Of a DNA stretch of 64,000 nucleotides, positions 1 to 64,000 are shown one piece after another. Each line of letters opens with the position of its first letter. Position 1 is the stretch's first letter. The stretch spans positions 148 through 64,147 of the forward strand of contig JADJAL010000031.1 of the NCBI GenBank assembly GCA_016704305.1, written 5' to 3'. This DNA comes from Haliea sp. GTDB lineage: Bacteria > Pseudomonadota > Gammaproteobacteria > Pseudomonadales > Halieaceae. Below the pieces are notes generated by a model. The model was not told where the DNA came from. It worked only from the letters and a program-made list of their open reading frames with translations, and made no database searches. Made by a program: the position numbers and the translations under genes.

Positions 1-1667
1 CGTTGATGCTGCGGTTGGGAATATCGATCTCAATGATGTCACCGTTCTCCACCAGGCCGATGGCACCGCCCGATGCCGCTTCAGGCGACGCGTGGCCTAT
101 CGACAGGCCCGAGGTGCCGCCGGAGAAGCGCCCGTCGGTGAGCAGCGCGCAGACTTTGCCGAGGCCCTTGGACTTGATGTAACTGGTGGGGTACAGCATT
201 TCCTGCATGCCCGGCCCGCCGCGCGGGCCCTCGTAGCGCACGACGACCACATCGCCCGCTTTCACGCGGTCGTTCAGGATGTCGTCAACCGCGGTGTCCT
301 GGCTTTCACAGACGTGGGCGGGGCCGGAAAACTTGAGTATCGAATCGTCCACGCCGGCCGTTTTGACCACGCAGCCATCCAGCGCGATGTTGCCGGTGAG
401 GATAGCGAGCCCGCCCTTCCAAGGAAAACGCGTGTTCCAGCGAGCGAATACAGCCGCCCTCGCGGTCGTTGTCGAGACTGGGCCAGCGCGTGCTCTGGCT
501 GAAGGCGGTTTGCGTCGGTATGCCGGCGGGCCCAGCGCTGAAGAATTTGTGCACGGCCGCGTCATCGGTGCGCATGATGTCCCACGCGTTAAGCGCGTCG
601 CCCAGGGTTTTGCTGTGCACGGTGGCGCAATCGCTGTGCAGCAGGCCCGCGCGATCCAGCTCGCCGAGAATGCCCATGATGCCGCCCGCGCGGTGCACGT
701 CTTCCATATGGTACTTGGGCGTACTGGGCGCCACCTTGCACAACTGCGGCACCTTGCGCGACAGCCGGTCGATATCCGCCAGCGTGAAATCCAGCTCGGC
801 TTCCTGCGCCGCGGCCAGCAGGTGCAGGATGGTGTTGGTGGAGCCGCCCATGGCGATATCGAGGCTCATCGCGTTCTCGAAGGCTTTGAAATTGCCGATG
901 TTGCGCGGCAACACCGAGGCGTCATCCTGCTCGTAGTAGCGCTTGCACAGCTCGACGATGACGCGCCCGGCGCGCAGGAACAACTGCTCGCGGTCGGAGT
1001 GCGTGGCCAGCGTCGAGCCGTTGCCCGGCAGCGACAGGCCCAGCGCTTCGGTCAGGCAGTTCATCGAGTTGGCGGTGAACATGCCGGAGCAGGAGCCGCA
1101 GGTGGGGCAGGCGGAGCGCTCGTACTCCGCGACTTTTTCGTCGGAGGCGCTGTCGTCGCCGGCGATCACCATCGCGTCGATCAGGTCCAGCTTGTGTTCC
1201 GACAATTTGGTCTTGCCCGCTTCCATCGGCCCGCCGGACACGAACACCACCGGTATATTGAGGCGCATCGCGGCGTTCAGCATGCCGGGGGTGATCTTGT
1301 CGCAATTGGAAATACACACCATGGCGTCGGCGCAATGCGCGTTGACCATGTACTCCACCGAGTCCGAGATAATGTCGCGCGAGGGCAGGCTGTAGAGCAT
1401 GCCGTCATGGCCCATCGCGATGCCGTCATCCACTGCGATGGTATTGAATTCCTTCGCCACGCCGCCCGCCGCTTCGATTTCGCGCGCCACCAGCTGGCCG
1501 AGGTCTTTCAGGTGTACATGGCCGGGCACGAACTGGGTGAAGGAGTTGACCACCGCAATGATGGGCTTGCCGAAATCGCCGTCTTTCATGCCGGTGGCGC
1601 GCCACAGGGCGCGGGCGCCAGCCATGTTGCGGCCGGCGGTGGAGGTCTTGGAGCGATAGTCGGGCAT
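1..1667 (-). CDS. ilvD: Dihydroxy-acid dehydratase; runs off the window edge; 1-bp frameshift near 415
   Basis: [26 protein letters not shown] start, NCDKITPG and [18 protein letters not shown] motifs. After an extra G at about 415 the frame resumes as [20 protein letters not shown]...[13 protein letters not shown]. Confidence 0.97.
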
Positions 1668-1835
1668 ACATGTGTACCGTTTGCGGGACCGGCGAGTACT
1701 TAATATCCGCAGGTCAAAAGCGGGCACGCAGGATAGCAAAAATCCGCCAAAGTTTAACTAGCGCCCGTGGGGAAATGCCCTGCCCGCCTTTTCGTCCTAT
1801 ACTTCAGTATCTGCATTGCTTTGAGGCTCGAAGTG

Positions 1836-2332
1836 ATGTTTGGCAAGCGCATTTTGTTATACCTCGGTGGTTTCCTTATCGTGTTGTCGGCCAATACTGT
1901 CGCGGCATTTCGCAATTGTAATACGCAGGACAGCGATGCGTGGTCGGCGTCCACCCGCTACACGGTGGGCGAAATAAGTTTCGACGCGGCCAGCGGACTC
2001 GCCTCGGGAACCGAAACCAATTACAACTATTCCAATGCCCATGCCGACGGAATCGGGGAATGCCACGTCACCTACGAATTGAGCGGCACCTATGTACCGG
2101 TTGTCGAGGTGTTCGTCCTCAATGCGCGCCGCTCAATCACAGTGCTACCTGCTCCGACGCGCTACTGCGCGTGGAGTACCCGTCCTACAGATTCCACAAC
2201 CTGCAGGTGGAACATGCCCCGGACGGGACAGCGGTGGTGAACAACGCCGGGAACGGCGATTTCCCCGCGTTTGGTTTCTGGCGGACGGGTGCGGTCGTCT
2301 ATAAAACCGAGGAGCACTGCTCGATTCACTAG
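1836..2332 (+). CDS. Secreted hypothetical protein; frameshift near 2133
   Basis: Signal-peptide-like N-terminus MFGKRILLYLGGFLIVLSANTVAA. ORFs 1767..2240 and 1940..2332 join plausibly at cgctcaatcac. Confidence 0.55.
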
Positions 2333-2375
2333 CGGGTCGCCCTGGACTGGGCTTCTGTAAATCAGGACGCAGCAC

Positions 2376-3080
2376 ATGCAGGCAGAGACGATTATTCCCG
2401 CCCGGTTCAACGGGCCACCCGGGTCGGGCAACGGCGGCTACAGTTGTGGTTTGCTGGCAGCGCGCATCGACGGCCCTGCCCGTGTCAGGCTGCACGCGCC
2501 TCCACCGCTTGAGACCGGACTCAGCGTCAGCGCAGCGGCTGGCGGGGGAATCCAGTTCTACGACGGCGCAACCCTGGTCGCCAGTGCCGAGCCCGCTGAA
2601 CTAGAGCTTGCGATTCCACCCCCGCCCTCCCATGCGGCCGCACAGGCCGCGATGACAGGGTTTCCGTGCTACGAAGGACATCCGTTTCCCACCTGTTTTG
2701 TCTGCGGCCCCGCGCGCGCCCAGCGCGATGGGCTGGCGCTGTTTCCCGGTCCGCTAGCCTCCGGCAATGTGTGGGCATGTGCGTGGCAGCCCAGTGCGGA
2801 TTTGCTGGACGCCAGGGGCATGTTACGCCCCGAGATACGGTGGTCCGCGCTGGACTGCCCCGGCTATTTCGCCGTTCTGGGCGAACGGCTGCGACCGGCG
2901 TTGCTCGGCGAACTGGTGGCGGAATTGCGCGCAGATGTCAGCGCTGCCGCGCCGCTGGTTGTGTACGCATGGCCGCTGGGCAGTGAGGGCAGGAAGCACT
3001 ACGCCGGAACGGCCATCGCCACGGAGCAGGGTGACATCGTGGCCTGTGCGCGATCGATCTGGATCGAACTCAAGCGCTGA
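2376..3080 (+). CDS. Hotdog-fold / thioesterase-like protein
   Basis: RFNGPPGSGNGGYSCG, HPFPTCFVCGP and WSALDCPG motifs of a tandem hotdog-fold family. Confidence 0.75.
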   Translation: MQAETIIPARFNGPPGSGNGGYSCGLLAARIDGPARVRLHAPPPLETGLSVSAAAGGGIQFYDGATLVASAEPAELELAIPPPPSHAAAQAAMTGFPCYEGHPFPTCFVCGPARAQRDGLALFPGPLASGNVWACAWQPSADLLDARGMLRPEIRWSALDCPGYFAVLGERLRPALLGELVAELRADVSAAAPLVVYAWPLGSEGRKHYAGTAIATEQGDIVACARSIWIELKR

Positions 3081-3111
3081 ACGAGCGACCCGTGCTATGC
3101 AGGCGCCACGT

Positions 3112-4416
3112 TCACAGCGCCTTGAAAAACACCTTCGAATTGCGCTGCAAGTTGTAGAGCTGCTTTTTCTTGCCCGGCAGCTCATCGCGCGAGGCTTCCA
3201 CGAAGCCCTGCTCGATGAACCAGTGGGCGGTTTGCGTGGTGAGCACGAACACCCGGGTAAGTCCCTGGCGGCGGGCTTCCTGCTCCAGCGTGTGCAGCAA
3301 ACGCTGTCCGCGCTTGCCGCCGCGGTAGTCGGGATGCGACACAATGCACGCAACCTCGCCGCAGCTGTCGTCGGGAAACGGGTAGAGCGCGGCGCAGGCA
3401 ATGATGCGCCCGTCCCTCTCCAGCAAACGGAACTGGCTGATTTCCGTTTCCAGCAATTCGCGCGAACGCTTCAGCAGCACACCTTGCTGTTCCAGCGGTT
3501 CGATCAGTTCGAGGATGCCGCCCACGTCGTCGATGTTGGCCTGGCGCAGCAGCTCGTACTCGTCCTTGGCCACCAGCGTGCCGCAGCCATCGTGCGTGAA
3601 CAACTCCTGCAACAGCGCGCAGTCATCCGCGTGGCTGATGATATGGCAGCGCGCGACGCCGGCCAGGCAGGCGCGCTTGGCGGTTTGCAGCAGCGAGGAC
3701 TGCTCGGCATCGGCAATGTGAAGGCTGCTGACATCGCCGACAGCGCACTGCCGGATCAATTCTCCCGCGCCGTTCTCGATACCGTCAGCGCTGCCAAACA
3801 ACACGAGTTTGTCCGCGCCAATTGCGGCGGCGCAGTGCACGGCGATGTCTTCCAACGACACGTTGAAGATCTCGCCGGTGGGAGAATAGCCGAGTGGCGA
3901 GAGCAGCACAATGGAGCCATTCGCCAGCTGCTGGTCTATCCCGTCTGCATCGATGCGACGCACCCTGCCGGTATGCTGGAAGTCCACGCCATCGACCACG
4001 CCGATGGGTTTGGCGGTGACGAAGTTGCCCGAGCACACGCGCATGCGCGAGCCCTGCATCGGCGAGTTCGGCAATCCCATCGACAACAGGGCTTCGATCT
4101 GCGCGCGCATGGAGCCCGCGGCATCCTTGACGTGCTCCAGCGCGGCGTTGTCGGTGATGCGCATGCCGTCGTGGAAAACGCTCTCCAGCCCCGCGCTTTG
4201 CAGGCGCTGGTCGATCTGGCTGCGCGAGCCGTGGATCAGCACCAGGCGCACGCCGAGGCTGTTCAGCAGCGCGATGTCGTGCACGAGGTGGGGAAAGTTT
4301 TCGTGTTGCGCGATGGCGCCCCCCAGCATCAGCACAAAGGTCTTGCCCCGGTGTGCATTGATGTAGGGTGCGGTGTTTCGCAACCAGCGAATATGGGCCC
4401 GCGCCGACGTTGTCAC
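3112..4416 (-). CDS. argA: Amino-acid N-acetyltransferase (N-acetylglutamate synthase)
   Basis: WLRNTAPYINAHRGKTFV, amino-acid-kinase-like domain plus C-terminal GNAT domain (LYNLQRNSKVF). GTG start at 4416 is inferred. Confidence 0.95.
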   Translation of the reverse strand: MTTSARAHIRWLRNTAPYINAHRGKTFVLMLGGAIAQHENFPHLVHDIALLNSLGVRLVLIHGSRSQIDQRLQSAGLESVFHDGMRITDNAALEHVKDAAGSMRAQIEALLSMGLPNSPMQGSRMRVCSGNFVTAKPIGVVDGVDFQHTGRVRRIDADGIDQQLANGSIVLLSPLGYSPTGEIFNVSLEDIAVHCAAAIGADKLVLFGSADGIENGAGELIRQCAVGDVSSLHIADAEQSSLLQTAKRACLAGVARCHIISHADDCALLQELFTHDGCGTLVAKDEYELLRQANIDDVGGILELIEPLEQQGVLLKRSRELLETEISQFRLLERDGRIIACAALYPFPDDSCGEVACIVSHPDYRGGKRGQRLLHTLEQEARRQGLTRVFVLTTQTAHWFIEQGFVEASRDELPGKKKQLYNLQRNSKVFFKAL

Positions 4417-4432
4417 ATTGACTTCCAAGCTA

Positions 4433-4454
4433 TTGATAAATAGAAAGTTATCAA
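4433..4454. promoter_or_regulatory. Palindrome TTGATAA-N8-TTATCAA just upstream of argA; possible operator
   Basis: ttgataa at 4433-4439 and ttatcaa at 4448-4454 in an AT-rich patch. The regulator is unknown. Confidence 0.35.
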
Positions 4455-4568
4455 GGGTACCCAAAGCGGTGGGGATTACCTAATGGCAATATTGCACAGT
4501 GTTGGCACCCCGGTGTGCGCTGCTGGCTGTCAATCGACAGCTTCCCGGGGACCGGTGTAGGAGATTTG

Positions 4569-5876
4569 TTACAGCATGCTGAAGAACGGCCCCGAGACTT
4601 CGTAGGTGATGCCGTCGAGCGCGCTTCCGGAGGTGCCGCGCTGCGAGCTGAAGTACAACCGCGTGCCGTCCGGGCTGAACGCGGGACCGGTGATTTCGGA
4701 ATCATCGTGGCCGACAAGCTGCAACAGGGGAAGCACCACCCCCGCCGGCGACAGCACCACGAGTTGCATGTCACCGTTGTCTTCCGCGACCAGATACTCG
4801 CCCGCGAAGTTCACGGCGATATTGTCGACGCCGGACAGGATGGGATTGGCATTACTCGCCTCGTCGTAGGTAATGGCGAGGGTTTGCGTCGCCACGGTGT
4901 ACGTCCACACCCGATTGTCGCCCTTGGTGGTGAACGCGATCCGGTCCCCGAACGCGACGATCCCCTCGCCCCCGTTGAATGGCGTGCTCCACGGCACCTG
5001 CCGACGGGTGGGCTGCGCAAGGCCGAGTGGATCGGGCAGGTCGTGCCAGACGACCGTGTTCACGCCCTGCTCCACGATCACCTGGGCGACGGCCAGCGTG
5101 CCGGCGGACAGGTCGGCGAAGCCCGCGCCGGTCAGGGTATCCGGGGTAAAGCGGTAAAATCGCCCGTCCGTCCTGTCCTCGGTCAGGTACAGCGTGTGCG
5201 TGCTCTCGTGGTAAGCAACGGCCTCGTGGTTGAAGCGGTAGAGCGCAGGCCGCTCGATTGCGGGCTGCACACCGTGTGGGTCGCACTCGAAGACGCGGCC
5301 GTTATCGCCGCTCTCCTCGCAGGACAACCACGTGCCCCAGGGCGTGGCGCCGCCCGCGCAATTGCCCGACGTGCCAGCCAGGATCGGGTAGGCATCGACG
5401 ATGTTGCCGTTGGCATCGAAACGCACTGCGGAGGCGCCGCCAAGCGAGCTTACGAGTTCGCAGTTGGAGACGTAGATCCAGCCGTCACCGTCGGCGTAGC
5501 AGGCGCCGCCGTCCGGCGAGCCGTGCCAGGCAAACCCACTGCCCAGGACAACGGGATTCGCGGCGCGGGCGATGACACGGGAAGTGAAGCCAGCAGGCAG
5601 GCGCACGCCGTTCTCGTCGGGCTGTAGCAGCGGCCCGAGATTCGTCAGGTTGGAAACCTGCAGCCCGCAGCCCGCGCTAACCTCCGCTGCGCGGCTGGCG
5701 TCGCTGAATGCGACGAGCCAGGGCGTCGCCACCAGCGCCGAGAAGTACTGCATATTGCGTGCGATGAAACGGCGGCGGGAGAACGCGCCCGCAGCGGGTT
5801 CTGGCGAACGCCCTTCGCGCTGTTCCGCGCACAGGTTCGGGTTGGGCAGGCGGGTGCTGTCGGAGTCGGGTGACAT
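4569..5876 (-). CDS. phoX: PhoX-family (DUF839) alkaline phosphatase, Tat-exported
   Basis: FSRRRF twin-arginine motif, PDGG, NCAGGATPWGTWLSCEE, FNHEAVA, EITGPAFSPDGTRLYFSSQRG. Confidence 0.85.
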   Translation of the reverse strand: MSPDSDSTRLPNPNLCAEQREGRSPEPAAGAFSRRRFIARNMQYFSALVATPWLVAFSDASRAAEVSAGCGLQVSNLTNLGPLLQPDENGVRLPAGFTSRVIARAANPVVLGSGFAWHGSPDGGACYADGDGWIYVSNCELVSSLGGASAVRFDANGNIVDAYPILAGTSGNCAGGATPWGTWLSCEESGDNGRVFECDPHGVQPAIERPALYRFNHEAVAYHESTHTLYLTEDRTDGRFYRFTPDTLTGAGFADLSAGTLAVAQVIVEQGVNTVVWHDLPDPLGLAQPTRRQVPWSTPFNGGEGIVAFGDRIAFTTKGDNRVWTYTVATQTLAITYDEASNANPILSGVDNIAVNFAGEYLVAEDNGDMQLVVLSPAGVVLPLLQLVGHDDSEITGPAFSPDGTRLYFSSQRGTSGSALDGITYEVSGPFFSML

Positions 5877-6127
5877 GGCGGGCCTCGCGTTGGTTAAACG
5901 AAGTATAAAAAATAAAAGCGGGACGTTGCGAATAAGTTACCAGGCGGAATCGACATAGCAGGCTGGCCAACGGGGCGATGCCTGCAGGGCTCAATAACGC
6001 CATGGTTGCGAAGGCTGCCGCGCAACGCCACTGCCGCCACCTGAAAATCTACTCCCAACAACACGTTTACCCGGCCTATACTTGCCGGCTCCGTTTCGCC
6101 AGATCAGCTGATTTCAAAGGTAATTGC

Positions 6128-6641
6128 ATGAGTACGGATTTCATCCTCAATGGGCGCCCCGCCAGCAGTGGCGCTGACCCGCAGATGCCGCTGTTGTGGG
6201 TGCTGCGCGAGCAGCTCGCGCTGACGGGCACCAAGTTCGGTTGCGGCAAGGGCCTGTGCGGCGCGTGCACCGTGCACATGGACGGCATTCCGATCCGCTC
6301 CTGCTCCATCCCGCTATCCATGATCGCCGGGCGCGAGGTGCGCACTATCGAGGGGCTAAGCAGGCGGCGGGGAACTGCATCCCGTGCAGCAGGCGTGGCT
6401 GGAGATGAACACGCCGCAGTGCGGCTACTGCCAGTCGGGGCAGATTATGTCGGCGGTGGCGCTGCTCGCCACCAATGCCGCGCCCGACGACGCGGCGATC
6501 GATGCCGCGATGGCGGGCAACATCTGCCGCTGCGGGACCTATCCGCGTGTCCGCCGCGCGATCCACCGCGCGGCCGAGCTGTTTCGCGAGCAGGACGCGC
6601 TGCCCGCAGCGGGCACTGCAGCTGTGGAGGCCACGCCATGA
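6128..6641 (+). CDS. 2Fe-2S small subunit of an isoquinoline-1-oxidoreductase-type molybdoenzyme (IorA-like); frameshift near 6365
   Basis: [17 protein letters not shown], then in the shifted frame [10 protein letters not shown]...GNICRCGTY. Stop overlaps the next start (ATGA). Confidence 0.9.
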
Positions 6642-8857
6642 GCGGCATCGATCGGCGCGGCTTTTTACGCCTGGTGACGGTGGCCGGCGGCGGGCTGGCG
6701 CTCGGCATCGCGCTGCCTGGCTGCGGTTCAAAACCGGAGTCCTGGCCGAACGCGCAGGCCGGCACCTTCCAGCCCAATGCCTTCCTGCAGCTGCGGCCCG
6801 ACGGACGCATCGTGCTGGCGGTGCACAAGGCCGAGATGGGGCAGGGCGTCACCACCGGTCTCGCCACGCTGGTGGCCGAGGAACTCGATGTCGATCCGTT
6901 GTCGCTGGAAATCACCTTCGCGCAGCCACATGCGGACTTCAAGGACCCGGAGTTCCGCATGATGATCACCGGCGGCAGTGCCTCGTTGAAAGCGAGCTGG
7001 TTGCCGCTGCGGGAAGCGGCGGCGACCATGCGCCAGATGCTGCTGCAGGCCGCCGCAGCGGGCTGGGGCGTGGCAGTTGCGGACTGCGTGGCCGAGGACG
7101 GCGCGGTGCGCCTGCGTGACGGGTCGAGGCGCGCCACATACGGGGAACTGGTGGAAGCTGCGGCACAGTTGCCGCTGCCCGCCACGCAGGCACCATTGAA
7201 ATCGCCGGCCGACTGGCGCTGGATCGGCAAGCACGACGCGCGCGTGGATGCGCGCGAAAAGATCGATGGCACGGCGCTCTTCGCGCTCGACGTGCAGTTG
7301 CCCGGGATGCTGACCGCCGTGCTGCTGCGCTGCCCGCACTTCGGCGGGAGCCTGAAGCAGTTCGACGGTGCGAAAGCGGCGGCGAGCCCCGGTGTGCGGC
7401 TGGTGACAGCCTGCGCGGGCGGCGTGGCGGTGGTGGCCGATGGCTATTGGAACGCGCGCCAGGGGGCGGCTCTGGTCGAGGTCGAGTGGGACAAGGGCCC
7501 GCAGGCCGGGCTCGATTCCGCCGCGATCGCCGCGCGCCTGGAGGATACGCTGGACGCGCAGGACGGCAACGTGGTGCGCGAAAGCGGTGAGCGCTCAAAG
7601 GCAGCGGTCGCGCGCACCGTGGAGGCGGAGTACCGCGTGCCTTTCCTCGCGCACGCCACGATGGAACCGATGAACGCCGTGGCACAGGTGCAGGGCCAGC
7701 ACGCCGAGGTCTGGGCTGGCAACCAGGCGCCCGATGTATTGCAGGGACTGGTGGCGCGCGCGTTAAAAATTCCGGCGTCCAACGTAACGATCAACACCAC
7801 GTTGTTGGGCGGCGGCTTTGGCCGGCGCGCGATGGTGGACTTCGCGGTCGAGGCCGCGCTGGTCGCGCAGGCCGCCGGCGCGACGGCGCCCGGCGCGGCA
7901 ACGGCCGCCGCACCAGTCAAGCTGGTGTGGTCGCGCGAGGACGACATGCACCACGACTGGTACCGGCCAGCCGCTTTGGCGCGCTCGAAGGTCGAGATTG
8001 ACGCGGCGGGCAATATCCTCGCGTGGGAGCAGCGCGTCACGGCCGCGAGCATCATGGCGCAGATGGTGCCGGTGCTGGGCCTCTCGATGCTGCCGCAGTG
8101 GATGCCCGACGGCGTGATGGCGCCAGTCGCGGCGCTGGTCGGCAGCTACGACGACGCGATTGGCGAGGGCGTGGCGGAGCTGCCCTACGAGCTGCCGTAC
8201 ATTCGCGTCGAGGCGCAGCACGCGGACACCGGTGTGCCGGTCGGCGTGTGGCGCTCGGTCGGCCATTCGCAGAATGCCTTCTTCGCAGAGAGTTTCGTGG
8301 ACGAGGTCGCGCACGCGCTGGGCGAGGATCCGCTGGCCTTTCGCATGCAGCGCCTGCCCGCGCAATCGCGCCATGCGAAGGTCCTGGCGCGCGTTGCCGA
8401 AGCGGCGGACTGGGGTCGGCCGGCCGAGGGCCGTTTCCAGGGCCTCGCGTTGCACGAGTCGTTCGGCTCGGTGGTGGGCGAGGTCGCGGAGGTGTCGCTC
8501 GCGGACGGCAAGGCGCGCATCGAGCGCATCGTGTGCGTGGTCGACTGCGGCATCGCGGTCAACCCGGACGTGGTGCGCATGCAGGCCGAGAGCGCTATCG
8601 TCTATGCGCTGTCCGCTGCGCTGCACGGGGAAATCACCATCGCCGAGGGCGCCGTGGTGCAGAACAACTTCGACGACTACCCGGTGCTGCGCATTGACGA
8701 ATGCCCGCTGATCGAGGTGCACATCGTGGCCAGCGAGGCAGAGCCGAGCGGCATCGGCGAACCACCGACCCCGCCGCTGGCACCCGCGCTGGCCAATGCG
8801 CTATTCGCAGCCACCGGGCGGCGGCAGCGGGAGCTGCCGCTGGAGCTTGCAAGTTAG
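6638..8857 (+). CDS. Molybdopterin-binding large subunit (IorB / xanthine dehydrogenase family)
   Basis: IDRRGFL N-terminus, [42 protein letters not shown]. Confidence 0.92.
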
Positions 8858-8942
8858 TTTGCACTGACTGTTGGCCGGAAGGCGCCCTGATGGTCCGCCA
8901 AACCCGGCCCTGTGATGTCGCGCCAGCAGGGTTTGCCCCGAT

Positions 8943-10094
8943 TCAGAGACAGTAGTGGCGAATGCACTGTTGTAGCAGCGCGATGCAGGGCTGGATCTGG
9001 TCCAGCTCAAGGTACTCATCGGGTTGGTGGGCGCGGTCGATGGAGCCAGGCCCCATCACGATGGTTTCCATGCCCAGTTGTTGCAGGAATGGCGCCTCGG
9101 TGGCGAAGGCCACGGCTTCCGCGGTGTGCCCGGTCAGTTTTTCCGCCAGCAGCACCAGTTCGCTTTGTGCGCCCTGCTCGAACGGGCCGATATCGGCGAT
9201 CAGTGGTCGCAGTTCTATCTCCAGCCCGCGCTGCGCAGCGAGGAGCTGCATGCGCTGCTGGATTTCCGCGCGCACCGTGGCGTTGTCGCCGCCAGGCGTG
9301 AGGCGCAGGTCAAAATGCAACTCGGCTTTGCCGCAGATACGATTGGGGCTGTCGCCCCCGTGAATGCAACCCAGGTTGAGCGTGGGTACGGCGACCTGGA
9401 AAAAATCGTTGCTGAAACGCGTGGCGAGTTCCTTGCGGTAGGCCATCAAGTCACCCATCACGGCATGCATGCCCTCCAGCGCGCTGTTGCCCAGCGCCGG
9501 GTTCGAGGAGTGGCCGGCGCGACCGGTGACGCGCACGGACTCCATCATGATGCCCTTGTGCATGCGCACCGGCACCAGCGACGTGGGTTCGCCGATGATC
9601 GCGGCCCGCGCCTTCGGGCGTCCGGCTGCGGCCAGTTGCCGCGCGCCGGACATGGAGCTTTCCTCGTCGGCGGTGGCCAGCAGGATCAGGGGTTGCTTGA
9701 GTTGCTCGGCGGTGAACGCGCTGGCGGCGGCGATGGCCAGCGGGAAGAAGCCTTTCATGTCCGTGCTGCCGAGGCCGTACAGTCGGTTGTCGCGCTCGGC
9801 CAGGCCCAGTGGGTCACTCTGCCAGCGGCCCTCGTCGAAGGGCACGGTGTCGGTGTGTCCGGCCAGCACCAGGCCGCCCGGCCCGCTGCCCAGCGTGGCG
9901 ATAAGATTCGCCTTGTTGCCGTCGGCAGTGACGTTCTGTATCTCGATCTGGAAGCCCATGTCGCCCAGCCAGCTGGCGAGCAGGTCTATCACCGCGCGAT
10001 TGCCCTGGTCCCACCCGGGATCGGTGGAGCTTACCGAGGGTGTCGCCACCAACTGCCTGAGCTGCGCGATAATCCGGCTGTGGGACTGGGGCAT
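8943..10094 (-). CDS. argE: Acetylornithine deacetylase
   Basis: GHTDTVP, GSTDMKGF, ADEESSM, GEPT, GHSSNP, GPGSIDRAHQPDEY (M20A motifs). Confidence 0.95.
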   Translation of the reverse strand: MPQSHSRIIAQLRQLVATPSVSSTDPGWDQGNRAVIDLLASWLGDMGFQIEIQNVTADGNKANLIATLGSGPGGLVLAGHTDTVPFDEGRWQSDPLGLAERDNRLYGLGSTDMKGFFPLAIAAASAFTAEQLKQPLILLATADEESSMSGARQLAAAGRPKARAAIIGEPTSLVPVRMHKGIMMESVRVTGRAGHSSNPALGNSALEGMHAVMGDLMAYRKELATRFSNDFFQVAVPTLNLGCIHGGDSPNRICGKAELHFDLRLTPGGDNATVRAEIQQRMQLLAAQRGLEIELRPLIADIGPFEQGAQSELVLLAEKLTGHTAEAVAFATEAPFLQQLGMETIVMGPGSIDRAHQPDEYLELDQIQPCIALLQQCIRHYCL

Positions 10095-10182
10095 TGCGGC
10101 TCCGGTTAGTGCTGCTGCGCGAGGCGGGAGAGATCGGCCAGTCTAGTCAAGCGGCGCCCCGGCGCCAAGTACGGTATCCGGC

Positions 10183-11464
10183 CTAGATACCGAAAGTCCC
10201 CTTGAACATCAGGAAAAACACTATCGCCAGCGCCGCGCCCGCCGGCAGGGTGATGATCCACGAGACAAAGATGCTGCCGATGACCCCGAGGTTAAGCGCG
10301 CCTATGCCCCGCGCGAAGCCCACGCCCAGTATCGCACCGACCAGGGTGTGGGTAGTGGAGATCGGCAAGCCGGTGCCGGATGCGAAGACCACGGTGGCAG
10401 CGGCGGCCAGGGTCGCCGCGAACGCGCGACTTGGCGTCAGTTCGGTGATCTCGCTGCCTACGGTGAGAATCACTCGCCAGCCATAGGTAACCAGGCCCAC
10501 CACGATACCCACTGCCCCCACCAATAATATCCACCACGGCACGGCGGCGGTCGCTGCCACCGCACCGCCTGATTTTACCGTGCTGACAATAGCGGAGACC
10601 GGTCCAACAGCATTGGCGACATCATTGGAGCCATGCGCGAAGGCCATCGCGCAGGCGGTGAAAATCATCAACACGCCAAACACCCGCTCCACGGAGCGGT
10701 AACGGTGCATCTCATCCGGGACATCCTTGATCCTGCGCATGAGCACTACACCCAGGGCGGCCACCAGCAGCCCGGCGCCCACGGAGATGGGTACCGCGTT
10801 GGCAAACGTGCTGCCCAATCCCAGATCGATGTCCAGGCCGACATGTTTCAGGCCCTTGAGCAGTGTGACCATGGAGATCATGAAGCCCACCATCCACATG
10901 TACACAGGGATAACCCTTTTTGCGCGCTGGAACGGGTCGTGGGTATCGAGAATGAACACGTTGACGCTTTTGAACAAACTGTAGGCTATGGCGCCAGCCA
11001 GCAAGGGCGAGATCACCCAGCTGAGTGCAATCGAGCCCACCTGGCCCCAGTGCACCACACTCAGGAGAGATGCCCACGGCAACAAAGCCCACGATGGCGC
11101 CGACAATGGAATGCGTGGTCGATACCGGCCAGCCATTCATGCTGGCGATCAACAACCAGGTGCCCGATGCCAGTAACGCGGACAACATGCCGAAGACCAT
11201 CAACTCCGGGTGTCCGCTCATGACGTCGGCGTCGATGATGCCGTCGCGGATCGTCGCAGTGACTTCGCCGCCGGCAAAATACGCCCCGAGGAACTCAAAC
11301 ACCATCGCGATAATGAGCGCCTGCCGGAGCGTCAGGGCCTTGGAGCCCACGGACGTACCCATCGCGTTCGCCACGTCATTGGCGCCGATCCCCCAGGCCA
11401 TGAAGAATCCGAACACGCAGGCCATGATCAGGAAAATACTGCCGTGCTGGGCAATGATTTCCAT
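10183..11464 (-). CDS. Inorganic phosphate transporter, PiT family; frameshift near 11058
   Basis: GIGANDVANAMGTSVGS and PVSTTHSIVG in the N-half; AHGSNDVANA and PISTTH in the C-half, in different frames. Confidence 0.92.
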
Positions 11465-11479
11465 GCTGACTCCTCGGAT

Positions 11480-12162
11480 CTATTTAGCCATCAGGATTTG
11501 CAGTCGATCACCGACGCTTTCCGCGTCGTCCGCGACCGTGCCCAGCAGCGTAATGATCTGGTAGAGGAAGATAACGTCAACAGGCGGAGCTCTCTTTCCA
11601 ATTTAAACAAGCCGGCCCGCAGGTGTACGGCCAGCTCATCTGACCGATGTTCCAGCTCATCCACCGCTTTTAGCATGTCCTCCACCCGGCGAATTTCTTC
11701 GCGGCCGGTAAAGCCGACCTCCAGCAATTCGTCCAACTCCTGAATCGCCTTCAGGGCCTGGTGGGAAGTGGCGGCGGACGTTTCCGCAAGCGTGATAGCG
11801 GGGTCTTGCAAAGAGGGCGGGAAGCGGATTCTGCGTCCGATGATCAGGCCGGCGATATCCTTGGCGGTGTTGGCGATGCGGTCCTGCACCCCTATCAGCG
11901 TCAATAAATCGGACCTGGGTACAGGCAGAAAGAGACTATTGGGCAGGTGCCGGCGTAAGGAGCGCTTTTGCTGGTCCGCGGCGGCCTCCGCTTTGGCGAT
12001 ATCCTGATGCAGGAGGGCAGCACTGTCCCAGTCATCCGCTGCGGATGCCCGCAGCAGGTCCGGGACCAATTGCGCGGCCTGATCCACCATGGCCATGTGC
12101 TCCTGGATAGGTCCGATCGGTGAGCGGCCAAACAAGTTGCCAAGAGGGCTTAAAATTGGCAT
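11480..12162 (-). CDS. TIGR00153 / DUF47 phosphate-transport regulator; frameshift near 11587
   Basis: FGRSPIGPIQEHM, LPNSLFLPVPRSDLL. Adding one C restores PVDVIFLYQII...GDRLQILMAK*. Adjacent to the PiT gene. Confidence 0.9.
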
Positions 12163-12375
12163 AGATCCAATGTCCTGCAATCAGTATGCCGCTAGTGTAG
12201 GGGCTAAAATTGTCATTGTCACAAAAAACGGGTGCGGCTCAGGGGCGCGGCGAGAGTGAGTATCGGGTAGCTGTTTTTGCGCCCGATCCGCTCGCGATAT
12301 GCCCTCGGTTCGGGTAGCACTGTGTTAGCATGTTTTGCTCCGAGAATAGCATTTATAAACCGGCCCCAAGTGACT

Positions 12376-14150
12376 ATGACAAGCAAGTTTGGCGAGCAAT
12401 TACTGGAGCACCGCCTGAGTCTCACTACCGTGGCTCAGGATCTGCACGCTGATGGCTACCTGACGCCGGAGGACCTTGTTCGCATCGGCTTGTCGACCAA
12501 GCTCAAAATACACCCGCTGGTATTCCTGGCGGAGCAGCAGTTGCAGGATGCCTCCACCCCGGGGACCGTGCTCACGATGGAGCGCCTCTTGACCTGGCTG
12601 GGCAAACGGGTCGGCCAGCGCGTGTATCGCATCGATCCGCTCAAGATCAACGTCGCGGCAGTCGCCGATGTCATGTCCCGAGCCTTCGCCGAACGCCACC
12701 GCATCCTGGCGGTAGAGGTGAACGAGCATGAGGTCGTCATCGCCACGGCCGAGCCGTATATTCGCAGCTGGGAGAGCAATCTCGAGCACGTTTTGCGCAA
12801 ACCCATCCGGCGGGTGTTGACGGATCCGCGCGAGATCGCCCGACATACCGCCGAGTTTTACAGCATGGCCAGCTCAGTGCGCGGCGCGCGCGCCCCGGAT
12901 CGAACGGGGGCACCCGCCGGGATAGGCAATCTGGAGCAGATGCTGGAACTGGGCTCGATGAACGAGCTGGATGCGAACGACCAGCACATCGTCAAAATCG
13001 TCGACTGGCTGCTGCAGTACGCGTTTGAGCAGCGCGCGAGTGACATCCATATCGAACCGCGGCGCGACGTGGGCAGCGTCCGCTTTCGCATCGATGGCGT
13101 GCTGCACACCGTCTACGAATTGCCCGCGCATGTGTGCGCAGCGGTCAGCAGCCGGATCAAGATCCTCGGTCGCATGGACGTGGCCGAGAAGCGCAGGCCG
13201 CAGGACGGCAGGCTCAAGACGCGCACGCCCAATGGCAACGAGGTCGAATTGCGCCTCGCCACGCTGCCCACCGCGTTCGGCGAAAAACTGGTGATGCGGA
13301 TTTTTGACCCGGATGTGCTGCAGCGCAGCTTCGAACAACTGGGGCTGACGGATGCCGATCTGCAGCACTGGCACGACATGACAGCCAGCGGCCACGGTAT
13401 CGTGTTGGTGACGGGCCCAACCGGCTCGGGAAAAACCACCACGCTGTATTCCACGCTGCGCCAGTTGGCGACGCCGGAAGTCAACGTCTGCACCATTGAA
13501 GACCCGATTGAAATGGTGGAGAGCGCGTTCAACCAGATGCAGGTGAACCACAGCATCAACCTGAACTTTTCCGCCGGCGTGCGCGCGCTGATGCGGCAGG
13601 ACCCGGACATCATCATGGTGGGAGAGATACGCGACCTGGAAACCGCCAACATGGCGATCCAGGCGGCATTGACCGGGCATCTTGTGCTCTCCACGCTGCA
13701 CACCAATGATTCACCCAGTTCCATCTCGCGCCTGATGGAGTTGGGTGCGCCGCCCTACTCAGCCGGGCCACGGTGCGCGGCATCATGTCGCAGCGCCTGG
13801 TGCGCATTTTGTGCCCGCACTGCAAGACCTATGGCGAGCTGGATATGGACGCCTGGCAGCAGCTCACGCAACCGTGGGAGATGGAGCCGCCTTCGCAGAT
13901 AGCGCGCCCGGTAGGATGTGTGCATTGCCGTGACACCGGTTACGCCGGACGCCAGGGCATTTACGAAGTGCTGGTCAACAGCCGCGCCGTGCAGGCGCAA
14001 ATCCGCTCGCAGCTGAACACCAGTAAAATTCGCGACATCGCGATGGGCGAGGGCATGCGCACGCTCAGGCTCAGCGGCGCGGCGCGGGTGGCGCGCGGCG
14101 AGACGACGATCGAGGAGGTCATGCGCGTGGCCCCCATGATCGACGCCTGA
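12376..14150 (+). CDS. GspE/PulE-family secretion ATPase, stand-alone; frameshift near 13758
   Basis: ASDIHIEP, GPTGSGKTTT (Walker A), TIEDPIE, RQDPDIIMVGEIRD, TLHTND. The C-terminus CPHC...CVHC...GRQGIYE is in another frame. Confidence 0.92.
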
Positions 14151-14177
14151 TACTCACCCGCCGCGCTGACTGTCGTC

Positions 14178-17072
14178 ATGCACCTGCACACCGCCGACTT
14201 GCCGGAAGCACTGGCCGCTGAGGCCGGGCGCGCCTGGGAATTTATCCTCGAACGCGCAGGCTCTGCGCTCGCGCAACAGTTGGCCGATGTGCTTGCGGAT
14301 CGCCCGGAGGCAGGGCAGCTGCCGCGCGTTCTCGCCTGCAGCCCGTTTGTCGCCGACCTGCTGCGGCGCCGTCCGGAGTTGCTGCTGGATCTGGTGGCGA
14401 GCAACGAGCTACAACAGTCGCTGCCGGAAGACGCATTGCGCACCGCGTTGCAGCAGCAGTTAGCCGCCGAGGGCGCAGAGCTGCTGCCGGTGCTGCGGCA
14501 TTTTCGCGCGCGGCATATGCTGCGGATTGTGTGGCGTGATTTCTGCCGCCTGGCCGACACCCTGGAAACAGTTCGCGACACGTCATTGCTGGCCGAAGCG
14601 GCAGTGGCCGAAGCACTGGCGCACTCTCAGGCGCAACTGCAAAGCCGCTTCGGCGTGCCCAGGGGCAGGCACAGCGGCGCCGCGCAGCAGTTGATCGTGC
14701 TGGCGATGGGCAAGCTCGGCGCGCGCGAGTTGAACGTCTCCTCCGATATCGACCTGATATTCACCTACCCGGAGGGCGGACAGACAGATTCGGCAGAGCA
14801 ATCCCTCAGCAACGAGGAGTTTTTCACGCGGCTCGGGCGCGCGATCATCAGTGCGCTGGACCAGGTCACCGTGGACGGCTTTGTGTTTCGTGTGGATATG
14901 CGCCTGCGTCCCTATGGCGATAGCGGCGCATTGGTGCACAACTTTGCCGCGCTCGAGGACTACTACCAGGAGCAGGGCCGCGATTGGGAGCGCTACGCCC
15001 TGATCAAGGCGCGGCCTGTCACGGGCGATCCCGGGCGCGCGCAGGAACTGATGACGACACTGCGACCGTTCGTGTACCGCCGCTATATCGATTTCGGCGT
15101 TATCGAAAGCCTGCGCGGCATGAAGCAGATGATCAACACCGAAGTGCGTCGGCGCGGCCTGCAGGACAATGTGAAACTGGGCCACGGCGGGATCCGCGAG
15201 GTGGAGTTTATCGCGCAGTGCTTTCAGCTGATTCGCGGTGGACGCGACCTCGGCCTGCAACAGCGCGAGTTGCTGGCGGTGCTGGATGAATGCGTGGAGC
15301 TGGGTTGCCTGCCGGCAGCGGCTGTCGCGGAGTTGCGCGCGGCTTACCTGTTTTTGCGCGACAGCGAGCACGCTATCCAGGGCTACCAGGATAAACAGAG
15401 CCAGGACTTACCGCAGGCGGCACTGCCGCGCGCGGCGATGGCCGCAGTGATGGGATATGGCGAGTGGGACGGTTACCGCGCCGCGCTGGAGTCACACCGC
15501 AACGTGGTAGCAGGCCATTTCCGGGATTTGATCGCCGCCCCGGACGAGGCCGATCCGGTCAGCGCCGAGCAGGATGAGGCACTGTGGGGAGAAGGTTTGT
15601 GCGAGGACTCGCTCGCGGCGTTGGGGTTCCAGCATCCAGCGGAAACACTTGCCGCCCTGCAGGGCCTGCAACAGAGCCCGCGTGTCGTCACGCTGCAGGA
15701 GCAGGGCCTTGTGCGCCTGCAACAATTCATGCCGCAATTGCTGCGCGCGTGTGCCGATCTGTCCGACCCGGACCTGGCGGTGCAGCGGGTGCTGCCGCTG
15801 GTTGCCGCCGTCGTGCGCCGCAGCGCGTACCTGGTGCTGCTGTTGGAAAACCGCCCCGCGCTGGCGGAGCTGGTGACGCTGTGCGCGGCCAGCCCATGGA
15901 TCTGCGATCAACTCACGCGCAACCCCGCACTGCTGGATGAGTTGCTGGACCGTGCCAGCCTGTACACCGCGCCCGACAAGGAATTGTTGCGCGAAGAGTT
16001 GCGCCAGCAGGTGATGCGGCTGGCGATTGACGACCTGGAAGCGCAGATGGACGCGCTGCGCTACTTCAAGGCCGCCCATGTGCTGCGGGTAGCGGCCAGC
16101 GAGCTGGCGGGGCGCCTGCCGCTGATGCAGGTCAGCGACAAGCTCACGTGGATCGCCGAAGTGTTGCTGGAGCAGGTGCTGGCTGTCGCGTGGGCCGACC
16201 TGACTCGCAAGTACGGACAACCTGCGCGCGCTGGCAGCGGCGTCGGCTTTGCAATTTTTGGCTATGGCAAGTTGGGCGGCATCGAGCTCGGCTACGGCTC
16301 GGACCTGGATCTGGTATTCATTTACGACGCGACCGCAGGCGGCGCCACCGACGGCGACAACAGCATCGACAATGCGGTGTTCTATACCCGCCTGGGGCAA
16401 CGGATTATCCACATCATGGAAACGCGCATGGCGATGGGGCAGCTATACGACGTGGATATGCGCCTGCGGCCCTCCGGGCAATCCGGCATGCTGGTGAGTA
16501 CCCTGTCGGCATTTCGCAGCTATCAGCGCGACTCCGCCTGGACCTGGGAGCACCAGGCGCTGGTGCGCGCGCGCTTCGTCGCCGGTGATCCAGCAGTGGC
16601 GTCCTCGGTGATGGCGTTGCGCGAGGAGATTTTGCGCCAGCCGCGCGACGAGGCTGCGCTGGCGCGCGAGGTGCATGCGATGCGCGAGAAAATGCGCGCG
16701 CATTTGCGCGCCGACGAGAAGGTGCAAGATGGGGAATTTCACCTAAAACAGGGAGTGGGAGGTATCGTCGATATCGAATTTATGGTGCAATACGCGGTCT
16801 TGGCGTGGTCCCACCGCGTGCCTGAATTGACGCGCTGGTCCGATAATGTACGCATTCTCGAGACCCTGGGCCGGGAGGGTTTGTTTGCACAGCGGGAGTG
16901 CGACGCGCTGAAACAAGCCTATCTCGCCTATCGCTCCGCTGCCCACCAACTATCCCTGCAGCAGCAACCGGGTATCGTGCCCGAGGGTGGCTTTGTCGCG
17001 GCGCGGGAGGCGGTTAGCACCAAGTGGCAGCAGTTGTTTGCGCCGGTTATCAATGACAAAACAGAAAAGTGA
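14178..17072 (+). CDS. glnE: Bifunctional glutamine synthetase adenylyltransferase / deadenylase
   Basis: Two nucleotidyltransferase domains: MGKLGARELNVSSDIDL and YGKLGGIELGYGSDLDL; VDMRLRP appears twice. Confidence 0.97.
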   Translation: MHLHTADLPEALAAEAGRAWEFILERAGSALAQQLADVLADRPEAGQLPRVLACSPFVADLLRRRPELLLDLVASNELQQSLPEDALRTALQQQLAAEGAELLPVLRHFRARHMLRIVWRDFCRLADTLETVRDTSLLAEAAVAEALAHSQAQLQSRFGVPRGRHSGAAQQLIVLAMGKLGARELNVSSDIDLIFTYPEGGQTDSAEQSLSNEEFFTRLGRAIISALDQVTVDGFVFRVDMRLRPYGDSGALVHNFAALEDYYQEQGRDWERYALIKARPVTGDPGRAQELMTTLRPFVYRRYIDFGVIESLRGMKQMINTEVRRRGLQDNVKLGHGGIREVEFIAQCFQLIRGGRDLGLQQRELLAVLDECVELGCLPAAAVAELRAAYLFLRDSEHAIQGYQDKQSQDLPQAALPRAAMAAVMGYGEWDGYRAALESHRNVVAGHFRDLIAAPDEADPVSAEQDEALWGEGLCEDSLAALGFQHPAETLAALQGLQQSPRVVTLQEQGLVRLQQFMPQLLRACADLSDPDLAVQRVLPLVAAVVRRSAYLVLLLENRPALAELVTLCAASPWICDQLTRNPALLDELLDRASLYTAPDKELLREELRQQVMRLAIDDLEAQMDALRYFKAAHVLRVAASELAGRLPLMQVSDKLTWIAEVLLEQVLAVAWADLTRKYGQPARAGSGVGFAIFGYGKLGGIELGYGSDLDLVFIYDATAGGATDGDNSIDNAVFYTRLGQRIIHIMETRMAMGQLYDVDMRLRPSGQSGMLVSTLSAFRSYQRDSAWTWEHQALVRARFVAGDPAVASSVMALREEILRQPRDEAALAREVHAMREKMRAHLRADEKVQDGEFHLKQGVGGIVDIEFMVQYAVLAWSHRVPELTRWSDNVRILETLGREGLFAQRECDALKQAYLAYRSAAHQLSLQQQPGIVPEGGFVAAREAVSTKWQQLFAPVINDKTEK

Positions 17073-17086
17073 ATGGGAGTGATGTG

Positions 17087-18013
17087 ATGAGTTTCGCCGA
17101 TCGCGATGGACTGATCTGGATGGATGGCGAGATGGTGCCGTGGCGCGATGCCAAGGTGCATGTGCTGACGCATTCGCTGCACTATGGCATGGGCGTCTTT
17201 GAAGGTGTGCGGGCATACAATACGCGCGACAACGGCACCTGCATATTCCGCCTGCAGGAACACACTGACCGACTGTTTCGCTCCGCCCACATCATGGGCA
17301 TGAACATGCCTTTCGATAAGGAAACCCTGAACCAGGCGCAGAAGGATGTCGTGCGACTCAACGGACTGGAGGAGGGCTATCTGCGCCCGCTGGCTTTCCT
17401 GGGTTCTGAAGGCATGGGGCTGCGAGCGGACAACCTGCGCACGCATGTCGTCGTCGCCGCATGGGAGTGGCCCTCGTACATGGATCCTGAAGCCCGCGAT
17501 CACGGCATCAAGGTACGCACGTCGTCCTACACCCGCCACCACGTGAACATTTCCATGTGCAAGGCCAAGGCCACCGGCAATTACATCAATTCGCTGCTGG
17601 CCTTGCGCGAGGCCATCGAGAGCGGCGCGGAGGAAGCGCTGCTGCTGGACAACGAGGGATACGTCGCCGAAGGCAGCGGTGAAAACGTCTTCATGGTGCG
17701 CGACAACACCATTTACACGCCAGAGTTGACGTCCTGTCTCGAGGGCATCACCCGGGATACCATTTTTGTGCTGGCGGCGGAGCTGGGCTACCAGATTCGC
17801 GAAAAGCGCATCACCCGCGATGAAGTGTATGTGGCCGACGAGGCATTTTTTACCGGTACTGCCGCCGAAGTCGTACCGATTCGCATGCTGGATGGCCGCA
17901 TCATCGGCAGCGGCAGTCGCGGCCCGGTGACAGAAAAATTACAGACAATGTACTTTGATTCAGTGCGCGGTAATCGCCAGCAAAATCACCAGTGGCTGGA
18001 CCCCGTGGCCTGA
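17087..18013 (+). CDS. ilvE: Branched-chain amino acid aminotransferase
   Basis: THSLHYGMGVFEGVRAY, KAKATGNY, EGSGEN, LEGITR, FTGTAAEV. Confidence 0.97.
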   Translation: MSFADRDGLIWMDGEMVPWRDAKVHVLTHSLHYGMGVFEGVRAYNTRDNGTCIFRLQEHTDRLFRSAHIMGMNMPFDKETLNQAQKDVVRLNGLEEGYLRPLAFLGSEGMGLRADNLRTHVVVAAWEWPSYMDPEARDHGIKVRTSSYTRHHVNISMCKAKATGNYINSLLALREAIESGAEEALLLDNEGYVAEGSGENVFMVRDNTIYTPELTSCLEGITRDTIFVLAAELGYQIREKRITRDEVYVADEAFFTGTAAEVVPIRMLDGRIIGSGSRGPVTEKLQTMYFDSVRGNRQQNHQWLDPVA

Positions 18014-18107
18014 CCGATGCCGTTCCGGTTTTGCATCCGGTGTGGACACGGTATAGTAAACGGGAAGTAACCACATCCCCAGACGCGGGGCACTGGAAGA
18101 AACACCT

Positions 18108-18869
18108 ATGGCGGGTAAAGTACGAATCAAGCGCGGTGATGTCTGGGCTGAGCGCCTTAAGGAACATTTGACATCATCCCAGGTCGGCGTCGCCGAGTGG
18201 ATGGAAGAACACACACAGATTATCAAGAGCAACCTCGGCACATTGTCTGGTATGTTGCAGCTCGATGACCAGTTGGCCTACCTCAAACTCTACTCGTTCA
18301 AACCCTTCAAATACAAAATGTCACTCGGCCTGCGCAAGCCGCAACCCTTGCGCGATTTTAATCTCGCGAGTGACCTTGCTGGCAAAGGCATCGCTGTGCC
18401 ACGGCCGCTGGCCTGCCTGGCAGTCGCCGAGGGCATGTTGCTAGTGACCGAGGGCTTGTCAGGCGGCGGCACTTTGGACGAGGTGTGGCGCAGCCAGCCC
18501 GCGGCGCCCGGCGCCGACGCGATGATGCGCGCTGCCGGCGAAACCCTGGCGCAGCTTCATGCAGCGGGTTACACCTACGGTAATTGCCGTTGGGAACACC
18601 TGTTCTGGAATGGCCAACGCGTTTACCTGACAATGCTTGATAGCACCCGCAAAAGCCCACTTGGTGGAATTCACCAGGCGCGGGATCTCGCGCAATTTAC
18701 GGCCAATGCGGAGCAGTTTGTGATTGGCTCGGTACTGTACGAGCAATTTCTTGAAACCTATTTGCAGGGCATCGCCGGCAATCGGCGAGAAGTGGTGGAG
18801 CGGATGATCCGACCGCTTTACCGCTTTCGCGGGCAGCACCTGTCCAGGTACGGACAGCGTCTGGTGTAG
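18108..18869 (+). CDS. Lipopolysaccharide-kinase (Kdo/WaaP/InaA)-like protein with atypical catalytic motifs
   Basis: YLKLY, GIAVPRPLA, LVTEGL, AGETLAQLHAAGY fold signature. The catalytic loop reads YGNCRWEH. Confidence 0.65.
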   Translation: MAGKVRIKRGDVWAERLKEHLTSSQVGVAEWMEEHTQIIKSNLGTLSGMLQLDDQLAYLKLYSFKPFKYKMSLGLRKPQPLRDFNLASDLAGKGIAVPRPLACLAVAEGMLLVTEGLSGGGTLDEVWRSQPAAPGADAMMRAAGETLAQLHAAGYTYGNCRWEHLFWNGQRVYLTMLDSTRKSPLGGIHQARDLAQFTANAEQFVIGSVLYEQFLETYLQGIAGNRREVVERMIRPLYRFRGQHLSRYGQRLV

Positions 18870-18893
18870 CTGGTTATCTCATCGCTGGTCGCA

Positions 18894-19715
18894 TTACGGC
18901 GGCTTTGCTGGCAGTTTGCGCAAAGCGCGGTGGTAGGCTTCCGCCGCAAGAATTTTTCCTTCCATCGGCGATAGATCCCGCATCTGCCGCCGCCACGCTC
19001 GCAAGAAGCGCATACGATCCGTGCGACCGAGAACGGCCAGCGGCAGCGAGTTCATCTGTACCAGGTTGCGCAGCAGTAGCTTTCCCGGGGTCGGAATTCT
19101 TTGCGTGTTGCCCTCGTTGTTGATCAGCGTAAAACGGAACTGGTCCTTCACCAACGCGGCCAGCACATTGTCCGGGCGCAGTTCGCCATGAATAAAGCCG
19201 GTGGCGTGGACTCGCCCAATGAATGTGCCCAGCGCATGGAGCAGTTGTCGCCGCAGTCGCAGCTGTTCTGCATTCCTGCCAGCGAGCGTCTCGCAGAGCC
19301 AGCGTTGAATGCTGTCGCCAGGCGCCGCAACGGTATACAGATACTCTCCTCCGCCCGGAAGTTGCCCCCAGAGCACGTTGTGGGGTGCGTCTATGCCCGC
19401 CTGCAGCAGTGCTTCGGCGTTCAGGCGTGCGCGGGTAGCGCGGCTGCCCTTGACCTGCGCCCGCAGCGCGGCGGCGGGACTGCGCGGCAGGTACTCCTTG
19501 TAATAGAGCTGCAGCGTTGGATTGACGGCGACCCGCGTGGATGCGGAGCTGCTCACTCGCTGCCAGTCATCCGGCAGGTAGTCGCCTGACAACTGCACAG
19601 CCCATTCGCGTAACTGCTCGGCATGAGCGTCGGTGCTGATAGTGAAATTCCTCCGGTAGAACTTCTGGGCGCCAGCATTAGCGCATTCTATGCCGCAAGA
19701 CCGCGCACTCTGCAA
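18894..19715 (-). CDS. Second LPS-kinase-like protein; start uncertain
   Basis: YYKEYLPRS, GIDAPHNVLWG, LGTFIGRVHATGFIHGELRPDNVL, RNLVQMN...RTDRMRFLRAW. Confidence 0.7.
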   Translation of the reverse strand: MQSARSCGIECANAGAQKFYRRNFTISTDAHAEQLREWAVQLSGDYLPDDWQRVSSSASTRVAVNPTLQLYYKEYLPRSPAAALRAQVKGSRATRARLNAEALLQAGIDAPHNVLWGQLPGGGEYLYTVAAPGDSIQRWLCETLAGRNAEQLRLRRQLLHALGTFIGRVHATGFIHGELRPDNVLAALVKDQFRFTLINNEGNTQRIPTPGKLLLRNLVQMNSLPLAVLGRTDRMRFLRAWRRQMRDLSPMEGKILAAEAYHRALRKLPAKPP

Positions 19716-19904
19716 GTTCGCTGTGACAGGCGCACCGCAAGGGGATATGCGGTAGTCACCGGCGCAGCGTGGGGTTATCATGGCCGGCAAAATAAGGTCG
19801 GCCAACCAGGCCGTCGTATCGCACAGTAATGACACCGCTACGATGACCATCACAATGGCAATGACAATGGCCGTGCAACCAGACTTGGCAACGAAGGGGC
19901 GTGT

Positions 19905-20786
19905 TTGAAGCAGAACGTATTGATACTGGGAGCCGGCGGGCAGCTCGGTCGGGAATTGCAGCGCACCGTGCCGGCCGGGGTGGAGAGTATTGCCATGGCG
20001 CGCACGCAACTGGATATCAGCGACGCCAGTGCGGTGGAAGACTGTCTGGCAGCCCTGATGCCGCAGCAGGTCATCAACGCGGCGGCGTATACCGCAGTGG
20101 ATAAAGCCGAGTCCGAACCCGCCGCCGCACATCGCGGCAATGCCGAAGGCCCGGGTGTGCTGGCTGCGGCGTGTGCCCGCCACGGCCTGCGATTTATTCA
20201 TATCTCCACCGATTTCGTATTCGATGGCACGGCGTCCCAGCCCTATCGACCGGAGGCTCCTGCCGCGCCGCTGGGAGAGTACGGACGCAGCAAGCGCGCC
20301 GGTGAAGTGGCGGTGCAAAGCGCGCTGCCGGAAGCGCTTATCCTGCGCACCGGCTGGGTGTACTCAAGTTTTGGCGGCAATTTTGTCAAGACCATGTTGC
20401 GCCTGATGCGCGAGCGGGACGAGTTGGCCGTGGTGACCGATCAGGTCGGCACGCCAACCTGGGCACACGGCCTGGCAGAGGCGGTGTGGGCCGCGGCCGC
20501 GCGGCCGAAGCTGGGCGGCTTTTATCACTGGAGCGATGCCGGCGTGTGCAGCTGGTACGATTTCGCCGTCGCCATTTATGAAGAAGGACTCGCGCAGGGA
20601 CTGCTGACCAAGCCGGTGACGATTCGGCCGATCCCCGCCGCCGAGTATCCCACGCCGGCGCAACGCCCGGCCTACAGTGTATTGGACAAGTCGAGCAGCT
20701 GGCGCGATTTTGCGCTCACGGGCGTCCATTGGCGCCAGCAATTGCGGGCGATGCTCGCGGATTTGAAGGAGCTGGCAGATGCCTAA
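19905..20786 (+). CDS. rfbD: dTDP-4-dehydrorhamnose reductase
   Basis: GAGGQLG, NAAAYTAVDKAE, HISTDFVFDG, YGRSK, DQVGTPT. Confidence 0.96.
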   Translation: MKQNVLILGAGGQLGRELQRTVPAGVESIAMARTQLDISDASAVEDCLAALMPQQVINAAAYTAVDKAESEPAAAHRGNAEGPGVLAAACARHGLRFIHISTDFVFDGTASQPYRPEAPAAPLGEYGRSKRAGEVAVQSALPEALILRTGWVYSSFGGNFVKTMLRLMRERDELAVVTDQVGTPTWAHGLAEAVWAAAARPKLGGFYHWSDAGVCSWYDFAVAIYEEGLAQGLLTKPVTIRPIPAAEYPTPAQRPAYSVLDKSSSWRDFALTGVHWRQQLRAMLADLKELADA

Positions 20787-21846
20787 ATCCCTACTGGTCA
20801 CCGGAGCAGCCGGTTTTATCGGCGCCAACTTTGTGCACTATTGGATGCAACAGCATCCCGACGACAAGGTGGTGGCGTACGACGCACTCACCTATGCCGG
20901 CAACCGCGCCAACCTTGCGGCATTGCAGGACAACCCGAACTTCAGTTTCGTGCACGCGGACATTTGCGATTACGAGCGGGTACTGCAGGCGCTGCGCGAG
21001 CACGGTATCGATACCGTGGTGCACTTTGCCGCGGAGAGCCATGTGGATCGCTCGATTACCGGCCCGGATGCGTTTATCGAAACCAATATCGTCGGCACCC
21101 ACACGCTGCTGAAGGCGGCGCGTGAAGTGTGGCTGTCGAGTGGTGCGCGGCAAGCGCACCGCTTTCACCATGTGTCGACGGACGAGGTCTACGGTTCGCT
21201 TGCTATCGATGCGCCCGGCTTTCACGAGCAGCAGAAATACGAACCCAACTCGCCCTATTCCGCCAGCAAGGCGGCCTCGGACCATCTGGTGCGCGCCTAT
21301 CACCACACCTACGGCCTGCAGGTCACCACCAGCAATTGCTCCAATAACTACGGCCCTTACCACTTTCCGGAAAAACTGATTCCGCTGTGCCTGACCAACA
21401 TCCTGCGCGGACGCCCGCTGCCGGTGTACGGCGACGGCAGCAATATTCGCGACTGGTTGTACGTGGAGGATCACTGCCGCGGTATCGAACTGGTGCTGCT
21501 AAAGGGCGAGGTCGGGGAAACCTACAATATCGGTGGCAACAACGAGTGGAACAACCTCAATATCGTGCATCTTCTGTGCGACCAGATGGATGCGCGCTTT
21601 GCGGCCGAGCCCGCGCTCGCGTCCCGCTTTCCCGATGCGCCGGGCAGCACCGGTCGCAGCGCCCGCGATCTAATCAAATTTGTTGAGGATCGCGCCGGAC
21701 ACGACTGGCGCTACGCGATCGACGCCAGCAGGATCATGGGCGAACTGGGCTACCAGCCGCACGAGAGTTTCGAGACGGGCCTGCAGCGCACGCTGGATTG
21801 GTATCTCTCTAACGAGGAGTGGTGGCGGCCGTTGTTGGTTAAGTAA
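20779..21846 (+). CDS. rfbB: dTDP-glucose 4,6-dehydratase
   Basis: TGAAGFIG, HFAAESHVDRSI, HVSTDEVYG, YSASKA, NCSNNYGP. Confidence 0.97.
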   Translation: MPKSLLVTGAAGFIGANFVHYWMQQHPDDKVVAYDALTYAGNRANLAALQDNPNFSFVHADICDYERVLQALREHGIDTVVHFAAESHVDRSITGPDAFIETNIVGTHTLLKAAREVWLSSGARQAHRFHHVSTDEVYGSLAIDAPGFHEQQKYEPNSPYSASKAASDHLVRAYHHTYGLQVTTSNCSNNYGPYHFPEKLIPLCLTNILRGRPLPVYGDGSNIRDWLYVEDHCRGIELVLLKGEVGETYNIGGNNEWNNLNIVHLLCDQMDARFAAEPALASRFPDAPGSTGRSARDLIKFVEDRAGHDWRYAIDASRIMGELGYQPHESFETGLQRTLDWYLSNEEWWRPLLVK

Positions 21847-21932
21847 TTGCTTCGGGGGATATTTCGGTGCCTGGTTCTCTCATAATTCCGAAGTTCGCCC
21901 GACACTGGCTTTTCAGGTTCGTGCTCGCGATC

Positions 21933-22019
21933 GGCTCAGGTCAGGGAAGCCTTTTCGCCTGCTTCCCCTATGCGGGCCACCCAATACTCGCATGCAAAAA
22001 GGCTTCCCTGACCTGAGCC
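21933..22019. repeat. 23-bp perfect inverted repeat (REP-like hairpin 1) between convergent rfbB and rfbC
   Basis: ggctcaggtcagggaagcctttt (21933-21955) and aaaaggcttccctgacctgagcc (21997-22019). Confidence 0.85.
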
Positions 22020-22070
22020 TCGAACTGTGCCTATCCGAGAGATGAGAGTCCGAGTTTTCGCACGGAAAGA

Positions 22071-22147
22071 GGGCCCGGGTATCGGGTAAGCAAATCGTTC
22101 GCGAGTATCGGGGAAGCGAGCGATTTGCTTACCCGATACCTGGGCCC
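22071..22147. repeat. 27-bp inverted repeat with one mismatch (REP-like hairpin 2)
   Basis: gggcccgggtatcgggtaagcaaatcg (22071-22097) and cgatttgcttacccgatacctgggccc (22121-22147). Confidence 0.85.
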
Positions 22148-22261
22148 GGCGCTCTAGCCCGATTCTCCAACCCGGTTCCCAACAAACGCTTTTTTGTACT
22201 CGACAGCCCAACCGGTGCTGCCGACAAGCGCGATTTTCAAACCCAACAGCCGACCCCGTGC

Positions 22262-22810
22262 TCAATCAAAACGCGGGCAATCGTCCCAGCGGAGCCCCTG
22301 CGAATCTTTGGCAGACAACTGCGGCGTCTCCCCCGGCGGCACCGGCCATTCGATACCCACTGTAGGGTCATCCCAGGCCAGCGACTTTTCACTGGCCGGG
22401 TGGTAAACGTCGGTACACTTGTAGATGAAATCCGCGTAATCAGAGGTGACGTAGAAGCCGTGCGCGAACCCCGGCGGCACCCACAACATGCGCCGGTTGT
22501 CCGCGCTAAGGGTCACGCCATACCACTTCCCGAGCGTCGGGGAGCTCTGGCGCAGGTCCACGGCAACATCGAAAACCTCGCCCGAAGTGACGCGCACCAG
22601 TTTGCCCTGGGTGTGTTCCATCTGGAAATGCAGGCCGCGCAGGATGCCGCGCGCCGAGCGGCTGTGGTTGTCCTGCACAAAATCGAGATCGAATCCCGCT
22701 GTGCGAAAAGTCTCGCGGTTCCAGGTTTCCATAAAGAACCCGCGCTGGTCGCCGAACACCGTGGGTTCCAGCAGGTAGACATCCTTAAGCGGCGTTGCTA
22801 CAAATTTCAT
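22262..22810 (-). CDS. rfbC: dTDP-4-dehydrorhamnose 3,5-epimerase
   Basis: [37 protein letters not shown]. Confidence 0.97.
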
Positions 22811-23706
22811 GCGAAGACCACTCCTTCATCTCTCAACAGGTTCTTGAGGTAGAGACCGTAGCCGCTTTTTTCCAGCGGTTTGGCCAGCGCCAGTAACTCC
22901 TCGGCGCTGATGTAGCCCTTGCGGTAGGCCACTTCCTCGGGGCACGCGATTTTCAAGCCCTGGCGCTCCTCCACCACGCGGATGAAATTGGCGGCGTCGA
23001 GCAGGGAGTTGTGGGTGCCGGTGTCCAGCCATGCGGTGCCCCGGCTCAGCACTTCCACCCGCAGGTCGCCGCGCTCCAGGTAGGCTTTATTCACATCGGT
23101 GATCTCCAGCTCGCCGCGATGCGACGGGCGCACCGCCTTGGCGATCTCGACCACATCGTTGTCGTAAAAGTACAGGCCGGTGACGGCGTAGTGGGAGCGC
23201 GGCTGGGCCGGCTTTTCCTCAATATTTTCGGCCACGCCGTTCTTGTCGAAGCTGACTACCCCGTAGCGCTCCGGGTCCTGCACATAGTAGGCGAAGACGG
23301 AAGCCCCGGTGTCGCGGCTGGCGGCGCTGGTCAGCTTCTGCGAAAAGCCGCCGCCGTAAAAGATGTTATCGCCCAGCACCAGGCTGGCCGGTGATCTGCC
23401 GATGAAGTCTTCCCCGAGGATGAAAGCCTGGGCCAGTCCATCGGGGCTCGGTTGCACGGTGTACTGAATGTTGATGCCCCAGCGGGAGCCGTCGCCGAGC
23501 AGGTCGCTGAACGCGCTCTGGTCGCGCGGCGTGGTGATAATCAATATATCGCGGATACCGGCCAGCATCAGGGTGGCCAGTGGGTAGTAAATCATCGGTT
23601 TGTCGTAAATCGGCATCAACTGTTTGCTGACGGTGCTGGTCAGGGGGTGCAGGCGGGTACCTGACCCACCCGCCAGGATGAGCCCTTTATAGGTATTGGT
23701 TGTCAT
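22807..23706 (-). CDS. rfbA: Glucose-1-phosphate thymidylyltransferase
   Basis: [45 protein letters not shown]. Confidence 0.97.
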
Positions 23707-23917
23707 CGGGAAGCGCTCTGGTTGCAAAGCGAAGGATTATAGCGGCATCTGTGCGAGATTGGCGACAGAGCCGAGCCCGGCCGCAGTCAGGGGTGGATTT
23801 TTGACCAGTAGCTGATTAGAATCTAACCCCTTTTGGTGGGGAGTTTTGGGTAGATCGGTGCCATTCAGTGCATATCGGTCTGACTGAAGCAGCGGCATAA
23901 CCCCTTCCATTCATCCC

Positions 23918-23943
23918 GTTTCGGACAACAGTTTCGGACAACA
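23918..23943 (+). repeat. Exact 13-bp tandem direct repeat (gtttcggacaaca x2) upstream of the GT4 operon
   Basis: Copies at 23918-23930 and 23931-23943. Confidence 0.75.
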
Positions 23944-23976
23944 ACAGAGGACGCCGTTATCTGGCATCTGGGTACA

Positions 23977-25275
23977 GTGCAGGACAAACTGCCACCGATG
24001 ACAGGTGTATCGGGTGCTCCTGCGCTCGCCGTTGCCGTGGAGCAGCCACTGCGTATCGCCCTGCTGGGTTATCGCAGCCAGCCGCACGGCGGTGGTCAGG
24101 GCGTCTATATGCGCTACCTCAGCAAGGCGCTGGTGGATGCGGGTCACACTGTCGACGTGATTTCTGGCCCGCCCTACCCCCACCTCGATCCCCGCGTCCG
24201 CCTGATCACCTTGCCCAGCCTGGATCTGTTTGAGAATGGGCTGGGCTCTCTGCGCCCGCACCACCTGAAGTCCCTGAGCAATATCATCGAATGGCTGAGC
24301 CAGCTGACGGGTGGGTTTGCCGAGCCGCTGACATTCGGGCGCCGAGCGGCGAAGTACCTGCGCCAGCACGGCCACAACTATGATCTAATCCACGACAACC
24401 AGAGCCTCAGTTACGGCATGCTGGAAATCCAGGACATGGGCCTGCCGCTGGTGACGACAGTACATCACCCCATCACCAGCGACCTGCGTATTGCCCTGGC
24501 CGCCGCGCGCACCTGGAAGGAGCGCATGTTCATCCGGCGCTGGCACTCCTTTCTGAAGATGCAGAAAAAAGTCATCAAGCAGTTGCGCCATATTGTCACG
24601 GTGTCCGATTGTTCGCGCCAGGACATTGCCCGGGATTTCGGTTTGCAACCGGCCGGCATCAGCCTGGCGCACAACGGCATCGACATCGACGTGTTCAAGC
24701 CCGTGCCGGGTGTCGAGCGCAATCCGCGCCGGTTGATGGCCACCTGTTCGGCGGATGCGCCGCTCAAGGGTTTGCGTTACCTGCTGCACGCCTACGCCCG
24801 CTTGCTGAAGCGCTATCCGGACCTGGAATTGCTACTGGTCAGCAAGCCCAATCCGGGCGGCAAGACCGAACGCCTCGTGCAGCAACTCGGCCTGGCCGAT
24901 AAAGTGCGCTTCGTCAACGGCATCAGCACTGAGCAGATGGTGCAGTACTATGCCGAGGCGGCCATCGCCGTGGTGCCCTCTGTCTATGAGGGCTTCGGGC
25001 TGCCGGCGGGCGAGGCGATGGCCTGCGGGGTACCAGTGGTGTCCACCGATGGCGGCGCCCTGCCGGAGGTAGTCGGCGATGCCGGCGTGATCGTGCCGGC
25101 GAAGAATGTCGATGCGCTGGTCGGCGCTATAGATGCACTGCTGCGGGACCCGCAACGGCGCGCCGAGCTGGGCGCGCGCGGCAAACAGCGTATCGAGAAG
25201 AATTTCTGCTGGCAGGTCTGTGCGCGGCAGATGACGGCGTATTACCGACAGGTGTTGGCAAATGAAAACGGTTGA
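23977..25275 (+). CDS. GT4 glycosyltransferase, ManT-like (mycobacterial MMP mannosyltransferase type)
   Basis: RIALLGYRSQPHGGGQGVY...SGPPYP.LDPRVRL...PSLDL N-terminus; PSVYEGFGLPAGEAMACG GT4 motif. ManT similarity is recalled, not searched. Confidence 0.85.
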   Translation: MQDKLPPMTGVSGAPALAVAVEQPLRIALLGYRSQPHGGGQGVYMRYLSKALVDAGHTVDVISGPPYPHLDPRVRLITLPSLDLFENGLGSLRPHHLKSLSNIIEWLSQLTGGFAEPLTFGRRAAKYLRQHGHNYDLIHDNQSLSYGMLEIQDMGLPLVTTVHHPITSDLRIALAAARTWKERMFIRRWHSFLKMQKKVIKQLRHIVTVSDCSRQDIARDFGLQPAGISLAHNGIDIDVFKPVPGVERNPRRLMATCSADAPLKGLRYLLHAYARLLKRYPDLELLLVSKPNPGGKTERLVQQLGLADKVRFVNGISTEQMVQYYAEAAIAVVPSVYEGFGLPAGEAMACGVPVVSTDGGALPEVVGDAGVIVPAKNVDALVGAIDALLRDPQRRAELGARGKQRIEKNFCWQVCARQMTAYYRQVLANENG

Positions 25276-25978
25276 TTTCCGGCGCCTGCCGCTGGCTGCG
25301 GGCGACATCGTGCTGGATCTGGGGTGTGGCGAAGGCCGCCACGTCATCAGCGCCTATGTCGAGGCGGATATCCATTCCGTCGGCGTGGACCTGTCGCTCA
25401 AGGACCTGAAAATCACCCGTGAACGCTTTGAACACTTTGCCGAACCCGACAACGACGCCAAATCCTTCGGCCTGTCCTCTGCCAGTGCGCTGAACCTGCC
25501 GTTTGCCGACAACACCTTCGACAAGGTCATTTGCAGCGAGGTGCTGGAGCATATCCCCGACTATCGCGGCGCGCTGCGCGAGATAGAGCGCGTGCTGAAG
25601 CCCGGCGGCCTGTTCTGCGCCAGCGTGCCAAGGCGCTGGCCGGAAAAAATCTGCTGGGCCCTGAGCGAGGGCTATTACCAGGTCCCGGGTGGCCATCTGC
25701 GTATTTTTCGCAGCGACGAGTTGCGCAGTGAAATTGAGTTTCTGGGCTTTACACATTACTACCGTCATTGGGCACACGCCTTGCATGTCCCTTTCTGGTG
25801 GCTGAAGTGCCTGTTCTGGCAGAGCCAGGACACCAACTGGCTGATCAAGCAGTACCACCGCCTGTTGGTGTGGGACCTGATGAAGAATCCGGCGCTGACC
25901 CGGATCCTGGAGAAGAGCATGAACCCGATCATGGGCAAGAGCGTAGTGATGTACTTTCGCAAGCAGGCGGCATCATGA
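25262..25978 (+). CDS. Class I SAM methyltransferase, MeT3-like
   Basis: MKTVDF...VLDLGCGEGRH, ICSEVLEHIPD, GGHLRIF, GKSVVMY. Overlaps the GT4 stop. Confidence 0.85.
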   Translation: MKTVDFRRLPLAAGDIVLDLGCGEGRHVISAYVEADIHSVGVDLSLKDLKITRERFEHFAEPDNDAKSFGLSSASALNLPFADNTFDKVICSEVLEHIPDYRGALREIERVLKPGGLFCASVPRRWPEKICWALSEGYYQVPGGHLRIFRSDELRSEIEFLGFTHYYRHWAHALHVPFWWLKCLFWQSQDTNWLIKQYHRLLVWDLMKNPALTRILEKSMNPIMGKSVVMYFRKQAAS

Positions 25979-27051
25979 GTGGGCTATACCTCAGTCGCGG
26001 ACTGTTTCCGGAAGAGTTCCTGCGCCCCACGGTGGATTTTATTCTCTCGTGTCAACGCCCCAGCGGCGAGATTCCCTGGTTTGAAGGCGGCTACACCGAT
26101 CCCTGGGACCATGTCGAATCCGCCATGGGCCTGTCGATAGGCGGTGAGCTGCGCGCTGCGCGCCGGGCATATGAGTGGTTGGCCGCCCTGCAACTTCCGG
26201 ACGGCAGCTGGTGGGCTTCTTACCGCGGGGAGGAGATCGACAACGCCAATCGGCGTGAGTCCAATTTTGTTGCCTATATTGCGACCGGCGTATGGCACCA
26301 CTACCTGATCAGTGAGGACATGGAATTCCTGCGTGTCATGTGGCCAGTCGTCGACAGGGCGATAGGTTTCGTCCTGTCGCTGCAGTCGGAGCACGGCGAA
26401 ATCGACTGGGCTGTCGACGGGTCAGGGCAGGCCAAAGGCGATGCCCTCGTCACCGGGTGCAGTTCCATCTACAAGAGCCTGGAGTGCGCGCACAACATCG
26501 CCGTCACGCTGGGCGAGGATCGCGCGCGCTGGTTGACGGCGCGCACGCGTCTGGGCAAGGCGCTGCGGCACAAGCCGGAGCGGTTTGATCGCACCTGGGA
26601 GAGCAAATCCCGCTATTCCATGGACTGGTTTTATCCGGTACTGGCAGGGGTATACACCGGCGTCGACGCACGTGCGCGATTGGCGTCGCGCTGGGATGAA
26701 TTCGTGGAGGACAACCTCGGCTGTCGCTGCGAAAAGCAGCAACCGTGGGTGACGATTGCCGAAAGCTGCGAGCTGGTGATGGCGCTGTTGGCGGCCGGCG
26801 ATCACGCGCGTGCGGTAGAGGTCTACAGTTGGTTGCAGCAGTGGCGCACCAGCGACGGCTCTTACTGGACGGGTTACCAACTGGTGGAAGACCTGTTGTG
26901 GCCGGATGAAAGGCCTACCTGGACGGCTGGCGCCATTTTGCTGGCGGCTGACGCCCTCACCAAACACACCGCTGCGTCCGGCCTGTTCTGCAGCGTCACT
27001 CTGCTGGATGAGCACGAGGATGGGCGCGCGCGCCGCATTCTGGTTGACTGA
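25975..27051 (+). CDS. Alpha/alpha-barrel protein (usually labelled prenyltransferase/squalene oxidase repeat), MmpH-hydrolase-like
   Basis: Q.PSGEIPW, DPWDHVESAMGL, ESNFVAYIATGVWHH, RYSMDWFYP, PWVT.AE.CE, YWTG...WP.E..TWT. ATGA coupling to the upstream gene. Confidence 0.7.
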   Translation: MSGLYLSRGLFPEEFLRPTVDFILSCQRPSGEIPWFEGGYTDPWDHVESAMGLSIGGELRAARRAYEWLAALQLPDGSWWASYRGEEIDNANRRESNFVAYIATGVWHHYLISEDMEFLRVMWPVVDRAIGFVLSLQSEHGEIDWAVDGSGQAKGDALVTGCSSIYKSLECAHNIAVTLGEDRARWLTARTRLGKALRHKPERFDRTWESKSRYSMDWFYPVLAGVYTGVDARARLASRWDEFVEDNLGCRCEKQQPWVTIAESCELVMALLAAGDHARAVEVYSWLQQWRTSDGSYWTGYQLVEDLLWPDERPTWTAGAILLAADALTKHTAASGLFCSVTLLDEHEDGRARRILVD

Positions 27052-27149
27052 AGTAGTCCGGCGACGCCGCGCGGTACAACCCCGGTTATAAGTCCGGCTG
27101 CGATCCTGTATACAACCCTGTCTACATCAACAGACGCCGCAAAAACTGC

Positions 27150-28148
27150 ATGCAACCCATCGATACAGTTGTCCCACCTCGTTCACAGTGCGCCATCTTG
27201 TGCACGATCAAGAACGAGGCCACCTACATTTTCGAGCATTACGCCTGGCACAAGCGTATCGGATTCTCCCGGTTCATCTACGTGCATAACGATTGCACCG
27301 ATCAAACCGTGCCAGCCCTTGCCACGCTCGCGGCTCACGACCCACAGGTCACGGCAATTGAGAACTTTGTGCAACCCGGGGATCGTCCACAGGTGTCTGC
27401 TTATGCGCAAGCCCGCGCCCGGATCCTGCCCCAATTGCAGGATTGGTACATCATGGTCGTCGACATCGATGAATTCCTGCTCCTGAAGCAGCACGACAGT
27501 ATCCAGGGCCTGCTCGAGGCGTTCGCTAACCCCCAGGCGATTTCGTTCAACTGGCGCATCTTCGGCTCCAGTGGACAGAACGAGTATGCGGATGACCTGG
27601 TCGTCAGCCGTTTTACCGCCTGCGCCCCGGAACACCACCCGATTAACCGGACGTTTAAATCCATTTGGCGCAACACCCCCCAGGTGCTCAATAACGGCCC
27701 GCATCGGCCCCACTTCCAAACGCCGGACGCAATCCGCTGGGTGTATCCGACAGCCCCGCCGCTGGGCCAGGATATACCGCTGGAGCTTCGCAAGGGGTCC
27801 AGTCCCAGGAAGGCCGACCACGGCCCGTACCTCGACGTAGCCCAGATCAATCACTACGTTGTGAAAAGTCGATCCGAATTCGAGGAGAAGAAAGTCCGCG
27901 GCCGAGGCTGGAAAGCGGGGGGCGAGAGCCAGGGCGCTCGCCACACCAACGCCTTCTTCATCGAATATGATCGCAACGAGGTTGTCGACAATCTTGCGGC
28001 CTCAGTATCGTCCGAGGTCAGGCGGGAGACATTCCTGCTGCGCAGGAAATTCCTTGAGATGCATGGCTGCGATCTGGAATTCATCAGGATGAGCAATTCG
28101 ACGCGACAAGCAGTTACACAGGGTGCCGACCGATCAACCGTGCCGTAG
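27150..28148 (+). CDS. GT2-like glycosyltransferase (Glyco_tranf_2_4 type)
   Basis: IKNEATYIFEHYAWHKRIGF, VVDIDEFL (DxD), NWRIFGSSG, FKSI, AQINHYVVKS.EF. Confidence 0.8.
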   Translation: MQPIDTVVPPRSQCAILCTIKNEATYIFEHYAWHKRIGFSRFIYVHNDCTDQTVPALATLAAHDPQVTAIENFVQPGDRPQVSAYAQARARILPQLQDWYIMVVDIDEFLLLKQHDSIQGLLEAFANPQAISFNWRIFGSSGQNEYADDLVVSRFTACAPEHHPINRTFKSIWRNTPQVLNNGPHRPHFQTPDAIRWVYPTAPPLGQDIPLELRKGSSPRKADHGPYLDVAQINHYVVKSRSEFEEKKVRGRGWKAGGESQGARHTNAFFIEYDRNEVVDNLAASVSSEVRRETFLLRRKFLEMHGCDLEFIRMSNSTRQAVTQGADRSTVP

Positions 28149-28157
28149 CCATACTAT

Positions 28158-28244
28158 GGCTGCAACACCGGGCTACGAATCCCGGCTACGAAATCCTGCT
28201 ACAACATCCTGCTACAACATCCTGCTACAACATCCTGCTGCAAC
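28158..28244 (+). repeat. 13-bp tandem repeat tract (atcctgctacaac x3, one variant copy, degenerate copies)
   Basis: Copies start at 28193, 28206, 28219 and 28232 (variant). They are preceded by ccgggctacgaat and cccggctacgaa. Confidence 0.85.
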
Positions 28245-28861
28245 TACAGCCGGCGCAAAAACCCCAGGCTGTTGACCTGACCGAGATTCTCAAACAAGCC
28301 CGACGCTTGCGCCAGGCGATAAATCGCGTAGGGCGCCTGCCCGCCTTTGTGGGCATCGTCGAACAGATCGTGTATCGCCAGCACGCCGCCACGCATCAGG
28401 TGTGCACTCCAGCAGCGGTAGTCGGTGAGTGCGGCAGCGAGACTGTGCCCGCCATCGATAAACACCATCGCCAGTGGCGTCTGCCAATGCCGGGCGGCCG
28501 CCTCCGACCCCGCGACGACGGGCACGACAACCTCGTCGAGCCCCGCGCGGCGAATGTTGCGGCGAAATTCCCGGAAGCTATCCATGATGCCCTCGCCGGC
28601 ATCGTACAGCGCGGGGTCGTGGAAGAATTCCCCCAACTGGTGTTCCTCGGAGCCGCGGTGGTGATCCAGCGCAAACACCGTGCTGTTGTTGGCGCGGCAC
28701 GCCAGCCCCAGATAAATGGTTGATTTGCCGCAATAGCTGCCGATTTCCAGTACTGGGCCGAGCGCGCTGGCTTGCAGCGCGTGTTGATAGAGCGCCTGCG
28801 CTTCGTCTTCCGCCAGAAAACCTTTAATGGTATCGATATCGGCGGGCAGGTCGGGAATCAT
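28244..28861 (-). CDS. Class I SAM methyltransferase (Methyltransf_24), MeT1-like
   Basis: GF..EDE...LY, EIGSYCGKST, DHHRGSEEHQ, FIDGGH, HDLF....GGQAPY.IY. These motifs match my recollection of mycobacterial MeT1. Confidence 0.85.
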   Translation of the reverse strand: MIPDLPADIDTIKGFLAEDEAQALYQHALQASALGPVLEIGSYCGKSTIYLGLACRANNSTVFALDHHRGSEEHQLGEFFHDPALYDAGEGIMDSFREFRRNIRRAGLDEVVVPVVAGSEAAARHWQTPLAMVFIDGGHSLAAALTDYRCWSAHLMRGGVLAIHDLFDDAHKGGQAPYAIYRLAQASGLFENLGQVNSLGFLRRL

Positions 28862-28933
28862 TGCGTCATGGTCTCAGCGCAGGCGATGGCTGACAACCCG
28901 AGAGTCGGTCACCGCGCCCGCGCCCGGGTTCTG

Positions 28934-30356
28934 CTATTTAGGTGCTGTAACGGAAGTGGCCGTTGGCGCCGTCGGAGGCACGAGGAAAGAATCCAGCCTG
29001 AGCACGTCCTCCGGACTGAGCAATCCGGCCCGTTCCTTCAGGCGCATCAGGTTGAGCACATAATCGTAGCGGCTGTTGGCGTAATCGCGTTCCGCCTGGA
29101 ACAGGATATTCTGCGCGTTGAGCACATCGACCACGTTGCGGGTGCCCACTTCATAGCCGGCCTGGGTCGCGTCCAGCGAGCTTCTGGAGGAAATGATGCT
29201 CTGCCTGCGCGCGGCGATTCGCGACACATCGCTCAGCACGGTCATATGCAGCGAGCGGGTGCTGGTTACCGTGTTGCGCGTCAGGTTGATCAGTTCCTCG
29301 CGCGAGGCGTTGTATTCCTGGGCCGATTTACGCCGGTTGGCGCTGATCGCGCCGCCGCTGAACAGCGGCACGCTGACCTGGACCTGCCACATGTTTTCTT
29401 CGGAATTGCTGTCAGGTGGGTTGACGAAAGGCGAATCAGGCACTGATTCGACGCTACCGCTGACATCGAAGTTTGAGTACTCATAGCCGCCGGTGACTTT
29501 GGGGCATGTTCCATGCGGAAAGACTTGGCGTTCTGGCGTGACGCCTCCTCACGATACCGCGCCGCTTGCAGCTCGAAGTTGTTTGCCAGCGAGAAATCAA
29601 CCCAGGCGGCGCGATCAATCGGGTCCGGCGGCAGGATTTTAAAATCATCGACGAGTACGTTGAGGTTTGACTGTGGCTGGCCTGTCAGTACGGAGAGGCG
29701 CTCGAGAGCGACGGATACATTGTTTTCATCGACGATGCGGTTGACCTGTGACAGATCCCTCGCAGCCTGGGCCTCGTAGACATCGGTAATGGCGATCAGG
29801 CCGACTTCAAAACGCTGCTGGGTCTGCTCCAGTTGGCGTTCGAAAGCGCGCTCCTGCGCCTGGGACGCAGCCAGGTTGTCCTGGGCGCGCAGTACCAGCA
29901 GGTAGGCTTCCACCACCCGCACGATCAGATTTTGCTGGTTGGAGGCAAAGGTCGCCTCTGCTTCCTTGGTGACTTCCTTGCCGGATTGAAAGCTGAACCA
30001 TGCTGACAGGTCAAACAGGGACTGACTGAGCGACATCACATAGCCATCGGTATCGGTATTGAGGTTCGTGGCTGCCTGGCTCAGACGAGGTTGCCATTGA
30101 TATCTTCAACGATGCTTATCGCATCAGTATCGCCATCCGAGTGTTGGTAGGAGTAAGCAGTTGCTACCTGCGGCAGCAGCGCTGACCGCGCAAGATTCTC
30201 GGTTTCGCGCCTGGCCAGATAAACAGCTTCTTCCGCTTTTATCTGCGCGTCGTTCTCCAGCGCCAATTCATAAATGTCGCGCAGCGAGTCAGCCTGCAAA
30301 CTGACACATAAGAGGGAGAGTGTCAGCGACGAAAGCGCGACAAGCAGATTTTTCAT
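28934..30356 (-). CDS. tolC: TolC-family outer membrane protein; frameshifts near 30084 and 29502
   Basis: DSLRDIYELALEND, LSQSLFD, FEVGLIAITDV, YEVGTRNVVDVLNAQ across three frames. Position next to yqiB-cpdA-parE fits. Confidence 0.88.
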
Positions 30357-30571
30357 GCAATAATCCCCAGGGGAGTCGTGGCGGTCCAGTTGGGCAGCAG
30401 TTTAACAGCGTCTCGTCTGTGATGCATACATCGAAACGGCAATGAAAAGGTGCAGTCGCCGGTGGATTGTGACATCTTAGGCAACAGGTTTGCGGTGGTC
30501 CACTGGCGCTATCTGCCGGTTCTCACGCAATTTTTTATCGCCATGAAAAGGCTCAAATCCCGGAACCGGTT

Positions 30572-31033
30572 TTGTACAAGCTGACCAGAAAGCCATTCAA
30601 ACTTGACCTTACAGCGCTGCATGCGATCTGTGATGCAAACTACGCCCGTCTCTTGCGGCTATTCCCGGCATACGAAAACTGTAACTCGCGGGAATTGCTG
30701 GTCGGCTCCGCGAGAGTGCAACTGGAAGTAGTGGAGCGCTGCCGCTATACCACGATATTTCACCTGCGGCAGCAGCGCGCTGAATCGCGCTGGCTCGGTC
30801 AGTTGCGCGTGGAGGTGCGCGCCTATCACGACGTGCGCATGCTGGAAGTCATGGCCTTTCAGTCCGCCCGACAGGTGGCGCCGCGCTACCAGTATCCCAA
30901 TTCCGCCATGTTTGCCCAGGATGAAAAGTACCAGCAGAATCTGTTTCTCGCGGATTGGCTGGAACACTGCCTGCAAAACGGGCGCGTTGCGCTAGATCCT
31001 GGTGCGTCCCTAACGGACTCCCGATCCGCTTAG
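30572..31033 (+). CDS. DUF1249 (YqiB-like) protein
   Basis: CDANYARLLRL, ERCRYTT, VRAYHD...EV, YQYPN..M...DEK.Q.N.FL..WL. Confidence 0.85.
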   Translation: MYKLTRKPFKLDLTALHAICDANYARLLRLFPAYENCNSRELLVGSARVQLEVVERCRYTTIFHLRQQRAESRWLGQLRVEVRAYHDVRMLEVMAFQSARQVAPRYQYPNSAMFAQDEKYQQNLFLADWLEHCLQNGRVALDPGASLTDSRSA

Positions 31034-31049
31034 TCGCGGCAAGTTGCCA

Positions 31050-31886
31050 ATGCCAGAGTCCCGAAACAGCATTCAATATGTCGACACCGCGGATGACGTT
31101 GTGCGCGTGGTGCAGTTGACCGATACACATTTGTGTAAAACGCGCGGCGGTACGTTGCTGGGAATGGATACCGACCATTCGCTGCAAGCCGTTATCGACC
31201 TGGTAAAAACAGAGCGCGCCAATGCGCACCTGTTACTGGGCACTGGCGATCTGGCAGACGGTGGTGCCAGGCCCGCCTACGACCGGCTGCAGGTTTATTT
31301 TGACCAGCTGACTCCCGACAACTACTGGTTGCCGGGCAATCACGATTCTCGCGAGGCGATGGCGGCGGCGAGTCGTCCCAACCGCCTGTGCCGGGAAATC
31401 CGCATATCCCGCTGGCAGTTGCTGTTACTGGATTCGCAGGTGCCAGGACAAGTCGGCGGTACCCTGGGTGAGAACGAATTGGTCTGGTTGGAGCGGGCAC
31501 TGCAGTCGGCGCAGGAGGACGCACTGCACACTCTGGTATGCCTGCATCACCAGCCGGTAGCCGTTGGTTGCAGCTGGCTGGACGAACAGAAGGTGTCCGA
31601 TGCCGAAGCCTTTTTTGCAGTACTAGATCGCTATCCCGGCGTGCGCGCTGTCCTTTGGGGCCATGTGCATCAGGAGATCGATCGCCAGCGCAACGGCGTG
31701 CGCCTGCTGGCGTCACCGTCGACCTGTGTGCAGTTTGCTCCCGGCAGCGAGAATTTCAAAGTCGATGACCAGCCGCCGGGCTACCGCTGGCTGGAGTTGC
31801 ACGGCGACGGGCGGATTGAAACCGCAGTGTCCCGTGTGCGGGGTGTTCACTTCGAGGTCGAACTCGACTCTGGCGGTTACTTATAA
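31050..31886 (+). CDS. cpdA: 3',5'-cyclic-AMP phosphodiesterase
   Basis: QLTDTHL, TGDLADGG, WLPGNHD, LHHQP, WGHVHQ, PSTCVQF. Confidence 0.93.
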   Translation: MPESRNSIQYVDTADDVVRVVQLTDTHLCKTRGGTLLGMDTDHSLQAVIDLVKTERANAHLLLGTGDLADGGARPAYDRLQVYFDQLTPDNYWLPGNHDSREAMAAASRPNRLCREIRISRWQLLLLDSQVPGQVGGTLGENELVWLERALQSAQEDALHTLVCLHHQPVAVGCSWLDEQKVSDAEAFFAVLDRYPGVRAVLWGHVHQEIDRQRNGVRLLASPSTCVQFAPGSENFKVDDQPPGYRWLELHGDGRIETAVSRVRGVHFEVELDSGGYL

Positions 31887-31959
31887 CTCGCCTTGCGCGG
31901 CGCTCGTTGTACAATGTGCCCCGCCGCAACCCCTGCGCAGGACACGAAAACACAACGCA

Positions 31960-33848
<1,889 letters not shown>

Positions 33849-33910
33849 CAGGACGGCGGTCGCAATAAACGGGGAGCCACTGGTCTACCACTTCGAGGTT
33901 ACGGCAATGA

Positions 33911-33964
33911 TCGCGTCTGTCATTGACGCGATGCAATATGCCGCCTATAGTCAGGCATATTGCA
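33911..33964. promoter_or_regulatory. Two adjacent palindromes upstream of the toxin-antitoxin operon; probable autoregulatory operator
   Basis: tcgcgtc-N7-gacgcga (33911-33931) and a perfect 11-bp inverted repeat tgcaatatgcc-N11-ggcatattgca (33932-33964). Confidence 0.6.
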
Positions 33965-33977
33965 GAGGAAAGTATCC

Positions 33978-34445
33978 ATGGGTGTCACCGCAAATTTATA
34001 CAAACCCGACCTTGAGGCGCATGAGACGGCCCTGGTTCGCGCGATGCGCCGGGTCAGCGAGATTACGGGCATGCCTATCCAGGACACCCTGGATGAGATC
34101 CGCCTGATACAAGCCGGTGTCCAGCCCGTTCTGCTGGAGAGTCTCAAGCAGTTTGGTTTCAGCCCGTCCGAGTCCCATTGGATCATCAAGCCCCGCACGC
34201 TCGCGCACAGAAAAAGCAGGAAGGAACTCCTGACGCAGGAAGAAACCGGGCGCTGGCTGCGTGCCATCAAGATTCTCGCCCTGGCCATCGAGGTGTTTGG
34301 CAACCAGGACAAGGCCAGTGAGTGGCTGCATAAATCGCGCTCCCGTTTCGGGGGGCATTCCGCGCTGGATATCATGCAAAACGAACCCGGCGCGCAACTG
34401 GTTGAGGAAACCCTGAACCAGATTGATTCCGGCTACTTTGCGTGA
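33978..34445 (+). CDS. Xre/MbcA/ParS (DUF2384) antitoxin
   Basis: AIEVFGNQDKASEWL......FGG..ALD.......G..LVEE.L.QI..GYF C-terminus. GTGA overlap with the toxin. Confidence 0.9.
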   Translation: MGVTANLYKPDLEAHETALVRAMRRVSEITGMPIQDTLDEIRLIQAGVQPVLLESLKQFGFSPSESHWIIKPRTLAHRKSRKELLTQEETGRWLRAIKILALAIEVFGNQDKASEWLHKSRSRFGGHSALDIMQNEPGAQLVEETLNQIDSGYFA

Positions 34446-34891
34446 AGTTATGGCGCGTCAGCAATTATGCTGACCTGCAAGGAGTTGGCGGCCTGAAGAC
34501 CGCCGCCCGTTGGCACAACAAAGGTATCCCGGTGGTCTATCTCGCTGAAAGTCCGGCGCTGGCGATGCTGGAAATCCTGGTGCATTTCGATATGGAGCCC
34601 GATGAGGTTCCTGACCAATACCAGCTGCTGGAAGTGGAATACGATGGCCGCAAGGGCATGTCTCGCCTGGATGAATCCGCCCTTCCCGCCAACTGGCGTG
34701 CCAATATTCCTTTGACGCGGGCATTTGGCGACAAGTGGTTGACGGGATTTTCCAGTGCGGTTTTAAGGGTGCCTTCAGTCATCGTCCCCCACAGCTACAA
34801 CTACCTTCTGAACCCCAGGCACCCTGCCGCCTCCGCGGCCCAAATAGTCGCGGTACACCAACACCCTTTTGATTCGCGCCTGGTGCAGTAG
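34442..34891 (+). CDS. RES-domain NAD+ phosphorylase toxin
   Basis: LWR, ARWH..G.PVVYLAES.ALAMLE.LVH, LRVPS.IVP...NYLLNP.HP (R, E and S residues present). Confidence 0.92.
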   Translation: MKLWRVSNYADLQGVGGLKTAARWHNKGIPVVYLAESPALAMLEILVHFDMEPDEVPDQYQLLEVEYDGRKGMSRLDESALPANWRANIPLTRAFGDKWLTGFSSAVLRVPSVIVPHSYNYLLNPRHPAASAAQIVAVHQHPFDSRLVQ

Positions 34892-34907
34892 GGGATAAGG
34901 GAGTTTT

Positions 34908-35435
34908 ATGCCTATAAAAAGCCGCATACGCACAGTCAAGGATTTCCCCAAGAAGAACATCATGTTCCGTGATGTCACGTCGCTGATCGCCGATCCGGTT
35001 GGGCTGCGATTAAGCGTGGATGATTTCGTCAGGCACTACGCCGGTACCGACTTCGATCTGGTGGTCGGCATTGATTCGCGCGGCTTCATTTTTGGCGGCG
35101 CGCTGGCGTACGCCCTGGGCAAGGGTTTCGTGCCGATCCGCAAAATGGGCAAGTTGCCAGCGGAAACCGTATCCGAATCGTATGAACTGGAATACGGCAC
35201 CGACACGCTGGAAATCCATAGGGATGCGGTTGCCCCTGGCCAGCGCGTCCTGATCATTGATGACCTGATTGCCACCGGTGGCACGGGCGTCGCGGCCGTC
35301 AACCTGGTGCGCAAGCTGGGTGGCGAGGTCGCGGGCTTTGCCGTGGTGGTGAACCTGCCCGATATCGGGGGCAGCCGCAAACTCCAGCAGCTCGGGGTGA
35401 ATGTCTACTGGCAGACGGAGTTCGAAGGCGATTGA
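34908..35435 (+). CDS. apt: Adenine phosphoribosyltransferase
   Basis: DFPKKNIMFRD, DSRGFIFG, RKMGKLP, LEYGTD, IIDDLIATGGT. Confidence 0.96.
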   Translation: MPIKSRIRTVKDFPKKNIMFRDVTSLIADPVGLRLSVDDFVRHYAGTDFDLVVGIDSRGFIFGGALAYALGKGFVPIRKMGKLPAETVSESYELEYGTDTLEIHRDAVAPGQRVLIIDDLIATGGTGVAAVNLVRKLGGEVAGFAVVVNLPDIGGSRKLQQLGVNVYWQTEFEGD

Positions 35436-35473
35436 GGTGGGGCGCGAAGCGCAGCTGGAAATTGGGAGGCGCA

Positions 35474-35945
35474 ATGAACTACTGGATATTCAAGTCAGAG
35501 CCGGATGAATTCGGCATTGATCATCTGGCGGCACAGCCGAAAAAAACCGCGCGCTGGGACGGCATTCGCAATTACCAGGCGCGCAACAATCTGCGCGATG
35601 GCGTCAAACAAGGCGATCAGGTGTTGTTTTACCACTCGAGCTGCAAACACATCGGTATCGCCGGCACCATGGAAGTGGCCAAAGCCGCCTATCCTGACCC
35701 GGCCCAGTTCGATCCCGAGAGCAACTATTTCGATCCAAAGTCCAGCCCGGAAAACCCGCGCTGGTACTGCGTGGATGTACGCCTCCTCGAAAAAGTACCC
35801 AGAGGTGATCCCGACGACAGCCCTGAAAGCCAATCCGATGACAGCCGAGTTGAGCATTTTCAAACAGGGCCGGCTCTCCATCGCCCCTGTCAGCGCGGGA
35901 CAGTGGAAAGCGGTGCAAAAGTTGGCGCCAACATCGCGCAGGTAA
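35474..35945 (+). CDS. EVE-domain protein; frameshift in the A-run near 35790
   Basis: YWIFKSEP, WDGIRNYQARN, FYHS, YPDPAQFD, PRWYCVDV. The C-terminus RLSIAPV..QW is in the shifted frame. Confidence 0.92.
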
Positions 35946-35950
35946 AGCGC

Positions 35951-35969
35951 GCAAATAAGAATCATTTGC
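35951..35969. promoter_or_regulatory. Probable Fur box
   Basis: 19-bp gcaaataagaatcatttgc with symmetric gcaaat/atttgc arms and an AGAATCATT core, about 60 bp before ATG 36028. Confidence 0.7.
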
Positions 35970-36027
35970 ATTTAAATAATGACCGCTGTACTCTCTGGGA
36001 ACTGGAATTCACCTGGAGAACAGATCC

Positions 36028-36504
36028 ATGAAGCTTCGTTTTTTATGTGCCAACCACCGCGCGTGGCTGTGCAGCCAGCCGGAGCAGGCCATGCATTGGT
36101 GCGCGAACTCCTATGAGACGGGTTGGCACCTGTGCCAACAGGAGAATTGGCAGGAAGCGCTGCCGCAGATGGGCTGCGCCTTTGAAACCGCCGAGATTCT
36201 GCTGACAACCCACGCCATTACCGCCGCCAGGGCCGTGGACTGGTTTCTGCGCACCCTGCAAGGTTTGACACAGGCGCTGGAGAAGTTGCACCGCACGGAA
36301 CAATGCCTGGACGTGTACCAGGCCGCTATCGATCGATTGAGGAACGAAGTTGCTCGCGGCATCACGCCCGACTTGGAAGCGCGGCTTTACTCCCACATCA
36401 CATATCTGAACCGCGCGCGCAAGCAGCTCGAGGCGCGCGGCCAGACACGATTTCCGCTGCATACGCTGCGCGCGGTGACACCAGGAGAAATCGTCTACCA
36501 CTGA
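36028..36504 (+). CDS. Helical hypothetical protein
   Basis: Clean ORF with ggaga RBS. MKLRFLCANHRAWL...GCAFETAEILL. Confidence 0.7.
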   Translation: MKLRFLCANHRAWLCSQPEQAMHWCANSYETGWHLCQQENWQEALPQMGCAFETAEILLTTHAITAARAVDWFLRTLQGLTQALEKLHRTEQCLDVYQAAIDRLRNEVARGITPDLEARLYSHITYLNRARKQLEARGQTRFPLHTLRAVTPGEIVYH

Positions 36505-36658
36505 TCAAAACGGAGCGTTCAGCGATGCGAGGCGTGGTCGACGAATTCGCGGATGCAGCCATCGGGGCTGGCGGCGCAGCTGTCTATGATTGCGATGCGG
36601 ACGACACCTGCGTAACGACGCCGGCGCGCACCAAAGTTCCGGACCGGTGGCGCAACGG

Positions 36659-37810
36659 CTAGTCCAAAAACCGCTCTTCACAAGGCCCCGGGTTGACCGG
36701 ATTGCAGCGCGCGACGCGACCACCCGGCAGCGTCACCTGATACTCGCTGAAGTCCGGATTGGGTACCGGATAATCGGTGCTGATGAAATGCGCGCCGCTG
36801 GCCAGCGCCGCGTCGCGTTGGGTGGTGTCGTTAGTGCGCGCCTGCACCGTGTCGGCATCGGCGCGGGTTCTCACCATGTAACCCTGCTCAACCAGTGACG
36901 CAATATCGCCGGGGTCGGACAGCGGGTCGTTGCGCTTCATGAACGCGGCTTCGGGCGTGCCAGCGGGTGAATCGGTGAACAGCACGCGGCCTTCCAGCGA
37001 GGCATGCCCGGCGATATACAGTTCGCGCGGCTCGCCGCCATTGTCGAGCGCAAACATGATTTTGCCGCGCGCCTGCGACAAGCGCGGCCAGCCCCGGGTC
37101 AGCACTGCCAGCTCCAGCGTCACCTCGTCGCCGCGCACGTCGTCGGGCACCAGCAGTTGCTCGCGCGGAAAAACACTGCGAATTTCCGCATCGATGCGAT
37201 TCAGCGCATCCAGGCCGAACGGCAGGGGGGTGACGAAGCCCAGGCTGAGCGGGTCGGGAATCGCCTCGTCCTTGGCTTCCACCAGCACCATGATGGGCAG
37301 ATGGCCGGGATGGTCATCCGACCAGGTCCTGATCTGCGTAAGACAGCTGACAAAGGTATAGCAGGTCGTTTCGAAATCGATTTCCTGCACGTGCAATACT
37401 TTCAAGCCCGGCTCGTCCAGCTCGGCAATACCCGACGCGGCGGGTTCGCCAAACAGCGTTCTGGCCGCGCGATTGGCGTAGAGCTTCCCCTGCGGATCAT
37501 CGAAAACATCGAGCTCGATCTGGCGAATGCCCTGTGCGTCGAACTGTTCCTGTAGCGGAACGTGCGTGTAATCCAGTGTCGGCGCCACGTCCGGGATGAA
37601 AGCCAGTAGCAGGTCGAACAGGTCCTGCTGTGCGCGAACGTGGTAGCTGTTGTGGCTGCCGAGGTATTGCACCTGGTTCATCTGGATATCGTCGCCGAGG
37701 ACGAGCGGGGACGAATCGGACGAGTCATTGCACCCCATTAGTAGCGATGCCAGCACGGCGGAGGTCAGTGCGAAAACCGCAGCGCGGCCTGTGAGTATCA
37801 GGTGGGACAT
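36659..37810 (-). CDS. PI-specific phospholipase C-like (PI-PLC-C1) lipoprotein
   Basis: LMGC lipobox, QYLGSHNSYH, GIRQIELDV, HVQEIDFETTC, GYMVRTRAD, SGAHFISTDYP. Confidence 0.85.
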   Translation of the reverse strand: MSHLILTGRAAVFALTSAVLASLLMGCNDSSDSSPLVLGDDIQMNQVQYLGSHNSYHVRAQQDLFDLLLAFIPDVAPTLDYTHVPLQEQFDAQGIRQIELDVFDDPQGKLYANRAARTLFGEPAASGIAELDEPGLKVLHVQEIDFETTCYTFVSCLTQIRTWSDDHPGHLPIMVLVEAKDEAIPDPLSLGFVTPLPFGLDALNRIDAEIRSVFPREQLLVPDDVRGDEVTLELAVLTRGWPRLSQARGKIMFALDNGGEPRELYIAGHASLEGRVLFTDSPAGTPEAAFMKRNDPLSDPGDIASLVEQGYMVRTRADADTVQARTNDTTQRDAALASGAHFISTDYPVPNPDFSEYQVTLPGGRVARCNPVNPGPCEERFLD

Positions 37811-37965
37811 GGCGTGCGCCTTATATTATTGGTTTTGTGCGGCAGGATGACCGAGGATGCAGCGTCGATCAATGGGCGCGGTGCGGACAAATTACGCTAC
37901 AATCCCGTGGCATCTGAACACCATCCCAACCGCAGCACCGTTCAACAACGCAGGAGTAGCTCACA

Positions 37966-38562
37966 ATGCAACAACTTCTCAGCTTACGCCGTTTGGTACT
38001 GACCGTAATTCTGCTCGCAGCCTGTGGCGTGGCCAGGGCTGACTGGGAACTCGACACCACCAGCTCGACCATCAACTTTGTGTCCGTCAAGAATGACAGC
38101 GTGGGCGAAGTGCACAGCTTCGCTTCACTGGTGGGCTTCGTCGGAGCCGAGGGCAACGCGCAGCTCAGCGTCAATCTTGAAAGCGTGCAGACGCTGATCG
38201 AAATCCGCGATCAACGCATGCGCGAAATGTTGTTTGAAACGGCGAAGTTTCCCGTCGCCACGGTAACGGCACAGCTGGACCCGAGCGTGCTGGCGATGGC
38301 TGCCGAGGGCGGAATCGTGACAACGGAGCTGCCGATTACCCTGTCGCTGCACGGAAAGGAAAAAACACTGACCGTGGCGCTGGTGATTGTCGGTGAAGGT
38401 GGTGATCGCCTGGCGGTATTCAGTGCCGCCCCGATCGTGATCAACGCCGCGGATTTTGACCTCGCGGGCGGTGTGGCAGCGCTGCAAAAGGTGGCCGGAC
38501 TGCAGGCCATCAGCACGGCCGTTCCGGTCACGCTGCAGCTGCAATTCGTGAAGGTCAAGTAA
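37966..38562 (+). CDS. YceI-family protein
   Basis: Signal peptide, WELD..SS.INFVS.K, SVQTLIEIRDQRM, LSLHG. Confidence 0.88.
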   Translation: MQQLLSLRRLVLTVILLAACGVARADWELDTTSSTINFVSVKNDSVGEVHSFASLVGFVGAEGNAQLSVNLESVQTLIEIRDQRMREMLFETAKFPVATVTAQLDPSVLAMAAEGGIVTTELPITLSLHGKEKTLTVALVIVGEGGDRLAVFSAAPIVINAADFDLAGGVAALQKVAGLQAISTAVPVTLQLQFVKVK

Positions 38563-38641
38563 GCGCCACCACAAACGCTCTCCGCGCGCGCCGCCGCCTG
38601 TTTGCGCCCGGCGCGTCGATACGCCAACCTGCGCGGAGTCC

Positions 38642-40918
38642 TCAGGGGCTCCCGCCAGAAAGACTCTGGTACAACTGCTGGTACGCGCGGTTGCCCGGGG
38701 CGATCTGCGTCAGCGTCCTGGCATAGTTGCGCGCATTCTCACGCTGGCCCAGTTCCGCGCTGTAATTCGCCAGCGCCAGCAGGATATCCTCGCTCTGCGG
38801 CGCGCTGCGCAGCACTGACTCCAGCTGCACGATAGCTTCCGCTGGCTGCCCGAGGTCGTGCAGCGCAATGCCGTACACAAAGCGATGGCGCGTTCCTTCG
38901 GTTTCCAACTCCGCGGCCTGCTTCAGGTACTTGAGCGCAGCTTCGCGCTGCCCGCTGCGTGTCTCCAGCAAGCCCAGCGCATGCAATGTATTGCCGTTGT
39001 CGGGGGCGACAGCCAGCGCTTCCAGCAGGACTGTGCGCGCCTCCTCGTCCCTGCCCTGGCCGCGCAACAGGTCGGCCAGGTTCAGGTGCGCGGGGATGAG
39101 TTGGCGATTGAGGTACAGGGCCTCCCGGTACGCCGCCTCAGCGGCTTTCGTATCCCCGCGGTTAGCGAGGAAAATACCCAGTTGCAGCTGGACGCCGGGC
39201 ATATCGGCATGCTGCTGCAGGATGCCCGCATACTCGTCAAATAATTTGCGCAGTTTTGCGGACTGCTCGGGCGGCACCTGTTCCAGCGGCACGCCGGCCA
39301 GCGACTCCGCCACCGCCATCCGCACCGACGTGATCGGATCGTCCATCAAATAGTCCAGCAACTGCAGGCGCTGTTCCAGCGGCATGAACTCCAGCGCGCG
39401 CACGGTGCTGGCGCGCAGCAGTGGATCGTCGTCATACAGTATCTGGGCCGCGGTTTGCAGCACGGCCTGGCCTCCGGCTGTGCCCAAGGCCTCCATTGCG
39501 GTGGCGCGCCAGATCGGAGCGGCGTTGGTATCGCTGGCGATCTGTACGAGTTGCGGCACCACGCGCTGGTCACCCTGGGTCATGCGCTGGAACGCGCGCG
39601 CGGGGTGGTTGCTGGTATCGCGGAACTGCACGCCCCATCGGTTCAGCGCCGCCAGCGCCCACGGCGCGTCTTTGTCCGTGTGACACATGTTGCAGGCGTT
39701 GGGGGTGCCCATGACCATGCTCAGGTCGGGACGCGGAATGCGCATGCTGTGATCGCGCCGCGCATCGACGCCCATGTAGGTCGTCTCCGGCATATGACAG
39801 TTGGCGCACAGGGCACCGGCAGAGCCCGCCTCGTGATGATGGTGTTGCGCGGTGTCATAGCGCGTCGGCACGTGGCACTGCGCGCACACGCCGTTGTCGG
39901 GTGCGCGCAGTTGCAGGCTGTGCGGTTCGTGGCAGTTACTGCACACCACGCCCGCCTGGTGCATCTTGCTCTGCACGAATGAGCCGTAGACATAATTCTC
40001 ATCGCGCACCTGGCCGTCGTGGTAGTACAGCGGCCATTGCGGCATCGCGAGGCGGTGCGTATCGAGCAGCGCCGCGCCGTAGTGGTAATCGCCCAGCGTA
40101 CCGCGGCGCGAGTGGCAACGGCCGCAAGTATCGATCTGTGCATTGGATTCAAGGGGTGTCGTGCGCTTCGCGATGTGCGCACCCTCAGCCAGCGCCCACT
40201 CACCACGTTGCGTTAACGCTGTGGGAAAACCGCCGTTCTTCGCGTCGCTGAGTTTATTCGCCTGCGCCAGCGCTGCATGCTCCTCGCCCGGACCATGGCA
40301 GGCCTCGCAGCCGACATCCAGTTCCGCGAACTTGGTATCGAACGAGCGCGTGGCGGCGGTGTAATTTTTCTTGAGGTCGGTGCTGTGGCATTCCGCGCAG
40401 CTGGTGTTCCAGTTCTGGTAACTGCCGGTCCAGTGCAGTGGATCCTTGTAATCGATCTTCTCGTCCGGATACAGGTGATACCAGCGCTGTCCGCCCTCGG
40501 CGGCGGGACGGGAATCCCATGCAATGCTCAGCGCCTGCAAGCGTCCGCGCGACAGCGGCAGCAGGTACTGTTGGAGAGGATGAACGCCGAAGACATAAGC
40601 GACTTCAAAATCCTGCATCTTGCCGTCTTCGCCGTCGGTGTTGACCATGAACTTGTCACCCTTGCGGAAGAAACGCGTGGTGATGCCGTTGTAGGTGAAA
40701 CTGGCGTCATCGAAGTTGCCGAGTACGGATTCCGGGGTGGGCAGTTGCATCGCGAGATCGTGATGCGAGCCCTGCCACAGCGCATGTTCTTCGGCGTGGC
40801 AGCCCTTGCACGACTCCGACCCGGTAAATGCATTCACTCCAGCGCCGTACAGCAACATCGCGCACAGAAGCAGTCTTCGCAGCATGTCTTGGGTACCTGT
40901 CATTGTGAGAGGGCACAC
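38642..40918 (-). CDS. Octaheme c-type cytochrome with HEAT-like and TPR C-terminus
   Basis: Eight CXXCH motifs (CKGCH, CAECH, CEACH, CGRCH, CSNCH, CAQCH, CANCH, CNMCH), a signal peptide and helical TPR-like repeats. The start may be about 40885. Confidence 0.88.
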   Translation of the reverse strand: MCPLTMTGTQDMLRRLLLCAMLLYGAGVNAFTGSESCKGCHAEEHALWQGSHHDLAMQLPTPESVLGNFDDASFTYNGITTRFFRKGDKFMVNTDGEDGKMQDFEVAYVFGVHPLQQYLLPLSRGRLQALSIAWDSRPAAEGGQRWYHLYPDEKIDYKDPLHWTGSYQNWNTSCAECHSTDLKKNYTAATRSFDTKFAELDVGCEACHGPGEEHAALAQANKLSDAKNGGFPTALTQRGEWALAEGAHIAKRTTPLESNAQIDTCGRCHSRRGTLGDYHYGAALLDTHRLAMPQWPLYYHDGQVRDENYVYGSFVQSKMHQAGVVCSNCHEPHSLQLRAPDNGVCAQCHVPTRYDTAQHHHHEAGSAGALCANCHMPETTYMGVDARRDHSMRIPRPDLSMVMGTPNACNMCHTDKDAPWALAALNRWGVQFRDTSNHPARAFQRMTQGDQRVVPQLVQIASDTNAAPIWRATAMEALGTAGGQAVLQTAAQILYDDDPLLRASTVRALEFMPLEQRLQLLDYLMDDPITSVRMAVAESLAGVPLEQVPPEQSAKLRKLFDEYAGILQQHADMPGVQLQLGIFLANRGDTKAAEAAYREALYLNRQLIPAHLNLADLLRGQGRDEEARTVLLEALAVAPDNGNTLHALGLLETRSGQREAALKYLKQAAELETEGTRHRFVYGIALHDLGQPAEAIVQLESVLRSAPQSEDILLALANYSAELGQRENARNYARTLTQIAPGNRAYQQLYQSLSGGSP

Positions 40919-41033
40919 ATTAGCAGCCGCGCCACAGTATGGACAGTATTCGGCACGCTACCTATGATGGACTTCGGTTGCGACAACGCTGGTCGCATGC
41001 GTCGCGATCAAGGGCATAAGGGGCGGACGGGTA

Positions 41034-41744
41034 ATGAAACTTGGCATACTGAAAACCGACACGGTGCGACCCGAGTGGGTGCCAACCTACGGCGAGTATC
41101 CGGACATGTTCATGGCGCTGCTGCGCCAGGCCGACCCCACGCTGGAGTTCGCCGTCTACGACGTGGAGCACGAGCAATACCCGGCGGATATCGACGAGGT
41201 CGACGCCTACCTGATCACCGGCAGCAAATCCGGCGTGTACGAGGACAAGCCGTGGATCAAGAAACTGATGGCCTTCGTGCGCGAACTGCACCAGCGGCGC
41301 AAGAAACTGATCGGCATTTGCTTCGGCCACCAGGTCGTGGCGCAGGCACTGGGCGGCCGCGTCGAGAAATCGCCCAAGGGTTGGGGCGTGGGCCTGCATA
41401 CCCATCGCTTCCACACCGCGCCCGACTGGCACGATCAGGATGATCTGGAGCTGGATATCCTGGTCAGCCACCAGGACCAGGTGCTGGAGCTGGCCGATGA
41501 CATGCAGGTGCTGGCCGGCAGCGAATTTTGCGAGAACGCGGTCTGCCAGGTGGGCGATCACATCCTGACGTTCCAGGGCCACCCGGAGTTTGTACCTGGC
41601 TACGCCAACGAGATCATGGTGCTGCGCCGGGATCTACTCGGTGAAGAGGTCTACGCCAAGGGTATGACGTCGATCAGCGGGACGCACCAGGGTGTGCGGG
41701 TGGCGCGCTGGATACTCAACTTCCTGCGTGATGGCGGGGCGTGA
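41034..41744 (+). CDS. Type 1 glutamine amidotransferase (GMP-synthase-like)
   Basis: ITGS, GICFGHQ, QGHPEF catalytic triad. Confidence 0.9.
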   Translation: MKLGILKTDTVRPEWVPTYGEYPDMFMALLRQADPTLEFAVYDVEHEQYPADIDEVDAYLITGSKSGVYEDKPWIKKLMAFVRELHQRRKKLIGICFGHQVVAQALGGRVEKSPKGWGVGLHTHRFHTAPDWHDQDDLELDILVSHQDQVLELADDMQVLAGSEFCENAVCQVGDHILTFQGHPEFVPGYANEIMVLRRDLLGEEVYAKGMTSISGTHQGVRVARWILNFLRDGGA

Positions 41745-41869
41745 ACCTGGGAGGATCGCGTTCAGGAATCCAGCTCAATACTACATCGGGATGCCCTATC
41801 AGTAGAAATGAGTGAGCTACGGCTTTAGATACTCCCCAAGCTTGTATTTTGCCTACAGGGAATTCGAAG

Positions 41870-42718
41870 ATGGGAGCGTTGTACGACACGATCGGGAAAG
41901 AGTATTCGGTTGGAAGGCGAACCGACCCAAAAATCGCCGCACATATTTCTCGATTCCTGGCGGGAGCTGCATCCATTTTGAATATCGGAGCCGGCACTGG
42001 CTCATACGAAACTGGCGATGCCAATTTAATTGCGGTTGAGCCTTCAAGGATGATGATAAATCAACGCTCCTCAGGTGCTTACCCTGTAGCACAGGCCTCT
42101 GCTGAATCTCTGCCTTTTAAGGATGGGGCGTTCACTCACTCGATGACAGTATTGTCAATGCATCATTGGAGTAACCGAACAGAAGCTTTTAAAGAGATTA
42201 AGCGTGTAACAACGCAAAGATTTGTCGCGGTAACTTGGAACCCTGCTTCAAAACCCTATTGGCTAAGTGCTGACTATTTTCCTGAAATCCATCATGTGGA
42301 CCAAGCAATATTCCCATCGCTACAAGAGCTGACGATAGCTTTTCCTGGCATGAAATTTCACTCACTCCCGATACCCTCAGATTGTATTGATGGCTTCACA
42401 GCAGCATATTGGGCCAAGCCACAGGCGTATCTCGACCCAATTGCGAGACAGTCGATGTCCACATTTACGAAAATTGGAAATGTTGAATCCGGCTTGTCCA
42501 AACTGGAAAGTGATTTGAAATCAGGCATCTGGGAAAACAGATACGCGGAAGTTACAGGGCTGATGGAGTTGGATGTTGGCTATAAAGTGGCTGTTTGGGA
42601 TGCGCCGAACGTTGTTTTGAAACTGCGCGATGAATCCACGCCAGGCTGCGCAAAGACACCCTGGCCTGGCGCCACTACCGGAGCCTCCACCCGAAGCCCC
42701 TGCGCCGCAGGCCCGTGA
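41870..42718 (+). CDS. Class I SAM methyltransferase in an AT-richer islet
   Basis: YDTIG..YS..RRTDP.IA, LNIGAGTGSYE, AESLPF, SMHHW, DGF..AYW.KP..YLD. Confidence 0.88.
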   Translation: MGALYDTIGKEYSVGRRTDPKIAAHISRFLAGAASILNIGAGTGSYETGDANLIAVEPSRMMINQRSSGAYPVAQASAESLPFKDGAFTHSMTVLSMHHWSNRTEAFKEIKRVTTQRFVAVTWNPASKPYWLSADYFPEIHHVDQAIFPSLQELTIAFPGMKFHSLPIPSDCIDGFTAAYWAKPQAYLDPIARQSMSTFTKIGNVESGLSKLESDLKSGIWENRYAEVTGLMELDVGYKVAVWDAPNVVLKLRDESTPGCAKTPWPGATTGASTRSPCAAGP

Positions 42719-43346
42719 TCGTGAGAAGGCCGATTGCGAAAAGCGCAGCTGTATTCGGTTCAGGTACCTGATAGAACCAACCGCCAGCGGAGTTGGTGCC
42801 AATATTTTTCCAGTCGCTCCTGTTCAGGCTGGCCTTGTCATTGCGAATCGTTCCCTGGGTGGCGAGTATGACCGCTTCGTCGTAGTCGATCATTCTGCCA
42901 TTCACATACTTGAATCCATAATCGGTGGACAGCGCGCCATTGGTATAGCGCTGTCCCTGCATAAAAAATGCAGTACTCCGCCAGCCATCTTCGAAGAAGG
43001 CGGGTGCCCACGTTGAATAGGCTTTCTCGACGGAGATATCCGCTATCGGAGCGCCTATGTAGTGTGTGAACAGGGCCTGCATGTCGCTCTCGGAAGCCCA
43101 GCGCCAGTCGGCCATGTCATACCCGTTGAGTTGCCCGCTGCGGCAAACACCTGCCGGGCACACCTGGTTCATGTCATTCCAGGAGAGAGTGCGGAAGAGA
43201 TCGACCTGCGCCCAGGTCTGCCCGTTCACCAGCACCACATCTGTAATCGGAATGGCTGTGGCGTTGGCGAGGGGCCACATAGCCACCACAAGTGCAATGG
43301 CGATGCTGCGGAAATTGCATGATGTCGAGAGGCGGAAGCAGTACAT
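42675..43346 (-). CDS. PEP-CTERM sorting-domain protein
   Basis: Signal peptide; C-terminal VPEPNTAALFAIGLLTITGLRRR. Confidence 0.88.
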   Translation of the reverse strand: MYCFRLSTSCNFRSIAIALVVAMWPLANATAIPITDVVLVNGQTWAQVDLFRTLSWNDMNQVCPAGVCRSGQLNGYDMADWRWASESDMQALFTHYIGAPIADISVEKAYSTWAPAFFEDGWRSTAFFMQGQRYTNGALSTDYGFKYVNGRMIDYDEAVILATQGTIRNDKASLNRSDWKNIGTNSAGGWFYQVPEPNTAALFAIGLLTITGLRRRGFGWRLR

Positions 43347-43469
43347 TGCGCAGAACTCCTTGTTTCTTATTGTGGCAGTCGTGCAGTTGCCAGTGGTTGG
43401 CAGGGTTTCAGTGAGTCGAATGAAGCCGTACGCGGGGCTCCTTGAGTATAGACGGTATTGGAGTGTGTA

Positions 43470-43910
43470 TTACCAGCTCCCGGTATTCGCCATCGACACC
43501 CACGGTTCCTGCGGCGCCAATGCATCACCGGCCTGCAGCAGCTCGATGGAGATGCCATCCGGCGAGCGCACGAAGGCCATGTGCCCGTCGCGCGGAGGTC
43601 GGTTGATCACCACGCCCTTGTCCAGCAGGCGCTGGCAGGTGGCGTAGATGTCGTCCACGCGGTAGGCGAGATGGCCGAAGTTGCGGCCGCCGGTGTACTC
43701 CTCGGTGTCCCAGTTCCAGGTGATTTCCACCAGCGGGCTGTGGCCCAGTTTCGCACTTTCCACATCGTCGGGCGCGGCGAGAAACACCAGCGTGAAGCGC
43801 CCCGCCTCGCTGGCATGGCGCCGCACTTCCACCAGGCCGAGCTTGTCGCAGTAAAAATCCAGCGATTCTTCCAGATTGCGCGCACGCACCATCGTGTGGA
43901 GGTATTTCAT
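43470..43910 (-). CDS. VOC / lactoylglutathione lyase-family protein
   Basis: YLHTMVR, FTLVFL, VEITWNWD, GRNFGHLAY, AFVRSPDG.SIEL. Confidence 0.9.
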   Translation of the reverse strand: MKYLHTMVRARNLEESLDFYCDKLGLVEVRRHASEAGRFTLVFLAAPDDVESAKLGHSPLVEITWNWDTEEYTGGRNFGHLAYRVDDIYATCQRLLDKGVVINRPPRDGHMAFVRSPDGISIELLQAGDALAPQEPWVSMANTGSW

Positions 43911-45400
43911 TTGCGTTGCCTCGCTGCTGCCTGTTTGCCGGCCATGCGCCCGGAATAGCTTGCGTCACCCACTGACATGCCACTGCTGTAGCCCTCGGCG
44001 CGGCGCACCACGCCACAGGCGGTGCGTCCGGCGGCGTACAGGCCGGGAATCACTTGCCGCTGCGGGTCCACCACCTCGCCGGTGGGCAGTGTGTCGAGGC
44101 CGCCCAGCGTGAAGTACGGCAGGAAAGTGCCGCGTCCGGGAGTGATGTCGAGCGCGACCAGTGGCGGCTGCAGCGGCTGCAGCCATTCGGCGGCCTTGTG
44201 GCACTGCGTGTCCTCGCCGTTCAGGCAGTCCTCGTTGTACAGCGCGATGGTCTGCTGCAGCGTGCCGGTGCGCAGGCCCAATTCTTCTTCCAGCTCCGCG
44301 ACACTGTCACCCGTGCCGGCGACTGCGGCGCCCATGTAGCTGGTACGTTCGTAGTCGCCGTACTGGTCCACCGTCAGGATGAAGTAGATGCGCTGTGATT
44401 GCTGGCGCAACACGAATGCGCCGAGGCGGCCATGGTACACGTCCTCGTTGATGAAGCGCTGGCCCTGGTCATTCACCACGATGCCATACGTCATGCTGGC
44501 GGGCGGGTAGTACGGAATAGTGATAAAGCCCTCGTGCATGTTGATCGCGGCGCCGCCCACCGCCATGCCCATCAGGATGCCGGTGCCGGTGTCGCCGGGG
44601 TTGCCGATGGGCGTGTTGCCGGCGGTCAGCATGGGCGCGTACTTGCGGATCATCTCCTCGTTCATCACGAAGCCGCCCGCGCACAGGATGACGCCCTGGC
44701 GGGTGCGCACATTGAGTTCCTGCTGGTCCTTGCGCACCACCAGCCCCACGACCTCGTCGTCCTCATTCACGATCAGCGTCAGCGCACGCGTCTCGTATTC
44801 GACGGTGATCGCGTCGCGCTTCTCGACGTTCTCGGTGACTATCTTCATGAACAGGGGGCCGCCGTTGTCGCCTTCCACGTACAAATTGTGCCCGCGCGGA
44901 CAGGGTTTGGCCTGCTGGGCGAACGGATAGGCTTTCTCGCTCCCGGTGTACAGCAGGCCGTCATCCGTCAGGCACATGATGGCACGCTCCTTGTGGAAGC
45001 TGTCCTTGAACGGCACGCCGATGTCGACTAGCCACTGGAAGTGGTCCTTGCTGTTCTCGCAGTAGTTGCGAATCTTGGCCTCGTCCGCCTGCGGCCCGGC
45101 GCACATCATCATGTAGGTGAACATATCCTCGGTGCTGTCCTCAAACCCGCAGGCCTGCTGCACGCGCGTGCCGCCGTTGCCGCCCATGTAGATTTCTGCG
45201 CTGGACATCGCGGTGGAGCCGCCGGAAGCGCTCGCCACCTCGAAAATGATGACGCTGGAGCCCGCGTCCGCCGCCTCGATGGCGGCACAGCCGCCAGCGC
45301 CACCGAAACCAACGATGGCGACATCGGTTTCCCGGTCCCAGTGCGCCACGTCGCGAATCTTGCGCGCTCGGGAGGGATTGGTTTTTGCGGTGTCGGACAT
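43907..45400 (-). CDS. FAD-dependent oxidoreductase, 3-ketosteroid-dehydrogenase / fumarate-reductase flavoprotein family
   Basis: DVAIVGFGGAG, SGGSTAMS, LCAGGF, FTLGGL, IPGLYAAG, YSSGMS. Confidence 0.82.
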   Translation of the reverse strand: MSDTAKTNPSRARKIRDVAHWDRETDVAIVGFGGAGGCAAIEAADAGSSVIIFEVASASGGSTAMSSAEIYMGGNGGTRVQQACGFEDSTEDMFTYMMMCAGPQADEAKIRNYCENSKDHFQWLVDIGVPFKDSFHKERAIMCLTDDGLLYTGSEKAYPFAQQAKPCPRGHNLYVEGDNGGPLFMKIVTENVEKRDAITVEYETRALTLIVNEDDEVVGLVVRKDQQELNVRTRQGVILCAGGFVMNEEMIRKYAPMLTAGNTPIGNPGDTGTGILMGMAVGGAAINMHEGFITIPYYPPASMTYGIVVNDQGQRFINEDVYHGRLGAFVLRQQSQRIYFILTVDQYGDYERTSYMGAAVAGTGDSVAELEEELGLRTGTLQQTIALYNEDCLNGEDTQCHKAAEWLQPLQPPLVALDITPGRGTFLPYFTLGGLDTLPTGEVVDPQRQVIPGLYAAGRTACGVVRRAEGYSSGMSVGDASYSGRMAGKQAAARQRK

Positions 45401-45560
45401 TACTGCATACCTCGTTGTGCGGGGCGCGCATGGTTGCGCTGGTGATGATCAGGTCAAGGACAGGGGATTAAAGCGTTTTCGTGCCGGGCTGACAACCGCG
45501 CCCGGAGCCGCCGGGTTAACAATTTGTACGTGGTATGGCTTTCTTGGCCAACTCGTTCCG

Positions 45561-45645
45561 GAGTTTGGGGGCAGAGTAAAAACCGCGCGACGGAAGTTCA
45601 TCGCGGAGAGCCTCTTTCTGCGGTTTTTACTCTGACCCCAAACTC
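45561..45645. repeat. 26-bp inverted repeat with one mismatch (REP-like hairpin 3)
   Basis: gagtttgggggcagagtaaaaaccgc (45561-45586) and gcggtttttactctgaccccaaactc (45620-45645). Confidence 0.85.
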
Positions 45646-45710
45646 ATGCGCTGGCATTGGACTGCTGCTGGAGTACAATCCCCGGCTTTTGCCAAAGGTA
45701 GTAAACCCCC

Positions 45711-46616
45711 ATGTGGTTCAAGAATGTCCGCGCCTATCGCCTGACCAAACCATTCGACCTCTCTCCCGAAGCGCTGGCGCAAAAACTCGCGCCGCGCAGC
45801 TTCGTGCCCTGCGGCAAATCCCAGCCCGCCGCTGTCGGCTGGGTGGCGCCACTGGGCGAGGAGTCCGAGATGCTGGTGCACGCCGCCGCCGGTCGTATCC
45901 TGCTCAAGCTGAAGCGCGAGGAAAAGCTGTTGCCCTCCACGGTCGTGCGCGAGCAGTTGGAGGAAAAGGTGGCGGCGATTGAATCGGAACAGGGCCGCAA
46001 GGTCTATCGCAAGGAACGGTTGAACCTCAAGGACGAGATCGTGCAGGACTGCCTGCCGCGCGCGTTTACTCGCTCCACGCATATCCATGCCTACATCGAC
46101 GTAAAGGCCAACTGGATTTTCGTCGACGCGGCCAGCGCCACGCGGGCCGAGGAGCTGCTGAACCTGCTGCGCGAATGCGTGGGCAGTTTTCCGGCGCTGC
46201 TGCCGCAGGTCAACAACGCCCCCTCGGCGGTGATGACAGCCTGGCTGTTGCACCGCAGCCTGCCGGATGATTTCGAACTGGGCCAGGAGTGCGAGCTGCG
46301 CGATCCCGGCGAGGAAGGCGGCGTGGTGCGCTGTCGCGGCGTTGATTTGTTGAGTGAAGAAGTGGAGACTCATTTGCACGCGGGCAAGCAGGTCGCCCGC
46401 CTGGCCCTGAACTGGGACGAGCGTGTTTCCCTGTTGCTGGCGGAAGACTTGTGCCTGCGCCGCCTCAAATTCGCGGACGAGTTGATGAAAGAGAACGAAG
46501 AAATTCCCGAAGCCGACCAGTCGGCGCGCGTGGACGCTGACTTCGCGCTGATGGCCGCTGCGATTACCGGTCTGCAGGAACGCGTCCTGGCGCTGTTCGG
46601 CGGCGAGGTGGAATAA
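45711..46616 (+). CDS. rdgC: Recombination-associated protein RdgC
   Basis: MWFKNVRAYRL, GWVAPLG, EEKLLP, LPRAF, DADF.LM. Confidence 0.96.
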   Translation: MWFKNVRAYRLTKPFDLSPEALAQKLAPRSFVPCGKSQPAAVGWVAPLGEESEMLVHAAAGRILLKLKREEKLLPSTVVREQLEEKVAAIESEQGRKVYRKERLNLKDEIVQDCLPRAFTRSTHIHAYIDVKANWIFVDAASATRAEELLNLLRECVGSFPALLPQVNNAPSAVMTAWLLHRSLPDDFELGQECELRDPGEEGGVVRCRGVDLLSEEVETHLHAGKQVARLALNWDERVSLLLAEDLCLRRLKFADELMKENEEIPEADQSARVDADFALMAAAITGLQERVLALFGGEVE

Positions 46617-46625
46617 GCGCCACTC

Positions 46626-47738
46626 ATGCCAAGGCGCCCCGACACCGACGACTATCGAGCGCTATTCCTCAACCCCACACCCATGATGGACATGCGCGCT
46701 CCGACGGAGTTTGCGCATGGCGCGTTTCCCTCGGCGCTCAGCCTGCCGCTGATGAGCGACGAGGAGCGCGCGCTGGTGGGCACCTGTTACAAGCAGCGCG
46801 GACAGGCCGCGGCCATCGAGCTGGGCCATCAACTGGTCTGCGGCGAGGTGAAGGCGCAGCGCGTGGCGCAGTGGGCGGCCTTTGCCAACCAACACCCCCA
46901 GGGTTACCTGTATTGCTTTCGCGGCGGCCTGCGCTCGCAAACCGTGCAGCAGTGGCTGCGCGAGGCGGGTATCGATTACCCGCTGGTTATCGGCGGTTAC
47001 AAGGCCATGCGGCGGTTTCTGCTGGCGGAACTGGAGCGCTCGATTGCCCGTGCCGAATTCGTACTGGTCAGTGGCAAAACCGGTAGCGGCAAGACGCGGG
47101 TAATTTCCCGCCTCACGCGCGCCGTTGACCTGGAGGGACTGGCCAATCACCGCGGTTCCAGTTTTGGCCACCTGCTCACGCCCCAGCCCAGCCAGATCGA
47201 TTTCGAAAACCTTCTCAGCATCGCACTGCTGCGCTTGTTGGCGCAGGGCGACGAGCCGATTTTTCTTGAAGACGAGGGCCGCCTCATCGGCAGGCTGGTC
47301 CTGCCGGAATTGCTGCGCGGGAAAATGCGCAGCGCTCCCATGGTGGAGTTGGAGCAGAGCCTCGATGAACGCATTGATGTCGTGCTCGAGGACTACGTAG
47401 TCGACCTGGGAAAACGCTACGCACTGATGTTCGCGCAAGACGGCGCGCGACTGCACCGGGAGAAATTGCAGCAGAGCCTGGAAAAAATCAGCAGGCGCCT
47501 CGGTGGGCTGCGCTACCGGCAGGTCAGCGACATGCTGGACCTGGCGTTCGAGCGACAGTGGCAGGAGGGCGATGTGTCCGGCCACCGCCACTGGATTGCC
47601 GTGCTGCTGGAGCAGTACTACGACCCGATGTACGAATTCGAACTGGCCAAACGCAGCGGCGAGCGCCTTTTCAGCGGTGACCCGCAGACTGTGCTGCGCT
47701 GGATAGAGCAGGGAGTGCCGGGTGCAGCCCGCCGCTGA
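46626..47738 (+). CDS. mnmH: tRNA 2-selenouridine(34) synthase
   Basis: Rhodanese domain D.RAP.EF..G, VGTCYK, YCFRGGLRS, G.TGSGKT, DLEGLANHRGSSFG, YYDPMY. Confidence 0.95.
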   Translation: MPRRPDTDDYRALFLNPTPMMDMRAPTEFAHGAFPSALSLPLMSDEERALVGTCYKQRGQAAAIELGHQLVCGEVKAQRVAQWAAFANQHPQGYLYCFRGGLRSQTVQQWLREAGIDYPLVIGGYKAMRRFLLAELERSIARAEFVLVSGKTGSGKTRVISRLTRAVDLEGLANHRGSSFGHLLTPQPSQIDFENLLSIALLRLLAQGDEPIFLEDEGRLIGRLVLPELLRGKMRSAPMVELEQSLDERIDVVLEDYVVDLGKRYALMFAQDGARLHREKLQQSLEKISRRLGGLRYRQVSDMLDLAFERQWQEGDVSGHRHWIAVLLEQYYDPMYEFELAKRSGERLFSGDPQTVLRWIEQGVPGAARR

Positions 47739-49965
47739 ACTGCAACGCGACCTGGTACTGGTCGGCGGTGGCCACAGCCATGTGCTGGCAGTGCGCATGT
47801 TGGGCATGCGTCCGCTAGCGGGGCTTCGGATTACGCTGGTATCGCCCGCCAGCCACAGTCCCTACTCCGGGATGCTGCCCGGCCTGGTCGCGGGGCACTA
47901 TCGATTTGAACAGGCGCACATCGATCTGGCGCGCCTGTGCCAGTGGGCGGGGGTGCGATTTGTCGAGGCGGAGGTGACCGCTCTCGATCCCGCTATGCGG
48001 AGGCTTACATTGGCTGGCCGGCCCGCGTTGCACTACGACGTGGCCAGTATCGACATCGGGTCGCAGCCCGAGCTGGATACTGTGCCAGGCGCCAGGCGCT
48101 ATGCCACGCCAGTCAAGCCAGTGGCAGGATTGTGGCAACGCTGGCAGGCATTGTATGGACGTGTGGCTGGCCGAGTCGCGCCAGACCGGGCGCCAGACCG
48201 GGTCGCAGGCGAGGATTGTCGTATTGCGGTGGTAGGTGGCGGCGCCGGCAGTGTCGAGCTGGTGTTGGCGATGGCGAACCGCCTGCAGGACACGTTGGTA
48301 CACTTTGACCTGTGGTGCGCCGCCGCCACGATTTTGCCGGGCTACAACGCCCGCGCCAGGCAATCGGTGATGGCGGCGTTGGGACAGCGCGGCATCCGTG
48401 TGCATCTCAATGCGCGCGTCGCGGCAGTGGAGAGCCGCCACCTGATTCTGTCTGACGGCGCGCACGCCGCCTATGATGAACTGTTCTGGTGTACCGGCGC
48501 GGTGCCTGCCCCGTGGATTGCCGCCAGTGGCCTGGCCACGGATCAGCAGGGTTTTCTCGCGGTGCGCGACACCCTGCAGGCAACCCAGGATGACTGCGTG
48601 TTCGCCGCCGGCGATATCGCCGTACAGGTCAATCATCCACGGCCCAAGGCGGGCGTGTTCGCGGTTCGCCAGGGTCCCGTGCTCGCGCACAACCTGCGCG
48701 CCCTGTTGCTGGATCAACCGTTGCGCCAGCATCGGCCCCAGCGGCGATTCCTGTCCCTGATCTCGCTGGGCGCTGAACGGGCGACCGCGGAGAAGGGCGC
48801 GTTCAGCGCAACCGGCCGCTGGGTGTGGCGTTGGAAGGATGCAATCGACCGGGCGTTCATGGCGCAGTTTGAGAATTTACCCAACGCGATGGCGAGCCAG
48901 GAGCAGGACAGTTTGCCGCAGTTGCAGCATGCCTCGCAGCAGGCGGTTTGCGGCGGCTGTGGTGCCAAGGTCGGGGCTGACGCGCTCTCGGCGGCACTCG
49001 CGCAGCTGCGTCTGGACTACCCGCAACATTGTGTCGTGGCCGGAGATGACGCCGTCGCCGTGCCTGTACCGCAGGGCGCCATGCTGCTGCAAAGCCTGGA
49101 CGTACTGCGCCAGCTGGTTTCAGATCCCTGGCAAATGGGTCGCATAGCCGCGCAGCACGCCCTCAGTGATCTCTATGCCTGCGGGGCGCGCCCGGTGTCG
49201 GCACTGGCGGCGGCAACGCTGCCCTATGCCAACAGCGCGATGCTGCAGCGCGAGTTGCAGCAACTATTGGCAGGCGCCCTGCACGAGTTCGCCGCAGTGG
49301 ATTGTCGCCTGACGGGTGGACACAGCATGCAGGGCGCGGAGCTTGGCCTCGGCTTTGTGGTCAACGGCGTGCCGATGTCGGAGGATGGAAGATTGCTGTC
49401 CAAGATCGGCGCCCAGCCTGGAGATCAACTGATCCTGACCAAGGCGCTGGGTATCGGCACGCTGTTTGCCGCCCACATGCAGCTGGCGGCGGATGGACGC
49501 GACATCAGTGCTGCCCTGGCGTCCATGCTGCAGGGCAACCGCGAAGCAGCAATGCTGGCGGTGGCGCAGGGTGCGAGCGCCTGCACGGATATTACCGGCT
49601 TCGGCCTGCTCGGCCATTTGCTGGAAATGCTGGCAGGGGTGCGCGGAGCGCGCCTGTCCCTAGCGCAACTACCGGTGCTCGGCGGTGCGCTTGACCATCT
49701 GCGGGGCGGCATTGCCAGCACCATGCACGCGGCTAACGAGCGCAGCGCCAGGCAGTTGTATCAGCATTCTCCGTCGGTGGATGCGGCGCGCCTGCAGCTG
49801 TTGTTCGACCCGCAAACCAGCGGCGGCCTGTTGATTGCGCTTCCCCGGGAGCGAGGCCGGGCGCTGTGTGATGCCCTGCACCATGCGGGATATGCCGAGG
49901 CGCGCATCATCGGTGAAGTGACCGGGCGTGTAGACGGGAGCGCGGCTCCCGTCCACCTCGACTAG
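47722..49965 (+). CDS. selD: Selenide, water dikinase with an N-terminal pyridine-nucleotide-disulfide oxidoreductase domain
   Basis: LVGGGHSH, YSGMLPG, PKAGVFAVRQG, then CGGCGAKVG, GDDA, HALSDLYA.G, GGHS, DITGFGLLGHL, DPQTSGGLL. Confidence 0.93.
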   Translation: MQPAAELQRDLVLVGGGHSHVLAVRMLGMRPLAGLRITLVSPASHSPYSGMLPGLVAGHYRFEQAHIDLARLCQWAGVRFVEAEVTALDPAMRRLTLAGRPALHYDVASIDIGSQPELDTVPGARRYATPVKPVAGLWQRWQALYGRVAGRVAPDRAPDRVAGEDCRIAVVGGGAGSVELVLAMANRLQDTLVHFDLWCAAATILPGYNARARQSVMAALGQRGIRVHLNARVAAVESRHLILSDGAHAAYDELFWCTGAVPAPWIAASGLATDQQGFLAVRDTLQATQDDCVFAAGDIAVQVNHPRPKAGVFAVRQGPVLAHNLRALLLDQPLRQHRPQRRFLSLISLGAERATAEKGAFSATGRWVWRWKDAIDRAFMAQFENLPNAMASQEQDSLPQLQHASQQAVCGGCGAKVGADALSAALAQLRLDYPQHCVVAGDDAVAVPVPQGAMLLQSLDVLRQLVSDPWQMGRIAAQHALSDLYACGARPVSALAAATLPYANSAMLQRELQQLLAGALHEFAAVDCRLTGGHSMQGAELGLGFVVNGVPMSEDGRLLSKIGAQPGDQLILTKALGIGTLFAAHMQLAADGRDISAALASMLQGNREAAMLAVAQGASACTDITGFGLLGHLLEMLAGVRGARLSLAQLPVLGGALDHLRGGIASTMHAANERSARQLYQHSPSVDAARLQLLFDPQTSGGLLIALPRERGRALCDALHHAGYAEARIIGEVTGRVDGSAAPVHLD

Positions 49966-49991
49966 GTTTGTCTGTCGCTAAGCGCGGACGT

Positions 49992-51420
49992 TTATGTGAG
50001 CGTTGCAAGGCCGCCTTCGTGGCGACCCGTTCTGCCCAGCAGATTGTTGTACTCCCTGGGGTCTACCGACAGGTCGTAGAGCTCTTCACCGCCGTCGGCG
50101 TAACGGGTCCAGCGCCATTTGCCGATGCGCGTCGAAACAGCGTCTCCCCAACGCATTTCTGCCGGGCGCCGGGCGGCGATCTCCGGTGTGATCCCCAGCA
50201 GGCTGGCGCCTTCAAATTGCGCTGGCTGCGCAATGCCCGCAAGGTCAGTCAGTGTGGGCGCCAGGTCGAGCAGGCTCACGGGCAGGTCGAAACTGCCGCC
50301 CGCCTCCACCCTGCCGGGGGCGCGGATAAGCAGCGGAATGCGGTTGGCGTGTTCCCACAGCGCCATCTTGTGCCAGTGCAGTTTTTCGCCCAGATGGAAG
50401 CCGTGGTCCGACCACAGGACGACGGCGGTGTTGTCGGCGTACGGGCTGGCGTCCAACGCGTCGAGTATCTGGCCCACCATGGCGTCGGTGTGACTGCACG
50501 CGGCCAGGTAGGCCTGCACATGTTGTGGCCACAATCCGGAATTCATCACCAATTCGTTCTGGGTGACTTCCCCGGACCCAAAATCCACAACAGGGAACCT
50601 GGCGAGTTTTACGCCTGCCAGTGGAATATCGTCCAGGTCATCCTGGCGCACTTCGGGTAGCACGACCTTGTCGATAGGATGCAGGTCAAAAGCCCATTGT
50701 GGCAGGCGCCAGGGGACATGGGGCTGGTACAGGCCGATGGCCATGAACCAGGGCTTGGTATGAGCTGACTGCAACTGTTCGATGGCGAAATCGGCTGAGA
50801 TCTGGTCGGCGTGCACTTCGCCGGGTGCCAGCACCCCATAGTCAAAAAGCGTTCCATGGTCGCCAAACGTGACGGGCGAATCCTTGTAGGGCAGGAAAAC
50901 ATCCCACAAACGCTTGGTACCCATTGCCCAGTGGAAGACCTTGCCGGTGGATATCGTCTCGTATCCCGCCTGCGAGAAAAAATGCGGCAACGGGAACAGC
51001 GTTGGTGATTTCATCAGCTCCCCCATAGGCGGCGGTGTCATCGGTCTCATGCACGTTTGTCGTTTCGGGGCGCAGTCCCCACATCGCGGAAGCGCGGCTG
51101 GCAATGCACACCGGCACGGAGCAGTAGGCGCGATTGAAGGAGTATGACTGCGCGCGCAGCCGATCAATATTGGGCGTATGCACACCGGGATGCGCGTCGA
51201 GGTAGCCGACCCAGTCGTTCAGGTCGTCAACACACAGCAGCAGAATATTGGGCTTTTCGCCCATACCGGGTGTGGCAGGCTTGGGTGCAGTGTTGGCGGT
51301 CACCGGACCAGTTGCAGCATCGTCGACTTTGCCCGATGAAGAACGATTGCAGCCAACCACTGCCGCGGCGGCTGCCGCAGCGACAGCTGCCGAGAGAAAT
51401 TTTCGTCGATGGATAACCAT
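49992..51420 (-). CDS. Sulfatase (iduronate/choline-sulfatase-like), Tat lipoprotein; frameshift in the C-run near 51020
   Basis: HRRKFL...VVGC, NILLLCVDDL, CIASR, GKVFH, PHVPW, SDHGFHLGEK, RIPLLI. Confidence 0.9.
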
Positions 51421-51539
51421 ATCAATCCAGATGTAGAGAAAGGTGCAACATTGCTACGGGGAGCGTATTCGACAGGCGGTCGATGGTAGCTGTCCGGCCC
51501 GCCGGCCACAACACCGATTGCGCGGCGGCTTGCGCGATG

Positions 51540-51944
51540 TCACACACGTTTCGGCCCACCCCTGAGCCTGCGATAGAGCTCGTGCAATAACAGCAATGTC
51601 GCGGCGCCGAACAGCAGGTAGAGCGCGACTGTGGCGACGGGTCGATCGAGCGAGTCGGCCGTGGATTCGGTTAAAAAACTGACGATCAGCAAGACGGGCG
51701 ACGCGAGCAAAATCACGCTGATCAGCCGCTGCAGGAAATTGATCGGGGCCGAGCGTGGCATGTAATAACCGACGCCGACATTCGCCACGCAAGACAGCAG
51801 GAAATAAATATGCGCGGAGCGGTACAGCATTCGCGACGCATCGGCCAGGTGCTCGACGCCGAGTACCCGCGCCATGTACTGACCCTGCAGCGAACAAAAA
51901 CAAGCCCAGGCCGCCCACGAGCAAATGACAGTTTCGACGTTCAT
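51540..51944 (-). CDS. Small membrane protein
   Basis: About four hydrophobic segments; RSAHIY motif; abuts the upstream gene. Confidence 0.6.
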   Translation of the reverse strand: MNVETVICSWAAWACFCSLQGQYMARVLGVEHLADASRMLYRSAHIYFLLSCVANVGVGYYMPRSAPINFLQRLISVILLASPVLLIVSFLTESTADSLDRPVATVALYLLFGAATLLLLHELYRRLRGGPKRV

Positions 51945-51948
51945 GGCA

Positions 51949-52373
51949 TCACTTTCCATCCCAGTAGCGGGTCATTTCAGGTACAGGAAAGAGGCGGTCC
52001 ACGTTATCAGCACCAGGCCGGTCAGCGATTCAAGCGCGGACAGGAAGCGCAAGTCGCCAAACGGGACGATGTCGCCAGTGCCGAGCGTGGCGTAAGTAGT
52101 GAAGGAAAAGTAAACGCAGTCCATCAGGCTGCCGTCAAAATTTCCTTCCAGGTGACCCCAATCCTCGGCCTGGTTCATAAAGTAATAGGAGATGCCGAAA
52201 ATCCATACTTCTACGGCGTGCGCGGTCAGTGCGACGAAAACGCCAAGCACAATGCGAAAGCGGTGCAGCATCTTCAGCCGCGGCATCAACAACGTCATGC
52301 GGTGCAGAAACTCATAGTGAATGGCTACGGTAGTGGCGATGATAACCACGTTAACTAGAAATACGACGATCAC
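51949..52373 (-). CDS. Potassium-channel-family (Ion_trans_2) small membrane protein; 1-bp frameshift near 51980
   Basis: YFSFTTYATLGTGDIVP and ESLTGLVLITWTASFLY. One added G gives the C-terminus EMTRYWDGK*. Confidence 0.8.
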
Positions 52374-52453
52374 AATTTCCCACGCCCCGGCCGCGATTCT
52401 TCAAAGACCACTTTAACCTGATTTAAATGTTGGTCTGAAATGTTGTGTTACGC

Positions 52454-53848
52454 CTAATGTATATCGTCCATGAACATCACGCTGTTGCGGTGAAGCGAGG
52501 ATGGCCAGTTCGGTATGTTCAACGTGGTTTCGCCGGCGCCGCGCGCGACCAGCACGATCTCGATGGAGCCCGTGCCGTTGGCGCTGGGGATGAACATATC
52601 CAGAGCGGTCATGAAGGTGAGTTGGTTGAACGGAAACAACTCTCCTTTGTCCAGATCAGTCACGTTGTCGCCATCCTCATCGAATACGAATACGCCGATA
52701 TTCACGCCAGATCCCGCGCTCACGGCGCGCGGACTGATCTGTGGCGTCAATACATTCAGGCCATCGACGAACAGTTGATCGCTCGTCGCGCCCTGGTCGC
52801 CCCAGAACTCCTGTTGCCGCATCGCCACGAAGCCGGTTGAATCCTCCTCGGCAGGTATGAACGCCGAAATGCTCTCACCGGGCAAGCTGGACAACAGGCG
52901 CAGGAAATAGTTGTCATGCGTGTAGGGTGCAGCGTAAAAGTGGTGCACGGTTTCGTTGGGCTCCTTGTCGGTGGCGGGCCGCAGCAGCGCAAATTCATAG
53001 TGCCGATCACTGCTCAGCTCGACCGGGCCAAACGCGCCGGATGCTCCGATGGCGAAACTCGCCAAAGGTTCCGCAGCCAGTCGATGACCGGTCCCGGCCT
53101 CCAGCTCCCAGACCTGCACCGTGGTGCCCGCATAGCCCAGGTTTTCAGGGAAGAACACCGCGCGGCCGGCAACCTTGACCGTGCCGGAGCGCGACGGCAA
53201 CACGACTGTGGTCGTGGGCGCGACACCGGTCAAAAATTCGTACATCAGCGCGAACGATTCCGCAGCGGTCGCGGTTTCAGTGTGGGATTTATCGGGAAAA
53301 TGGAAGTTGCTCGCGGGATCGGGACCGATCTGCGAATTGCTGTTGTCGTCACTCAGGTTATAACCGCTATTGGCCGTGTTCCACTCGCCCCAGATGCCGA
53401 TGGTGGGCACGCCGCCGGGCAATTCCTCGGGCGCGCGCCCGTCGATATTCACATAGCGTGCGACCTTGTCCGGGCCGGAAAATGCGGGGTCGTCCAGGTA
53501 ACTCGTCCACACAAAAGTGCCGCGCGAGTGGCCTACCGCGTAGACCTGCTCCGCGCCGGTTTGCGCCAGCACCGTGTCGATAAACGCATCCAGCGCGGCA
53601 ATGGGGTTTTCTGACAGTGCGGTGTTGTACTCGAACGCGAACAGCATCTCCTGGGGATAGCCGTTGCTGGTAAAGCGCATGGCCTGCGTTTCAAACTGTT
53701 GCGCCGATCCTGACTGGCCGTGGACGAAAACAATCGGCATGACGTGGGGCTGCGGTTGGTCGTTATCGGAGCTGTTCGAGCAACCCGATTGGACAAAGAC
53801 CAGGCCTATGGCTACGAAGGCGCTCGCGAGGCTTCTCAGAATCTGCAT
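52454..53848 (-). CDS. Alpha/beta-hydrolase (lipase-like) lipoprotein
   Basis: QSGC lipobox, PIVFVHG, GHSRG nucleophile elbow, HTETAT. Confidence 0.8.
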   Translation of the reverse strand: MQILRSLASAFVAIGLVFVQSGCSNSSDNDQPQPHVMPIVFVHGQSGSAQQFETQAMRFTSNGYPQEMLFAFEYNTALSENPIAALDAFIDTVLAQTGAEQVYAVGHSRGTFVWTSYLDDPAFSGPDKVARYVNIDGRAPEELPGGVPTIGIWGEWNTANSGYNLSDDNSNSQIGPDPASNFHFPDKSHTETATAAESFALMYEFLTGVAPTTTVVLPSRSGTVKVAGRAVFFPENLGYAGTTVQVWELEAGTGHRLAAEPLASFAIGASGAFGPVELSSDRHYEFALLRPATDKEPNETVHHFYAAPYTHDNYFLRLLSSLPGESISAFIPAEEDSTGFVAMRQQEFWGDQGATSDQLFVDGLNVLTPQISPRAVSAGSGVNIGVFVFDEDGDNVTDLDKGELFPFNQLTFMTALDMFIPSANGTGSIEIVLVARGAGETTLNIPNWPSSLHRNSVMFMDDIH

Positions 53849-54042
53849 GGGCGATTGCTCCTTTTATTTATTGTATGGATCACAGCTCAGCCAGAGCTCA
53901 GGAGTATCGCATTCCGCTCGCATGTTGTCATTTTCCGGGACAAATCCCCGGCACAAATGCGGCCCAAAAAGAGTGTGAATTTCGCGGAACAGCCCTTATA
54001 GTCTGTTGTCCTATACCTTCCCTTTTGCCATCAAATTTAGTT

Positions 54043-55381
54043 ATGAATGACAGATTGAAAATACTGCTTCTCCTCGTTATAGGCGCGCTGTTCCAGACCG
54101 GCTGTGGCACTGAAGCCGCGTATAACGAGGAAAGTTTTTCCAGCGACAGCCCGTTCAAGCTGAGAGTCGATGGCGACATCGAAGCGGCCTGCGAAAGCGC
54201 GCGTCGGTCCCTGCTCGGGCAGGGTTACCTGATAGACCTCGCCAGCAGCGAGGAGGTCAAGGGCCGCAAGGCTGCGAGGGTAGAAGGCCAACAGAACGCC
54301 TTTATCGAGATGACAGTCGTATGCGTGCCCGAGCGCGGTGGCAGCACCGTTTTTGCCACCGGCGTGCTCAGCACCTATGACCTGAAGAAAAACAGCAGCT
54401 CCGCCAGTGTCGGCCTCAGTGCGCTGGGCTCCATATCGCTCCCCATCGGGCAGAGTGTCGATTCCCTGGTCAAAGTCTCGGAGCAGACGATTGATGACAA
54501 GGAATTCTACAAGCGTTTTTTCAGCGCAGTCGAAACCATACTGGGTGAGATGCGTATCCGCGAAGCAGACGATGATCCGGCTACAGAGCCTGCACAGGAG
54601 AGCACAGCGCAGGAAGCGGGCCAGCCGGTAGCCCAGCCCAGGATCTGGCCAGAGCTGTTTCCCGAGCAGAGCGCATCCGCGCAGGAGATCTGCGCAGGAC
54701 GCATCCGCGCAGGACGCATCCGCGCAGGACGCATCTGCGGTTACGCCCCCGCCTTCCGCAGAGCAGGCAGCGCCCGAAGCCGTGCCAGCGGTGGCTCCTG
54801 CCCCGGTGGCGCCGGTAACCGCGCCCGAGGTGGCTCCTGTCCCGGTGGCGCCAGTAACCGCTCCCGAAGTGTCCCCTGCGCCGGTGGCCGTTCCGGAGCC
54901 TGCCCCGCAGGTAGCGCCTGTAGTGATAGCGCCAACGCCCGCGCCAGAGGCGCCTGCGCCCGCGCCCGCTCCGGAGGCTCAGCCATCTCCAATTCCACCG
55001 ACACCCACTGTGAATGAAGCGCTGCCCGGGATTGCGCCGACACCTGCTTTGAACGAGGCGTCGCCGGCGGTTGTGCCGGCGCCTGCCGTGAGCGAGGCGC
55101 CGGCCGCGATTGCGCCGCCGCCTGTCGCAGTTGAAGCGCCTGCGGAAGTGATGCCGACAGCTGTCCCGGACGCGGCGCCGGTCGCGATGGAGCCAGCTGT
55201 ATCGTCCGCGCCGGCAACATCCACCGTCGCGGCGCCGGAGCTGGCCCCCGTGCAGGTGACGGCGGTGCGAAAAACCACCCCGGTACCTGCTGTCGAGCCA
55301 CAGTCAGCGCCAGCAGTTGCGCCGCAAGATCCATCAATCGCGCCGCAAGATCCCGCAACCAAAATCAACGGTCTTTTCTAA
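54043..55381 (+). CDS. DUF2242-family lipoprotein with a long Pro/Ala/Val/Glu-rich C-terminal stalk; frameshift near 54688
   Basis: QTGC lipobox, ACESARRSLLGQGY, SASVGLSALGSISLPI, VKVSEQTI.D..FY..FF. Low-complexity ORF 54782..55381 continues it. Confidence 0.78.
54673..54875 (+). repeat. Coding tandem repeats: 15-bp (gcgcaggacgcatcc, AQDAS) and about 33-bp (VAPxPVAPVTAPE)
   Basis: 15-mers at about 54692-54736; gtggctcctg.cccggtggcgcc.gtaaccgc.cccga twice at about 54791-54868. Confidence 0.8.
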
Positions 55382-55470
55382 CAGCGACGCGTTCGGCCTG
55401 GTCTACGGTCCCCGCACGGCTCCCTGCGGGCCGTGGAAGCTAAACTGCCGCAGTGCGAATATTGGACGGC

Positions 55471-56706
55471 CTAATAGCCGTAGCGACGCCTGATAGCCGC
55501 AAAGCGCTCGTGCAGCTGCGCCAGCCGTTCTTGCGCCGAAACGGTTGCCGTATCGTCGGGCAGTGCGCCGGCCAATCCCTGCAATTTCACTGTCTTTGTG
55601 CTAAATGCCGTGGTCGTAGTGCTCAGCAGGTTGCGATACGTAACGTTGCCGCGCACCAGGCCCTGCGTGTCCAGCCAGTTGTGATAGCCGGGGTCCCGGT
55701 GGCACAGGATCAGCCGCACCTTGCCATCGCTATTCACAGTTGTACGAGCGGGGGTGTAACTCACCGGGCGGTACAGGTAATCGAGGCTGTTAAAAAACAC
55801 CCCTGCGTTGGAGATCATCCAGAAACTGTCCGGCGCCTCGAACTCAATAATCAACGCGTCGTCTTCCTGCAGCTCCCAGCACATATGCGCGATCGCGCGT
55901 CCACGGCGCTGGTCGGCCGCGTCGCTCTGCTGCGCAGGGTCGGGCGGAAAGCGGTTGACGTTGGCGGGATCGACGAACGGACTGTAGTGGTAGGGATGGT
56001 CCGGCCAGTCATCCATCAGCGCGACGACAAACCGTCCTGCCCACTCCATCGCCTCGATGAGCGCCTCCGGTGTGGGCGACGGTTTGGGTTCCTCCATGCC
56101 GACGCGCTCGATGTTCAGGCGCGCGGGCAGTTCATCCCAGCGATCAAAACCCTGGCGCAAAAACAGTTTGCGCGTATTGGGCGTGCTCGGCAGCCAGTTG
56201 GGGCCGCGCTCGGGGCCGCCGATGTACAGCTCGAAGTTGCCGTGCTCGTCGGTGGCGAGCTGGTGCCCGAACAGGTTGGCCTCGGGAATATCGCCAAATG
56301 GATCGTGCAGGCTGGGCCAGTCGGTGCCCGGCTGCTTGTCCGGGCGCTGGCCCTGCACTGTGAAATTGATAAAGCGCGCGCTGCCGCGATTGCCGGAGAT
56401 GCGGTAGACCGACTGGCCGTCAATCCACGCCTGCAGGTAGAGGAAATCGGCGGCGTCACCGCCGAGTTTGCGCGTCGGTGTGCAAAACGGGTGCAGCGCC
56501 GGGTAGCGTGTGTCGCGCGTCTCCAGCGCCAGGTCAAACGCCTGCCCGAGATTCTGCGTCAGGAAGCGGAACGCGTCGACGCGGTGTGCGGGTGTTGCCG
56601 GGTTGTAGTCCTTGAACACGCGATCACCGGCCGCCTCCAGATTCCTGCAGAACGCTTTCCAGGCGTCCTGCAACGGCAGGTCAGAGGGCTCGTCACCGAA
56701 TGCCAC
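55471..56706 (-). CDS. DUF1214-domain protein
   Basis: AWKAFC..LE.AG, RKLGGD.AD..Y.QA.IDG..VYRISG.RG, FELYIGG, GYHNWLDT.G. Confidence 0.8.
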   Translation of the reverse strand: MAFGDEPSDLPLQDAWKAFCRNLEAAGDRVFKDYNPATPAHRVDAFRFLTQNLGQAFDLALETRDTRYPALHPFCTPTRKLGGDAADFLYLQAWIDGQSVYRISGNRGSARFINFTVQGQRPDKQPGTDWPSLHDPFGDIPEANLFGHQLATDEHGNFELYIGGPERGPNWLPSTPNTRKLFLRQGFDRWDELPARLNIERVGMEEPKPSPTPEALIEAMEWAGRFVVALMDDWPDHPYHYSPFVDPANVNRFPPDPAQQSDAADQRRGRAIAHMCWELQEDDALIIEFEAPDSFWMISNAGVFFNSLDYLYRPVSYTPARTTVNSDGKVRLILCHRDPGYHNWLDTQGLVRGNVTYRNLLSTTTTAFSTKTVKLQGLAGALPDDTATVSAQERLAQLHERFAAIRRRYGY

Positions 56707-56739
56707 TGGCGTGCTTCCCGGCGTCTTGCGTTGTGCGTT

Positions 56740-57590
56740 GTGGGTACATTGGTGTGTTGGCTCCCGCGACTACCGATCAGGCCCAGTGCATTCAACATGC
56801 CGCTGAGGTTGGCGACAGCCCGCTGCGCCGCCTGCAGATTGCCCTCCTGTTCAATGCGCGGGCCCAGCAATTCCAGGTCGAAGGCGCCTTCGTAGCCGGC
56901 ATCCAGCAGCCATTGCAGCAGGGTCGGCAGTGGTATCGCGCCGTCTCCCGGCACCGCGCGCGACGGTAGTGAGCGATCCCCCAGTACGTAATCGCTGACC
57001 TGCACCAGGTGGCAGCGCGGCACGGCGAGCTCAATCAGTGACTTGAGATCGGCCTCGGTCCAGCAGCCGCATATATCGATGCACACGCCGATGCCGGCGA
57101 GCTCGGCCAGCGTGATCGTGTCGCGCAATGTGTGGGCGATATGCAGGTCCGCGTACTGCGGCGGCGCGTTTTCAATCATCAGCGCGATGCCGGCCCGGTG
57201 CGCCTCGTCGACGCAGGGTGCTATCGCATTGGCAAACGCCTTGGCCGCCTGCTCCCAGCTTAACGCGCCGCGCCCGCCGGTGGTCATGTAAATCGACTTC
57301 GCGCCCAGTTGCTTTGCCGTGGCAATGCGGGCGGACAGGTTGGCGCGCGCCTGCGCCAGAATGCCGTCGTCCGAATCGAGCGGGTGCGCGGACGAGAACG
57401 GGTGCACGACCGTTTCCAACTGGAAGTTTCCGGCCGCCAGCGCGGCCTGCACCAATGCCCCGCTCTCGCCGTCCAGTTGCGGCCCGAGCACGCTGAAGCG
57501 TTTGGCGCCGATCAGCGGCCAATACGCGAGCTGCTGGCTGATCTCCTCGCGCATGAAGCAAATGTTGTTCATCGAGACTCTGGGGTGCAT
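56740..57590 (-). CDS. Sugar-phosphate isomerase/epimerase (xylose-isomerase-like TIM barrel); 3' end uncertain
   Basis: LMIE, IDI..CW.E, LVQVSD, RAVPGDG.IP, FDLELLG. As sequenced it runs about 150 bp into the next gene. Confidence 0.8.
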
Positions 57591-57625
57591 GTGGTGGATC
57601 TCCTGTACGCGAGTAAATACCTGCG

Positions 57626-58822
57626 CTACGCGTGGCGCTGTTCGATGCGCTGTTCGATGGTAAGGTCAAAGCGCTGTCGATACGGGGCGAACTCGCGGTG
57701 TAGTTCGTCGATGTCGACGCCGATCATAGCGGTGGAATACACGAACTTGCCATAGCGATCGCCGCGGTTGTTTTTCAGGTAGTCGCGCATCGCCTGCTCG
57801 CCCGCGCCAGACAGGCTGATGCCGGCAAAGGCATAGAACCTGGCGATGGTGGCGACCGGGTCGGCAACAAAGTCGCTATAGCGCACATGTAGAATCCGCG
57901 CATCGTCCACCAGCGGGTTGTCCAACGTAGAGCGAATGCCTGCGCGGGTCGCCGCCAGGTGAATGGCCGCCTGTTCCTCCACGTTGACGCGGCCGGAAAA
58001 TGCCCTGGTTAGCGTCGCTGCCATTGCAATGCGAGACGCGGTGACCTGCACGGGATCGCGGTGAATCCAGATCAGGCGGGCATCGGGATAGGTATCGAAA
58101 AACGCCTGCAGGCGCGGCCCGTGAAAGCCTTTCAGTGCCCAGCGCTTTTTCGGCTGTCCAGCATGATCGCCATGCTGGCAGTGCTGCAGCATCATCCGGT
58201 GAATGCGGTATTGCGCGTGGGCGTCGGTAGGCAGCCCGCCGACGAACATGCCAATCGGCGCCCGCCACCACGCCGTTGGCGTCAGCACCCGAAAATCGAA
58301 GGCCCAGGTGCGCTCGCACTCCGGCAGGCCATTGCCGAGCATGTCGTTGTAGGGATGGATTTTCAGCCAGTCGGGCGCGATGGCGTTGATCTCGCGCCAG
58401 TCCGCGTCGGCGCGCGCGCGGCGCGGATCGTCAGCAGCTGCCAGGCCAGGCACGGGCGAGGGATACATCACTTCCCAGAAGCGCAGCGAGCGCGAATCCG
58501 GGTCCACCGACAGCAGCGCGTGCAGCAAGGTCGTGCCGGAACGCGGTTCGCCGGTTACGAACAGCGGCCTGTCGATGACCTCAGCGGCCAGCCCGGGCGT
58601 TCGCTTGTGGTCCTCAAAAAACTGCAGGCGCGAGGTGAGCAGCCCGTGGCAGATCGCGGCGGCAGCCCGTTGCCCTTCGGATGTCATGTTGATTTTGCGC
58701 AGTTGCTCGACGGCGAGCGCGAAGCGTTCAGGGAGAGTATCGTCGCCGAAATCAGTGAGGCCGGTGTGCTGCCGGGCCTCGCGCAGCAGGTATTCGGCAT
58801 CCAGTATTGCGCGTTCCGCCAC
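57626..58822 (-). CDS. Sulfotransferase (mycobacterial Stf-like)
   Basis: RPLFVTGEPRSGTTLLH (5'-PAPS loop), WALKG.H, IWIHRDP, VRYSDFVADP. Confidence 0.9.
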   Translation of the reverse strand: MAERAILDAEYLLREARQHTGLTDFGDDTLPERFALAVEQLRKINMTSEGQRAAAAICHGLLTSRLQFFEDHKRTPGLAAEVIDRPLFVTGEPRSGTTLLHALLSVDPDSRSLRFWEVMYPSPVPGLAAADDPRRARADADWREINAIAPDWLKIHPYNDMLGNGLPECERTWAFDFRVLTPTAWWRAPIGMFVGGLPTDAHAQYRIHRMMLQHCQHGDHAGQPKKRWALKGFHGPRLQAFFDTYPDARLIWIHRDPVQVTASRIAMAATLTRAFSGRVNVEEQAAIHLAATRAGIRSTLDNPLVDDARILHVRYSDFVADPVATIARFYAFAGISLSGAGEQAMRDYLKNNRGDRYGKFVYSTAMIGVDIDELHREFAPYRQRFDLTIEQRIEQRHA

Positions 58823-58825
58823 CGC

Positions 58826-59944
58826 TTATTGCCCGCACAGCTTCAGCAGTTCATCCTCGGTGGCCCGCACTTTGGCCGCTGACAGCGCGCCGTACTTGAG
58901 CCCCGCCATGCCGCCGTAGTCGAGGATCTTGGGGACGCGCAGACCGGCATCGACAAACGCCTTGATCTGTTTCGCGACCTGCTGCGGCGTACCGTGAGGC
59001 AGCACGGCGAGGATCGCCTCGGGCTCCACTTTCGCCAGCATCTCAAGCACGCGCTCGCGGGTGAGCACGCCTGGATCGATATCCTGGAAGCCGCCCCAGT
59101 TCTCGCCCATCGGGTGCTTGAAGCCGAACGCCTTCAGCGCCGACGCGGAAATCTGCAGAATCCAGGATTTGATCAGCGGCGCCTGCAGGATTTCCTGTAG
59201 CTCACTTTCGTCGCCAATCAGGCAGGTCATGATGAACGCGGGCACGATCCCCGTCGGGTCGCGTCCGGCCTCGTCCGCCGCGGTGCGTATCACCTTCAGC
59301 TTCGCCGCATAGTCCTCCGGTGTCCACGCGCCGGCAGGCCACCAGCCGTCGGCATAGCGCCCGGTGAGTTGCAGCATGCGCGGGCCGCTGGCGCCGATCC
59401 AGATTTTGGGATAGCGGCCCCGGTAGGGTTCGGTGTCCATGCGCGCGTGATGCAACTGGTAGAACTCGCCGCTGAAATCCACCGGCCAATCGCTGTCCCA
59501 CAGCAGGCGGATCACCTTCAGCGACTCTTCGAAGCGGCTGACGGGCCGCGCGTAGTCAAAGCCATACGGCACGGTGTTCTCGCTCTCGCCGCTGCCGACA
59601 CCGAGGATGAAGCGCCCACCGGACAGATGGTCGATGGTCAGCGCCGTCTGCGCGAGCGACGAGGGATGCCGGCGCACCGTATCGACCACGCTGCTGGCGA
59701 TCGGCACATTCTTGGTCAGCACGGCGGCCGCCGCCGCTACCGCCAGCCCGTCCAGGTGCCGGTGCGGCGAGGGCGATATCGTTGCCAGCTCGGTAAATTC
59801 CGGCGTCCAGATCGAGTCCGGCCAGAAGCTCACCATGTGATCCGGCAACCAGATGGAATGGTAGCGACCGCTGTCCAGCACATCGAGCTGGCTCAGGTCG
59901 AACGGCAGGGTGGTGCGCAAAAACGCGGCAGGCTGGACTTTCAT
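58826..59944 (-). CDS. LLM-class flavin/deazaflavin oxidoreductase, Rv2951c (phthiodiolone ketoreductase)-like
   Basis: WLPDH, RRHP..LAQ, GRFILGVGSGE.EN..PYG, PVSRFEE.L..IR.LW, PYRG..P.IW, GPRML..TGRYADGW. Confidence 0.85.
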   Translation of the reverse strand: MKVQPAAFLRTTLPFDLSQLDVLDSGRYHSIWLPDHMVSFWPDSIWTPEFTELATISPSPHRHLDGLAVAAAAAVLTKNVPIASSVVDTVRRHPSSLAQTALTIDHLSGGRFILGVGSGESENTVPYGFDYARPVSRFEESLKVIRLLWDSDWPVDFSGEFYQLHHARMDTEPYRGRYPKIWIGASGPRMLQLTGRYADGWWPAGAWTPEDYAAKLKVIRTAADEAGRDPTGIVPAFIMTCLIGDESELQEILQAPLIKSWILQISASALKAFGFKHPMGENWGGFQDIDPGVLTRERVLEMLAKVEPEAILAVLPHGTPQQVAKQIKAFVDAGLRVPKILDYGGMAGLKYGALSAAKVRATEDELLKLCGQ

Positions 59945-60360
59945 GCCTTGTTCTGCGCTGATGTCATATCCAGCCGCAGGCGGGTCAACACCAGCGTTCG
60001 AATACGCCAGTGGTTGCCAATCTTCGCGTAGGTCTCGGTGTAGTGGCCGAAACCATGCAGCTCGCGGCCATCGGGCCAGCGCAGCATGTCCTCCATCGCC
60101 CAGATGCCGTTCGCGGTCGTGGGTGAGGTCAGTTCTATTTCCGGCATATGGCCGTGATGCACGGTCAGCACGTCGCCGATAACGCTCTGCAGGAAGCTGA
60201 CGCAGTTGTCGGCCCCGGTAATCACGCTGCCGCCAGAGGCGGTTGAATCCATCACCACGTCATCGCAGAAGACCTGCCGCATAGCGGGCCAGTCCTTGGT
60301 ATCCATCGTGCGGAAGTAGCGCGCTTTTAGCTGCTTGATGGCCTCGATATCATCGTGCAT
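59941..60360 (-). CDS. NTF2 / SnoaL-like protein (BaiE/LinA type)
   Basis: DIEAIKQLKARYFR.MDTKDW, TVHHGHMPEI, GIWAMED, G.GHY.ETY. Confidence 0.9.
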   Translation of the reverse strand: MHDDIEAIKQLKARYFRTMDTKDWPAMRQVFCDDVVMDSTASGGSVITGADNCVSFLQSVIGDVLTVHHGHMPEIELTSPTTANGIWAMEDMLRWPDGRELHGFGHYTETYAKIGNHWRIRTLVLTRLRLDMTSAQNKA

Positions 60361-60405
60361 CGGGAATGTCCTCGCTAATGTTCTCGCTACAGTGGCAGAG
60401 TGCGG

Positions 60406-61979
60406 TTACTGGCTGATCGCGTCGTAACAACTGCACGGGTCAACGGAATTCATGTCACACCAGACGGCACAGGATTCCACGGCTATCCAGTACACGAAAT
60501 CCATGTAGCGTATCTCCCCGCTCTGTTGTTTGACCGTGGATTTACCGTGGCAGGCGTTGCAGTTGGAACGCTCGTAGGACTCCATCGAGCTGTTGCCCAG
60601 GAACGGCCGGGTTTGGCCCTCGGGCGAGGAAACTGCTATTTGCGGCCGCTGCAGGGGCCGGCTGGTATTGCTGTCGGCAAATTCAGGCGCCGCGTTGGCA
60701 CAGCCGACCGGTGGCGTGGGGAATACAAACCACTGAGTTGATACCAGTTGATAGTTGCTCCACACGGATTGATCGCCCAGCAGTCCGGCAAAGGTGTTAT
60801 TCCACTGGTCTGCGGTGGGGTAGTTCTCCGCCAGTGGCACCTGGCGGCACAGCTGCGATTTTCCCGCGACGCTGGCCGGCGGTTGATCCAGGCACCAGCC
60901 AACCTGATCCTGGCCCGGCTCCGTGACGCACACGCTCAGTGGGTCGTTGGTAGCGGGGCTGATATTGCACTCGGCACAACTGCCGTCCGCGCAGTCCGGC
61001 GCGGTAAAGTGGTAATTCTGCGCCAGCGTGCTGGCCCCGGGACAGTTGGGATTTACCGTGGGGCCGTTGCCCTGCGATCCCGCTGGCGGCAGTCCGCCAC
61101 AATCCGGCGCGTTGTCCTTGTGTTCAAACGTCGACCACGTCCAGCTGGGCTGCTTCAGGGTTTTGTGCGCGATGTGCATGCCAACCAGAGCCATGGACTT
61201 AAGCTCGCAGGAAGCCGTGCCAGTGCTGCTGCGATAGGCGGGCGTGAACACCAGCAGATCTTCCCTGTGGTAATTCACGTTGGTGAGACCCTGCTCCATC
61301 CACGCCAGCTTCACTTCATAGGTGCCGGATCGTGGGTCGGCGGGATCACCGCCGGTATAGGATTCTTCGCCGCACAGGTTCGCGACGTCCTCGCTCATCG
61401 TGTACAGGTTGTTCCAGTCATAGTAGCGCTTGTCGACGGCGTGCTTGTAAAACGCCGGATTGACCAGGATTTCATAGCGCACAAAGCCACCCTGTGACGT
61501 AAGTACCGGTTGGTTCGACAGGCCGCCAGTCTGCGCTTCGAGAAACTGTCATCGGCTTTGTTCGCGTTATCGAGCACGCGGTACTGCGTATGATTTTCCA
61601 CCGCCTGGCATTCTGGCGGGTAGTAACGCGTGCCTGACCTGGCGCAATCGCCGTCCGGGCAGACGCAATCCTCATCGTCGAGGTTGCAGCGGATCAGGTC
61701 ATACGTAGAGGACCAGGCGCTGTATTGAGTTGGATTGTCACCGTACAGCGATACGCGCGCGCCGACTTCCGGCGCGTTCAATGCGAGAAACGTCTGCCAC
61801 GAATAGTGGTCGATGCCGATTTGCGTGTTGTCCGGAATATCGCCGGGCAACACATAGGCGAGTGCCGGGTCCGGGCTTGGGGCGTTCGGGTTATTGCTGT
61901 CGCTGCAGGCGGTCAGGAATGTGCCCGGCAGTGAGATCAGCAGGCAAGTGAGCAACAGCAAGGAAGATGATCGATTCAT
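60406..61979 (-). CDS. Cys-rich lipoprotein with one C-terminal CXXCH (putative monoheme cytochrome c); frameshift near 61545
   Basis: LTAC lipobox, YSWQTFLALN, LVGMHIAHKT, WTWSTFEH, NYQLVSTQW, NSSMESY...CNACH. Adding one T joins the two ORFs. Confidence 0.72.
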
Positions 61980-62205
61980 ATGATTCCCCTTCATTATTAG
62001 TGTGTCTTGATGCAGGAAAGCTGCCTGCGAACGCCGGGATATGCACAGGCAGTTTAACATCGTGTTTTATGACATGGCATGAATTCCTGCACGCCATCAC
62101 CACGCATCCATCGACATGCGACCACGTGAGTTGCAGGGTTATTTTGGCAGGCGCCGCGCATTGGGGAAGATTGATAATGCGCTACACGCGTTTCCTGGCT
62201 GCAAT

Positions 62206-62235
62206 TGATCTGAGTGGTCGCCGGCTGCGTATCTG
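62206..62235 (+). promoter_or_regulatory. ECF11 (RpoE/ChrR)-type promoter upstream of folE
   Basis: TGATCT (62206-62211), 18-nt spacer, TATCTG (62230-62235), including CGTA at the -10 position. Confidence 0.65.
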
Positions 62236-62286
62236 TCTATGTCCCCCAGCTTGTCGGCTAACGAACCCACCGCAAGGAATAACACT

Positions 62287-62967
62287 ATGGAACCGGCCCT
62301 GATCGAAAGTATTGTTACAACGCCCCTGGCGATATCGGATGACGCCAGGGCGGTGCGAGATGCGCTGGTCGCGCGCGGACTGGAGACGCCGCTTGTGTAT
62401 AACGGCTTGAGCCGGGACCAGAAATACCGCCGCATCAAGGAGTCATTTGCCGAGATCGCGCGCACCCTGGGTCTCGACCTGGCGGATGACAGCCTGAGCG
62501 AAACGCCGCACAGGATCGCCAAGATGTACGTGGACGAAATTTTCTCGGGTCTGGATTACGCCCACTTTCCCAAAGCCACCGCCATCGAAAACAAGATGGG
62601 CGTGGACGAGATGGTGAGGGTCAGCGAGATCGCCGTGGTAAGTACCTGTGAACACCATTTCATCACCATCGATGGCGTCGCCGACATTGCGTATATCCCG
62701 GCGGGAAAGATTATTGGCCTGTCGAAAATCAATCGCATCGTGCGGTTTTTCGCCCAGCGACCGCAGGTGCAGGAACGCCTGACACAGCAGGTGCTGGTGG
62801 CCCTGCAGACGCTGCTCGCGACCGAGGATGTCGCGGTGACGATCAACGCGACCCACTATTGCGTGAAGGCCAGGGGCGTGATGGACGCGAACTCCAAAAC
62901 CCGCACCTGTGCGCTGGGAGGCAGGTTCAAGACCGATCCGCTGACGCGTGCGGAATACACCGCCTGA
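62287..62967 (+). CDS. folE: GTP cyclohydrolase I
   Basis: [43 protein letters not shown]. Confidence 0.97.
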
Positions 62968-63004
62968 GGCGTGTAATCCCCGTTCCTTCGCGTTGAGGGC
63001 AAGC

Positions 63005-63430
63005 ATGCGTGACTCCATCATTAACGGGCTGATGTTCAACATCACCTGGCTGGTTATCGTCACCTCCGAGTCTGCGGTGATCGCCCCGTGCGCGGCATTG
63101 CTGCATTTGCTGATCCACTTCGCCGTGATGGGAAAAGGCACTATCGAACTCAAGGTGGTTGTCCAGGTTGCGCTGATTGGCGTGGTGGTGGACCAGCTAC
63201 TTTTTTACTTCCAGGTGTTTACCGTGGACGGGAGCGCGGCGCTGCCACCGGTGTGGATGTTCTGCCTGTGGCCGGTGCTCGCAACCACGGTTATGCATGC
63301 ATTTTCTTCACTGCAGGGCCGCTACCTGCTCGCTGCCGTGCTGGGCGGTGTTGGCGGCGTCGCTTCGTTCGTTGCGGGAACGCGTATGACCGGTGTCGAG
63401 TTTGCCTCCGGACACAGTGCGCAATGGACA
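63005..63430 (+). CDS. DUF2878-family membrane protein; 3' end uncertain
   Basis: N.LMFN.TWL, G...DQLL....VF, P.W..CLW...ATT..HA, GG..S..AG. Confidence 0.75.
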
Positions 63431-63449
63431 TCGACGAGGAGGCCTCGGC

Positions 63450-63959
63450 AATCTGTGGGTATTTTTTGCTGCACTGCTGCTCACCGGCTGCCTTGGCATG
63501 CCGCCATCGGTGACGCCGGTGCAGGGGTTCGATGCCGATCGCTATCTGGGCAAATGGTACGAAATCGCGCGTCTTGATCACTCCTTCGAGGAGGGGCTGG
63601 ACCGCGTCACGGCCGAGTATGCATTGCGCGAGGACGGCGGAATAACGGTGATCAACCGGGGTTTCCTCACCAGTGACAACGAATGGCAGGAAGCACAGGG
63701 CAAGGCCTTTTTCGTCAATCGCAGCGACGAGGGGTATTTGAAAGTCAGCTTCTTTGGGCCGTTCTATGGCTCTTACATCGTCTTTGAACTGGATAAAGAG
63801 AACTACCAGTACGCGTTCGTGTCCGGGCCGGATACCTCGTATCTCTGGTTGCTTGCGAGAACACCAACGGTTGACCCGGCCCTGATTGAACGGTTTGTCG
63901 CCGAAGCATCAAGGCTCGGGTTTGATACCAGCAAGCTGATTTATCCAGCGCAGGAGTGA
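63450..63959 (+). CDS. blc: Outer-membrane lipocalin (Blc); start codon not resolved
   Basis: LLLTGC lipobox, FDADRYLGKWYEIARLDHSFE, LKVSFFGPFYGSY, YLWLLARTP. Confidence 0.88.
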   Translation, partial: NLWVFFAALLLTGCLGMPPSVTPVQGFDADRYLGKWYEIARLDHSFEEGLDRVTAEYALREDGGITVINRGFLTSDNEWQEAQGKAFFVNRSDEGYLKVSFFGPFYGSYIVFELDKENYQYAFVSGPDTSYLWLLARTPTVDPALIERFVAEASRLGFDTSKLIYPAQE

Positions 63960-64000
63960 TTCGCTAAACACGCCAAATCACTGGCCTAATTCAAAAACTC

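Follow-up and report, generated by a model that had tools for sequence, protein, structure and literature searches.

Mycobacteria use four genes to make methylmannose polysaccharide (MMP), a methylated polymer of mannose to which fatty acyl chains bind; Ripoll-Rozada 2019 is a further source on this gene cluster. Similar genes in Haliea sp., a marine or wastewater gammaproteobacterium of the family Halieaceae, raise the question of whether a Gram-negative organism carries the same module and what that module would make. We examined this in the window, the whole 64,000-nucleotide stretch of DNA that was analysed. We conclude that this Halieaceae bacterium probably has here a resident, functional orthologue of the module by which mycobacteria make MMP.

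Organization of the locus

The MMP-type gene cluster spans positions 23977-28861, with manT, meT3, mmpH and a GT92-like gene in one direction followed by meT1 in the opposite one (Table 1). The meT3 and GT4 genes overlap by 14 nt, from the meT3 ATG to the GT4 TGA at 25273-25275, and the meT3/mmpH junction is an ATGA stop/start overlap; the sequence-only reading had described these three genes as coupled, and their stop and start codons do overlap at the positions it gave. It had also placed a second methyltransferase 1.2 kb downstream, and this is found at 28244-28861, its translation holding DHHRGSEEHQ, FIDGGH and GGQAP. The gap between mmpH and meT1 (1.19 kb) is occupied by the GT92-like gene. 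The GT4 gene starts at a GTG in the window and is called from the ATG in related contigs.

Table 1. Features of the MMP-type cluster, in window coordinates
Feature	Position	Strand	Remarks
manT-like GT4 glycosyltransferase	23977..25275	+	432 aa from GTG 23977; 425 aa from ATG 23998
pMeT3-like class I SAM methyltransferase	25262..25978	+	238 aa
mmpH-like (alpha/alpha)6-barrel hydrolase	25975..27051	+	358 aa
GT-A, GT92-like glycosyltransferase, fifth gene	27150..28148	+	332 aa
13-nt tandem repeat, GCTACAACATCCT x 4.6	28185..28244	.	TRF score 99
meT1-like Methyltransf_24 methyltransferase	28244..28861	-	205 aa

A gammaproteobacterial host, also claimed earlier, agrees with the closest homologues (86-90% amino acid identity) and the syntenic loci, which come from Halioglobus and Haliea genomes. 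In Halieaceae the module lies among lipopolysaccharide (LPS) genes: rfbBDAC, two Kdo-kinase-like genes and tolC flank it, relatives also have waaA and hldE, and rfbBDAC stands directly upstream, in its own transcription units and in the other orientation. The neighbours of the mycobacterial cluster are instead TetR and P450 genes. GDP-mannose synthesis genes were found neither in the 64 kb window nor, at 88 loci, within 8 kb of the module. Transmembrane segments and signal peptides are absent from all five cluster proteins, which, judged from their sequences, are soluble.

The four-gene account was right in its genes and coordinates but missed the fifth gene, the minus-strand position of meT1, the repeat and the wide distribution described below. 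The fifth protein scores 51 bits with Pfam Glyco_tranf_2_4 (cut-off 27.5) and 21 bits with GT92 (cut-off 23). Its AF2 model (pLDDT 89) has as top Foldseek match poplar GalS1, a GT92 enzyme (8d3t, E 2.5e-9, TM 0.54), with which it has in common the GT-A fold and a DxD motif, although sequence identity is only 12%. The motif D105-x-D107-E108 is invariant. In four related metagenome contigs and one 98%-identical contig the gene is consistently placed between mmpH and meT1, and it is absent at all 80 loci examined (the best 80 GTDB species matches); it is lineage-specific, confined to this subclade. Its dN/dS is 0.18-0.29, and metatranscriptome contigs were found spanning manT-meT3-mmpH but none covering this gene. 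It may decorate the glycan, or be unrelated to it. Only a short spacer separates the GT92-like gene from the convergent meT1, and the tandem repeat is located there.

Relationship to the mycobacterial enzymes

The cluster proteins were compared with solved structures by phmmer against the PDB, and with the MMP locus of Mycolicibacterium agri (M. agri). E-values against the specific MMP enzymes were 1e-49 to 1e-110, and those against the next-best generic family members 1e-14 to 1e-30; on these scores the matches to MMP enzymes are far beyond chance. The four genes are orthologues of ManT, MeT3, MmpH and MeT1, as the sequence-only reading had proposed from their motifs, three being matched by solved structures and the fourth by M. 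agri pMeT3. A reciprocal search, which that reading had proposed, gave the same answer: by tblastn against the whole window, the four mycobacterial proteins return these four genes only. Scores with NCBIfam models stay below cut-off for all four.

The GT4 protein (Pfam Glycos_transf_1 / Glyco_transf_4) matches M. hassiacum ManT (7qsg, E 2e-110, residues 23-428; runner-up 3.5e-30) and shares 46% identity with M. agri ManT. The residues checked in ManT and MmpH were those given in PMC9883506. All the ManT catalytic residues are kept, including the Gly-loop G and E313-G-F-x-L (G15, H142, K240, E313, G314, F315, L317 and E321), and the same positions are invariant across 79 proteobacterial homologues except L317 (69/79). 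The window protein has an N-terminal extension of about 17-24 residues relative to mycobacterial ManT, and Thr and Ile replace D293 and L291. Asp293 is the proposed contact to the guanine N2 of GDP-Man (PMC9883506), and the donor specificity of the GT4 protein is not secured, since this residue is Thr here and position 293 is variable among proteobacterial homologues. The product is a predicted alpha-(1->4)-mannosyltransferase, elongating methylmannose oligomers.

The barrel protein has MmpH as its only significant solved-structure match (7qsj, E 1.9e-100; runner-up 0.006) and is 51% identical to the M. hassiacum enzyme. Every mapped catalytic and subsite residue, whether probed experimentally or defined by structure, is kept: D47/W49/D50/N101/F102/T163 of MmpH correspond to D42/W44/D45/N97/F98/T160 in the window, and M215/Y219/E262/E265/W315 to M216/Y220/E263/E266/W316. 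Among 84 proteobacterial homologues, a minority differ at D50 or F102. We predict an MMP endo-alpha-(1->4)-mannosidase that turns mature polymer into primers. The earlier suggestion that a "prenyltransferase" label hides the module holds for the NCBI name, carried by both the Halieaceae homologue and true mycobacterial MmpH, and for the missing NCBIfam call, but not for the JGI automatic annotation, in which some of the Halieaceae homologues are already labelled "MMP endo-(1,4)-3-O-methyl-alpha-D-mannosidase".

The MeT3-like protein (domains Methyltransf_11/25/31) is 45% identical to the M. agri pMeT3 orthologue over its full length (E 1e-67), whereas the top generic PDB methyltransferase reaches only 4e-14, over residues 9-119. 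A C-terminal H..H.PFWWLKC / GKS region is common to the window and M. agri proteins and is lacking in generic methyltransferases. The N-terminal domain of a natural MeT3-MmpH fusion, P0314, is 44% identical to full-length window MeT3, and a second natural fusion, P0352, has the same methyltransferase plus MmpH-like architecture; these fusions indicate that the two activities are functionally linked. The product is a predicted 3-O-methyltransferase of mannose units, and pMeT3 is putative even in mycobacteria (PMC9883506).

For the MeT1-like protein, M. hassiacum MeT1 is the sole sequence match in the PDB (6g7d/6g80/6h40, E 2.9e-49, residues 8-202), and identity to M. agri MeT1 is 44%. The motifs G.YCGKS, DHH.GSEEHQ.G, FIDGGH, IHD and GGQAP are at least 85-97% conserved in 76 sequences from both phyla. 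The protein is a predicted 1-O-methyltransferase capping the reducing end.

The characterised mycobacterial clusters are MHAS_04402-04405 of M. hassiacum and MSMEG_6481-6484 of M. smegmatis (Maranha 2023, PMC9883506). The mycobacterial and Halieaceae systems have the four protein families in common, at 44-51% identity, and both consist of soluble proteins with no linked exporter; in M. agri the order is likewise manT, meT3, mmpH and convergent meT1, with overlapping reading frames. The window differs by its GT92-like insertion.

Conservation, transcription and distribution

All four MMP-type genes are intact, and dN/dS of 0.02-0.08 shows strong purifying selection; relative to a 98%-identical strain, synonymous and non-synonymous changes number 26 and 2 in manT and 18 and 0 in mmpH. 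The manT-meT3-mmpH stretch is covered by metatranscriptome contigs from three studies and four runs in all, of which two are biofilter runs belonging to the same study, one is from wastewater and one from an unspecified metagenome, and single contigs cross both the manT/meT3 and the meT3/mmpH junctions.

The module is present in the best 80 GTDB species matches, all Proteobacteria or other non-actinobacteria, among them Halieaceae, Spongiibacteraceae, Microbulbifer, SAR86 and Parvibaculum. Carriers in culture include Halioglobus sp. Uisw_031, Pseudohalioglobus lutimaris HF004, Seongchinamella sediminis and Microbulbifer okhotskensis. The order manT, meT3, mmpH is kept in all informative loci among these 80, and meT1 is in the flank of 68, convergent in most of them. 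The only families conserved across all loci are the four MMP-type genes; no flippase, ABC transporter or ligase is among them. Adjacency to rfb is limited to Halieaceae, and the LPS context is missing outside that family. Old residence rather than recent transfer is indicated, since GC and GC3 of the cluster equal the host values, sequence identity follows taxonomy, and the proteobacterial lineages all stand at about the same distance from M. agri (41-53%).

The predicted product and its alternatives

By analogy with the "partially conservative replication" of MMP demonstrated in M. hassiacum and M. smegmatis we infer the donor sugar, the structure and location of the polymer and its lipid-binding role. 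The ManT-like enzyme would extend alpha-(1->4)-mannooligosaccharide primers, with GDP-mannose as the most likely donor, and the co-translated pMeT3-like enzyme would methylate O-3 of the new mannoses. The MmpH-like enzyme would cleave mature polymer at internal sites, giving tetra- to octamers that serve as new primers, and the MeT1-like enzyme would methylate the free anomeric 1-OH of fragments without a methyl aglycon. The GT92-like, inverting-type enzyme of this subclade might, speculatively, add a further sugar. Since all five proteins are soluble and the module has no linked exporter, we expect it to yield a methylated mannan that is amphipathic, stays free in the cytoplasm and can sequester long acyl chains (acyl-CoA).

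It is possible, though unlikely, that the same families make a chemically different methylated glycan, to which MMP is only the nearest relative, through another hexose or deoxyhexose donor (for example dTDP-rhamnose from rfb), another length or linkage, or a GT92-added sugar. The variable Asp293 position, the adjacent rfbBDAC, the embedded glycosyltransferase and identities of only 44-51% to characterised enzymes would fit this. However, the mannosyl-binding loop E313-G314-F315-x-L317 is kept (E, G and F in all 79 homologues), as is every MmpH subsite residue; Spongiibacteraceae, Microbulbifer, SAR86 and Parvibaculum carry the module without rfb, the rfb genes form separate units, and a GT92-like gene missing from 80 species representatives lies outside the core chemistry.

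Less likely still is a role in building or trimming an envelope mannan (O-antigen or capsule) rather than a cytoplasmic lipid chaperone. The LPS genes around the module in Halieaceae point that way, and O-antigens with consecutive 3-O-MeMan occur in Gram-negatives (PMC9883506). Precedents for a methylated envelope mannan are the O-chain of Oligotropha carboxidovorans, a homopolymer of 3-O-methylmannose, and the E. coli O8 mannan with its methyl cap. These Gram-negative systems also combine GT4 enzymes and GDP-Man in mannose polymers methylated at O-3 (in E. coli O8/O9a terminally, by WbdD), but their glycans are alpha-1,2/1,3-linked, built on undecaprenyl phosphate, exported by an ABC transporter and ligated to lipid A-core, and they lack MmpH and MeT1 counterparts. 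None of this assembly and export machinery is linked to the module: it has no conserved partner of the Wzm/Wzt, Wzx/Wzy, WecA-type initiating transferase or ligase kind, and its proteins lack signal peptides and transmembrane segments. Furthermore, 1-O-methylation, as deduced from MeT1 function, requires a free anomeric carbon, incompatible with a lipid-linked intermediate; a polymer-recycling endo-hydrolase has no role in O-antigen assembly; and carriers outside Halieaceae lack the LPS context. It is highly improbable that the genes have no current function, whether as a remnant obtained by horizontal transfer from actinobacteria or as an artefact of annotation or assembly. Until now the family was known from Actinobacteria only, and the window's assembly has frameshifts in tolC (two), parE and apparently also ilvD and tfpB, but the four genes are intact and constrained, are found independently in a 98%-identical MEGAHIT metagenome contig and in complete genomes of cultured strains, and have host-like GC, taxonomy-following divergence and detected transcripts.

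The favoured cytoplasmic MMP-like product would resemble mycobacterial 6-O-methylglucose lipopolysaccharide (MGLP), also a cytoplasmic polymethylated polysaccharide, a helical, methylated alpha-1,4 glycan of the same physico-chemical logic that is proposed to sequester acyl-CoA; its sugar, enzymes (GpgS, OctT and others) and gene set are unrelated, and none of its genes is in the window. Beyond mycobacteria, the acetylated MMP (AMMP) of Streptomyces griseus shows that the scaffold can carry decoration specific to a lineage. The ManT of this species (53% identity to that of M. hassiacum, PMC9883506) is about as distant as the window GT4; the host is still an actinobacterium, and the decoration is acylation, not a possible extra glycosylation. 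To our knowledge, mycolic acids are not known in the Gram-negative Halieaceae, nor is FAS-I, the system MMP is said to modulate, known there or in other Proteobacteria, so that the physiological rationale of MMP is not directly transferable. The literature searched contained no report of MMP outside Actinobacteria, in line with the earlier statement that MMP is known only from actinomycetes, and no chemical evidence of methylated mannan in Halieaceae or other proteobacteria. The module itself extends well beyond this organism, to many other Gram-negative lineages, and MMP, supposedly actinobacterial, is therefore probably far more widespread.

Gene content and identity of the module

Homologues of the four mycobacterial genes for methylmannose polysaccharide (MMP), encoding the GT4 mannosyltransferase ManT, the methyltransferases pMeT3 and MeT1 and the hydrolase MmpH, lie together in the window with a fifth, GT92-like glycosyltransferase gene. 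The sequence-only reading had described coupled GT4, SAM methyltransferase and barrel genes with a second methyltransferase gene 1.2 kb away, and this was confirmed by the ORF listing and by reading of the gene junctions; its genes and motifs stood, but it had missed that the last gene lies on the minus strand and that a fifth gene is embedded in the cluster. The module is preceded by rfbD, rfbB, rfbC and rfbA, and followed by tolC, a DUF1249 gene, cpdA and parE. The Kdo-kinase-like pair beyond the rfb genes belongs to the group of LPS-core genes found around the module in Halieaceae. Promoter and terminator counts in 23600-30600 were not above those of shuffled sequence, and Rfam and tRNA scans across the window found no RNA elements.

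Features of the Haliea sp. window in and around the module (L001, a metagenome contig closely matching the window)
Feature	Position	Strand	Remark
ilvD	306-1739	-	Model positions 1-420 of 616 only, then a stop; looks frameshifted at about nt 410
TfpB/PilB-like ATPase gene	12277-13902	+	Model positions 5-457 of 584 only; looks frameshifted at about nt 13760
Two adjacent divergent Kdo-kinase-like genes	18108-19598		Between ilvE and the rfb genes; PF06293 in matching L001
14-nt insertion relative to L001	21969-21983		Intergenic between rfbB and rfbC
manT-like GT4 glycosyltransferase gene	23977-25275	+	ORF listing; related contigs call the start at ATG 23998
Class I SAM methyltransferase gene (pMeT3-like, 238 aa)	25262-25978	+	ATG 14 nt within the GT4 gene
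mmpH-like alpha/alpha-barrel gene	25975-27051	+	ATGA stop/start overlap with the methyltransferase gene
GT2_4/GT92-like glycosyltransferase gene (332 aa)	27150-28148	+	Pfam; fills the 1.2 kb between the barrel gene and meT1
13-nt tandem repeat GCTACAACATCCT	28185-28244		4.6 copies, 93% match; in the spacer that separates meT1 from the convergent GT92-like gene
meT1-like Methyltransf_24 gene (205 aa)	28244-28861	-	Motifs DHHRGSEEHQ, FIDGGH, GGQAP; convergent with the other genes
tolC	28934-30377	-	Broken over three frames (-3, -2, -1)
parE (topoisomerase IV subunit B)	31948-33845	+	Frame change at about 33123-33130 relative to Halioglobus orthologues
Xre-type antitoxin gene	33960-34445		RES/Xre (ParS-like) toxin-antitoxin family
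Overlapping downstream ORF	34442-34891		Candidate RES toxin
tRNA 2-selenouridine synthase gene mnmH	46626-47738		First of a selenium-utilisation pair
Oxidoreductase-SelD fusion gene	47722-49965		Second of the pair

In a search of solved structures, three of the proteins had M. hassiacum enzymes as their best matches. The window GT4 protein matched 7qsg (E 2e-110, residues 23-428), which is ManT as solved by Maranha et al. 2023 but carries the generic deposited name 'D-inositol 3-phosphate glycosyltransferase'; the runner-up gave 3.5e-30, and PimA and MshA about 1e-23. For the barrel protein the best match was 7qsj (E 1.9e-100), deposited as 'Methylmannose polysaccharide hydrolase (MmpH)', with a runner-up at 0.006, and the sole structure matches of the 205-aa methyltransferase were the MeT1 entries 6g7d, 6g80 and 6h40 (E 2.9e-49, residues 8-202 of 205). 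pMeT3 is without a solved structure, and the 238-aa methyltransferase found generic methyltransferases only, the best at 4e-14 over the Rossmann core. Pfam assigned generic GT4 and methyltransferase domains, and to the barrel only sub-threshold Prenyltrans and GH95, while no NCBIfam model reached its cut-off for any of the five proteins.

A mycobacterial comparison was provided by the Mycolicibacterium agri locus L082, reached via an MmpH homologue, in which manT (411 aa), meT3 (243 aa), mmpH (356 aa) and a convergent meT1 (223 aa) have overlapping reading frames. BLASTP of the window proteins against their M. agri counterparts gave 46% identity for ManT (E 4e-120), 45% over the full length of MeT3 (238/243 residues, E 1e-67), 50% for MmpH (E 4e-108) and 44% for MeT1 (E 6e-51). 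The MeT3 match extends over the family-specific C-terminal half (H..H.PFWWLKC, GKS), which is absent from generic methyltransferases. The reciprocal check against mycobacterial enzymes that the sequence-only reading had suggested was run with the four M. agri proteins, and reverse tblastn against the whole 64 kb window returned exactly the four module genes and nothing more. All four MMP genes are present as specific homologues, with E-values of 1e-49 to 1e-120, and the proposed motif match to the four enzymes is borne out by both the structure-database matches and the M. agri BLASTP. The order manT-meT3-mmpH with convergent meT1 is the same in L082 and in the window, where one inserted gene parts meT1 from mmpH.

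The family assignments extend to individual residues, numbered here after the M. hassiacum proteins. In MmpH the catalytic base is E262, the candidate acids are D47 and D50, and the subsites are lined by W49, N101, F102, T163, M215, Y219, E265 and W315 (PMC9883506). Every one of these is kept in the window protein, as D42, W44, D45, N97, F98, T160, M216, Y220, E263, E266 and W316. Across 84 proteobacterial sequences eight of the columns are invariant and N101 is kept in 83/84; D50 is Asn in 7/84, and F102 is Tyr in 10/84 and another residue in 2/84. The GT-B/GT4 signature of ManT, comprising the Gly-loop G15, H142, K240, E313, E321 and the mannosyl loop G314-F315-x-L317, is likewise kept in the window and is invariant in 79 proteobacterial homologues, save for L317 (Leu in 69/79). 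For MeT1 the comparison is at motif level only, and G.YCGKS, DHH.GSEEHQ.G, FIDGGH, IHD and GGQAP are 85-97% or more conserved in 76 sequences from both phyla.

Distribution, inheritance and expression

Relatives were found in at least 591 species when one genome per GTDB species was scanned, and the best 80 of these, all non-actinobacterial, were analyzed. They include the Halieaceae (Gammaproteobacteria, order Cellvibrionales) Halioglobus, Haliea, Pseudohalioglobus lutimaris, Seongchinamella sediminis, Congregibacter and Luminiphilus, the Spongiibacteraceae Zhongshania aliphaticivorans and Spongiibacter marinus, and also Simiduia, Pseudomaricurvus hydrocarbonicus, several Microbulbifer, the BD1-7 clade, SAR86 and Ca. 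Azotimanducaceae, together with the alphaproteobacterial Parvibaculum and one Thermodesulfobacteriota MAG. When the window proteins were searched against these 80 loci by tblastn, manT was found in 76/80, meT3 in 79/80, mmpH in 80/80 and meT1, within the flank, in 68/80. Gene order is kept across them, and meT1 usually starts a few hundred bases past mmpH on the opposite strand. About half of the 12 loci without meT1 stop at a contig edge. Clear cases of a missing meT1 are confined to Spongiibacteraceae and one Cellvibrionaceae locus, where either meT1 lies elsewhere in the genome or the glycan has no methyl aglycon. Five loci from Zhongshania, Spongiibacter, other Spongiibacteraceae and Cellvibrionaceae (L035, L038, L040, L052, L055) carry manT-meT3-mmpH, with meT1 missing for several kb downstream.

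All-against-all clustering of flanking ORFs left the four module genes as the only families common to all lineages. Other neighbours are lineage-specific: LPS-core genes in Halieaceae, to which adjacency to rfb is restricted among the best 80 loci, and an SDR, a LysR and a PNPOx-like gene in another group. This clustering found no exporter, acyl-CoA enzyme or WS/DGAT as a conserved partner, and the module is self-contained. GDP-mannose genes are absent from the 64 kb window, and an RmlA-based search found no ManC-like protein within 8 kb of any of 88 loci. In M. agri manT is immediately preceded by a PNPOx-like gene (L082, 3423-3878), and a PNPOx/PdxH-like ORF lies upstream of the module in an uncultured Pseudomonadales group (L051-L062, about 3100-3850), which may be coincidence.

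A protein library reduced to 50%-identity clusters holds 291 MmpH-family clusters at E <= 1e-30. Two of these, represented by P0314 (590 aa) and P0352 (606 aa), are natural fusions of an N-terminal MeT3-like methyltransferase with a C-terminal MmpH-like barrel, and provide independent evidence that methyltransferase and hydrolase act in one pathway. A further library protein, P0386, joins the N-terminal half of MmpH to a C-terminal GT4 domain and could be either a genuine fusion or an assembly error.

Identity to the window drops with taxonomic distance among the best 80 loci, from 65-90% in Halieaceae and about 70% in Spongiibacteraceae to about 60% in Microbulbifer and Cellvibrionaceae and about 50% in SAR86 and Alphaproteobacteria, and the M. 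agri proteins are about equidistant (41-53%) from every proteobacterial lineage. This pattern argues for long residence rather than recent transfer. The GC and GC3 of the module equal the window average, and dN/dS against more distant relatives is 0.03-0.08 for the four genes, level with the neighbouring rfb genes. Recent horizontal transfer from Actinobacteria was rejected on the grounds of composition, selection and divergence that follows taxonomy.

The species is found in wastewater, activated-sludge, biofilter, sediment and aquaculture metagenomes. Metatranscriptome contigs of 95-99% identity from four runs in three studies, which indicate presence only and may include DNA carry-over, cover manT, meT3 and mmpH, with single contigs crossing both gene junctions (25074-25509, 25775-26202, 25679-26100 and 25749-26066). 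One such contig covers meT1, and none covers the GT92-like gene.

The embedded fifth gene

The GT92-like gene is missing from all 80 of the best 80 species representatives, and a search of 5.8 billion proteins gave only about ten close homologues of its product, with distant ones (37% identity or less) in Janthinobacterium, Sphingomonas and Methylorubrum. Every recoverable contig with a close homologue (L084-L088) has the gene between mmpH and meT1, split in one of them. Its dN/dS of 0.18-0.29 indicates continuing constraint, though much weaker than on the genes around it. The protein scores 51.3 bits for PF13704 (cut-off 27.5) and 21.0 for PF01697 (cut-off 23), and a sequence search of the PDB returned nothing. 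Its AlphaFold model (pLDDT 89) is closest in fold to the GT92 galactan synthase GalS1 (E 2.5e-9, TM 0.54), and a D-x-D-E motif is invariant. The product is accordingly modelled as a soluble GT-A glycosyltransferase, which might decorate the glycan or might be a passenger from the adjacent LPS region.

Proposed function and implications

The best-supported reading, from orthology, is that the module would work as in mycobacteria (PMC9883506). The ManT-like enzyme would extend alpha-1,4 oligomannoside primers, the pMeT3-like enzyme would methylate O-3, the MmpH-like enzyme would cleave the mature polymer into primers, and the MeT1-like enzyme would cap free reducing ends. We consider it unlikely that the product is instead a chemically different methylated glycan. 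What speaks for such a product lies in ManT, where the backbone of L291 and the side chain of D293 have been proposed as guanine-N2 contacts to GDP-Man that 'could be maintained' (PMC9883506). These contacts are the sole family features looked for and not found: L291 is Ile and D293 is Thr in the window, and the D293 column varies among the proteobacterial homologues (T 45, H 9, A 7, D 5, others), leaving room for a donor other than GDP-Man. The 3-O-methyltransferase is putative in mycobacteria as well (PMC9883506). Against a chemically different glycan stand the conserved mannosyl loop of ManT, the complete set of MmpH subsite residues and the occurrence of the four genes without rfb neighbours outside Halieaceae.

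An envelope polymer, to which the LPS-core surroundings in Halieaceae might point, is less probable still. The five proteins have neither signal peptides nor transmembrane segments, no exporter is linked to the module, and a reducing-end methyltransferase needs an anomeric carbon that is free; taken together, these features favour a free glycan in the cytoplasm over a lipid-linked polymer of the envelope. That the module is a non-functional remnant or an artefact appears very improbable, even in a window that looks like an indel-prone assembly rather than one of gene decay. The break in tolC, which is intact in close relatives (473-474 aa), is probably an assembly indel; relative to the window, L001 is one base longer near 29504, and a single base is inserted at 29500 in a metatranscriptome contig. 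As parE is essential and yet shifted, indel errors in the assembly are indicated rather than a pseudogene. The five genes of the module region are intact and corroborated by independent contigs, and in the comparison with L001, which is 98% identical to window 17982-29565, synonymous and non-synonymous differences number 26/2 in ManT, 4/0 in MeT3 and 18/0 in MmpH.

MMP and its sister molecule MGLP have for decades been regarded as peculiar to mycobacteria and a few actinomycetes, and what they do in the cell, whether FAS-I modulation, acyl-CoA buffering or cold adaptation, is unsettled. In the literature covered, MMP is described from mycobacteria and Streptomyces griseus only, in agreement with the earlier statement that it is reported from actinomycetes alone, and the cluster has been searched for in actinobacterial genomes only. 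Within an incomplete coverage of the literature we found no link of methylmannose polysaccharides to Proteobacteria, Halieaceae, Cellvibrionales or SAR86, and a search linking 3-O-methylmannose to marine bacteria gave nothing relevant. What is new here is that the four families recur in the same architecture in a phylum where they were not expected, joined by a lineage-specific fifth gene. An annotation problem is exposed as well: the NCBI pipeline calls MmpH 'prenyltransferase' in both phyla, as it does the closest homologues (77-89% identity, from Halioglobus, Haliea, Seongchinamella and Halieaceae). This name had been expected to hide the family, and in part it does, but the concealment is not full; a few JGI entries auto-named 'MMP endo-(1,4)-3-O-methyl-alpha-D-mannosidase' show that similarity-based pipelines had already reached these proteins.

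The carrier Proteobacteria have, to our knowledge, no FAS-I and use FAS-II only, and conservation of the MMP module in such bacteria would argue against FAS-I regulation as its core function. More tentatively, we regard it as possible, rather than likely, that polymethylated mannans are an old and widespread cytoplasmic acyl-chain chaperone of FAS-II-only Gram-negatives (Cellvibrionales families, SAR86, Parvibaculum) and not an actinobacterial speciality, the polymer being also glycosylated in this Halieaceae subclade by the embedded GT92-like enzyme. Many such carriers are lipid or hydrocarbon degraders. On this reading, FAS-I regulation could not be what MMP is chiefly for.

If MMP synthesis in these organisms is real, its taxonomic restriction falls, and abundant marine and wastewater Proteobacteria would be included among the producers, as a bacterial source of methylated sugars not considered before. 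Glycosylation by the GT92-like enzyme would make the polysaccharide a new polymethylated chemotype. Halioglobus, Pseudohalioglobus, Seongchinamella, Microbulbifer, Simiduia and Pseudomaricurvus would offer fast-growing, non-pathogenic cultured models for the role of the polymer, and the ancestral function of MMP would probably be independent of FAS-I and of mycolic-acid envelopes.

What the first reader, a model, noticed from the sequence alone, without database searches (positions are those of the whole stretch)
55471..60360. Actinobacteria-like operon: SnoaL protein, Rv2951c-like reductase, sulfotransferase, TIM-barrel isomerase, DUF1214
Seen in sequence: five co-directional genes with overlaps or gaps of 3-35 bp. 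Established: Rv2951c is an F420H2-dependent ketoreductase of a long-chain lipid; mycobacterial Stf enzymes sulfate lipids using PAPS; BaiE/LinA-type NTF2 proteins are dehydratases or dehydrochlorinases. Inference: this is an undescribed pathway that reduces a keto group on a hydrophobic substrate (lipid, steroid or xenobiotic) and then sulfates the hydroxyl. If the reductase uses F420, that would be unusual for a gammaproteobacterium.
Basis: partly seen in the sequence, partly recalled or inferred. Interest (0 to 1): 0.7.

Follow-up and report, generated by a model that had tools for sequence, protein, structure and literature searches.

The report
Conserved F420-linked sulfotransferase gene cassette
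The five genes are a real operon whose four-gene core (a deazaflavin-type reductase, a sulfate-adding enzyme, an isomerase-like barrel and an unknown protein) recurs in the same order in hundreds of bacteria from four phyla, in some of them inside the genes that make cofactor F420, yet nobody has described what it does.

Summary
Five co-directional minus-strand genes lie at 55471-60360: a BaiE-like SnoaL protein, a luciferase-like (LLM) oxidoreductase, an Stf1/STF9-type sulfotransferase, a xylose-isomerase-like TIM barrel and a DUF1214-superfamily protein.

The last four form a cassette. It keeps the same order in 69 of 82 genomes from Gammaproteobacteria, Alphaproteobacteria, Verrucomicrobia and Actinomycetota, at 58-89% identity (TIM barrel 42-73%). 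The SnoaL gene is a Halieaceae-specific add-on. The 148-nt TIM/DUF1214 overlap comes from 2 nt missing in this assembly.

The LLM is F420-type. Its best curated and solved relatives are all F420 enzymes, and the Adf-like DH..W and GSGE.N motifs are invariant. In seven related loci the cassette directly adjoins, or is embedded in, fno, cofC, cofD, cofE and fbiC.

F420 genes do occur beside this cassette in Gammaproteobacteria.

Still inferred are the substrate, the order of reactions (reduce then sulfate), a PAPS source, and F420 synthesis in this particular organism.

No paper I could find describes the cassette. I rate it a new variant of known kinds, with moderately high interest.

The parts
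59941..60360 (-). SnoaL_4 / NTF2-fold protein (139 aa), BaiE-like putative dehydratase. It is a lineage-specific accessory gene.
   Evidence: Pfam PF13577, 92 bits. The best solved relatives are bile-acid 7-alpha-dehydratases BaiE, 4leh at 5.9e-19, with the YFRxxD and GHxPEI stretches conserved. It lies directly upstream of the LLM gene only in L004, L005, L007, L008, L009 and the P0004 contig. Its stop overlaps the LLM start as ATGA.
58826..59944 (-). Luciferase-like (LLM) oxidoreductase, 372 aa. It is of the F420-dependent hydride-transferase type and belongs to no curated subfamily.
   Evidence: PF00296, 186 bits. The top 18 NCBIfam hits are F420 LLM families, but all fall below their cut-offs (best TIGR03619, 128 against 166.9). 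The ten best solved relatives are all F420 enzymes: Mer, Adf, fHMAD and FGD. D35-H36...W41 and G117-S-G-E120-x-E-N123 are invariant across phyla and align with the 'DHFHPW' and 'GAGEAMNE' stretches of Adf. JGI names orthologs 'phthiodiolone/phenolphthiodiolone dimycocerosates ketoreductase'; NCBI names them 'LLM class flavin-dependent oxidoreductase'.
57626..58822 (-). PAPS-type sulfotransferase, 398 aa, mycobacterial Stf1/STF9-like.
   Evidence: PF13469, 99 bits. It aligns over its full length to PDB 2zq5 and 2z6v at about 1e-30. The 5'-phosphosulfate loop GEPRSGTT and the 3'-phosphate motif HRDPVQVTAS are invariant in 23 orthologs. More than 2000 relatives were found, and 481 stretches in species-representative genomes.
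56777..57590 (-). Xylose-isomerase-like TIM barrel (271 aa in relatives). As assembled, the ORF reads on to 56559 because 2 nt are missing at 56781/56782.
   Evidence: PF01261, 83.5 bits. There are only weak NCBIfam hits to hydroxypyruvate isomerase, fructoselysine 3-epimerase and similar families. The PDB best hit is 7vpf at 3e-13. The alignment with four homologs shows the extra 72-aa tail. The 2-nt insertion appears in all four metagenome runs. The gene is absent from 10 of 82 related loci.
55471..56706 (-). 411-aa protein of the DUF1214 / VPA0735-like superfamily; function unknown.
   Evidence: Pfam DUF1214, 22.9 bits, below the gathering score of 25. PDB 6ans (Burkholderia cenocepacia, uncharacterised) matches at 2.7e-41 by sequence and at TM 0.64-0.71 against the AlphaFold model. 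Next come the structural-genomics proteins VPA0106 and VPA0735. About 175 positions are invariant in 32 orthologs. Sources name it 'hypothetical' or 'DUF1214 domain-containing'.
56781..56782 (.). Site of a 2-nt deletion relative to four related environmental populations; it removes the TIM gene's stop codon.
   Evidence: read laying shows 'CA' put in behind 56781 in every contig from runs X1-X4. A second indel of the same kind lies at 51020 in a sulfatase gene. This suggests assembly error rather than biology.

Best explanation
The region is one operon. Its core is a self-contained, horizontally mobile four-gene metabolic module: LLM, then sulfotransferase, then TIM barrel, then DUF1214-like protein.

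Proposed roles:
- The LLM is a deazaflavin (F420/F420H2)-dependent hydride transferase of the alcohol-dehydrogenase/ketoreductase type.
- The sulfotransferase transfers sulfate from PAPS to a hydroxyl group of the same metabolite.
- The TIM barrel is a metal-dependent keto-enol isomerase, epimerase or dehydratase. It is an optional helper, missing in about one locus in eight.
- The DUF1214-like protein performs a further, still unknown step, or binds the substrate.

The most likely chemistry is an F420H2-driven carbonyl/alcohol redox step coupled to O-sulfation of a small, probably hydrophobic (lipid-, isoprenoid- or steroid-like) molecule. In the Halieaceae version a BaiE-like dehydratase is added.

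Shown: gene content, conservation, intact cofactor motifs, and physical linkage to F420 genes in relatives.
Inferred: the substrate class, the direction and order of the steps, and that this organism makes F420 and PAPS.
For: Operon structure:
- Junctions of -4, +3 and +35 nt, with ribosome-binding sites.
- A 179-nt metatranscriptome contig spans the sulfotransferase/TIM junction. Other RNA contigs hit the SnoaL, LLM and sulfotransferase genes.

Conservation:
- The order LLM-ST-TIM-D1214 recurs in 69 of 82 loci from four phyla, at 58-89% identity for LLM, sulfotransferase and DUF1214-like protein and 42-73% for the TIM barrel.
- The flanking genes differ between lineages. The window's own flanks are found in no other locus.

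F420-type LLM. Cofactor use is clade-coherent in this class (PMC8518648).

F420 linkage. NCBIfam equivalog hits above their cut-offs, in seven loci and at least four different arrangements, identify FbiC/CofGH (1089-1118 against 1018), CofC (110-121 against 105), CofE (248 against 181), CofD (299 against 257) and Fno (179-205 against 150):
- L027: fno-cofE-[cassette]-cofC-fbiC, with the cofC start overlapping the D1214 stop.
- L030 and L085: [cassette]-fno/cofC-fbiC.
- L032: fbiC-[cassette].
- L021 and L024: divergent fno-cofC(-fbiC).
- L044: cofE-cofD-ST-D1214-fno-cofC-fbiC.

PAPS motifs are intact.

Hydrophobic-substrate hint: the recurring neighbours are SDRs (35 loci), P450s of four unrelated families (15 loci), acyl-CoA dehydrogenases, acyl-CoA ligases, aldehyde dehydrogenases and MaoC hydratases. 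The accessory gene is BaiE-like.
Against: - No substrate is identified.
- The LLM passes no curated F420-family cut-off and is only 26% identical to a bona fide TIGR03619 member.
- None of the roughly 25 Cellvibrionales/Halieaceae loci, nor the 64-kb window, shows F420 or PAPS genes. F420 supply in this organism is therefore unproven.
- The neighbouring catabolic genes are variable and not orthologous between phyla, so the 'hydrophobic substrate' reading is weak.
- Characterised members of the TIM-barrel family act on sugars, cyclitols and hydroxy-acids, not lipids.
- L044 has the sulfotransferase and the DUF1214-like gene inside an F420 operon without any LLM. The F420 link may therefore not run only through the LLM.
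- The AlphaFold models are of modest quality (pLDDT 70 and 62).
Confidence: 0.55

Rival explanations
1. Sulfate activation for removal of a hydroxyl group, as part of catabolism. The sulfotransferase acts first and turns an unactivated alcohol into a good leaving group. The sulfate is then eliminated by the TIM barrel or the DUF1214-like protein, or displaced or followed by an F420H2-dependent reduction by the LLM. The net reaction is dehydroxylation of a lipid or steroid-like growth substrate.
For: - The context is often catabolic: SDR, P450, acyl-CoA dehydrogenase, CoA ligase and MaoC hydratase genes.
- A BaiE-like dehydratase lies next to the cassette in Halieaceae. A SnoaL_4 gene lies downstream in L085, and 38%-identical SnoaL-like matches lie a few kb downstream in L026, L040 and L074.
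- Fno sits beside the cassette, implying a supply of reduced F420H2, that is, a reductive role.
- Sulfate as a leaving group is established chemistry in the CurM sulfotransferase-thioesterase pair (own knowledge).
Against: - There is no precedent for this in bacterial catabolism.
- No paper on steroid or bile-salt degradation that I searched mentions a sulfotransferase.
- It costs one PAPS (two ATP equivalents) per hydroxyl.
- Neither the TIM barrel nor the DUF1214-like protein has a known lyase relative.
Confidence: 0.18
2. Sulfated sugar or cyclitol synthesis. The LLM works like the F420-dependent sugar-phosphate dehydrogenases (FGD/FSD), the TIM barrel isomerises or epimerises next to the resulting carbonyl, and the sulfotransferase sulfates a carbohydrate hydroxyl. 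The product would be a sulfated solute or glycolipid head-group.
For: - The weak NCBIfam relatives of the TIM barrel act on sugars, keto-sugar acids and hydroxy-acids, and NCBI names its ortholog 'sugar phosphate isomerase/epimerase'.
- FGD and FSD are among the LLM's solved relatives.
- The mycobacterial enzyme Stf0 sulfates trehalose (own knowledge; PMC3141025).
Against: - The TIM barrel is missing from 10 of 82 loci while LLM and sulfotransferase stay.
- No glycosyltransferase, sugar kinase or sugar transporter recurs near the cassette.
- The nearest LLM relatives are Mer-type and fPKR-type (type A), not FGD.
Confidence: 0.12
3. The cassette acts on the deazaflavin itself. It would make or recycle a modified cofactor, for example a sulfated FO/F420 species or an alternative side-chain precursor, rather than merely using F420.
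For: - In L027 the cassette is inserted between cofE and cofC-fbiC.
- In L044 the sulfotransferase and the DUF1214-like gene sit between cofD and fno-cofC-fbiC with no LLM or TIM gene.
- Variant F420 side chains are known in Proteobacteria (PMC8498797).
Against: - Mycobacteria carry the cassette away from their fbi genes.
- Most carriers (about 75 of 82 loci) show no F420 gene nearby.
- Only 1 of 80 metagenomic fbiC loci has the cassette.
- Client enzymes are commonly placed beside cofactor genes. Unrelated LLM paralogs sit next to cofC-fbiC in many of those 80 loci.
Confidence: 0.08
4. The LLM is an FMN-dependent two-component monooxygenase and the cluster serves sulfur scavenging or xenobiotic oxidation. 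The similarity to F420 enzymes would then be only ancestral.
For: - NCBI's pipeline names the orthologs 'LLM class flavin-dependent oxidoreductase'.
- No curated F420 cut-off is reached.
- The cassette occurs in lineages not generally known as F420 producers, such as Verrucomicrobia and Legionellales.
Against: - FMN families score far lower (at most 65 bits) than F420 families (up to 128 bits).
- No flavin reductase gene recurs nearby.
- The verrucomicrobial (L021), alphaproteobacterial (L032) and gammaproteobacterial (L024, L027, L030, L044) carriers have F420 genes right beside the cassette.
Confidence: 0.05

Closest known systems
Rv2951c (fPKR, F420H2-dependent phthiodiolone ketoreductase) followed by the Rv2952 methyltransferase in mycobacterial PDIM synthesis
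   Same: An LLM of the same F420 class (type A in PMC8518648). JGI transfers this name to the orthologs. The logic is the same: reduce a ketone, then cap the new hydroxyl.
   Different: - The capping enzyme here is a sulfotransferase, not a methyltransferase.
- No pps/mas polyketide genes lie nearby.
- The mycobacterial orthologs occur in non-tuberculous species.
- Direct identity to Rv2951c could not be measured because no sequence was at hand.
- It is not a member of any curated F420 LLM family.
Mycobacterial Stf sulfotransferases: Stf1 (PDB 2zq5), STF9 (2z6v), and the Cyp128-Stf3 pair that makes sulfomenaquinone S881
   Same: Same fold and length, the same PAPS-binding motifs, and a full-length alignment. 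As with Cyp128-Stf3, a redox enzyme that creates or exposes a hydroxyl is paired with a sulfotransferase (PMC3141025; the Cyp128 detail is from my own knowledge).
   Different: - The similarity is distant (about 110 bits, about 1e-30), so these are paralogs, not orthologs.
- The substrates of Stf1 and STF9 are themselves unknown.
- The partner here is an F420-type LLM, not a P450.
- The family is spread over four phyla.
F420-dependent secondary alcohol dehydrogenase Adf, hydroxymycolic acid dehydrogenase fHMAD and Mer (solved LLM structures)
   Same: These are the best solved relatives. The His/Trp and Gly-x-Gly-Glu-x-x-Asn active-site stretches are shared.
   Different: Only a part of the protein aligns locally (bit scores 64-82). 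There is one extra residue between His and Trp. The physiological substrate is unknown.
BaiE / Hsh2-type 7-alpha-hydroxysteroid dehydratases (for the SnoaL gene only)
   Same: The SnoaL_4 fold, an E-value of 6e-19, and conserved YFRxxD and GHxPEI stretches. Such dehydratases serve bile-salt degradation in Sphingomonadaceae (PMC12175502).
   Different: There is no steroid-degradation cluster around it in the window. The gene is present only in the Halieaceae version of the operon.
DUF1214/DUF1254 structural-genomics proteins (6ANS, VPA0106, VPA0735)
   Same: Sequence and fold similarity.
   Different: None has a known function. The Pfam DUF1214 hit is below threshold. No DUF1254 domain was detected.

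Membership tests
Class I (TIM-barrel, luciferase-like) F420-dependent oxidoreductases | Bac_luciferase fold | tested here: met
   PF00296, 186 bits against a gathering score of 27.9.
Class I (TIM-barrel, luciferase-like) F420-dependent oxidoreductases | Closer to F420 clades than to FMN clades | tested here: met
   The 18 best NCBIfam hits are F420 families (54-128 bits), while FMN families reach at most 65 bits. The ten best PDB hits are all F420 enzymes.
Class I (TIM-barrel, luciferase-like) F420-dependent oxidoreductases | Reaches the curated cut-off of a named F420 LLM family | tested here: not met
   The best hit is TIGR03619 at 128.4 bits, below its cut-off of 166.9. It is 26% identical to a true TIGR03619 member. 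It is therefore a subfamily of its own.
Class I (TIM-barrel, luciferase-like) F420-dependent oxidoreductases | Catalytic His/Trp and Glu(/Asn) of the F420 alcohol dehydrogenases | tested here: met
   D35-H36...W41 and G-S-G-E120-x-E-N123 are invariant in 30 orthologs from four phyla. The GSGE.N stretch aligns with 'GAGEAMNE' of Adf, and the His/Trp stretch resembles Adf's 'DHFHPW' by inspection. The catalytic role of these residues is taken from my own knowledge of Adf and FGD1.
Class I (TIM-barrel, luciferase-like) F420-dependent oxidoreductases | Occurs with F420 biosynthesis genes | tested here: inconclusive
   Met in seven related loci, where fno, cofC, cofD, cofE and fbiC are adjacent. 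Not seen in the window or in any Cellvibrionales locus. The whole genome was not available.
Class I (TIM-barrel, luciferase-like) F420-dependent oxidoreductases | Binds and uses F420 | not testable with these tools
   This needs purified protein.
Rv2951c / fPKR orthologs (phthiodiolone ketoreductase) | Orthology and a PDIM-locus context | tested here: not met
   No polyketide or mycocerosate genes lie in any of the 82 neighbourhoods. The carriers include Proteobacteria and Verrucomicrobia. Only the JGI name points to Rv2951c. Direct identity was not measured.
PAPS-dependent sulfotransferases of the mycobacterial Stf1/STF9 type | Sulfotransferase fold over the full length | tested here: met
   PF13469, 98.7 bits. 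It aligns over residues 8-392 to 2z6v and 12-379 to 2zq5.
PAPS-dependent sulfotransferases of the mycobacterial Stf1/STF9 type | 5'-phosphosulfate-binding loop and 3'-phosphate-binding motif | tested here: met
   GEPRSGTT (91-98) and HRDP...AS (254-263) are invariant in 23 orthologs and aligned with the same motifs of Stf1 and STF9.
PAPS-dependent sulfotransferases of the mycobacterial Stf1/STF9 type | A PAPS source (APS kinase) in the same genome; sulfotransfer activity | not testable with these tools
   No cysC or cysDN lies in the window. The genome was not available.
Xylose-isomerase-like TIM barrel (AP_endonuc_2) | Domain present and ORF intact | tested here: inconclusive
   The domain is present (83.5 bits). 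The stop codon is lost in this assembly through a 2-nt deletion that four related populations do not have.
DUF1214 / VPA0735-like superfamily | Pfam DUF1214 domain | tested here: inconclusive
   The window protein scores 22.9 bits, below the gathering score of 25, though many orthologs carry the precomputed PF06742 hit. Fold match to 6ANS is TM 0.64-0.71, and to VPA0106/VPA0735 TM 0.31-0.40.
BaiE-like 7-alpha-hydroxysteroid dehydratases | SnoaL_4 fold with the Tyr/Asp/His catalytic residues | tested here: met
   PF13577, 92 bits. Y-F-R-x-x-D and G-H-x-P-E-I are aligned and conserved with BaiE. Which residues are catalytic is from my own knowledge of BaiE.

The most novel reading that the evidence does not exclude
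The cassette is not just a client of F420 but is functionally tied to the cofactor itself. Either the sulfotransferase and the DUF1214-like protein make or recycle a modified (for example sulfated) deazaflavin, or the DUF1214-like protein is a new class of F420-dependent enzyme. The pointers are L044, where these two genes alone sit between cofD and fno-cofC-fbiC, and L027, where the whole cassette is inserted into the F420 operon.
Probability: 0.1. Interest if true: 0.85.

Novelty: new variant of a known kind. Interest (0 to 1): 0.62.

Why it matters
A 2021 review of F420 notes two gaps. No F420-dependent enzyme from bacteria outside the Actinobacteria has been studied experimentally. And it is unknown why Proteobacteria make the cofactor at all (PMC8498797).

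This cassette is a concrete candidate client that bears on both:
- It is strongly conserved (about 60-89% identity across four phyla for three of its four proteins).
- It was found in at least 481 stretches of species-representative genomes.
- It is transcribed in wastewater and biofilter communities.
- In several Gram-negative lineages it is fused into the fno, cofC, cofD, cofE and fbiC operon.

It also enlarges the 'eukaryote-like' Stf sulfotransferase family, so far discussed as a mycobacterial speciality, into a widespread environmental family with a fixed set of partner enzymes. And it gives the first functional handle on a DUF1214-superfamily protein. Finding the sulfated product would define a new F420-dependent pathway.

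Tried and rejected
- Exact-sequence look-ups of the window's sulfotransferase and LLM found nothing.
- The plasmid collection holds no ortholog of the cassette. The best hits are 30% (sulfotransferase) and 37% (LLM), and these are paralogs. I therefore dropped the idea of a plasmid-borne island.
- The P450 genes near the cassette looked like a conserved partner, but they belong to four unrelated families at 24-32% identity between lineages. I rejected them as part of the unit.
- ino1 and a second LLM next to some mycobacterial copies are just local mycobacterial synteny.
- I found no sequence rule in the papers held that separates F420 from FMN binding. The non-prolyl cis-peptide is shared by both. 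Two key papers are not held.
- Literature searches for the cassette, DUF1214 function, F420 in Halieaceae, or sulfotransferases in steroid degradation gave nothing relevant.
- The AlphaFold model of the LLM was too poor (pLDDT 62) for a fold search.
- Rfam, tRNA and promoter/terminator scans found nothing informative.
- Reverse test: of 80 metagenomic fbiC loci only one carries the cassette. The cassette is therefore not the general reason for F420 in Gram-negative bacteria.

Full report
**The observation**

Five minus-strand ORFs occupy 55471-60360.
- SnoaL_4 (59941-60360).
- Bac_luciferase (58826-59944).
- Sulfotransfer_3 (57626-58822).
- Xylose-isomerase-like TIM barrel (from 57590).
- A 411-aa protein (55471-56706) with a sub-threshold DUF1214 match.

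The junctions are a 4-nt ATGA overlap, a 3-nt gap and a 35-nt gap with an AGGAG box.

The fourth junction is odd. As assembled, the TIM ORF has 343 codons and overlaps the next gene by 148 nt, while its homologs stop at 268-278 aa with '...LGA*'. Contigs of close relatives (90-99% alike) from four independent wastewater, activated-sludge and biofilter metagenomes all carry two extra bases after + strand position 56781. With them the gene ends LGA-stop at 56777-56779.

A second indel private to the window lies at 51020 and splits a sulfatase gene. Several other genes in the window look truncated. The missing stop is therefore most likely an assembly error.

The rest of the window is ordinary gammaproteobacterial chromosome: ilvD, glnE, rml genes, rdgC, folE and others. 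Its G+C content is similar throughout.

**Conservation**

The sulfotransferase has more than 2000 relatives. The best 120 are 65-95% identical and mostly come from marine and wastewater Cellvibrionales.

A scan of one genome per species found 481 stretches encoding a relative. The best 80 come from these groups, all at 61-78% identity:
- Halieaceae and other Cellvibrionales
- Steroidobacteraceae, Solimonas and Salinisphaerales
- Sphingomonas and Sphingobium
- Acetobacteraceae
- Verrucomicrobia
- many Mycobacterium and Mycolicibacterium

I ran tblastn of the window's five proteins on all loci. The order LLM, sulfotransferase, TIM, DUF1214-like, on one strand, appears in 69 of 82 distinct loci.
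- The LLM is missing once.
- The TIM barrel is missing ten times.
- The DUF1214-like gene is missing about five times.
- The SnoaL gene is adjacent only in the five closest Halieaceae loci, plus one further contig.

Flanking genes differ between lineages, and the window's own flanks occur next to no other copy. The four genes therefore behave as a self-contained module.

A neighbour-joining tree of the three best-conserved proteins shows three things:
- All Actinomycetota fall in one clade.
- The window falls inside a Halieaceae/Cellvibrionales clade.
- Verrucomicrobia and one Halioglobus fall in several places.

This means transfer among Gram-negative lineages, but no recent import from Actinobacteria into this genome. 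No ortholog lies on any plasmid of PLSDB.

**The parts**

*Sulfotransferase.* It aligns over its full length with the two solved mycobacterial enzymes 2zq5 and 2z6v (Stf1 and STF9; the names are from my own knowledge). It keeps the 5'-phosphosulfate loop (GEPRSGTT) and the 3'-phosphate motif (HRDP...AS), which are invariant in orthologs.

*LLM.* It reaches no curated family cut-off. However, its 18 best NCBIfam hits and ten best solved relatives are all F420 enzymes: Mer, Adf, fHMAD and FGD. Its D-H...W and G-S-G-E-x-E-N stretches match the catalytic stretches of the F420 alcohol dehydrogenase Adf and never vary across phyla. JGI names the orthologs after Rv2951c; NCBI uses the generic flavin name. 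In the published phylogeny of this class, Mer and Rv2951c (type A) and FGD, Adf and fHMAD (type B) form F420-only clades (PMC8518648).

*DUF1214-like protein.* It matches an uncharacterised Burkholderia structure (6ANS), both by sequence and in its AlphaFold model. It matches the VPA0106 and VPA0735 structural-genomics proteins more distantly. Nothing of known function matches.

*TIM barrel.* It has only weak relatives among sugar and hydroxy-acid isomerases and epimerases.

*SnoaL protein.* It resembles bile-acid 7-alpha-dehydratase BaiE (E = 6e-19) with the key Tyr/Asp/His stretches conserved.

**The F420 link**

While naming recurrent neighbour families I found an 826-aa double radical-SAM protein next to the cassette. 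NCBIfam identifies it above the curated cut-off as the bifunctional FO synthase CofGH/FbiC.

Following this up gave six genome loci in at least four arrangements:
- **L027** (gammaproteobacterial MAG): fno, cofE, LLM, sulfotransferase, TIM, DUF1214-like, cofC, fbiC, all on one strand. The cofC start codon overlaps the stop of the DUF1214-like gene.
- **L030** (Steroidobacteraceae): the cassette followed by fno, cofC and fbiC.
- **L044** (Steroidobacteraceae): cofE, cofD, sulfotransferase, DUF1214-like, fno, cofC, fbiC. This locus has no LLM and no TIM barrel.
- **L032** (Acetobacteraceae): fbiC directly upstream of the LLM.
- **L021** (Verrucomicrobia) and **L024** (Salinisphaerales): a divergent fno-cofC(-fbiC) unit a few kb upstream. 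In L024 this unit also includes a true TIGR03619 F420 LLM.

A reverse scan of metagenomes with FbiC added **L085**: TetR, fno, a second sulfotransferase, an unknown gene, the cassette, cofC-fbiC, a MaoC-like hydratase, an SDR and a SnoaL_4 gene. The other 79 fbiC loci lack the cassette.

An F420 gene set is a few kb in a genome of several Mb. Six hits among about 50 non-actinobacterial 17-kb loci is therefore far above expectation; this is my estimate, and the loci are partly related. The result ties the cassette to F420, and it shows that Gammaproteobacteria, Alphaproteobacteria and Verrucomicrobia carrying the cassette can make and reduce the cofactor.

For the window's own lineage the link is only by homology. 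No F420 gene lies in the window or within 8 kb of the cassette in any Cellvibrionales locus.

**How it most likely works**

*Shown:*
- An operon, with some transcription in situ, including one RNA contig across the sulfotransferase/TIM junction.
- An F420-type hydride transferase with an alcohol/ketone-type active site.
- A sulfotransferase with intact PAPS motifs.
- Two conserved partners of unknown chemistry.

*Inferred:* the LLM and the sulfotransferase act on the same molecule, one creating or consuming a hydroxyl and the other esterifying it with sulfate. The nearest logical precedents are:
- Rv2951c followed by the methyltransferase Rv2952 in PDIM synthesis.
- Cyp128-Stf3 in sulfomenaquinone synthesis.

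The substrate class is open. Variable neighbours (SDRs, four unrelated P450 families, acyl-CoA enzymes) and the BaiE-like accessory gene hint at a lipid- or steroid-like compound. The TIM-barrel family hints at sugars or cyclitols.

Three alternatives remain, and L044 keeps the third alive:
- Sulfate serves as a leaving group for dehydroxylation.
- The product is a sulfated carbohydrate.
- The module acts on the deazaflavin itself.

An FMN monooxygenase role is now unlikely.

**Comparison and novelty**

Each domain family is known. The LLM and the sulfotransferase are new subfamilies: each is below the cut-offs of, or only distantly similar to (about 1e-30), its nearest described relatives.

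Searches of the held literature found no description of the cassette, of a DUF1214 function, or of any F420-sulfotransferase link.

I file it as a new variant of known kinds: an F420-linked sulfation module. It matters because F420-dependent enzymes of Gram-negative bacteria are unstudied and the role of F420 there is an acknowledged open question (PMC8498797).

Noticed in passing
window 50842-51420 and 49992-51185 (minus strand), indel at 51020: A sulfatase gene is split into two overlapping ORFs. All four related metagenome populations lack one base at 51020, so the window has a private 1-nt insertion, probably an assembly error.
   Followed up: yes
window 60406-61482 and 61395-62060 (minus strand): Two overlapping ORFs directly upstream of the operon have no Pfam or NCBIfam match. 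The second starts with a lipoprotein-like signal, and the first ends with a CxxCH motif. They are probably one gene broken by an indel. No homolog lies beside the cassette in any other locus.
   Followed up: partly
window 306-1739, 10183-11136, 29290-30039: ilvD (N-terminal domain only), a PHO4 phosphate transporter and an outer-membrane efflux protein all look truncated relative to their Pfam models. This fits an indel-prone assembly.
   Followed up: no
window 47722-49965 (+): A fusion of a pyridine-nucleotide-disulfide oxidoreductase domain with AIR-synthase-related (SelD-like) domains, 747 aa.
   Followed up: no
window 53875-55381 (+): A DUF2242 protein whose 3' part, in two overlapping frames, encodes a long Pro/Ala/Val-rich low-complexity tail. 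It converges on the end of the operon.
   Followed up: no
L085 2773-4952 and L024 4419-6579: Between fno and the cassette lie a second Sulfotransfer_3 gene, only about 27% identical to the cassette's, and a conserved 343-aa gene with no family match. The two loci are 74% and 68% identical for these genes. L004 also has a second sulfotransferase, next to SDR and P450 genes.
   Followed up: partly
L044 6160-14474: A complete F420 operon (cofE, cofD, fno, cofC, fbiC) has only the sulfotransferase and the DUF1214-like gene inserted in it, without LLM or TIM barrel.
   Followed up: partly
L086-L088, L100, L115, L125, L126, L155 and other metagenomic fbiC loci: Unrelated LLM paralogs (25-38% identical to the window's) often sit within a few kb of cofC-fbiC. 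Placing F420 client enzymes beside the biosynthesis genes therefore seems common in these bacteria.
   Followed up: no
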